A DNA stretch of 32,000 nucleotides. Source: Trichlorobacter lovleyi SZ (GTDB lineage Bacteria > Desulfobacterota > Desulfuromonadia > Geobacterales > Pseudopelobacteraceae). This document shows positions 1 to 32,000 of the stretch, piece after piece. The notes beneath the pieces were generated by a model. That model worked only from the letters and a program-made list of their open reading frames with translations. It searched no databases and was not told the origin of the DNA. The position numbers were made by a program, and so were the translations under genes. The stretch spans positions 1,740,001 through 1,772,000 of the forward strand of contig NC_010814.1 of NCBI RefSeq assembly GCF_000020385.1. Reading direction: 5' to 3'. Position 1 is the first letter of the stretch, and the number at the start of each line of letters is the position of its first letter.

Positions 1-2411
1 TCGGACTTGATGAAAATGACATGGATACGGTTTTCAGCACCCGCCGTCATTATCTGCAGCATGCCTCCCTGCGTCAGTTTTTGACTGTCCTGCAAGAGAC
101 CTATTGTCGTGAAATTGGTGTGGAGTTCATGCATATCCAGAACCCTGATGAGCGGCAGTGGCTGATTAACCGGATGGAGCCTGTTTTGAACCGTCCGCAA
201 CTGAGCGTGGCAGAACGGCTACTGGTGATGAAAAAGCTGCATGAGGCAGTTTTGTTCGAATCTTTCCTTCATCGCAAGTTCCCCGGTCAGAAGCGTTTTT
301 CGCTTGAAGGGGGAGAGTCCCTGATACCGGTTCTGGAGATTCTGGTGCAGGCCTGCTCTCAGGCAGGGGTGACGGATTTAGTGATGGGAATGGCCCACCG
401 GGGACGTCTGAATGTACTGGCCTCCATTTTTGGTAAGCCCTATGAAGCTATCTTTGCTGAGTTCAGAGAAGCCGAAGCCGTTACTAACGGTTTCGCTGGT
501 GATGGTGACGTCAAGTATCATAAGGGCTATTCTACGGACCGTCAGCTTTCAGACGGTATGCTCCATCTGGTACTTGCCTCGAACCCCAGCCATCTGGAGG
601 CGGTGGATCCGGTGTTGGAGGGGAAGTGCAGGGCGCGTCAGGACCGTTACGGAACTGATGGGGAAAAGCGGGTGCTTCCGCTCCTGATTCATGGTGATGC
701 CGCTTTTTCCGGGCAGGGGTTGGTGGCAGAGGTTTTGAATATGTCCCAGCTCGACGGGTACCGTACCGGGGGCACGATTCATATTGTCATAAATAACCAG
801 ATCGGCTTTACTACGTTCCCCCGCGATGCCCGTTCAAGCCGCTATGCTACCGATGTTGCCAAGCTGCTCGCCTGTCCGATTTTTCATGTGCATGGGGAAT
901 CTCCCGAGGCTGCAGTTCATTGTGTCAGGCTGGCTCTGGACTATCGTCAATCCTTTGCGCGGGATGTTGTGCTTGAGTTGATCTGTTTCCGTCGTCGCGG
1001 CCATAATGAAGGTGATGAACCGTTCTTTACCCAGCCGGTCATGTACCGCACAATTGCTGAACGACCAGCAGTGAACCGGATCTATGCCGATAAACTTGTT
1101 GAATCAGGGATTGAGCGGGTGTTGTTGGATGATATGGCTACTCAGATAACGAACCGTCTGGATGCAGCTTTTGCAGCTTTGATACCGGAACTGCGATCCA
1201 TTAGCATCGGGTTCAAGGAGCAGTGGCAGGATCTGGGACGGGAATATCAACCGTATGATCAATCTACCGGCTTACCAGTTATACGCCTGAGGCACCTGGC
1301 AGATGAGATTACCACCATGCCGGACCATTTCAGGCCCCATCCCAAACTGGCGACCCTGCTTGAAAAACGGCAAGAGTCGCTACAGGATGGTATTGGCATC
1401 GACTGGGGGACTGCCGAGACGCTGGCCTATGCCTCATTACTCTCCGAAGGTCACTCAATCCGCCTTTCCGGTCAGGATTCCCGGCGTGGTACCTTTAATC
1501 ATCGCCATGCAGTGCTGTATGATCTTGATGACGGCCGCCCCTTTATCCCTCTGCAAAAAAGTGCTGCTGCCGGAGGAAGTAGTTTTCAAGTCTATGACAG
1601 TCTACTGTCAGAAAACGGTGTGCTTGGGTTTGAGTATGGCTACTCGCTTGAAACACCAAATGGACTTACCCTTTGGGAGGCTCAGTTCGGTGATTTTGCC
1701 AATGGGGCTCAAGTGATCATTGACCAGTTCATCGCCAGCGGCGAGACCAAGTGGAACCGTGCCAGCGGTCTGGTTATGCTGTTACCTCACGGCTATGAAG
1801 GGCAGGGGGCTGAACACTCCAGTGCCCGGATTGAACGCTATCTGCAGTTGTGTGCCAGGAACAACCTGGTTGTTACCCAACCGTCAACCCCTGCCCAGGT
1901 TTTCCATCTGTTGAGGCGCCAGCTTAAGCAACCGTTCCGGAAGCCGTTGATCGTATTTACACCCAAATCGCTTTTGCGAAATCCTCTTTGCAGCTCTTCT
2001 CTGGATGAGCTGATGGAAGGGAGCCGTTTTCAGGAGCTGCTGATTAGTGGAAATTTGCATACGGCGCGCCGCTTATTGATTTGCAGTGGCAAAATTTACT
2101 ATGAATTGCTGCGCAGGATAGCCGAACAGGGGAATGACGACGTTGCTGTGATCAGAGTTGAGCAGTTGTATCCGTTACGCACAGACTTGTTGCAGAATGC
2201 CCTGCTGCGATGCTCACCCGGAACAGAGCGGCTCTGGGTCCAGGAAGAACCTGAAAATATGGGGGCCTGGAGCTTCATGCAGCAGCATTTGCAGGCACTG
2301 CCAGGTTCCCTGCGTTTTGTCGGTCGTGAAGCTGACAGTTGTCCTGCCGTTGGTTATCACCGTCTGCATGACGAGCAGCAGCAGATGATACTTGCGAGAG
2401 CGTGCAGCTAA
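1..2411 (+). CDS. sucA: 2-oxoglutarate dehydrogenase E1 component, 5' end cut by window edge
   Basis: The frame is open from nt 3 (GLDENDMDTV...), so the ATG at 21 is internal. E1o signature stretches are present: GMAHRGRLNVL, GDVKYHKGYS, LLIHGDAAFSGQGLV, EAQFGDFANGAQVIIDQFIASGETKW, LLPHGYEGQGAEHSSARIERYLQ. Stop TAA at 2409-2411. Confidence 0.92.
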   Translation, partial: GLDENDMDTVFSTRRHYLQHASLRQFLTVLQETYCREIGVEFMHIQNPDERQWLINRMEPVLNRPQLSVAERLLVMKKLHEAVLFESFLHRKFPGQKRFSLEGGESLIPVLEILVQACSQAGVTDLVMGMAHRGRLNVLASIFGKPYEAIFAEFREAEAVTNGFAGDGDVKYHKGYSTDRQLSDGMLHLVLASNPSHLEAVDPVLEGKCRARQDRYGTDGEKRVLPLLIHGDAAFSGQGLVAEVLNMSQLDGYRTGGTIHIVINNQIGFTTFPRDARSSRYATDVAKLLACPIFHVHGESPEAAVHCVRLALDYRQSFARDVVLELICFRRRGHNEGDEPFFTQPVMYRTIAERPAVNRIYADKLVESGIERVLLDDMATQITNRLDAAFAALIPELRSISIGFKEQWQDLGREYQPYDQSTGLPVIRLRHLADEITTMPDHFRPHPKLATLLEKRQESLQDGIGIDWGTAETLAYASLLSEGHSIRLSGQDSRRGTFNHRHAVLYDLDDGRPFIPLQKSAAAGGSSFQVYDSLLSENGVLGFEYGYSLETPNGLTLWEAQFGDFANGAQVIIDQFIASGETKWNRASGLVMLLPHGYEGQGAEHSSARIERYLQLCARNNLVVTQPSTPAQVFHLLRRQLKQPFRKPLIVFTPKSLLRNPLCSSSLDELMEGSRFQELLISGNLHTARRLLICSGKIYYELLRRIAEQGNDDVAVIRVEQLYPLRTDLLQNALLRCSPGTERLWVQEEPENMGAWSFMQQHLQALPGSLRFVGREADSCPAVGYHRLHDEQQQMILARACS

Positions 2412-2432
2412 AATCTTCTTGGCCTGGTTGTG

Positions 2433-2461
2433 TTGACAAGCGTTGGTCCCCCATGTAAAAA
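2433..2461 (+). promoter_or_regulatory. Candidate sigma70-type promoter (TTGACA-N17-TAAAAA) for the 2492 cassette
   Basis: TTGACA at 2433-2438, 17-nt spacer, TAAAAA at 2456-2461, about 30 nt upstream of the ATG at 2492. Sequence match only. Confidence 0.35.
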
Positions 2462-2473
2462 AGATTAATCTTT
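2460..2473. promoter_or_regulatory. Perfect 14-bp palindrome AAAGATTAATCTTT overlapping the putative -10/+1 region
   Basis: Read directly: 2460-2473 equals its own reverse complement. The position suggests an operator; its function is not established. Confidence 0.3.
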
Positions 2474-2491
2474 CTAAGAAAACAGGTACGC

Positions 2492-3868
2492 ATGATCAAT
2501 CTGCTTTTCATATCTAATAGTCCGCGGGCAGAGCTGCTGCGGGTACACTTTCAACAGATACTTAAGATCCGTATTGATGTGGTTGAAGATTTTGATCACG
2601 GTCTGAAAGACGTCTTTGAAAAACGCCCGGTAACTGTCTGTATCCAGGATCAGATTGTCGGCGTAACCGGTGAGAGTGTAGCGCGTCATATCCAGTTACT
2701 GCTGGGAAATGCTGCTCCCAGCTTTGTCCTGATGCATGAGGGGAACGCGAAAGCTCGCCTTATATCGGGGCTTTTCAATCATCTGATTGACCTTAACGCC
2801 CCCTTTGAGCTGGTCTGTGAAAACCTGCGCAAGGCGTTACAGTCTCTTTTGGGTGAGCAATGGGGCATGGTGTACAATGCACCGCCCGAGCCGGAACCGG
2901 TACAGCCCGAACCCGTTGCAGATCTTGCCCTGGCGGATCAACTGGTAGATGATTTTATTGCTGAAACATCTATCTTTAACCCTCGTAATGCTCCTGCGCT
3001 GCCGACGTTGGAGACTGATTCCACTTTAATCTCAGATAGCCTGATTGAGCGTCACCTGCCCGGCGGACCTCCGGCAGAGCCAGATGCAGCACGAACTGAA
3101 CCGTTAGAACCGTCTGAGATAGTACCGTCTGCCGAATCTCCGGTACTTGAACATAAACCGTTGGTGGAACTGGAACAGCAACGGCCGGTCCGTCAGGTTC
3201 GGCAGACCCCGCCTGCACCTCCGGAACTAAAACATCTACCGGTTGAGTCCGATGATGGATCGGTGCCGGTGGAAGAGCTGCTGCAGGCCTTTGAGGAAAA
3301 CTACCGTAGTCGAAAACGCCTGATCTGGCGAGTTTGTGGTGCGGCAGTGGTAATGCTGCTGGCTGGATTATTGCTGTTTTGGATGAAGCAACGGGGCGGA
3401 ACCCCCAAAGCGCCTCCTCCGGCTGGCAGACAACAGCTGTCATCGGTTCAATCGCAGCAACCGGTGGTGCAGCCGACTGTCAGCTCAGCCGGACGGCCAG
3501 TTGCACAAAAGACGGATTCGCTCCCTTCATTTATCCCGGCAAATAGGCGCGATGCTGCCTACTCCAATAAAAAGCCGGGTTGGTCCCGCTACCAGTCAGA
3601 GAAGCGGGATTACCGCCTGTTTCATGCTGATGGGCGATTAAAGGCACTGCAAGTGCTTGTTCTCGGAGACGGCAGTATCGCCCCGGCAGAGCTGAAACGG
3701 ATCTTGCGCGAGCTGGCCGGTACTGATCAGTTTCTTGTTGACCGCAAGGAGCTAAAGGCGGGCGTGTGGCTTGAACGCGCGAAACTCTCCGGCCAGGGGG
3801 ACTTGTTGATTTATCGTTCAAAGGCAAACGGGCCGATCAAGGCCTTTGTGTTTGCACGTACGCCATGA
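2492..3868 (+). CDS. Hypothetical bitopic membrane protein (receiver-like N-terminal domain, Pro/Glu-rich linker, one TM helix, C-terminal periplasmic domain)
   Basis: 458-aa ORF starting at an ATG. The N terminus MINLLFISNSPRAELL... resembles CheY beta1/alpha1 but lacks the acidic pair. A long PEPEP/PAPPE-type linker follows. There is a single hydrophobic helix (CGAAVVMLLAGLLLFWM). The stop overlaps the next ATG (ATGA at 3865-3868). I recognise no family. Confidence 0.6.
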   Translation: MINLLFISNSPRAELLRVHFQQILKIRIDVVEDFDHGLKDVFEKRPVTVCIQDQIVGVTGESVARHIQLLLGNAAPSFVLMHEGNAKARLISGLFNHLIDLNAPFELVCENLRKALQSLLGEQWGMVYNAPPEPEPVQPEPVADLALADQLVDDFIAETSIFNPRNAPALPTLETDSTLISDSLIERHLPGGPPAEPDAARTEPLEPSEIVPSAESPVLEHKPLVELEQQRPVRQVRQTPPAPPELKHLPVESDDGSVPVEELLQAFEENYRSRKRLIWRVCGAAVVMLLAGLLLFWMKQRGGTPKAPPPAGRQQLSSVQSQQPVVQPTVSSAGRPVAQKTDSLPSFIPANRRDAAYSNKKPGWSRYQSEKRDYRLFHADGRLKALQVLVLGDGSIAPAELKRILRELAGTDQFLVDRKELKAGVWLERAKLSGQGDLLIYRSKANGPIKAFVFARTP

Positions 3869-5190
3869 GGGTGTTATCTGCCATGATTTTATTGCGCTTT
3901 TCTTTGTTGCCACTACTTTCTCTACTCTTGATTGCCGCTCTTCTGTCCACCGGTTGCTGGGCCATGGATCCCCGCTTTGAGCTGGACCCCGCGCAAGTAC
4001 AAAAGAAATCAATCCATACTGATGGTCCCAAGAAGCCTGCTCGCAGGGCATCCCGCCGGTCAGCCAAGACTCAACGCGGAGTCCTGGCATTGCATAAACA
4101 TGCTGTTGAAAAAGAACAGCCCGGTTCAGTCCTGCAGTTGGCTGCAGCAGGTTCTCCTGCTGCCCCTGACCAGCAGCAGATACGTGTATTCTGGGATAAG
4201 CTGGTTCCGGCAGGTATGTCTGCACCGCAGCCGCTGATCTTTAAATCAGAAGTATTCGATCTTGCAATCGACCCGACTCGCTACCCGCTGCTCAAGGCCG
4301 CTGATGGTCGTACGTTGCTGCTGGATACCGGCGGGACGCTGCCTCCGCTGGTGCGTACACTGATTCAGGAAAAAGATCCTGGTATCCGTATCATAACGGC
4401 CTCACCTGCAGATGGACGCCGGTTTCTGGGAGAACTTCTTGCGTCGGGAGGGTTTTATTCGGTTGAGGAGCAACCGGTAATGACCTTTGGTAAAGACCCG
4501 CAGTTAAAGGTACGCAGTGATTTTAAGGTTGAGCAGAGCGCAGAGAGTGTCATGCGCAATGAGGTGATGCTGATCAGTGCCGCCCGGCAGGGATACCCAC
4601 TCCGTTTGACTGAATACCTGAAAGGGCAGGGGGTGAAACTGCTTGAACCGTTTGCTGAACAATCCGCTTCCCCGGTTCCGTTACGACACCGGGTGGTTCG
4701 TACTGCCTCCCATGATCCTGCACAGGTTATTGACCTACTGCTTGAGACTCTGGCTGCGCCCGCTGAACGCAATAAGCGTGTTGAGTTGTTCAAGACTGCA
4801 GAAAGCGGTATCGGACTTTCTGTAGCAGCAGAGCGCTACTTTGAACGGGGTGGCCGCCGTTATGTAGTGGCGCGTTTTACCGGTGATCCGATTACCTATA
4901 CCTTGTTTCGACTCCTGGAAACCAAGGGGTATCGGGTAGTCATTCTTGAACCCCATGATAGCTTTAACACGGTGGCGAGCAAGTTGTTGTCCCGGATGGA
5001 TCTGCCTTCACGTTATTCAACCCATCAACTGATGACAGGCCCTGGGGGGCAGTATTCATTTGAAATGTCCGGGTTTATGCTTGAAAATACGGCGTCAGAT
5101 GGTGGTTCTGTCATGCTGACAGATAGACCGATTGAGTCTGCCATGCGTGAACTTTTGTACGATCATGGCTATCAGGTGCAGGAGCGATAG
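3865..5190 (+). CDS. Hypothetical exported protein (signal peptide, possible lipoprotein)
   Basis: 441-aa ORF with N terminus MRVLSAMILLRFSLLPLLSLLLIAALLSTGCWAMD: a hydrophobic core followed by STGC / CWA, which is a non-canonical lipobox or an SPase I site. Its start is coupled to the upstream stop by ATGA. I recognise no family. An alternative start is the ATG at 3883. Confidence 0.6.
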   Translation: MRVLSAMILLRFSLLPLLSLLLIAALLSTGCWAMDPRFELDPAQVQKKSIHTDGPKKPARRASRRSAKTQRGVLALHKHAVEKEQPGSVLQLAAAGSPAAPDQQQIRVFWDKLVPAGMSAPQPLIFKSEVFDLAIDPTRYPLLKAADGRTLLLDTGGTLPPLVRTLIQEKDPGIRIITASPADGRRFLGELLASGGFYSVEEQPVMTFGKDPQLKVRSDFKVEQSAESVMRNEVMLISAARQGYPLRLTEYLKGQGVKLLEPFAEQSASPVPLRHRVVRTASHDPAQVIDLLLETLAAPAERNKRVELFKTAESGIGLSVAAERYFERGGRRYVVARFTGDPITYTLFRLLETKGYRVVILEPHDSFNTVASKLLSRMDLPSRYSTHQLMTGPGGQYSFEMSGFMLENTASDGGSVMLTDRPIESAMRELLYDHGYQVQER

Positions 5191-5197
5191 GGCAGAC

Positions 5198-7132
5198 ATG
5201 ATTACCAAACGTCTTGGAGAACTGTTGATTGAACAGGGCCTCATCAGCCAGGAACAACTGGATGAGGCACTTGAAATGCAGAAAATGTTTCCGGATCAGA
5301 CCGTAGGGCAGCTGTTATGTCGTCTGGGGTACATCCGGGAGAGTGACCTGTCATTGGTACTGGACCAGAAGAACAAGCGCCGTAAACTGGCCGATATTCT
5401 GTTGAAGGAAGGTATGATTGACCAGCAAAAGCTTTCCCAGGCCCGTGAGCTGAGTCGCCAGAATGATATCCCGCTTGAACGGGCTTTGTTGAAGCTGCGC
5501 TTTATTGATGAAGAACAGCTTGCCCGGTCTGTTGCAGCACAATTTGACCTGCCCTATGTAGAAATTCATTCCATCAGCCTGGATCCTGATCTGTCTCGCT
5601 ATATCAGCTCGGTATATGCCCAGAAACATATGCTGGTGCCAATTTCAATGATCGGCAATACCTTGACGCTGGCCATGGCTCAACCGTTACGGCATCATGA
5701 TATCAGGCAGCTTGAGGATAATATCCGTCTTAAGATTATCTCGGTAATCGCCTCTGAAGCCAGTGTCCAGCGTGCCCTCAAAATGCTCTATAGAGTCGAT
5801 CTCTCATCCAGCAGCAGCGCCATGGACGAGGTAAATCTCGATCTGGTGCCGGACAGCATTTCCGAGCTGTTGAACAAAACCTCGGCTATCGATGAACCGG
5901 AGGTTGAGGAGGAGGTTCGCAAGGTAACGGAAAAAGACTCCGTTATTGTCAAGCTGGTTAACAAGATTATTTATGACGCCTATATGAAGAAGGCGTCAGA
6001 TATCCATATTGAACCATATCCAGGTAAGCGTGATGTAACGGTCCGTATCAGGATTGACGGACAATGCCTCGTCTACCAGAAAATACCCTACAAATATAAG
6101 TTTGCTATTCCTTCACGGATCAAGATCATGGCAGATCTTGATATTGCTGACCGCCGCAGGCCGCAGGATGGCAAGATCGATTTTAAAAAGTTCGGACCTC
6201 TTGATATTGAGCTGCGGGTTGCCACGATGCCCACGGTGGGACAGTTGGAGGATGTCGTCATTCGTATCCTGACCAGCGGTGAGCCGATATCGTTTAATCA
6301 GTTGGGCCTGACCGAGCGCAATCAACAGGTTTTTGAGCGTTGTCTGCAAAGCCCGTATGGTCTGGTGCTGGTGGTTGGGCCTACCGGCTCTGGTAAGACC
6401 ACGACACTGCATTCAGGGTTGGCCATGATCAACTCGTCAAACCGCAAAATCTGGACCGCGGAAGATCCTGTTGAGATCACTCAGATCGGTTTGCGTCAGG
6501 TCCAGATCAACCCCAAAATAGGTTTTACCTTTGCCTCTGCGTTGCGTTCGTTTCTGCGTCTTGACCCGGATGTAATCATGGTTGGTGAGATGCGGGATGA
6601 AGAAACAGCAGGCATTGCGGTGGAAGCCTCGTTAACCGGCCATCTTGTTTTTTCTACTCTACATACCAACTCTGCCCCTGAAACCGTTTCCCGCCTGTTG
6701 GAGATCGGGTTGGATCCCTACAGCTTTTCAGATTCATTGCTGTGTGTCTTGGCACAGCGCCTGGCCCGGCGATTGTGTTCGCATTGCAAGGAAGTGTACG
6801 TGCCGACTCAAGCAGAGTTGGATGAGTTGTTGGAAGAGTATGGGCGTGACGCCTTTGCTGGTACCGGTATTGATCTGAAGAGTATTACCTTGGCGCGAGC
6901 ACATGGTTGTGAACAGTGCGGACAGTCCGGCTATCATGGCCGATTGGGGATTCACGAAGTTCTGGATGCCTCTGATCATCTTAAATATCTGATTAAGCGA
7001 CGAGCCGATACTGATGACATTCGTCTCCAGGCCATACAGGACGGCATGACCAGTCTTAAGCAGGATGGTATTTTGAAAGTTTTGCAAGGTTTGACAGATA
7101 TTCATGAGGTTAGGAGGGTTTGCATCAAGTAA
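5198..7132 (+). CDS. PilB/GspE/MshE-family secretion ATPase with extended MshEN-type N terminus (second extension-type ATPase in the window)
   Basis: Walker A GPTGSGKTTT, Walker B DPDVIMVGEMRD, His box TGHLVFSTLHTN, tetracysteine CSHC...CEQC, T2SSE_N-like region FDLPYVEIHSISL...LVPIS. The N terminus starts MITKRLGELLIEQGLISQEQLDEALEMQ. I prefer the ATG at 5198 (GGAG at 5181-5184) over the track start at 5132, which would overlap the upstream gene by 59 nt. Confidence 0.9.
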   Translation: MITKRLGELLIEQGLISQEQLDEALEMQKMFPDQTVGQLLCRLGYIRESDLSLVLDQKNKRRKLADILLKEGMIDQQKLSQARELSRQNDIPLERALLKLRFIDEEQLARSVAAQFDLPYVEIHSISLDPDLSRYISSVYAQKHMLVPISMIGNTLTLAMAQPLRHHDIRQLEDNIRLKIISVIASEASVQRALKMLYRVDLSSSSSAMDEVNLDLVPDSISELLNKTSAIDEPEVEEEVRKVTEKDSVIVKLVNKIIYDAYMKKASDIHIEPYPGKRDVTVRIRIDGQCLVYQKIPYKYKFAIPSRIKIMADLDIADRRRPQDGKIDFKKFGPLDIELRVATMPTVGQLEDVVIRILTSGEPISFNQLGLTERNQQVFERCLQSPYGLVLVVGPTGSGKTTTLHSGLAMINSSNRKIWTAEDPVEITQIGLRQVQINPKIGFTFASALRSFLRLDPDVIMVGEMRDEETAGIAVEASLTGHLVFSTLHTNSAPETVSRLLEIGLDPYSFSDSLLCVLAQRLARRLCSHCKEVYVPTQAELDELLEEYGRDAFAGTGIDLKSITLARAHGCEQCGQSGYHGRLGIHEVLDASDHLKYLIKRRADTDDIRLQAIQDGMTSLKQDGILKVLQGLTDIHEVRRVCIK

Positions 7133-7140
7133 CAACAGTT

Positions 7141-7173
7141 ACCAGAGGATGATGCATATTGTGTCTGGTTTTT
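7141..7173 (+). terminator. Weak candidate intrinsic terminator after the ATPase gene
   Basis: ACCAGA (7141-7146) pairs with TCTGGT (7164-7169) around a 17-nt loop, followed by a T run to 7173. The stem is short and the loop long, so confidence is low. Confidence 0.25.
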
Positions 7174-7215
7174 GAAGTGCCACACTATCTAGTGTTAATT
7201 TTTCTATTTTTATAT

Positions 7216-7229
7216 AATTTTATAAAATT
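7216..7229. promoter_or_regulatory. Perfect 14-bp AT palindrome AATTTTATAAAATT abutting the -35 box
   Basis: Read directly: self-complementary, and it ends 2 nt before the TTGACA at 7232. Could be an UP-element-like or operator sequence. Confidence 0.3.
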
Positions 7230-7231
7230 TG

Positions 7232-7259
7232 TTGACAAAGAATAAAAACGCGCTAAACA
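7232..7259 (+). promoter_or_regulatory. Candidate sigma70-type promoter (TTGACA-N16-TAAACA) for XRE-pilMNOPQ
   Basis: TTGACA at 7232-7237 and TAAACA at 7254-7259, inside a markedly AT-rich 158-nt gap, about 32 nt upstream of the ATG at 7291. Confidence 0.35.
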
Positions 7260-7262
7260 GGA

Positions 7263-7282
7263 CACAACTTGTCAGAGTTGTG
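7263..7282. promoter_or_regulatory. Inverted repeat CACAACT-N6-AGTTGTG between the putative -10 and the XRE start codon
   Basis: Perfect 7-bp arms at 7263-7269 and 7276-7282. This is typical geometry for an HTH-dimer operator or a short 5'-UTR hairpin. Confidence 0.3.
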
Positions 7283-7290
7283 AGATACTT

Positions 7291-7497
7291 ATGAAAACAC
7301 CAAACAACGTAAAAATACTGCGAGAAAAAAAGTTGATGAGCAAGTCCGAGCTTGCGCGTAAGGCTGGCGTTTCCACGGTCACCATTGATCGGATAGAACG
7401 TGGCGAAAGCTGTCGACTTGAAACGATGCGCAAGATCATTTTAGCTCTCGGCTATACGCTGGAAGACCGGGATAAGGTATTCCAAGAACAGGGATGA
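7291..7497 (+). CDS. XRE-family helix-turn-helix transcriptional regulator (68 aa)
   Basis: Sequence LREKKLMSKSELARKAGVSTVTIDRIERGESCRLETMRKIILALG fits the HTH_3/Cro-C1 pattern (S-x-x-E-L-A-x-x-x-G-V-S...I-x-x-I-E-R-G). The stop lies 12 nt before pilM. Confidence 0.85.
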   Translation: MKTPNNVKILREKKLMSKSELARKAGVSTVTIDRIERGESCRLETMRKIILALGYTLEDRDKVFQEQG

Positions 7498-7509
7498 CAG
7501 GTACGGGTC

Positions 7510-8568
7510 ATGTTTGGATTATTTAAAAAGAAAAAAGACCTCGTCGGCATCGATATCGGCTCAAGTTCAGTCAAGCTGGTTCAGCTCTGGCAGACAAGAG
7601 ATGGCTACCAGCTGCTGAATGCGGCGATAATGCCACTACCTCCAGAGGCGATTGTTGATAATAGTCTGATGGATACAGCGGCTGTCGTTGATGCCGTTAA
7701 AAACCTCGTGGCAAGCCTGGGTATAAAGTCAAAGGATGTGGCCTGTTCAATTTCCGGTAATGCGGTGATTATCCGTAAAATAATCTTACCTGTCATGACT
7801 TCCGAAGAACTGGAAGATCAGATCAGCTGGGAGGCGGAACAGTACATCCCCTTTGATATCAAAGATGTGCATATTGACTTCCAGATACTTGGGCAAGATT
7901 CTATCGACCCATCAAAGATTCAGGTCCTCTTGGTAGCCAGCAAAAAAGACATCATTAACGATTATGTTGCTTTATTTAATGACGCTGGTTTAAGTCTGAA
8001 TGTTATGGATGTTGATTCATTTGCGGTTCAAAACGCATTTGAGCTTAATACTGAGGTGAGCGACGAAGTCCGGGCACTGGTAAATGTTGGTGCCGGTGTG
8101 ATGAATATCAATGTTGTTAAGGCGGAAACCTCCCTGTTTACCCGCGATGTGCAGATGGGGGGCAACCAGTACACAGAGGAAATTCAAAAACAGCTTGGGG
8201 TCAGCGCACAGGAAGCCGAAACCATGAAGATGCTGGCTGTAGAACAGCAGGGCGGCCCGCTGGCAGATGTTATTGGTCGGGTAAATGACTCGCTGGCTCA
8301 GGAAATCAGGCGGTCGGTTGATTTCTATAACTCAACTGCTTCAGGCGAGGAACGGATTACCCGTGTCAGCATGTGTGGTGGGTGTTCCAAAATGGCAGGT
8401 TTGAAAGAGGCAGTTGCTGCCAAACTGGGAATGGACGTTGAGTTACTGAATCCTTTTGAGCGGATAAAATACGGTGAGAAGGATTTTGATCCTGAGTACC
8501 TTCAGGAGATCGCTCCCTTGATGGCAGTTGGCGTGGGGTTGGCTATACGGAGGGTTGGGGATAAATGA
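7510..8568 (+). CDS. pilM: Type IV pilus assembly protein PilM (actin-like ATPase fold)
   Basis: N terminus ...LVGIDIGSSSVKLVQL (actin-fold phosphate-1 motif), 352 aa, directly followed by pilNOPQ. Its stop overlaps the pilN ATG (ATGA at 8565-8568). Confidence 0.92.
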   Translation: MFGLFKKKKDLVGIDIGSSSVKLVQLWQTRDGYQLLNAAIMPLPPEAIVDNSLMDTAAVVDAVKNLVASLGIKSKDVACSISGNAVIIRKIILPVMTSEELEDQISWEAEQYIPFDIKDVHIDFQILGQDSIDPSKIQVLLVASKKDIINDYVALFNDAGLSLNVMDVDSFAVQNAFELNTEVSDEVRALVNVGAGVMNINVVKAETSLFTRDVQMGGNQYTEEIQKQLGVSAQEAETMKMLAVEQQGGPLADVIGRVNDSLAQEIRRSVDFYNSTASGEERITRVSMCGGCSKMAGLKEAVAAKLGMDVELLNPFERIKYGEKDFDPEYLQEIAPLMAVGVGLAIRRVGDK

Positions 8569-9134
8569 TCAGGATAAACTTACTCCCGGTTCGCGCCGCA
8601 AAAAAGAAAGAGACCGCGCTCCAGCAACTATTCATTCTTGGGGCCAGCGTCGTAGTTGTTTTAGTTGTTGTGGTGGCTCTCTGGCTGGTAAAGCTGGGGC
8701 AGATCTCTGGGACACAGAAAGATATTGCTGAAGCAAATAAACGAATTAGTGAATTAAAAGCCAAAATAGGTAAGCTTAATGAAATTAAAAAGTTAAAAGA
8801 TGAGGTCAAGAAAAAACTTGATGTGCTCACTGAGTTAAGGAAGAACAAAACCGGTCCTGCAACACGCTTGGCTACCTTAAGTGATGTCACTCCTGATCAG
8901 CTCTGGCTTGAGAGCTATAAGGAGGCTGGCTCTGACATCAGGATTAGTGGACTGGCGTATAATGAAGAACTGATAGCTCAATTTATACGTGCATTGGAAG
9001 CTTCGTCCGAGTATGAGAAGGTAGATCTTGTTGTGTCTGAACAAAAAGATGTTAGTGGCACCAAGTTAAAGCGTTTTGATCTGACATTTCGGATAGAATC
9101 AACAAAACCAACCACAGAACCAGTAAAAAAATAA
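8565..9134 (+). CDS. pilN: Type IV pilus assembly protein PilN
   Basis: Conserved N terminus MIRINLLPVR (INLLP motif that binds PilM), one TM helix, a coiled-coil segment, 189 aa, and position between pilM and pilO. Confidence 0.87.
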   Translation: MIRINLLPVRAAKKKETALQQLFILGASVVVVLVVVVALWLVKLGQISGTQKDIAEANKRISELKAKIGKLNEIKKLKDEVKKKLDVLTELRKNKTGPATRLATLSDVTPDQLWLESYKEAGSDIRISGLAYNEELIAQFIRALEASSEYEKVDLVVSEQKDVSGTKLKRFDLTFRIESTKPTTEPVKK

Positions 9135-9167
9135 TACTAAATAACAGACTGGTTAAAGGTACTGGCT

Positions 9168-9773
9168 ATGGATCCCAAAGTTGAACAGCTGCTGAAACTG
9201 CCGAATAAGCAAAAAATTGCCATTTTGGTAGCAGTGGTAGTGCTAGAAGCAGTGGCGCTGGTGTACTTCCTGTATCTGCCCAAACATAAGATGCTGACAG
9301 AGTTAAAGGCTCAACATCAGCAATTACAGGCCGAGGTTGATGAAAATACCAAAATCGCCAATAATCTGCCAAAGATTCAAAAAGAGTATAACGATTTGAA
9401 TCTTGAGCTTGAGAAAGCTTTGACAGAACTGCCCAACTCAAAAGAAATTCCATCGCTTTTAACCAGCATCACAGCCACTGGTAAAAATGCCGGCCTTGAT
9501 TTTCTTGTTTTCAGGCCTAAACCGGAAGTCGTTAAAGATTTTTATGCTGAAGTACCGGTGGATATCACTGTTTCAGGGTCGTACTTCAGTGTTGCCAATT
9601 TTTTTGCCGCAGTAGCCAACCTTCCACGAATTGTCAATATTACCAATGTTGATTTTGCTGAGGTGAGAAGCGTCAATAATCGGATGATGACCAAAGTCAA
9701 TTGTCTTGCTACGACATTCCGGTTCCTTGGCAAGGAAGAGATCAAGAATGACAAGAACAAACCCAAAAAATAG
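9168..9773 (+). CDS. pilO: Type IV pilus assembly protein PilO
   Basis: 201 aa with an N-terminal TM helix (IAILVAVVVLEAVALVYFLYL), a coiled coil, and a C-terminal ferredoxin-like part (EVPVDITVSGSYFSVANFFAAVANLPRIVNI). Position between pilN and pilP. Confidence 0.85.
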   Translation: MDPKVEQLLKLPNKQKIAILVAVVVLEAVALVYFLYLPKHKMLTELKAQHQQLQAEVDENTKIANNLPKIQKEYNDLNLELEKALTELPNSKEIPSLLTSITATGKNAGLDFLVFRPKPEVVKDFYAEVPVDITVSGSYFSVANFFAAVANLPRIVNITNVDFAEVRSVNNRMMTKVNCLATTFRFLGKEEIKNDKNKPKK

Positions 9774-10314
9774 TTTTACTATCATGGGGGGGCTAGTGGC
9801 CCTGCTGGCTGGTCTGATGGTGCTACAGGCCGGTTGTAAAAAGACACCGCCTCCACCGCCACCTCCACCGCCAGCAGTACCTGTTGCTGTTCAGCCAAAG
9901 GTGATTGTGCAGAAAGCTGTCAGTTCAGTTAAAATGGCTCCTGCCCAAACCAACCAGCTTGATTTTAGTACAAAAAAGGACCCGTTCAAGCCCCATATAG
10001 CTGTCAAGGTAGCGACACAGGCTGAGTTGAACAGGCAAAAGCGAGAATTCAGGCCATTACTGCCGTTGCATAGTTTTGATGTCTCTCAGTTCCGTTTGAT
10101 TGGTACTGTTGCTGATCCCAAGGGTAACAAGGCGATGGTGGTTGATCCGGCTGGTAAAGGGTATGTTTTGAAGGTCGGTATGACGATTGGAAAAAACGAG
10201 GGTAAAATCGTCCGAATTGAGACTTCTGGTGTAGATGTTGTTGAGCAGTTTCGTGATGAAAACAACAAAATACGCAAAGAGACAATCCGAATTCCCTTGC
10301 TGCGGAAACCGTAA
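9748..10314 (+). CDS. pilP: Type IV pilus assembly lipoprotein PilP
   Basis: Start chosen at the ATG at 9748 (AAGGAAGAG at 9732-9740), giving MTRTNPKNSFTIMGGLVALLAGLMVLQAGC. This is a signal peptide with Cys, followed by nine consecutive Pro. The C-terminal beta domain FRLIGTVADPKGNKAMVVDPAGKGYVLKVGMTIGKNEGKIVRI is typical of PilP. The track start at 9706 and the ATG at 9784 are alternatives. Confidence 0.78.
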   Translation: MTRTNPKNSFTIMGGLVALLAGLMVLQAGCKKTPPPPPPPPPAVPVAVQPKVIVQKAVSSVKMAPAQTNQLDFSTKKDPFKPHIAVKVATQAELNRQKREFRPLLPLHSFDVSQFRLIGTVADPKGNKAMVVDPAGKGYVLKVGMTIGKNEGKIVRIETSGVDVVEQFRDENNKIRKETIRIPLLRKP

Positions 10315-10326
10315 GGAGTGTTCCCG

Positions 10327-13002
10327 ATGAAATGTATACTTAACATGAAGCCTGTGGTTGCCTTTGCGCTTTGTACTATGCTGACAGTCGGTATGGGGGT
10401 CGGGGCAGGAACGGCCGCAACTGATACGGCACAGAGTGCTTCAGCTCCGGTAACGATTCAGTCTCTGCAGATGAAAGGGGATGGCGCCGGCTCAGAGCTG
10501 ATCATTGCTGCCTCAATGCCTCCAACCTATACCAGCTATAAAACATCTGCTCCACAGCGCTTGGTCGTAGATTTTTCTCAGGCGATACCGGTTGACTCTC
10601 TTTCAGATACTAATTTTGATAAGGGGCCGGTAAAAGGGGTGACCATCAAGCGCTTTGATACTGACGCTGGTGTGTTAACCCGCATGGAAATATTCCTTAC
10701 TCAGGATGTCGACCCGGTTATTACTCCTTCCGTGGATAAAATAGGAGAGTTAAGGATTAGTTTTCCCGGTTTTAAGCCAGATGTTACAGCACCCTCTGCA
10801 AAACAAGAGTCAACAACGGTGGCACAGCCAGAGGCTGCCCTCGCGCCAGTGCTGTCTAAGCCTGAACCCGCAAAAGAAGTAGCACCAAGTACTACTCATG
10901 AAGCCGTTATGCCGGTGATAACTGATGTTGTTGCTCAGGCAGGTGGCATTGCCATTGTGACCCAGACTCCAATTACAGACTATAAAACGTTCCGTTTGAA
11001 TAAGCCTGAACGGGTTGTCGTAGATATTCTCAATGCAAAGTTGAATATGCCTAACAAACTGGTACAACTGAATGTTGCTGGAGTTTCCACAGCTCGTGTC
11101 GGTAGTTACCCGGATAAAGTCAGGGTTGTATTTGATGCAATTAACGGTGCGTTGCCTGAAGCTTCGTTTGACAAGACTCAGACTGGACTCATGGTGCTGT
11201 TTGCTGCCCAAAGCAATGAGAAACAACAACCTGCAGTTGCTGTGGTCACGCAGCCAGAAAAACGTAACGTCGCCATTCCAGTCAAAGAACAGGTAACATC
11301 AGTTCCAAAAGAGGTCGCTTCTAATGCTTCTGCCCAGATGGCAAGTATTGACTTTCAGGTCCTGGGAGATACAAGCCGGGTAACGGTAAAGGTGGTCGGA
11401 TCACCACAAATTGAAGAGCCTGTTAAAAGCTCTGGTTCAGTTTCCTTCAGAATAAAGAATGCGCAACTGTCGCGCGATCTTCAACGTTCACTTGAAGCGC
11501 GTGAGTTTGTCTCGCCGGTTCTGCGGATTACTCCGGTACAGGTGAAGACAAAGACCGGCAATGACATTCTTGTCAGAGTTGCCCTTAAAATGGACAGTGG
11601 ATACGAGTTACGACGTGAGGCTGATCTAGTCTATTTAGATATCAAACATCCTGCAACAATGGCTAAATCAATAGAAACTGCAAAGGGAACAGCAACCCAG
11701 AAGGCTTCGTCAGCTAATGGTTCAAGCGCTCCCAATGCTGGTGACCAGATTGAAAAAGTGGCTGAGCAGGCAGCCCCTGTGTCAGGTAAAGCTCGATACA
11801 ATGGCCGTAAAGTTACGCTTGAATTTGCTGATGCAGAAGTGCGGAAGATATTTCAGCTGTTGTCTGAAGTAAGCAACAAGAACTTTGTTTTGGGTGATGA
11901 AGTAACCGGTACCATCAGCCTCAAATTGGTCAATGTGCCTTGGGACCAAGCACTTGATATTATTCTTGATACCAAGGGCCTTGATAAACGAGAGGAAGGT
12001 ACCATTGTGCTCATCCGAGGCAAGGGTAAGTTTAAATCATTGCTTGACGAAGAGATGGAAATACGCAAGTCCACCTTGAAGAGTGAGCCACTTCAAACCG
12101 CGATGTTCGATGTTAACTATGCAGACCTTGCTAGTATTGTGTCTCAGTTTAATTCTATCAAGACTGACCGTGGCTTGATTACACAAGACCAGCGTACCAA
12201 TAAAGTAATTGTTAAAGATGTTAAGTCTGCTGTTGATGATATGCGCAAAATTCTTGCCAGTCTTGATGTACCTGAAAAGCAGGTTATGATTGAAGCCCGT
12301 ATTGTAGAGGCATCATCGACATTTACCCAATCCTTGGGGGTCAACTGGGGTATCCATTATCGCGACGGTTCAGCAAGTATTGCCGGTATTAACTCAATGG
12401 ATACAAATTTTGGGGGTCTTGCCTCAACTGCGCCTACTTCAAGTGGAGTGAGTGGATCGCCAGGCGCTGCTGCAGGCATTTCGTTTGGTACACTCAGCAG
12501 CAACATCAAGCTTGATCTGCGCCTGAATGCTGCTGTCAGTGCCGGTCTGGTAAGAATTGTCTCCACTCCCCGTGTAGCAACCCTTAACCATAAATCAGCA
12601 AAAATTACGCAAGGGCAGCAGATTCCGTACACCGCTTCTACTTCAGATAAAATTGAAACCAAGTTTGTTGAGGCTGCTCTCGCTCTTGAAGTAACCCCGC
12701 ATATCAACCCGAACGGTACTGTTGTGATGAAGATTGACGCTAAAAACGACTCTCCAGGCTCAACAGGGAACCCACCTGCAATTAACAAAAAACAGGCTAC
12801 TACTGAAATGATGCTGCGAGACGGAGAGACAACGGTCATTGGTGGTATCTTTGTGGAGTCCGAGTCAAACAATGATGACGGCGTACCCTTTTTAGCCGAC
12901 GTGCCATGGCTTGGCGGGCTGTTTAAGTCTAATGAAACAAAACGTAACCGTAACGAGTTACTGATTTTTATTACGCCGAGAATAATTAACTCTAATTCCT
13001 AG
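10327..13002 (+). CDS. pilQ: Type IV pilus secretin PilQ with three AMIN-like N-terminal modules
   Basis: ATG at 10327, 9 nt after AGGAG (10314-10318); the track start at 10318 is a GTG inside the RBS. It has a signal peptide and three AMIN-like repeats (...QRLVVDFSQA, ...ERVVVDILNAKL, ...SVSFRIKNAQL). An N0/secretin-N region follows (VTLEFADAEVRKIFQLLSEVSNKNFVL...VNVPWDQALDIILDTKGL). The C-terminal secretin domain is present (VSTPRVATLNHKSAKITQGQQIPY...GVPFLADVPWLGGLFK...ELLIFITPRII). Confidence 0.93.
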   Translation: MKCILNMKPVVAFALCTMLTVGMGVGAGTAATDTAQSASAPVTIQSLQMKGDGAGSELIIAASMPPTYTSYKTSAPQRLVVDFSQAIPVDSLSDTNFDKGPVKGVTIKRFDTDAGVLTRMEIFLTQDVDPVITPSVDKIGELRISFPGFKPDVTAPSAKQESTTVAQPEAALAPVLSKPEPAKEVAPSTTHEAVMPVITDVVAQAGGIAIVTQTPITDYKTFRLNKPERVVVDILNAKLNMPNKLVQLNVAGVSTARVGSYPDKVRVVFDAINGALPEASFDKTQTGLMVLFAAQSNEKQQPAVAVVTQPEKRNVAIPVKEQVTSVPKEVASNASAQMASIDFQVLGDTSRVTVKVVGSPQIEEPVKSSGSVSFRIKNAQLSRDLQRSLEAREFVSPVLRITPVQVKTKTGNDILVRVALKMDSGYELRREADLVYLDIKHPATMAKSIETAKGTATQKASSANGSSAPNAGDQIEKVAEQAAPVSGKARYNGRKVTLEFADAEVRKIFQLLSEVSNKNFVLGDEVTGTISLKLVNVPWDQALDIILDTKGLDKREEGTIVLIRGKGKFKSLLDEEMEIRKSTLKSEPLQTAMFDVNYADLASIVSQFNSIKTDRGLITQDQRTNKVIVKDVKSAVDDMRKILASLDVPEKQVMIEARIVEASSTFTQSLGVNWGIHYRDGSASIAGINSMDTNFGGLASTAPTSSGVSGSPGAAAGISFGTLSSNIKLDLRLNAAVSAGLVRIVSTPRVATLNHKSAKITQGQQIPYTASTSDKIETKFVEAALALEVTPHINPNGTVVMKIDAKNDSPGSTGNPPAINKKQATTEMMLRDGETTVIGGIFVESESNNDDGVPFLADVPWLGGLFKSNETKRNRNELLIFITPRIINSNS

Positions 13003-13052
13003 CTGCTATCTGTACTCTAGGGTTTGTGAGGTAAACGCGAAAGGAGTGGGGG

Positions 13053-13829
13053 ATGCTGAAAAGTGGATGGAGAGTATTTTTGTCTTGTGTACTGCTGGTA
13101 GTAGTTACTGGCTGCGGTGGTAGCGGCAGTGGTGGCGCAGGGGCTGACTCATCAGCTGGTTCATTGGCATTGGTGGTTGACAAAATCGTTGCAGCTTCAG
13201 GCACTGATACGGTCTCTGCCACCGTGACGCTAACCTCTTTGAATAGCCAGCCAGTGAATGGTGTTACTGTTAACGTTGATATGATTTATAACGGTACCGT
13301 TATTGCCACTTATTCTGGCAATACGAATACTGCTGGCGTTGTGGCAATTCCAGTACCCGTTGGATTGGTGCCTGCTGACCGTACAGTCTATCTGCAGGCC
13401 AAATCAAGCGGTATAACTTCTAGCAGCAGTGTTGCAATTGCAGTAAAGGCGCCGGTGTTGACCGTAACCTTGGCTAATGCCAGTGTAACGGATGTAGCTG
13501 GAGTCACTTTTACTGGTGCTGGTATTAAATTTGCTGATTTTAATGGTAATGGGATAGCCAATACCGCTATTACATTTACCTATACTAGTAACAGTGGATC
13601 TCCAGGCACTCTATCTCATTTAGGAACTCCATTGGCTGTTGGTAATTCATTTACTGTGACAACAGATAGCACTGGTTATGCGACAATTGCACTTGATGGT
13701 GTCATAAATGCAATGCCTCCGTCTGGAAGCTCTGACAGTACTACTTTTAATTACACGGTGTCAGTTGTATATGGTACTTACACCTATACAAAGCAAGGTA
13801 GTGTTTCTGTTACTGTTACTTCTTCTTAA
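13053..13829 (+). CDS. Lipoprotein with two Ig-like (Big_1-like) beta domains, last gene of the pilMNOPQ transcription unit
   Basis: AAGGAG at 13041-13046, ATG at 13053. Canonical lipobox LLVVVTGC followed by a GGSGSGG linker. It is very rich in S/T/V/G/A and poor in charged residues. The stretch DTVSATVTLTSLNSQPVNGVTVNV resembles invasin/intimin-type Big_1 repeats. The gene lies 50 nt after pilQ and 24 nt before the terminator hairpin. Confidence 0.7.
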   Translation: MLKSGWRVFLSCVLLVVVTGCGGSGSGGAGADSSAGSLALVVDKIVAASGTDTVSATVTLTSLNSQPVNGVTVNVDMIYNGTVIATYSGNTNTAGVVAIPVPVGLVPADRTVYLQAKSSGITSSSSVAIAVKAPVLTVTLANASVTDVAGVTFTGAGIKFADFNGNGIANTAITFTYTSNSGSPGTLSHLGTPLAVGNSFTVTTDSTGYATIALDGVINAMPPSGSSDSTTFNYTVSVVYGTYTYTKQGSVSVTVTSS

Positions 13830-13852
13830 AATTAATCTGAATAGTAAGATTC

Positions 13853-13898
13853 AAACAGACAACGCCGATGGAATAAATTTCATCGGCGTTGTCTGTTT
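13853..13898. terminator. Bidirectional intrinsic terminator between convergent operons
   Basis: A perfect 18-bp stem, AAACAGACAACGCCGATG (13853-13870) with CATCGGCGTTGTCTGTTT (13881-13898), and a 10-nt loop. T-rich on the plus strand (GTCTGTTTGG) and, read on the minus strand, followed by TTTGAAT. Confidence 0.8.
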
Positions 13899-13957
13899 GG
13901 GATGCATTAGTACCTATAAGTTTATTAGTGACTTAATGATGTCTGATGTGAATGAAT

Positions 13958-14167
13958 TTAAGCATCAGGTCTTATTCTGACCACCTGGTGGACGCCAGGC
14001 ATGGCGGAAATGATGGATTCTTCCAATGTGTGGGTATCACCAATGACTCCGATGATTGTACGGTCTGCGCCGGTTGACTGGTGGAAATCAAAACCGTTAG
14101 TAACCAAGAATTCCTTTACATGATCCAACGCCTCTTCCGGGGCATTTTTTTTTGTAATAATCAGCAT
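13958..14167 (-). CDS. Stand-alone ferredoxin-like/ACT-type regulatory domain of type I-beta DAH7P synthase (69 aa; orphan domain or 5' remnant of aroF)
   Basis: MLIITKKNAPEEALDHVKEFLVTNGFDFHQSTGADRTIIGVIGDT...VHQVVRIRPDA aligns, from memory, position for position with the N-terminal regulatory domain of Thermotoga-type DAH7PS (MIVVLKPGSTEEDIRKVV...ERTVIGIIGDD...VESVVRVLKPYK). It stops exactly where the linker to the TIM barrel would begin. The ATG overlaps the chorismate mutase stop (ATGCTGA). Confidence 0.6.
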   Translation of the reverse strand: MLIITKKNAPEEALDHVKEFLVTNGFDFHQSTGADRTIIGVIGDTHTLEESIISAMPGVHQVVRIRPDA

Positions 14168-14448
14168 TCTTCCTGTCCCTCCTGCTGGGTCATGATCCGT
14201 TCCAAACGCCGTGATTCATCAATTACCCGCTCAAAAAGCCGTACTATGGCCCCGTCGTCCAATGGACCGGGATTGTCACTCTTCATCCGGGCAAAAATCT
14301 TTTTCTCACGCGCCGGATCATAGACCGGCAGATCCAGCAGCTTTTTGTAATGTCCGATTTCAAGTGCCAATCGCGCACGCTCATTGAAAATCCTGAGCAA
14401 AACATCGTCCAGCAAATCTATACGCATCCTGGTTTCATTGATGTTCAC
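14161..14448 (-). CDS. Chorismate mutase, AroQ class (CM_2)
   Basis: 95 aa. The pattern RMRIDLLDDVLLRIFNERARLALEIGHYKK...PVYDPAREKKIF is typical of AroQ helical-bundle CM. The start is GTG at 14448, preceded by GAGG; the ATG at 14427 is an alternative. It lies 11 nt downstream of the nadB stop. Confidence 0.85.
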   Translation of the reverse strand: MNINETRMRIDLLDDVLLRIFNERARLALEIGHYKKLLDLPVYDPAREKKIFARMKSDNPGPLDDGAIVRLFERVIDESRRLERIMTQQEGQEEC

Positions 14449-14459
14449 TGGTACCTCGC

Positions 14460-16064
14460 TCAGAATATTTTTTTTACGATAGTATCTTTTTTGCCGTTCT
14501 GTTCATCACGCTCTGGGTAGTCGATGGTGTAGTGCAATCCGCGAGATTCTTTTCGCTGTTGTGCACAGGTGATGATCAGTTCAGCAACGGTTGCCAAGTT
14601 GCGCAGCTCAATCAGGTCAGAGGTGACAATAAAGTTCCAGTAGTACTCTTCGATCTCAGCCTGAATCAGTTGTATCCGACGCATGGCTCGTTCAAGCCGC
14701 TTTGTGCTGCGCACGATGCCGACATAATTCCACATGAAGCGTCGAATCTCGTCCCAATTTTGTGAGACAACGACCATTTCATCGCTATTGGTTGCGGTGC
14801 CGGAATCCCATTCTGGAAGTGAAGATGGTTTTGACACTGGTTGCGTGGTTAAGGCATCAATAGCATGTTTTGCTGCTTTACTGGCATAGACCGCTGCTTC
14901 CAGCAAGGAGTTGCTGGCAAGACGGTTGGCACCGTGCAGGCCGGTAAAGGCTACCTCTCCAATGGCGTATAAACCACGTACATCTGTCTGGCCGTGGGTA
15001 TTGACCTGGACACCGCCGCAAAGATAGTGGGCTGCCGGGACTACCGGTAACCAGTCTTTCGTCATGTCCAGGCCAAACTCCATGCAGGTCTGGTAAATAT
15101 TGGGGAATCTGTTTCGAACCACTTCAGCAGGTTCGTGGGTGATGTCAAGATAGACACAGTCATCGCCATAGGTTTTCATCTCATTGTCAATGGCGCGGGC
15201 TACTATGTCACGTGGAGCAAGATCCTTCAGGTGATGGTATTTTTCCATAAAGGCAGTGCCATCCCTGCGTCTGAGTATCGCCCCTTCACCTCGAACTGCT
15301 TCGGAGATCAGGAACGATTTGGCGTTGGGATGAAAAAGTGTGGTTGGGTGGAATTGCATGAACTCCATGTTGGCAACAGTCGCTCCGGCACGATATGCCA
15401 TGGCAACACCGTCACCGGAGGCTACATCTGGATTGCAGGTGTAGAGATAGACCTTGCCGGCACCACCACTGGCAAGCAGGGTTGCCCCCGCTGAAAAAGT
15501 TTTGACCCGAGCCTCTTTGATGTCAAGCACATAAGCACCAAGGCAGCAGTTGTCACTGACCGGCTGACGGGCAAGTTTGGCGCAGGTCAGCAGATCAATG
15601 GCAATATGGTCTTCAAAGACCTGGATGTTCGGGTTTAGCCTGACTGCTTCCACCAGTGCCCGTTCAATCTCACGCCCTGTGATGTCTTCAGCATGCAGGA
15701 TCCGCCTGGCGCTATGTCCCCCCTCACGGGTCAGGTCATATTCATCGCCTTTAAGAGTAGTGGTAAACTTGACCCCCCATTCAATCAGATTACGGATAGT
15801 CTGGGGCCCTTCCTCAACCACCATTCTGACGACATCTTCATGACAGATACCGGCACCGGCAACCAGAGTGTCTTCAATATGTGCGTCAAAGGAATCTTCA
15901 CTTGAAAAGACAGATGCGATCCCCCCCTGCGCGTAACGGGTTGCAGATTCAGCTATTTCTCGCTTGGTAACAACGGAAACCGTGCCGTGAACAGCGGCCT
16001 GAAGTGCAAAGGACAGTCCGGCAATACCACTGCCGATGACCAGAAAATCACTTTCAATGATCAT
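14460..16064 (-). CDS. nadB: L-aspartate oxidase
   Basis: Start taken at [21 protein letters not shown] (ATG at 16064, GGGAG 7 nt upstream). It has the FAD fingerprint [50 protein letters not shown]. The 24 extra N-terminal codons in the track ORF are not typical of NadB. Confidence 0.92.
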
Positions 16065-16184
16065 GGGATACTCCCGTGATGATGATGTATACAAACTGAA
16101 AAATAGATTATTGAACCGTGGGAGTAGATTTGTCAAGGTATCAGGGTTGTTTCAGACCTCAAATTATGCCATATACAGTTTACT

Positions 16185-17132
16185 ATGCGTACCATCATAA
16201 CGAATGATTTTTCCCATCCGCTTGCTGAGAGATCCGTGGTTACTATCGGCAATTTTGATGGTGTTCACCGCGGGCATCGTGAAATTTTCCGTCAGGTTAC
16301 CGAGCGTGCAAGGGCGCTGTCCGCCACCTCTGTTGTGGTGACATTCAGCCCCCATCCCTTACGGGTATTGCAGCCTGACAACCGTCGTTTCTGCCTGATT
16401 ACTACAGATGAACAAAAGCGCGAGTTGATAGCAGAGAATGATATTGATCTGCTGCTCGTAATCCCATTTACCAGGGAATTTGCTGCAGTTTCGGCAGATG
16501 ATTTTGTCCGTAGTGTTTTGCATGCCTGTTTGGGGGTCCGATTTCTGGTTATTGGGCATGATTATGCTTTTGGCAGGGGGCGGGAGGGGAATGAGCAGTT
16601 TTTGGTCCAGATGGGGCAAAGACTTGATTTTGATGTTAAGGTGCTTGAACCGGTTGGTGATGGTGGTGTGTTGTTCAGCAGCAGTGTTGTGCGGCGTTTG
16701 GTGGCAGATGGCGCTGTTGTGGATGCACTGCAGATTTTAGGGCGTTGCCACCGGGTTTGCGGCCAGGTGGTGCATGGCCGTGAAATTGGTCGTTCACTGG
16801 GATTTCCGACTGCTAATATTGTGACGCACAATGAACTGATTCCCGGAGATGGTGTCTATGCAGTCTGGGTTTCTGTGTTGGGCGAGCTGTTGATGGGGGC
16901 CTGCAGTATAGGCGTAAATCCGACCTTTGAAGGCGGGCAGCATACCATTGAGGTATTTCTGTTTGATTTTAACGATGATCTCTACGGCCAGGATGTGGTG
17001 GTACATTTTGTTGAAAAATTACGTGATGTAACCCGTTTTGCTGATGTTGCGGCGTTGAAAAGCCAGATTGCCGCGGATGTGGTTTCTGCCAGAGCTATTC
17101 TGGCGGCTGGCCTGCCGGTGGAGCAGTCGTAA
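16185..17132 (+). CDS. ribF: Bifunctional riboflavin kinase / FMN adenylyltransferase
   Basis: VVTIGNFDGVHRGH (FAD synthetase motif), the C-terminal kinase part GREIGRSLGFPTANI, and 315 aa length. Confidence 0.92.
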   Translation: MRTIITNDFSHPLAERSVVTIGNFDGVHRGHREIFRQVTERARALSATSVVVTFSPHPLRVLQPDNRRFCLITTDEQKRELIAENDIDLLLVIPFTREFAAVSADDFVRSVLHACLGVRFLVIGHDYAFGRGREGNEQFLVQMGQRLDFDVKVLEPVGDGGVLFSSSVVRRLVADGAVVDALQILGRCHRVCGQVVHGREIGRSLGFPTANIVTHNELIPGDGVYAVWVSVLGELLMGACSIGVNPTFEGGQHTIEVFLFDFNDDLYGQDVVVHFVEKLRDVTRFADVAALKSQIAADVVSARAILAAGLPVEQS

Positions 17133-18151
17133 TGAAACGTTCAAGCCTGTTGTTCTGGGGGGGAAGCGGCATCAGCCTGCTGCTGCTTGTCGTGCTGTTA
17201 CGTAAGATTGATTTCCACTCGCTGGCTGAAGCATTACGGCGTCTTGACCTGCGTTACCTGGTCGCTGCGATACTCTTTACTTTTCTTAGTTACTGGCTGC
17301 GTGCTGTCCGCTGGCGCTATCTCCTGATACACGAACGTCCCGTGCGGCTCTCCTCTTTGTATCCATCTGTGATTATTGGATATATGGCTAACAATTTATT
17401 TCCGGCCCGATTGGGAGAGTTTATCCGGGCCTGGGTGCTGGCTGAACGGGAACAAATGCAAGCGCCGTCGGTATTTGCGTCGCTGGTGATTGATCGTCTG
17501 TTTGACGGTTTCAGTGTGATGGTGATGCTGGCAGGGGTGCTGCTGACCCTCCAGCTGCCGCCAGGTATGGAACAGTCTGCAGCGGTGTTGCGTGCCGGCG
17601 GGGTTACCACACTAATCTTTTACAGTGTTGTCATCGCCTCGCTGATACTGTTGAAAGTTCGCCCTGTTGCGACACTGGCATTGCTTGGAAAACTGTTGAA
17701 GCCGTTCCCCGCTGCCGTTGCCGAGAAATGTATTCCCCTTGTCGGCTCATTTCTTGGTGGCTTGCATGTCTCGCGCCGAAGTGCCGATCTGATGGCCGTG
17801 TTGGTCAGCTCGCTCCTGATCTGGCTCAGTGCCACCCTGCCGATCTATCTGGTGTTAGTCGGGTTCGGGATCCACCTGCCGTTGACTGCTTCGTTTTTTA
17901 TTATGGTGTTGCTGGTTTTTGCCGTGATGGTACCGGCAGCCCCCGGCTATATCGGTACCTATCATCTGGCCTGTTATACCGGGCTTGCTGCCTTTGGGCT
18001 GCCTGACACTGAGTCGGTAAGCATTGCGTTAGTAATTCACGGGGTCGGCTTTTTCCCGGTTATACTGGCCGGATTGTATCATGTCTGGTCCCAGGGCGTG
18101 TCGCTGGCCAGCATGCGTAAACAGGCTGTGTCTGATGGGGCGCACCAGTGA
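17132..18151 (+). CDS. Flippase-like polytopic membrane protein (UPF0104 / LPG_synthase_TM family)
   Basis: Multi-TM 339-aa protein with LRAVRWRYLL and NNLFPARLGEFIRAWVL, the P-x-R-x-GE-x-x-R signature I associate with this family. The ATG overlaps the ribF stop (TAATG). Confidence 0.72.
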   Translation: MKRSSLLFWGGSGISLLLLVVLLRKIDFHSLAEALRRLDLRYLVAAILFTFLSYWLRAVRWRYLLIHERPVRLSSLYPSVIIGYMANNLFPARLGEFIRAWVLAEREQMQAPSVFASLVIDRLFDGFSVMVMLAGVLLTLQLPPGMEQSAAVLRAGGVTTLIFYSVVIASLILLKVRPVATLALLGKLLKPFPAAVAEKCIPLVGSFLGGLHVSRRSADLMAVLVSSLLIWLSATLPIYLVLVGFGIHLPLTASFFIMVLLVFAVMVPAAPGYIGTYHLACYTGLAAFGLPDTESVSIALVIHGVGFFPVILAGLYHVWSQGVSLASMRKQAVSDGAHQ

Positions 18152-20022
18152 TAGAAAGAGTTGGCCGCTATCTGGACGGCTGGTCCCTCGTGGCCTTTTT
18201 GCTTCCGTTTGGACTTTATCTCTGGTGTCTGGCACCAAGTATCACCTTTTATGACAGTGGTGAGTTCGTCACAGCTGTACACTTTCTCGGGTCTGCACAT
18301 TCTCCGGGGTATCCCCTTTTTCTGCTCTATGCCAAGCCGTTTACCTGGTTGCCGATCGGCAACATAGCTTTCAGGGTGAATCTGGCAACTGCGGTTTCAG
18401 CTGCCTTGGCCTGTTTTGCGGTCTATCATCTGCTCAAGAAGGTGCTGCAGGAAACAGAATTTTGTGATGATGCTGGATTTTCCAAGTTTGTCCTGCATTT
18501 GACAGCGCTGTCCGGCGCCTTTACCTTTGCCGTCTCGCCACGGCTCTGGCTGCAGAGCAACCATGATAAGCCTTATCCGTTGCTGGCGTTTATAAGTGCA
18601 GTGATGCTGTATTTTTTACTGTGTTGGCGCGAAAACTATCTGCGCGGTGATGAACAGCCGTCCTGGTGGTATGGGACAGCCTTTCTTGCCGGGCTGGCCA
18701 CCGGTGCTCATCAGACCATTGTGTTATTGTTGCCCGGCTGTATTCTGTTCATACTGGTTACTGCTCCACAGTCAATACGAAGGGGGCGGGAGTGGTTGCT
18801 GAGTGGGGGGATGTTACTGGCTGGAGGCGCTGTACAATTGTATCTGCCGCTGAGGGCTGCCGCTGAAACCCGGCAGAACTGGGGTGATACAGATACCTTG
18901 TCGCGTTTTCTCTGGCACCTGTTGCGGAAGGGGTATCCTGAGGAGCCGCACAATCGGGATTTCAGCCTGCTGCTGAAGCAACTTGGCGCTTTCAATGTTC
19001 CCCATGAATTTGGCTGGGTTGGACTGTTTTTGTTATTAATTGGCCTCTGGGCCTGCTGGCGGGCAGATCGGGCATTGCTAGTCTATCTGCTGGCAACTCT
19101 GCTTTCGTTTTGGCTGGTCATTGCCGGGTACTTTAATCCACAGCCTGACTCTATTTTTCTGACTGAGGAGTTCTATACGCCGCTTTACCTGCTGGCAGCG
19201 CTGATTATTCCCATCGGGCTGTTTGCTCTGGCAGCGCGGGGTGCAGGAGCTGCTCAAAAACCTGAACACTATGGACTGCACCATAAGCTGTTGCTGACAG
19301 TGTTTTTCCTGTTGATTCCGCTGTCACAGCTGGCATCCAATCTGGCATCTCAGGATCAGCATAACAATTACCTGGCCCAGGATTATGCGCTGAATACCCT
19401 GCGTCCTTTGCCGGATGAAGCGGTTTTATTTACCTGGGGGGATAGTGGAGCCTTTCCACTCTGGTATCTGCAAGGGGTCGAACGGTTCAGAGAGGATCTT
19501 GACCTGGCTCACATTCCTCATCTGGTTTTTCCATGGTACCAGCGTGAATTGCCGCGCCTTGCACCGGCATTCAAGGGAGAGACTGGTACAGCTACCGGCG
19601 AGTTGGTTTTTGCGCATCTGGTTGAGACACTTCGTCAGCAGAGACCGGTATTGATGGACTTTTCAACCCGTTATTCCCTGGATTGGCGCAAACAGCAGCC
19701 GGTTCAGCAAGGGATGGTTTATTGGGTCCAGGATGCCCCTGCAGGGCAGCAGGATGACGTTTCAATCTGGGAGTTCTATGTGCTGCACCGGCTTATTCCC
19801 AAAGGATGGCAACCAGATATGGATTCTCACAAGGCATTGGTCATACATGCCTACTGTCTCTTGCAGTCTGCCGAAGATCTGGCCAGGCGTGGACATGTCA
19901 AGGAAGCTGGGCACTTGCTGCAGCTGACCGGCAGAATCATGCCTGTTTGGCAGGAGAAACTGAGTCAGATGCAGCAGCGCTATGCTATTCCCGCTCCAGC
20001 AGGAGAAACAGATGAACGTTGA
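18148..20022 (+). CDS. DUF2723/TMEM260-like GT-C-fold membrane glycosyltransferase candidate
   Basis: 624 aa with a polytopic N-terminal roughly 390 aa beginning SITFYDSGEFVTAVHFLGSAHSPGYPLF (acidic D-x-GEF loop) and a soluble C-terminal roughly 230 aa. The GTG start overlaps the upstream stop (GTGA at 18148-18151). Family assignment is from memory of the motif. Confidence 0.62.
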   Translation: MIERVGRYLDGWSLVAFLLPFGLYLWCLAPSITFYDSGEFVTAVHFLGSAHSPGYPLFLLYAKPFTWLPIGNIAFRVNLATAVSAALACFAVYHLLKKVLQETEFCDDAGFSKFVLHLTALSGAFTFAVSPRLWLQSNHDKPYPLLAFISAVMLYFLLCWRENYLRGDEQPSWWYGTAFLAGLATGAHQTIVLLLPGCILFILVTAPQSIRRGREWLLSGGMLLAGGAVQLYLPLRAAAETRQNWGDTDTLSRFLWHLLRKGYPEEPHNRDFSLLLKQLGAFNVPHEFGWVGLFLLLIGLWACWRADRALLVYLLATLLSFWLVIAGYFNPQPDSIFLTEEFYTPLYLLAALIIPIGLFALAARGAGAAQKPEHYGLHHKLLLTVFFLLIPLSQLASNLASQDQHNNYLAQDYALNTLRPLPDEAVLFTWGDSGAFPLWYLQGVERFREDLDLAHIPHLVFPWYQRELPRLAPAFKGETGTATGELVFAHLVETLRQQRPVLMDFSTRYSLDWRKQQPVQQGMVYWVQDAPAGQQDDVSIWEFYVLHRLIPKGWQPDMDSHKALVIHAYCLLQSAEDLARRGHVKEAGHLLQLTGRIMPVWQEKLSQMQQRYAIPAPAGETDER

Positions 20023-20893
20023 ATCAATAGTTACCGGGAAAACCAAAGTGTACGGGATTATCGGCTGGCCGGTGGCTCACTCTCTTTCGCCGGTAATGCA
20101 GAATGCAGCACTTCAGGCAGCTGCTGTTGATGCAATCTATGTCCCGTTTGCCGTTGCGCCAGATCAGCTGGCAACAGCCATCTCCGGACTGCGGGCCATG
20201 CATGTCAGTGGCTTCAATGTCACCATTCCCCATAAAACCGCCATCATGACATTGCTAGATGAACTGTCTCCTGTTGCTGTTCAGGCAGGAGCGGTTAATA
20301 CGGTGGTTAATCAGGGAGGGCGCTTGATTGGCCATAACACTGATGGAGATGGGCTTGTCATCTCACTGGAAGAAGATCTTAACTGTCCTGTCACTGGAAG
20401 CAATGTTGTGCTGGTTGGCGCCGGCGGGGCAGCTTGCGGGGCGTTGGCGGCACTTTGTCGTGCCGGGGTCCGCTCCGTTGTGGTACTTAATCGAAACTTG
20501 AATGCAGCAGAGGGTTTGATCGCCTCGTTTCGCGACCATTTTCCGCATATTCTGCTGCGGGCATGCACTCTGGGGGAACAGCCAGAAGAGGTGTTGCGCC
20601 AGAGTGACTTGGTCATTAACGCCACTTCTCTGGGGATGTCCGGCGAAAAAATTGAGGGGCTCTCCCTTGCGCTTCTGCCTGACCATGCTAAAGTGTACGA
20701 CATGGTCTATAATGCTTCTTTGACCACGCTTTTGCATGATGCCGACAAACGAGGGGTCAAGGCCGTCAATGGTCTGGGGATGCTGATTGCGCAAGGGGAG
20801 CTGGCATTTGAGTTGTGGCATGGCATTCCAGCCGCAAGAGGCGTCATGCGAACCGCGCTGCAGTCGTTTTTGTCCAGCGCAGCAAAGGCTTGA
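20012..20893 (+). CDS. aroE: Shikimate dehydrogenase
   Basis: Start at the ATG at 20012 (AGGAG at 20001-20005), giving MNVESIVTGKTKVYGIIGWPVAHSLSPVMQNAA. Also GFNVTIPHK, NTDGDG and VGAGGAACGA (NADP fold). It overlaps the upstream ORF by 11 nt. Confidence 0.88.
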   Translation: MNVESIVTGKTKVYGIIGWPVAHSLSPVMQNAALQAAAVDAIYVPFAVAPDQLATAISGLRAMHVSGFNVTIPHKTAIMTLLDELSPVAVQAGAVNTVVNQGGRLIGHNTDGDGLVISLEEDLNCPVTGSNVVLVGAGGAACGALAALCRAGVRSVVVLNRNLNAAEGLIASFRDHFPHILLRACTLGEQPEEVLRQSDLVINATSLGMSGEKIEGLSLALLPDHAKVYDMVYNASLTTLLHDADKRGVKAVNGLGMLIAQGELAFELWHGIPAARGVMRTALQSFLSSAAKA

Positions 20894-20919
20894 CAGTATC
20901 TGATTCCGACCGCTAGTAT
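20890..20919 (+). promoter_or_regulatory. Candidate sigma70-type promoter (TTGACA-N18-TAGTAT) for pilB
   Basis: TTGACA at 20890-20895 overlaps the aroE stop; TAGTAT at 20914-20919; about 48 nt upstream of the pilB ATG. Sequence match only. Confidence 0.35.
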
Positions 20920-20966
20920 CCGCATGTTACGCTCGATTTTTATCATACCTTTTTGACGGGAGTCCC

Positions 20967-22673
20967 ATGCAGACGAGCCGCCTTGGCGATATTCTGGTTA
21001 AAAACAATATCATTACCAGTGAACAGCTGAGCGCTGCGTTGCAGGAACAGAAGATGTCCGGCGGCCAGAGTAAGCTGGGCTCCATTCTGGTCAAGCAGGG
21101 ACTGATCAAAGAGCCTGATCTGGTGTCGTTTCTCTCGCGTCAGTATGGGGTCCCCACCATCTGTCTTGCTGAATATGAGATTGATCCTGCTGTCATAAAG
21201 ATCATCCCTCCTGAAGTTGTTCAAAAATACAACCTGATACCGGTCAACCGGGCCGGCTCAACCCTGATCGTAGCGGTCAGTGATCCCTCCAACCTGTTTG
21301 CCATCGAAGATATCAAGTTCATGACCAGCTACAACGTTGAGATGGTTGTGACCGGCGAGTCTGATATCAAAGGGGCCATAGACAAGTATTACGACCAGTC
21401 CGCATCCCTGGCGGATGTGATGGATAACCTGGATATGGAGGATCTGGAACTGGTGGACACCGAGGAAGAGGTGGATGTCTCCTCCCTTGAACGTGCCACC
21501 GAAGATGCTCCGGTTGTCAAACTGGTAAACCTGATTTTGATGGATGCCATCAAGAAGAAGGCCAGTGATATCCATATTGAACCCTATGAAAAGACCTTTC
21601 GGGTCCGCTACCGGATAGATGGTGTCTTGTACGAAGTAATGAAACCTCCCATGAAGTTGAAGAATGCCATCACCTCCCGGATCAAGATCATGGCGGAGCT
21701 GGATATTGCCGAGCGCCGCTTGCCGCAGGATGGCCGGATCAAGATCAAGCTGGGAGGCGGCAGAGACATGGACTACCGGGTTTCATGTCTTCCAACGCTT
21801 TTTGGTGAGAAGATCGTCTTGCGGCTGCTTGACAAAAGCAACCTGCAGACCGACTTGACCAAACTGGGGTACGAACCGGATGCATTGGCCCACTTCAAGC
21901 GCGAGATCCATAAGCCGTTCGGCATGGTACTGGTGACCGGTCCCACCGGCTCCGGTAAGACGGTGTCGCTCTATTCGGCGCTGTCTGAACTGAACAAGGT
22001 GACGGAAAATATCTCCACTGCAGAAGATCCGGTTGAGTTTAACTTTGCCGGCATTAATCAGGTGCAGATGCATGAAGATATCGGATTGAACTTTGCCGCA
22101 GCCCTGCGTTCCTTTCTGCGTCAGGATCCGGATATCATCATGATCGGTGAGATCCGGGACTTTGAAACGGCTGAAATTGCCGTCAAGGCCGCTCTGACCG
22201 GACACTTGGTGCTTTCCACCCTGCATACCAACGATGCGCCGGCAACGATCAACCGTCTGCTTAACATGGGCATAGAGCCGTTTCTGGTGGCCTCTGCCGT
22301 CAACCTGATTACTGCCCAGCGTCTGGCTCGACGTGTCTGTGGTGAGTGCAAAGAAAAAGAGGATATCCCGGTCCAGGCCCTGATTGATGCAGGAGTACCT
22401 CCCGATGAGGCCTCTGAGTATGTCTGCTATAAAGGCAGGGGATGCCCTGCGTGTAATAATACCGGATACAAGGGGCGGGTCGGTTTTTACCAGGTCATGC
22501 CGATGCTCGAACCGATCCGGGAACTGATCCTGAACGGAGCCAATACGGCTGAGATCAAGCGGGAATCAATGCGGCTCGGCATTAAGACCATGCGTCAGTC
22601 CGGTCTAACCAAGATCAAAGAAGGTGTTACATCTCTCGAAGAGGTTTTGCGGGTAACGGTTTCCGACGAGTAA
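20967..22673 (+). CDS. pilB: Type IV pilus extension ATPase PilB
   Basis: 568 aa with an MshEN-like N terminus, T2SSE_N region, Walker A GPTGSGKTVS, DPDIIMIGEIRD, TGHLVLSTLHTN and tetracysteine CGEC...CPAC. It is followed directly by pilT and pilC. Confidence 0.93.
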   Translation: MQTSRLGDILVKNNIITSEQLSAALQEQKMSGGQSKLGSILVKQGLIKEPDLVSFLSRQYGVPTICLAEYEIDPAVIKIIPPEVVQKYNLIPVNRAGSTLIVAVSDPSNLFAIEDIKFMTSYNVEMVVTGESDIKGAIDKYYDQSASLADVMDNLDMEDLELVDTEEEVDVSSLERATEDAPVVKLVNLILMDAIKKKASDIHIEPYEKTFRVRYRIDGVLYEVMKPPMKLKNAITSRIKIMAELDIAERRLPQDGRIKIKLGGGRDMDYRVSCLPTLFGEKIVLRLLDKSNLQTDLTKLGYEPDALAHFKREIHKPFGMVLVTGPTGSGKTVSLYSALSELNKVTENISTAEDPVEFNFAGINQVQMHEDIGLNFAAALRSFLRQDPDIIMIGEIRDFETAEIAVKAALTGHLVLSTLHTNDAPATINRLLNMGIEPFLVASAVNLITAQRLARRVCGECKEKEDIPVQALIDAGVPPDEASEYVCYKGRGCPACNNTGYKGRVGFYQVMPMLEPIRELILNGANTAEIKRESMRLGIKTMRQSGLTKIKEGVTSLEEVLRVTVSDE

Positions 22674-22685
22674 GGAGTCACTTTT

Positions 22686-23777
22686 ATGGCTAATCTTCAC
22701 GAACTGCTGAAAACCCTGGTGGAAGCAGGTGGGTCTGATCTTCATATTACCACTAATACCCAGCCTCAGATCAGGGTGGATGGTAAGCTGCAAAAGCTTG
22801 ATATACCACCGTTAAATGCGGTTGAAACCAAGCAACTCTGCTATTCGGTGCTGACTGACACCCAAAAGCACAAATTCGAAGAGGAAAACGAGCTTGATCT
22901 TTCTTTCGGTGTCAAGGGGTTGTCCCGCTTCCGGGGAAACATCTTTGTGCAGCGCGGTGCGGTGGCAGGGGTTTTCCGGGTTATTCCCTACAAGATCTTG
23001 TCTTTTGAAGAGCTTGGTCTGCCACCGGTTGTCAAGGAGTTGGCAGAAAAACCCCGTGGGCTGATTCTGGTGACCGGTCCTACCGGTAGCGGTAAATCAA
23101 CTACCCTGGCTTCAATCATTGATTTCATTAACATTAACCGTAAAGAACATATTGTTACCATTGAGGATCCGATAGAATATCTGCATCCCCACAAAGGCTG
23201 CCTGGTGAACCAGCGTGAGGTCGGAGCCGACACCAAGGGGTTTAAAAACGCACTGAAGTACGTTCTGCGTCAGGATCCAGACGTTGTGCTGGTGGGAGAG
23301 TTGCGGGATCTGGAAACGATTGAGGCTGCCCTGACCCTGTCCGAAACCGGCCACCTCTGTCTGGCTACGCTGCATACCAACTCCTGCGCCCAGACCATCA
23401 ACCGGATTGTGGATGTATTTCCCCCCTATCAGCAGACCCAGATTCGTGCCCAGCTCTCATTTGTGCTGGAGGGGGTTATGTCCCAGGCCCTGATCCCCAA
23501 GATTGGCGGTGGCAGGGTTATGTCACTTGAAATTATGGTGCCGAACCCGGCAATCCGCAACCTTATCAGGGAAGACAAGGTCCACCAGATCTACTCCCAG
23601 ATGCAGGTTGGCCAGGAGAAGTTTGGGATGCAAACCATGAACCAGTCGCTCTATTCGCTTTTTTCCCGGAGACTGATTACCCTTGATGATGCCATGGGGC
23701 GCACCTCTGATCCTGACGAGTTGAGACAGATGATTAACAATCCTACGATGGGGATGCGTCAGCAGCCGCGCCGATAG
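22686..23777 (+). CDS. pilT: Type IV pilus retraction ATPase PilT
   Basis: 363 aa with GGSDLHIT, Walker A GPTGSGKST, DPDVVLVGELRD, TGHLCLATLHTN and the PilT signature AIRNLIREDKVHQIYS. Confidence 0.93.
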   Translation: MANLHELLKTLVEAGGSDLHITTNTQPQIRVDGKLQKLDIPPLNAVETKQLCYSVLTDTQKHKFEEENELDLSFGVKGLSRFRGNIFVQRGAVAGVFRVIPYKILSFEELGLPPVVKELAEKPRGLILVTGPTGSGKSTTLASIIDFININRKEHIVTIEDPIEYLHPHKGCLVNQREVGADTKGFKNALKYVLRQDPDVVLVGELRDLETIEAALTLSETGHLCLATLHTNSCAQTINRIVDVFPPYQQTQIRAQLSFVLEGVMSQALIPKIGGGRVMSLEIMVPNPAIRNLIREDKVHQIYSQMQVGQEKFGMQTMNQSLYSLFSRRLITLDDAMGRTSDPDELRQMINNPTMGMRQQPRR

Positions 23778-23805
23778 CCGGACACGATTCTGAAGGAGGA
23801 ACAGC

Positions 23806-25020
23806 ATGCCAAAGTTTTCATGGGAAGGCAAAACCCGTACCGGAGCAGTTCAAAAGGGAGTTACTGATGCGCCGGATGCAGCGTCGGTTGAAGCTCAGTT
23901 GAAAAAAGCCGGTTTGCAGAATATTGTGGTTAAGGATCAATCCAAGGGGATGCAGTTCAAGCTGCCCAAGTTCGGGGGGGGGAGCATTGATACCAAGGAT
24001 CTGGTTATCTTTACCCGCCAGTTTGCCACCATGATTGACTCTGGCCTTCCGCTGGTGCAGTGTCTGGATATTCTCTCTTCACAGCAGGAAAAACCCGCAT
24101 TCAAGGAAATCCTGTTACGGGTCAAGGAGAGTGTTGAAAGCGGCTCTACCTTTGCCGATGCCTTGGCCAAGCACCCCAAAGCCTTTGATCAGTTGTTTGT
24201 CAACCTGGTGGCTGCCGGTGAAATCGGCGGTATTCTGGATACTATTCTCAACCGGTTGGCTGCCTATATTGAAAAGGCCATGAAGTTGAAGAAACAGATC
24301 AAAGGGGCCATGGTTTATCCGACCACGATCATGTCGATTGCAGTTATTGTTGTCGGTGTAATTCTGGTATTTGTTATCCCCACCTTTGCCAAGATGTTTG
24401 CTGATTTTGGCGGAGAACTGCCCGGTCCTACCAAATTCGTGATTGGTCTTTCAAACTTCCTGCTGAAGTATATCATTGTTATTATTATCGGCTGCTTCGC
24501 CATCGCTGCGGCGATCAAAAAATATTATGCTACTCCCGGCGGACGTAAAAAGATGGATGCCATGTTTCTGAAGGCTCCCATTGCCGGACCGTTGATCAGG
24601 AAGGTCGCTGTTGCCAAGTTTACCCGTACCCTGGGTACCATGGTCAGCTCCGGGGTGCCTATCATGGACGGATTGGAGATTGTTGCCAAGACAGCGGGTA
24701 ACAAAATTGTTGAAGAGGCCATCTATGGTGTCCGGCAGGCCATTTCAGAAGGTAAGACCATGGCTGAACCACTGCAGTCCTGTGGTATTTTCCCTCCCAT
24801 GGTGGTGCAGATGATTGCCGTTGGTGAGGCCACCGGTGCTATGGATGCCATGTTGACCAAAATTGCCGACTTCTACGACGATGAGGTTGATGACGCGGTC
24901 TCTGCCATGACTGCCATGATGGAACCGCTTCTGATGGTTTTCCTGGGTACTACGGTTGGCGGACTGGTTGTCGCCATGTATCTGCCGATCTTTAAGCTGG
25001 CAGGTGCTGTTGGCGGTTAA
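23806..25020 (+). CDS. pilC: Type IV pilus inner-membrane platform protein PilC
   Basis: 404 aa with two T2SSF repeats (FTRQFATMIDSGLPLVQCL and FTRTLGTMVSSGVPIMDGL) and three TM segments. AAGGAGG RBS. Confidence 0.92.
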   Translation: MPKFSWEGKTRTGAVQKGVTDAPDAASVEAQLKKAGLQNIVVKDQSKGMQFKLPKFGGGSIDTKDLVIFTRQFATMIDSGLPLVQCLDILSSQQEKPAFKEILLRVKESVESGSTFADALAKHPKAFDQLFVNLVAAGEIGGILDTILNRLAAYIEKAMKLKKQIKGAMVYPTTIMSIAVIVVGVILVFVIPTFAKMFADFGGELPGPTKFVIGLSNFLLKYIIVIIIGCFAIAAAIKKYYATPGGRKKMDAMFLKAPIAGPLIRKVAVAKFTRTLGTMVSSGVPIMDGLEIVAKTAGNKIVEEAIYGVRQAISEGKTMAEPLQSCGIFPPMVVQMIAVGEATGAMDAMLTKIADFYDDEVDDAVSAMTAMMEPLLMVFLGTTVGGLVVAMYLPIFKLAGAVGG

Positions 25021-25023
25021 CTG

Positions 25024-26673
25024 ATGAAAACCGAGCGACGTTTACGGCTCTTTATCTTTGCCAGAATAGTCGTTGTTGTTCTCTTTCTGGCATCAACCAT
25101 CATCTTGAAGTTGAGTGATACTGAAGCAATCAGTGATATCCAGTTTCGGGGTGTCATTGAGCTGATGATCCTTTCCTGCTGTGTCTCTCTGGTCTCCCTG
25201 GCGGCTCTGCGCCGCCAGGGCTGGCTGCTCCCGCTTACCCGTCTGCAAATTGTTTGGGATATCCTGTTTGTAACACTGCTGCTGATGCTGACAGATGGTA
25301 TTGCCAGCCCTTATTCATTCCTCTATCTGCTGGCGATTATGAGCGCCGGTATGCTGCTGAGCCGGCAGCAAGCGCTGTATACCGCTGCTCTCTGTATTAT
25401 TCTATATGGAGCAATGGTTGATTTGCAGTATTTTGGCATGCTTAAAGGTATCGGCCTGAATCCTGAAACTGCCCAGCAGCGGGGAAACGTAGTTATCTTT
25501 TATACTCTTTTTCTACACTTGGTGGGATTTGTGCTGGCAGCAATCATGGGGAGTCATCTGGCTGAGCGGGCCAGGCTGACAGAGGTGAACTATGAAGAGC
25601 TGAAGCAACTACACAGTACCATTGTAGAGAACCTGGAAAGTGGTCTCCTGACGATTACGCGGGATGGTCTTATCAGGGTATTTAATCCCTACGTTGAAAA
25701 AATGACCGGTATGACCCAGGTCCATGCCTACGGACGCCCGATCAGCGCCGTGTTTCCTTCATTACCGGTTGGAACGGGGGCGTTTGACCAACATGGGCAG
25801 GGTGAATTTTATTATCGACCAACAAGCGGCAATCCTCTGACTATCGGCTATGCCACCATGCCGTTCAGGAACCTGCAGGGGGAAACTGCCGGTCTGATCG
25901 TAACGCTTAAAGATCTTACCGGCTTCAAGCAGATGGAGCTGGCCTTGAAAAGGTCGGATCGACTGGCGGCCCTGGGTGAGCTTTCAGCCCGTATGGCCCA
26001 TGAAATCCGTAACCCTCTGGCTGCAATCAGCGGCTCTGTACAGCTGTTGGCAGAGCATGGTAGTCTGCGTGATCATGAGTCAAGGCTGCTTGCTATTGTC
26101 ATGCGGGAGTCGGACCGTTTGAACGGACTGATTACTGATTTTTTGGCCTATGCCCGTCCAACACCTCCCCGTTTTGAACGTTTTAACCTGTGTCATCTGG
26201 TGAGGGATTTACAGGCTTTGCTGATGGCTGACAGCCGTTTTGACAAGGTCAGGCTTGTACTGGATCTGTCTGAAGATCTAACAGCCTGGGCTGATCGTGG
26301 GCAGTTACAACAGGTGCTGTTGAATTTGTTACACAACGCTGCAGAGGCCATGCAGGATGGTGGCGAGATTCTGGTCTCGGCTGATCTGCAGTCAGGAACT
26401 GATGATGCCGGCAGGGCATTTTCCCTGCTCTGTCTCAAAATTCTGGATCAGGGTTGCGGCATGGACGAGGATACCTGCCGGCATCTGTTTGAGCCGTTCT
26501 GGACCACGAAACCGGCAGGAACCGGATTGGGGCTGGCAACTGTCTACCGGATTGTTGAGGGGCATGGCGGCATGATACAGGCGGACCCCCGTGATGAAGG
26601 GGGAACCATGATGACACTTTTGTTGCCGATGATGGAGGAGGGGCCTGGTGAGAACCAGAATTCTGGTTGTTGA
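25024..26673 (+). CDS. pilS: Sensor histidine kinase PilS
   Basis: Polytopic N-terminal half, a PAS-like segment (LESGLLTITRDGLIRVFNPYVEKMTGM), H box SARMAHEIRNPLAAISGS, an HATPase_c N box (LLNLLHNAAEA) and G box (GTGLGLATVYRIVEGHGG). Position is upstream of pilR. Confidence 0.85.
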   Translation: MKTERRLRLFIFARIVVVVLFLASTIILKLSDTEAISDIQFRGVIELMILSCCVSLVSLAALRRQGWLLPLTRLQIVWDILFVTLLLMLTDGIASPYSFLYLLAIMSAGMLLSRQQALYTAALCIILYGAMVDLQYFGMLKGIGLNPETAQQRGNVVIFYTLFLHLVGFVLAAIMGSHLAERARLTEVNYEELKQLHSTIVENLESGLLTITRDGLIRVFNPYVEKMTGMTQVHAYGRPISAVFPSLPVGTGAFDQHGQGEFYYRPTSGNPLTIGYATMPFRNLQGETAGLIVTLKDLTGFKQMELALKRSDRLAALGELSARMAHEIRNPLAAISGSVQLLAEHGSLRDHESRLLAIVMRESDRLNGLITDFLAYARPTPPRFERFNLCHLVRDLQALLMADSRFDKVRLVLDLSEDLTAWADRGQLQQVLLNLLHNAAEAMQDGGEILVSADLQSGTDDAGRAFSLLCLKILDQGCGMDEDTCRHLFEPFWTTKPAGTGLGLATVYRIVEGHGGMIQADPRDEGGTMMTLLLPMMEEGPGENQNSGC

Positions 26674-28018
26674 TGATGAATTGAGCATGCGGGAGTTCAT
26701 CTCGATCCTGCTTGAGCGGGAAGGGTATGAGGTGCTGACGGCAGCTGATGCAACCACAGCGCTTACCCGACTGGCAGCCTCAGATATCGATCTGGTGATT
26801 TCTGATGTGCAGATGCCTGGTTTAAGCGGTCTGGAACTGCTTGCACGGATCAAGGAAAATAAGCCTGACACTGCAGTGCTCTTGATTACCGCCTTTTCAA
26901 CGGCCGAGCAGGCGGTTGAGGCGATGAAGCTGGGGGCCTATGATTACCTGGCCAAGCCGTTCAAGGTGGATGAGATCAAGATCCTGGTCAAAAACGCCTT
27001 GGAAAAGCGTGATCTGAAACGTGAAAATCGGCAGCTACGTGAAAAGGCCGGCGTCTGTGAAGGATATGGTGGTATTGTCGGCACATCGCAGCGGATGAAA
27101 GAGGTCTTTAACCTGCTGCGTAAGGTCGCTGAGTCCCAGACCACGGTACTTGTTTCCGGTGAAAGCGGTACCGGTAAAGAGTTGGCAGCCAAGGCGATCC
27201 ATGAAGGCAGTAGTCGTAAAAACAAACCGTTTGTGGCGGTGAATTGTGGTGCCATTCCAGAAAACCTGATTGAAAGTGAACTGTTTGGCCATGTCAAAGG
27301 GGCCTTCACCGGTGCTGTGGGAGAACGGGCCGGGCTGTTTGAACAGGCAAGCGGCGGTACGGTTTTTCTTGATGAAATAGGTGAACTGCCGCTGGCAATG
27401 CAGACCCGCCTGCTACGGGTGATCCAGGAACGTGAACTGCGCCGGGTTGGCGGATCCGCCACCAAAAAGGTTGATGTGCGTCTGCTGGCAGCCTCAAACC
27501 GCGATCTGGCGCTGCAGGTAAAGGAAGGGACCTTTCGCGAGGATCTCTACTATCGGATCAATGTCGTCCAGGTGGTGATGCCACCCCTGCGTGAACGGGT
27601 TGAGGATATTCCGCTATTGGTAGAGCATCTGGTCAGGAAACATTGCGGTACTGGAGGGATTGTCACTTCGGAAGCACTTAAATGCCTGATGGCTTACCCT
27701 TTTCCTGGCAATGTTCGGGAATTGGAGAATATCATTGAACGCAGCCTGGTGCTTGATCGAGAACGGATTACCCTGGAGAGTCTGCCCGCTCAGGTCAGGG
27801 GGGCGATCAAACGCTTTGACCTGCATGCTGCGGTTGAGATACCTGATGAAGGGATTGATCTGGAGCCTGCCCTTGAAAATCTGGAAAAACAGTATCTGGT
27901 CAAGGCACTGGAAAAATCAGGTGGAAGCAAGACCAAGGCAGCCGATCTGCTGGGGATGTCATTCCGTTCCTATCGCTATAAACTGTCCAAATTCGGGCTG
28001 GCTGCAGATGGGGAGTAA
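26648..28018 (+). CDS. pilR: Sigma-54-dependent response regulator PilR (NtrC family)
   Basis: GTG start at 26648 after GGAGGAGG. Receiver domain (ILVVDDE...DLVISDVQMPG), AAA+ domain with GESGTGKE and GAFTGA, and a C-terminal Fis-type HTH (KTKAADLLGMSFRSYRYKL). It overlaps pilS by 26 nt. Confidence 0.9.
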   Translation: MRTRILVVDDELSMREFISILLEREGYEVLTAADATTALTRLAASDIDLVISDVQMPGLSGLELLARIKENKPDTAVLLITAFSTAEQAVEAMKLGAYDYLAKPFKVDEIKILVKNALEKRDLKRENRQLREKAGVCEGYGGIVGTSQRMKEVFNLLRKVAESQTTVLVSGESGTGKELAAKAIHEGSSRKNKPFVAVNCGAIPENLIESELFGHVKGAFTGAVGERAGLFEQASGGTVFLDEIGELPLAMQTRLLRVIQERELRRVGGSATKKVDVRLLAASNRDLALQVKEGTFREDLYYRINVVQVVMPPLRERVEDIPLLVEHLVRKHCGTGGIVTSEALKCLMAYPFPGNVRELENIIERSLVLDRERITLESLPAQVRGAIKRFDLHAAVEIPDEGIDLEPALENLEKQYLVKALEKSGGSKTKAADLLGMSFRSYRYKLSKFGLAADGE

Positions 28019-28086
28019 CTATCTCAGACTTCCCCTCGCAATCACGCTATGGTATACAACCGTTTACTCCACTTAAGGAATAGTCT

Positions 28087-29166
28087 ATGTCTGAGAAACA
28101 GTTTAAGCCCGCCGCCCTGCTGGTAACCGGCGGGGCAGGTTTTATCGGTTCCAACTTTATCAATCGCTTTATGCCGCTGAATCCTGCTTGTCGGGTGATT
28201 AATCTTGATGCCCTGACCTATGCCGGTAATCTGAAAAACCTGACGGAAGTTGAGCAGAACCCTAACTATCGCTTTGTTAAGGGAGATATTGGGGATGCGG
28301 CACTGGTGGCTTCCTTGCTTTCCGGTGAGAAAGTTGACGCAGTGGTTCATTTTGCGGCAGAATCCCATGTGGACCGTTCCATAACCGGTCCGGAGATCTT
28401 TGTTCGCACTAATGTACTGGGCACTCAGATGCTGCTGGAGGAAAGTCGCAAACACTGGCAATCGGGCATGGTACCGGAGTTCCGCTACTATCAGATCTCA
28501 ACTGATGAGGTCTACGGCTCGCTTGGTGATACCGGTTTTTTTACGGAAGAGACGCCGCTGGCTGCCAACTCTCCCTATTCTGCCTCCAAGGCTGGCGCAG
28601 ACCTGCTGGTGCGGGCCTACCATGAGACCTTTGGTATGCCGACGCTTGTTTCCCGCTGCTCCAATAACTACGGGCCCTATCACTTTCCTGAAAAACTGAT
28701 CCCCCTGTTGATCGCCAATATTATTGCCAAAAAGCCGCTGCCGGTCTATGGCGACGGCAGCAATGTGCGGGACTGGCTGCATGTGAAGGATCATGGAGCA
28801 GCCATTGAGTGCATTCTGAAGGGGGCCAAACCAGGTTCGGTCTACAACATCGGCGGCAATAATGAATGGCAGAATATCGCTATTGTCAGTCTGGTCTGTG
28901 ACCTGCTGGATAGCAAGCTGGGCAGGCAGCCGGGAGAAAACAGGAGTCTGATCACCTTTGTCAAGGACCGTCCCGGTCATGACCGGCGCTATGCCATTGA
29001 TGCTTCAAAACTCAAAAATGATCTGGGCTGGTCTCCCTCCTATACCTTTGAAACCGGCATTGCCGAGACCATCGATTGGTATCTGGCTAACCAGCAATGG
29101 GTCGAGGAAGTCACCAGTGGCAGTTACCGTGACTACTACCAGCAGCAGTACGGAGGTGCAGCATGA
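28087..29166 (+). CDS. rfbB: dTDP-glucose 4,6-dehydratase
   Basis: LLVTGGAGFIGSNF, VHFAAESHVDRSI, ISTDEVYG, YSASKAGADLLVRAY, RCSNNYGPYHFPEKLIP and YGDGSNVRDWLHV. Confidence 0.92.
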   Translation: MSEKQFKPAALLVTGGAGFIGSNFINRFMPLNPACRVINLDALTYAGNLKNLTEVEQNPNYRFVKGDIGDAALVASLLSGEKVDAVVHFAAESHVDRSITGPEIFVRTNVLGTQMLLEESRKHWQSGMVPEFRYYQISTDEVYGSLGDTGFFTEETPLAANSPYSASKAGADLLVRAYHETFGMPTLVSRCSNNYGPYHFPEKLIPLLIANIIAKKPLPVYGDGSNVRDWLHVKDHGAAIECILKGAKPGSVYNIGGNNEWQNIAIVSLVCDLLDSKLGRQPGENRSLITFVKDRPGHDRRYAIDASKLKNDLGWSPSYTFETGIAETIDWYLANQQWVEEVTSGSYRDYYQQQYGGAA

Positions 29167-29996
29167 TCCTGGTGGTGGGGGCAAACGGGATGCTGGGCCA
29201 GGATCTGATGGGCCTGCTGGGTGAACGGGGCAGGGGAGTAGACCTGCCGGATATTGATATTACTGATATGGTGTCAGTGCAGCAGGTGCTGACCGCCCTG
29301 AAACCAAAGGTGGTGATCAACTGCGCTGCCTACACGGATGTGGATGGCTGCGAAAGCAACACAGAGACCGCCATGCAGGTCAATGGTGAGGGGGTGGCCT
29401 TTCTTGCCTTGGTGACCCGTGAGATCGGAGCCAAGCTGGTGCAGGTCAGCACCGACTACGTCTTTGACGGCAGCAAGGGCAGTCCGTACCGCGAGGATGA
29501 CCTGCAGCAACCGCTGAACATCTATGGCGAATCCAAGCTGGCCGGGGAGCTGAATGTGGATATCAACCCTGACAACCTGCTGGTGCGGACCCAGTGGCTC
29601 TACGGTCTGCATGGCAAGAATTTTGTGGAGACCATGCTGAAGCTGGGACAGGAAAAGAGTGTTCTGACCGTGGTGGATGACCAGATCGGTTCTCCCACCT
29701 GGACCATGGATCTGGCCAGGGGGATCATTGCCTTGGTTGACAAGGACTGCCGTGGCACCTATCACTGTGCCAACAGCGGTCATACCTCCTGGAACGGTTT
29801 TGCCAAAGCCATCTTTGACGAGGCTGGCTTACCTGTTCAGGTGCTGCCCATGACCACCGAACAGTTGAACCGTCCGGCCCGGCGGCCTCTGTACTCAACC
29901 CTTGATTGCAGCAAGCTGGTTGCTGATACCGGCTTTGAGCCGCAAGCATGGCGTGAGGCACTTAAACAGTATCTAAACCTGCGGAAGGAAGCCTGA
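29163..29996 (+). CDS. rfbD: dTDP-4-dehydrorhamnose reductase
   Basis: ILVVGANGMLG, VINCAAYTDVDGCE, STDYVFDG, YGESKLAGE and DDQIGSPTWTMDLA. The ATG overlaps the rfbB stop (ATGA). Confidence 0.9.
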   Translation: MILVVGANGMLGQDLMGLLGERGRGVDLPDIDITDMVSVQQVLTALKPKVVINCAAYTDVDGCESNTETAMQVNGEGVAFLALVTREIGAKLVQVSTDYVFDGSKGSPYREDDLQQPLNIYGESKLAGELNVDINPDNLLVRTQWLYGLHGKNFVETMLKLGQEKSVLTVVDDQIGSPTWTMDLARGIIALVDKDCRGTYHCANSGHTSWNGFAKAIFDEAGLPVQVLPMTTEQLNRPARRPLYSTLDCSKLVADTGFEPQAWREALKQYLNLRKEA

Positions 29997-29999
29997 TAT

Positions 30000-30353
30000 A
30001 TGACACTGGAGCGTGGAGAACGGCCCTGGGGCACCTATACGGTGCTTGAGGAGAACAGTCACTACAAGATCAAGCGGATCGAGGTGTTGCCAGGTCAGCG
30101 GCTGTCTCTGCAGAAGCATCATCATCGCAGTGAACACTGGATCGTTGTCTCGGGAACTGCTCTGGTGACCTGTGGTGACCGTGAATTCATGGTGAATGTC
30201 AATGAGTCCACCTTTATTCCGATCGGTGAACAGCATCGCCTGCAGAATCCAGGTAAGATCCCGCTGGTGATTATTGAGGTGCAGAGTGGTGAATACCTGG
30301 GAGAGGATGACATTGTCCGTTTTCAGGATGACTACCAGCGGGCTGAGGAGTAG
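30000..30353 (+). CDS. Stand-alone cupin equivalent to the C-terminal type II phosphomannose isomerase domain of bifunctional ManC/AlgA/XanB
   Basis: RPWGTYTVLEE...KIKRIEVLPGQRLSLQKHHHRSEHWIVVSGTA...IPIGEQHRLQNPGKIPLVIIEVQSGEYLGEDDIVRFQDDY matches the conserved PMI cupin signature as I remember it. Confidence 0.8.
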   Translation: MTLERGERPWGTYTVLEENSHYKIKRIEVLPGQRLSLQKHHHRSEHWIVVSGTALVTCGDREFMVNVNESTFIPIGEQHRLQNPGKIPLVIIEVQSGEYLGEDDIVRFQDDYQRAEE

Positions 30354-30362
30354 GGAGGCACT

Positions 30363-31439
30363 ATGTATATTGTGATCCTGGCAGGAGGCTCCGGCACCCG
30401 TTTCTGGCCGGTTTCCCGTGCGGCCCGTCCCAAACAGCTGATCAGTGTGACTGACGGTCCCACCATGCTGCAACGGACTGTCGAGCGTATCCTGCCGTTG
30501 AAGCCCAAAAGGGTTCTGGTCATAACCAATCGGTTGCAGGCTGCTGAAACAGAACGCCAGCTGGCTGGATATCGTGCATCAGTTCCGGTTGACGTGATTG
30601 CCGAGCCAGTGGGGCGCAATACTGCTCCGGCAGTGGGGTTGGCTGCCACCATCATTGCTGCCCATGACCCGGAAGGGGTAATGGTGGTGCTGCCTGCTGA
30701 CCATTACATCAGGGATGATGAAGGACTACGTCAGAGCCTGCAACTGGCAGCCAATTCTGCCCGAAATGGCTGGCTGATGACCCTGGGTATTGTACCCACC
30801 AGTCCCGAGACCGGCTATGGCTACCTTGAGGCAGATATGAGCCTGCGGGGGCTTGGTCCCTTTCCGGTGACCCGCTTTGTGGAAAAGCCGGATCGTGCCA
30901 CAGCCCTTGCCTATCTGGAGGCTGGTACTTATTTCTGGAACAGTGGCATGTTTGTCTGGCGGGCTGACACAATTTTGAGCGAGATTGGGCGCTATATGCC
31001 GGAACTTGCCGCCCAGCTGGAACGGATGACCTTTGGTGACGTATGGGACTTGGCTGATCTGACAGCCCAGATTGCTGATATCTATGCTGCCATTGCTGGG
31101 CAGTCCATTGATTACGGTGTCATGGAACAGTCTGACCGGGTCCAGATGGTCCCTGCTGATATTGGCTGGAGCGACGTGGGCAGCTGGTCAGCCTTGCCGG
31201 AAGTTACGGAACTTGACGCAGAGGGCACGGTGGTTGCCAACTGCAGCAGGTATGTGAATGTTGACAGCAGCGGCTGTATTGTCTCCGGTAATGGTCATGT
31301 TGTGGCCACGGTGGGGGTGCATGACCTGATTGTGGTTGCAACTGGCGATGCCGTGCTGGTCTGCCCAAAGGATCGGGCCCAGGATGTCAAGAAGGTGGTT
31401 GAGCAGCTGGCTGCTCAAGGTCTGGAGACCTATTTGTAG
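30363..31439 (+). CDS. manC: Mannose-1-phosphate guanylyltransferase (nucleotidyltransferase part only)
   Basis: MYIVILAGGSGTRFWPVSR, EPVGRNTAPAV, VLPADHYI, GYGYLE, FVEKPD, YFWNSGMFVW and WSDVGSW. At 358 aa it lacks the C-terminal cupin. Confidence 0.88.
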   Translation: MYIVILAGGSGTRFWPVSRAARPKQLISVTDGPTMLQRTVERILPLKPKRVLVITNRLQAAETERQLAGYRASVPVDVIAEPVGRNTAPAVGLAATIIAAHDPEGVMVVLPADHYIRDDEGLRQSLQLAANSARNGWLMTLGIVPTSPETGYGYLEADMSLRGLGPFPVTRFVEKPDRATALAYLEAGTYFWNSGMFVWRADTILSEIGRYMPELAAQLERMTFGDVWDLADLTAQIADIYAAIAGQSIDYGVMEQSDRVQMVPADIGWSDVGSWSALPEVTELDAEGTVVANCSRYVNVDSSGCIVSGNGHVVATVGVHDLIVVATGDAVLVCPKDRAQDVKKVVEQLAAQGLETYL

Positions 31440-31446
31440 GTATGGC

Positions 31447-31475
31447 AAGGGGGAGGATGCTCTCCCCCTTTTTTT
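31447..31475 (+). terminator. Rho-independent terminator after manC
   Basis: AAGGGGGAG (31447-31455) pairs with CTCCCCCTT (31462-31470) around a 6-nt loop. The stem runs into a 7-T tract (31469-31475). Confidence 0.82.
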
Positions 31476-31514
31476 GATCTGCTTGTCAACTTTAGTTTGT
31501 CTGGAAGGTTAACA

Positions 31515-32000
31515 ATGCCGTTACAGCTTCTATCCCAAAGGCTTGAAAAAACCCAGCATGATGGTCTGTACCGCAGTCTGCGGTCGGTTGAGCGGACAAC
31601 ACCGCAGGTCTTTGTTGAAGGTCGCCAGGCGCTCCTGTTCTGCTCAAATAACTACCTGGGGCTGGCAGAACATCCAAGCCTTGCACAGGCTGCAGCTGAT
31701 GCTGCCTTGCAGTACGGCACCTCCAGTGCAGCCTCGCGGTTGGTCTCAGGCAACCAGCCGTTACATGCCATGCTCGAAGCAAAACTGTCTGCCTGGAAAG
31801 GAACGGAAACTGCCCTGCTGTTTAACAGCGGTTATGCAGCGAACACCGGCATCATTGCTGCGCTGGCCGGACGGGGGGATATCATCTTCTCTGACCGGCT
31901 GAATCACGCCAGCATCATTGATGGAGCCCTGCTCTCAGGTGCCAGGCTGATCCGCTACCCCCACAATGATACCCTGGCACTGGCACGCCTGTTGGAACAG
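31515..32000 (+). CDS. bioF: 8-amino-7-oxononanoate synthase (alpha-oxoamine synthase family), 3' end beyond the window
   Basis: This ORF is not in the supplied track because it has no stop in the window. ATG at 31515 after GGAAGG. My own translation gives [25 protein letters not shown]...[15 protein letters not shown]...[14 protein letters not shown]...[17 protein letters not shown]...[16 protein letters not shown]. These are classic BioF/KBL motifs. The frame is open for 162 codons to the window end. Confidence 0.85.

Follow-up and report, generated by a model that had tools for sequence, protein, structure and literature searches.

What is the role of a second PilB-type ATPase that is encoded, together with two uncharacterised envelope proteins, next to the pilMNOPQ genes of Trichlorobacter lovleyi? 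The window that we analysed, a stretch of 32,000 nucleotides, carries a closely spaced three-gene operon made up of ORF1 (2492-3868), ORF2 (3865-5190) and a PilB-type ATPase, here called ATPase2 (5198-7132), all on the forward strand. The locus is of interest for its pairing, in a conserved operon, of an ATPase bearing a c-di-GMP motif with two envelope proteins that have not been characterised.

Organization and conservation of the operon

ORF1 and ORF2 overlap by ATGA at 3865-3868, and the ATG of ATPase2 at 5198 lies 7 nt past the TAG of ORF2 (5188-5190). These coordinates agree with an earlier, sequence-only reading of the locus, with the caveat that an alternative in-frame ATG of ORF2 at 3883, with GAGGG ahead of it, is used as the start in several close homologues (e.g., P0001 and P0002). 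If this start were used, a 14-nt gap would replace the overlap, and the close packing of the genes would be unaffected. The start of ATPase2 at 5198 is supported because MITKRLGELL aligns with the MshEN motif that opens canonical PilB. Upstream of ORF1, a possible sigma-70-like promoter (TTGACA-17 nt-TAAAAA, 2433-2461, forward strand) was read from the sequence, and it is absent from the list obtained by a scan under a stricter rule. The earlier statement that the sole promoter-like sequence lies ahead of the first gene does not survive the statistics, as consensus sites in the region numbered 7 against 4.7 +/- 1.9 expected from shuffles, which is no enrichment, and some of them fall within the cassette.

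ORF1, ORF2 and ATPase2 were all found to be conserved in at least 80 species-level genomes of Geobacter relatives, and ATPase2 lies directly 3' of ORF2 in 79 of 80 related loci, as anticipated by the proposal that the three genes form one module. The three genes are a vertically inherited unit of the Geobacterales. Because their adjacency survives down a range of ORF2 identities (34-66%) and through numerous changes in the surrounding genes, and would be hard to explain otherwise, it argues for functional coupling among ORF1, ORF2 and ATPase2.

The surroundings of the operon are far more variable. The cassette lies beside rimP-nusA in 46 of the 80 loci and beside other housekeeping genes in 18, and pilM follows it, as part of an HTH-pilMNOPQ unit, in 12 loci, all from the Trichlorobacter clade. 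In three further loci, pilNOPQ lies upstream of sucA; linkage to pil genes therefore recurs in two arrangements (12 loci downstream, 3 loci upstream of sucA) as a minority pattern. Placement of the cassette beside pilMNOPQ, as in T. lovleyi, is peculiar to one genus. The sequence-only reading had named a failure of the cassette to stay beside pil genes in relatives as evidence against itself, and the relatives largely show this failure (HTH-pilMNOPQ in 12/80, rimP-nusA in 46/80). In T. lovleyi, an AT-rich intergenic gap (7133-7290), with a TTGACA at about 7232, lies between the cassette and the HTH-pilMNOPQ unit. The HTH-pilMNOPQ block is lower in GC (0.43-0.48 vs. 0.49-0.56), which suggests that the adjacency arose by rearrangement.

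Sequence features of ATPase2

Profile searches and alignment identified ATPase2 as a 644-aa PilB-type extension ATPase and a paralogue of the canonical PilB encoded at 20967-22673, with which it shares 39% identity. In the Pfam search, residues 245-640 matched T2SSE (PF00437) with 397 bits (cutoff 24.9, E 7.5e-119), and an MshEN domain was found besides. The catalytic core (5930-7117, forward strand; Pfam and motif inspection) contains the Walker A motif GPTGSGKT (6377-6400), the Asp box TAEDPVE (6455-6475), the Walker B motif DPDVIMVGEMRD (6563-6598), the His box TGHLVFSTLHT (6635-6667) and the two CxxC pairs of the tetracysteine motif, CSHC (6776-6787) and CEQC (6908-6919), all on the same strand. 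Judged by these motifs, ATPase2 is catalytically complete, and the T2SSE match and the full motif set uphold its earlier description as a complete ATPase of the PilB/GspE family.

The N terminus carries an MshEN-type c-di-GMP motif at residues 5-57 (5210-5368, forward strand; NF053729, 75.6 bits vs. a cutoff of 38), which consists of two 24-residue motifs joined by a 5-residue spacer and follows the definition RLGxx(L/V/I)(L/V/I)xxG(L/V/I)(L/V/I)xxxxLxxxLxxQ, twice, with a 5-residue spacer. This motif is conserved in 75 orthologues, and on sequence grounds the N terminus is a putative c-di-GMP receptor domain. A second stretch matching NF053729, at residues 63-115 (5384-5542, forward strand), represents an extra, degenerate copy of the motif region that aligns with the N terminus of canonical PilB, which has one copy vs. 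two in ATPase2.

ATPase2 remained below the cutoffs of all three equivalog models, those of PilB (TIGR02538, 558 vs. 675.65 bits; canonical PilB, 844), GspE (TIGR02533, 473 vs. 630 bits) and TfpB (NF053534, 428 vs. 850 bits). Its closest PDB sequences are the type IVa pilus (T4aP) PilB proteins of M. xanthus and Geobacter, and ATPase2 is nearer to T4aP PilB than to GspE. These scores bear on the scenario that ATPase2 serves a T2SS or another type IV filament system elsewhere in the genome, with ORF1 and ORF2 as unrelated neighbours held in place by operon inertia. The failure of ATPase2 to reach the PilB cutoff would fit this scenario, as would the presence of several PilB/GspE paralogues in Geobacter genomes, including five in G. 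sulfurreducens (PMC8557921). However, the PilB model gives ATPase2 a higher score than the GspE model does, and the 79/80 adjacency described above runs counter to operon inertia, so we consider this explanation highly improbable.

Structure of the two envelope proteins

No Pfam or NCBIfam family above cutoff and no PDB sequence match was found for either ORF1 or ORF2, in agreement with the earlier reading, which had recognised no family for them. Profile searches, a predicted model and alignment together describe ORF1 (2492-3868, forward strand) as a 458-aa bitopic inner-membrane protein composed of a pseudo-receiver, a linker, a TM helix and a periplasmic domain. Residues 1-127 (2492-2872, forward strand; pLDDT above 90) were modelled as a CheY-like (beta/alpha)5 receiver fold that has lost its catalytic residues, and in Foldseek this model matched Spo0F, TrrA, CheB, FrzS and DivK (target TM-scores 0.7-0.83, E about 1e-4 to 1e-5), with an rmsd of 2.4-3.6 A to receiver-domain structures. 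The CheY-like N-terminal domain lacking its acidic pair, which had been proposed from the first strand, is thus borne out by both the model and Foldseek. In the homologue alignment, S-(N/D) takes the place of the acidic pair, and the phospho-acceptor site is occupied by D in 79 homologues, by E in 36 and by N in one. His stands where Thr would be expected, and Asp or Leu where Lys would be; Pfam Response_reg (PF00072) did not match ORF1 at E up to 0.1. With the acidic pair, Thr and Lys all replaced, the modelled N-terminal domain is best described as a predicted pseudo-receiver.

The disordered linker (residues 128-258; 18% Pro, 12% Glu) contains a conserved acidic amphipathic helix, ADQLVDDFI (residues 145-158; 2924-2965, forward strand), which was identified from the alignment and a model of low confidence (pLDDT about 50) and is a candidate docking motif. 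Scored with a home-made pattern, a motif of this type was present in 86 of the 119 homologues from the ATPase-linked clade and in 0 of 3 ORF1-like proteins without an ATPase. Further along, residues 258-300 (3263-3391, forward strand; alignment and model) comprise LLQAFEENYRS, a conserved juxtamembrane helix, and after it the single TM helix (276-300), which is the only hydrophobic segment of the protein and has folded domains on either side. An N-in orientation is favoured because the basic cluster RSRKR precedes this helix. Both cytoplasmic motifs, ADxLVDDF and LLxAFEENY, were seen in the ATPase-linked clade only, a correlation limited by its home-made patterns and by the number of ATPase-less proteins, which is just three. 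At the C terminus, residues 345-458 (3524-3865, forward strand; pLDDT above 90) form a predicted beta-rich periplasmic domain of three strands, a helix and four strands. A C-terminal domain had been expected and is present in the model, but its size is about 115 aa rather than about 150 aa, and fold comparison found no confident structural relative for it.

ORF2 (3865-5190, forward strand) encodes a 441-aa Sec-exported protein, in which homologues, alignment and the model distinguish a signal peptide at residues 1-33, a disordered basic region at 47-99 and a modular part at 105-441, matching the signal-like N terminus, basic stretch and globular body proposed before. The hydrophobic N terminus ends in CWA, immediately before MDP, and the mature N terminus, MDPRFELDP, is conserved. 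The 337 residues of the globular part were modelled, with pLDDT above 90, as three or four tandem alpha/beta modules with an alpha-beta-beta-beta-alpha-beta repeated unit; no repeat was detectable in the sequence. The best PDB matches of the model were to PrgH, and these cover 244-299 columns of its three-motif periplasmic region, but they are weak (E 2e-3, probability 0.6-0.7, rmsd about 23 A), and single modules match PD-(D/E)xK-like folds about equally well. The search yielded no confident structural relative for the whole fold, and neither TsaP nor FlgT structures were among the best 50 PDB matches. Most relatives of ORF2 possess a LysM domain (PF01476), which replaces the short basic stretch in homologues of about 510 aa and is also found in distant members; it was absent from T. 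lovleyi ORF2 in a Pfam search at E up to 0.1.

Pairs without an ATPase and the role of the envelope proteins

ORF1/ORF2-like pairs without an adjacent ATPase occur in Geotalea and Geomonas. The periplasmic domain of ORF1 is common to these relatives, with an hhalign probability of 99.8% against a 376-aa Geotalea protein and hmmsearch E values of 1e-28 to 1e-32 against loci L084, L088, L090 and L091 and of 6e-29 against L093. The existence of such pairs indicates that ORF1 and ORF2 have a role of their own and are not merely an anchor for the ATPase, and their persistence argues that the two proteins work together. Some of the pairs adjoin genes for peptidoglycan enzymes, namely an SLT lytic transglycosylase and PBP or PBP1A, which points to a peptidoglycan-related role for which pili would not be required. 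PilZ and GGDEF genes lie near the pair in L090.

These pairs count in favour of a pilus-independent explanation, a self-contained module in which c-di-GMP-gated ATPase2 would act directly on ORF1 and thence on a peptidoglycan-bound ORF2. It would drive or signal some process of the cell wall or envelope, for instance anchoring, the export of matrix or the local remodelling of peptidoglycan, with no part played by PilC or PilMNOPQ. In its favour, the triplet forms an autonomous unit that is mostly found in housekeeping neighbourhoods, the ATPase-less pairs keep company with SLT and PBP1A genes and, in L090, with PilZ and GGDEF genes, ORF2 relatives carry LysM, and ORF2 itself bears a weak resemblance to PrgH with its three tandem ring-building motifs. 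However, all characterised PilB/GspE-type ATPases act, to our knowledge, through a GspF/PilC-type platform, of which the cassette has none; the structural match to the ring protein is weak, and no candidate substrate is evident. On balance, we regard such a module as possible but rather unlikely.

The same lytic transglycosylase genes would also suit an assembly factor resembling ExeA/ExeB (GspA/GspB), which would open or organise peptidoglycan for the assembly of PilQ or another secretin. The overall logic is shared, as both combine an ATPase with a bitopic membrane protein and with a periplasmic part that binds peptidoglycan, and pilMNOPQ adjoins the cassette in Trichlorobacter, with pilQ close by in three other loci. 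ExeA is an AAA+ protein with a PF01471 domain, whereas the ATPase of the cassette is of the PilB type; in addition, profile and sequence searches revealed no relation to ExeA or ExeB, and T. lovleyi ORF2 has lost LysM. An assembly factor of this kind is therefore improbable.

A possible scaffold and tether for an auxiliary ATPase

The explanation that we tentatively prefer, although we would give it somewhat less than an even chance, is that ORF1 and ORF2 together make up an envelope scaffold associated with peptidoglycan, to which ATPase2 is tethered, and that ATPase2 in turn acts on the type IVa pilus machine of the cell. ORF1 and ORF2 would be an older periplasmic pair, probably in contact through the C-terminal domain of ORF1. 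In the T. lovleyi clade, the cytoplasmic face of ORF1, with its pseudo-receiver and its ADxLVDDF and LLxAFEENY helices, may have come to tether ATPase2 to the membrane, by analogy with GspL, TcpR, BfpC and the atypical receiver domain of TadZ, which tether their own ATPases in this way. Binding of c-di-GMP to the MshEN domain would then gate the motor. Both the function of the cassette and all of the contacts within this model are what we infer.

The cassette itself has no platform protein, pilin or secretin, and no PilC/GspF or pilin gene was found in or beside it in the two relatives for which flanking genes were inspected. Because these components are missing, ATPase2 most probably serves the single type IVa machine of the cell (PilC/PilMNOPQ), on which it would be an auxiliary ATPase for extension or assembly, in the manner of TfpB alongside PilB in Acinetobacter. 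No prepilin motif (G-F-T-L-I-E-type) occurs in any frame of the window, and the earlier count of two ATPases, one PilC, one PilT and no pilin stands. Two extension ATPases serving a single pilus machine have a precedent (PMC11656802). Extension ATPases are usually machine-specific (PMC11656802), and this specificity, together with an identity of just 39% to the resident PilB, counts against an auxiliary motor. The neighbourhoods count against a pilus function as well, since 64 of the 80 cassettes adjoin rimP-nusA or other housekeeping genes and not pil genes.

Comparison with known systems

Like ATPases of the PilB/MshE/PilF type, ATPase2 has a full T2SSE core, the catalytic motifs, both CxxC pairs and the MshEN motifs. 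It differs from them in falling below the PilB, GspE and TfpB cutoffs, in its extra degenerate MshEN copy and in its genetic context, where genes for two uncharacterised envelope proteins take the place of pilT/pilC or msh. Comparable in this to TfpB of Acinetobacter baylyi, ATPase2 adds a second ATPase of the PilB type to a region with one PilC and one PilMNOPQ set; however, it fails the TfpB model (428 vs. 850 bits), and the review describes no ORF1/ORF2-like partners for TfpB (PMC11656802).

The topology of ORF1, with a cytoplasmic domain, a TM helix and a periplasmic domain and an extension ATPase gene adjoining, resembles that of GspL (T2SS), PilM plus PilN (T4aP), and TcpR and BfpC (T4bP). 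The earlier likening of ORF1 to GspL or PilM+PilN anchors holds for this topology (a single TM helix at 276-300 with domains on both sides) but not for the cytoplasmic fold, which is predicted to be a receiver and not actin-like or GspL-like, and the periplasmic domain has no recognised relative. As a candidate homologue of GspL or PilM, ORF1 was rejected on this fold and on the lack of any Pfam match to T2SSL or PilM_2; the PilM encoded at 7510-8568 matched PilM_2 with E 2.5e-82. The predicted receiver fold of ORF1 and its non-canonical active site are shared with FrzS of M. xanthus, whose receivers were among the best Foldseek matches, and with TadZ/CpaE. FrzS and TadZ localise or activate pilus ATPases; they are soluble, with a C-terminal coiled coil or a ParA-like ATPase, whereas ORF1 is membrane-anchored with a periplasmic domain.

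Of the PrgH/YscD-type proteins of the T3SS inner-membrane ring, PrgH gave the best PDB matches of ORF2, which shows repeated alpha/beta units, but the scores are weak, single modules match PD-(D/E)xK-like folds to a similar degree, and no sequence repeat was detectable in ORF2. The LysM-containing accessory proteins of type IV pili, FimV/HubP and TsaP, differ in having no sequence similarity to the cassette proteins, T. lovleyi ORF2 is without LysM, and the corresponding parts are divided between two proteins. Common ground lies in the LysM domain of ORF2 relatives and in the general notion of a scaffold anchored to peptidoglycan close to the pilus machine, and the long acidic Pro/Glu-rich cytoplasmic linker of ORF1 has a counterpart in that of FimV.

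Gene organization and conservation of the cassette

The three genes at 2492-7132 of the window, referred to here as the cassette, form a real, conserved operon of Trichlorobacter (formerly Geobacter) lovleyi, a hypothetical protein of which matches ORF1 with 100% identity. ORF1 (2492-3868, forward strand, 458 aa) shares the ATGA of its stop with ORF2 (3865-5190, forward strand, 441 aa), and the ATG of the 644-aa PilB-type ATPase, named ATPase2 (5198-7132, forward strand), follows the TAG at 5188-5190 by 7 nt. All three ORFs were found where the sequence-only reading had placed them, and its description proved largely right. An alternative in-frame ATG of ORF2 at 3883, preceded by GAGGG, serves as the start in several close homologs; if it is used, a 14-nt gap replaces the overlap, and the packing is tight in both cases. 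That reading had also placed the only promoter-like sequence upstream of ORF1. A consensus scan of the region for promoters and terminators returned counts near those of shuffled sequence, with no enrichment, and does not uphold the single-promoter claim statistically. No Rfam family was found in the window, which rules out a GEMM-type c-di-GMP or cGAMP riboswitch before the cassette or pilM.

We scanned one genome per species and found 96 relatives of ORF2, for which 80 loci were retrieved. By name, almost all of these loci are of the Geobacterales/Desulfuromonadales type (Trichlorobacter, Pelotalea, Oryzomonas and numerous MAGs), and one MAG bears the name Pedobacter. ATPase2 was located directly 3' of ORF2 in 79 of the 80 loci. 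The sole locus with no ATPase after ORF2 belongs to an uncultured Pelobacter sp. MAG (L060, ORF2 at 6117-7424), although 2.7 kb of its contig are present downstream of ORF2. An ORF1 homolog was present in 71 of the 80 loci and, by a strict adjacency test, directly upstream of ORF2 in 52, and sucA was upstream of the cassette in 44. Median identity to the T. lovleyi proteins was 36% for ORF1, 42% for ORF2 and 74% for ATPase2. Overlaps or gaps of 7-13 nt between the cassette genes are confined to the Trichlorobacter clade, and the gaps are approximately 90-150 nt in other clades.

In T. lovleyi, an AT-rich gap of 158 nt separates the cassette from the next unit, which consists of an XRE-type HTH gene (7291-7497, forward strand, 68 aa) followed by pilMNOPQ. 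The HTH-pilMNOPQ arrangement was found downstream of the cassette in the Trichlorobacter clade, that is, in 12 of the 80 loci. The cassette was followed by rimP-nusA in 46 loci, by other housekeeping genes (gltX, pheA/tyrA/aroA and others) in 18 and by the contig end in three, the one remaining locus being that with no adjacent ATPase. The LysM-bearing clade includes three loci with pilNOPQ immediately upstream of sucA; thus, linkage to pil genes recurs in a second arrangement but is still a minority pattern. The earlier proposal that the cassette docks or regulates an alternative extension motor on the adjacent PilMNOPQ machine therefore gains little from the comparison and does not hold generally, as pilM is downstream in those 12 loci only. 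In addition, the GC content of the HTH-pilMNOPQ block and the following gene is 0.43-0.48 (7001-14000), versus 0.49-0.56 for the cassette (2001-7000). This difference points to a separate history of the pil block or to its relocation beside the cassette, and it is consistent with an adjacency that arose by rearrangement.

Several features of the pil genes in the window were also noted. The HTH gene (XRE/HTH_3) lies 13 nt upstream of pilM. Its identity across all 12 loci of the Trichlorobacter clade is 82-97%, unusually high for a small regulator; pilM is always 3' of it in these loci, and it may serve pilMNOPQ as a dedicated regulator. The gene directly after pilQ, at 13053-13829 (forward strand), has a 258-aa product rich in Gly, Ser and Thr; its N terminus (VVTGC) resembles that of a lipoprotein, and Pfam gave only a weak Big_1 match (E 0.004). 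In another locus (L025), pilQ is followed by a 225-aa ORF that lacks a Pfam match. The region 20967-31439 contains a pilB-pilT-pilC-pilS-pilR cluster and then dTDP-sugar (rfbB/rfbD-type) and mannose-1-phosphate guanylyltransferase-like genes, as judged by eye from the translations. By comparison with G. sulfurreducens, pilA would be expected after this cluster; no prepilin-type motif was found in any frame of the window.

ATPase2 as a PilB-type paralog

A Pfam search revealed a full T2SSE domain in ATPase2 (E 7.5e-119) together with an MshEN domain. ATPase2 also retains intact Walker A, Asp box, Walker B and His box motifs and both of its CxxC pairs, confirming that the third product is a complete PilB-type ATPase. 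ATPase2 nevertheless failed the equivalog cutoffs for PilB (TIGR02538, 558 bits, cutoff 675.65), GspE (TIGR02533, 473 bits, cutoff 630) and TfpB (NF053534, 428 bits, cutoff 850). The canonical PilB of the window (20967-22673), which shares 39% identity with ATPase2, scored 844 bits against TIGR02538. Among solved structures, ATPase2 matched the T4aP PilB proteins of M. xanthus, G. sulfurreducens and G. metallireducens with 401-416 bits and GspE with 336 bits. Given the intact catalytic motifs, the failed equivalogs and the greater proximity to PilB structures, ATPase2 is, as far as its sequence tells, a distinct and apparently active PilB-type paralog. Residues 5-57 correspond to the curated MshE-type c-di-GMP motif of NCBIfam (75.6 bits, cutoff 38), which is kept in 75 orthologs. 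Residues 63-115 form a degenerate second copy of the MshEN motif region, and it is this copy that aligns with the N terminus of canonical PilB, which possesses a single copy only.

ORF1 and ORF2

In the Pfam and NCBIfam scans, ORF1 and ORF2 returned sub-threshold noise only; the noise matches were CTV_P33 and GltJ, the latter through the Pro-rich linker. A PDB sequence search with the family profiles of both proteins yielded nothing but a low-complexity match to FAM155A. The AlphaFold2 model of ORF1, built on 40 homologs, comprises a confident N-terminal domain (residues 1-127), a disordered linker (128-258; 18% Pro, 12% Glu) with a short helix at 145-158 predicted at low confidence (pLDDT ~50), a long helix (260-301) that includes the sole hydrophobic segment (276-300), a Pro/Gln-rich disordered stretch and a confident beta-rich domain (345-458). 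Foldseek assigned the N-terminal domain firmly to the receiver fold, with target TM-scores of 0.7-0.83 and matches that include Spo0F, TrrA, CheB, KdpE, DivK and the pseudo-receiver of FrzS, a pilus regulator of M. xanthus. The residues for phosphorylation have been lost: S-(N/D) stands for the acidic pair, Thr is replaced by His, and Lys is replaced by Asp or Leu. Of the homologs, 79 have Asp at the acceptor position, 36 have Glu and one has Asn. The sequence-only reading of a first strand like that of CheY, in which SN replaces the acidic pair, was correct, and ORF1 is a bitopic pseudo-receiver protein. Since receiver domains occupied all of the best 50 Foldseek matches in both the PDB and the viral library, no fold was assigned to the C-terminal domain, and hhalign gave nothing significant between this domain and the ORF2 modules.

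The signal peptide of ORF2 ends at CWA, directly before MDP, and the mature N terminus (MDPRFELDP) is strongly conserved. A lipoprotein reading was rejected, as the Cys of STGC is not conserved and relatives show an AxA-type signal-peptide end. A basic disordered stretch is followed by a 337-aa body with pLDDT >90, which the predicted model divides into three or four alpha-beta-beta-beta-alpha-beta modules; hhalign detected no sequence repeats among them. Most homologs are approximately 510 aa long, and in these a LysM domain occupies the position of the short basic stretch of T. lovleyi. ORF2 is thus an exported multi-module protein, with LysM in most lineages. Foldseek against the PDB gave no match with E <1e-3. 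The best matches were to the three tandem ring-building motifs of PrgH from the T3SS, and these were weak, spanning 244-299 columns at E 2e-3 with an rmsd of ~23 A; folds of the PD-(D/E)xK type fit single modules about equally well. We set the nuclease reading aside because ORF2 is exported and its invariant columns contain no obvious nuclease-type catalytic signature. A ring-building reading of the PrgH matches is a lead rather than a finding.

Relatives without an ATPase

Searching 1.84 billion representative proteins with a profile revealed 440 relatives of ORF2 at E <=1e-3, 91 of them at E <=1e-30. Distant members of 337-426 aa, consisting of LysM and the last two modules, occur in Geotalea daltonii, G. 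toluenoxydans, Geotalea sp. SG265 and Geomonas azotofigens. An ORF1-like gene precedes the distant member in all four contexts examined, and none of the four has a PilB-like ATPase beside the pair. The C-terminal domain of these ORF1-like proteins is clearly homologous to that of ORF1, as shown by both hhalign (99.8%) and hmmsearch (E 1e-28 to 1e-32). For three of them, hmmsearch also recovered the pseudo-receiver N terminus (E 1e-9 to 1e-17), the fourth being similar by eye. Single-gene forms (599-677 aa), with no ORF1-like neighbor, also exist. ORF1 and ORF2 are an older pair that is able to exist without the ATPase. Two helices, ADxLVDDF (145-158) and the juxtamembrane LLxAFEENY (258-275), are conserved in the ORF1 proteins linked to an ATPase and absent from the ATPase-less ones, as judged by home-made patterns in three proteins only.

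Peptidoglycan enzymes accompany ATPase-less pairs at L090 (8745-13008), L091 (6172-10435) and L093 (8288-9010): an SLT lytic transglycosylase adjoins the pair in all three, and a PBP1A-type transglycosylase/transpeptidase is near it in the first two. A LysM-TPR protein neighbors the pair in two further loci, L084 and L088. These neighbors, together with the housekeeping surroundings of the cassettes, speak for the main rival to a pilus-related role, a pilus-independent envelope or peptidoglycan module, which we consider rather unlikely. As separate observations, PilZ and GGDEF genes lie within 7 kb of the pair in L090, and the Geomonas azotofigens locus (L093) encodes, at 11771-14648 on the reverse strand, a 356-aa PilT-like T2SSE ATPase and a 572-aa PatA_N-domain protein approximately 3.5 kb from the pair, which may be coincidence.

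Possible function and significance

The reading that we tentatively favor is an envelope scaffold that tethers ATPase2, with c-di-GMP gating the motor. ORF1 and ORF2 would form a peptidoglycan-associated scaffold, joined via the C-terminal domain of ORF1, and in the clade of T. lovleyi the cytoplasmic face of ORF1 would tether ATPase2, the two clade-specific helix motifs being candidate docking sites. As the cassette contains no platform protein, pilin or secretin, ATPase2 would most probably act on the T4aP machine that the cell already has. A precedent for one machine served by two extension ATPases is A. baylyi, with PilB and TfpB (PMC11656802). That the cassette assists the assembly of a secretin in the manner of ExeAB seems improbable, and a mere neighbor relationship of ATPase2 with ORF1 and ORF2 more improbable still; both are less likely than the pilus-independent module. 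A further reading, unlikely but of wider consequence, is that the cassette is a hitherto unrecognized envelope-spanning machine with no PilC-type platform. In it, a c-di-GMP-gated PilB-type hexamer docked on a membrane-anchored pseudo-receiver protein would pass force or a signal across the inner membrane to the periplasmic multi-module protein, which may form a ring and would be peptidoglycan-bound in most lineages. If true, such a machine would be a new use of a type IV filament motor outside filament assembly, and a motor working without the PilC platform would widen the known uses of these ATPases.

Geobacterales are model organisms for pilus- and nanowire-dependent extracellular electron transfer, and we know of no role assigned to their spare PilB paralogs. 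The searchable literature yielded no account of the cassette, and a search for a G. sulfurreducens counterpart (mshE/GSU0435, GSU2609, LysM proteins) returned only lists of PilB paralogs (GSU0328, GSU0435/mshE, GSU1783 and GSU2609), with no cassette data. The cassette combines a motor of the type IV filament type with two dedicated partners from novel families, and ORF1 and ORF2 could be named as new protein families. One spare PilB paralog is now defined as traveling with two dedicated envelope proteins (ORF2-ATPase2 adjacency in 79/80 loci), and the cassette is a concrete candidate for coupling c-di-GMP to pilus or envelope assembly.

Compared with known systems, ATPase2 belongs to the T2SSE/MshEN superfamily but falls outside the PilB, GspE and TfpB equivalogs. 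The likeness of ORF2 to TsaP and FimV lies in LysM alone, and in the relatives alone. ORF1 shares its topology with GspL, PilM-PilN, TcpR and BfpC but differs from them in fold; the closest in kind to its receiver domain are the pseudo-receivers of FrzS and TadZ.
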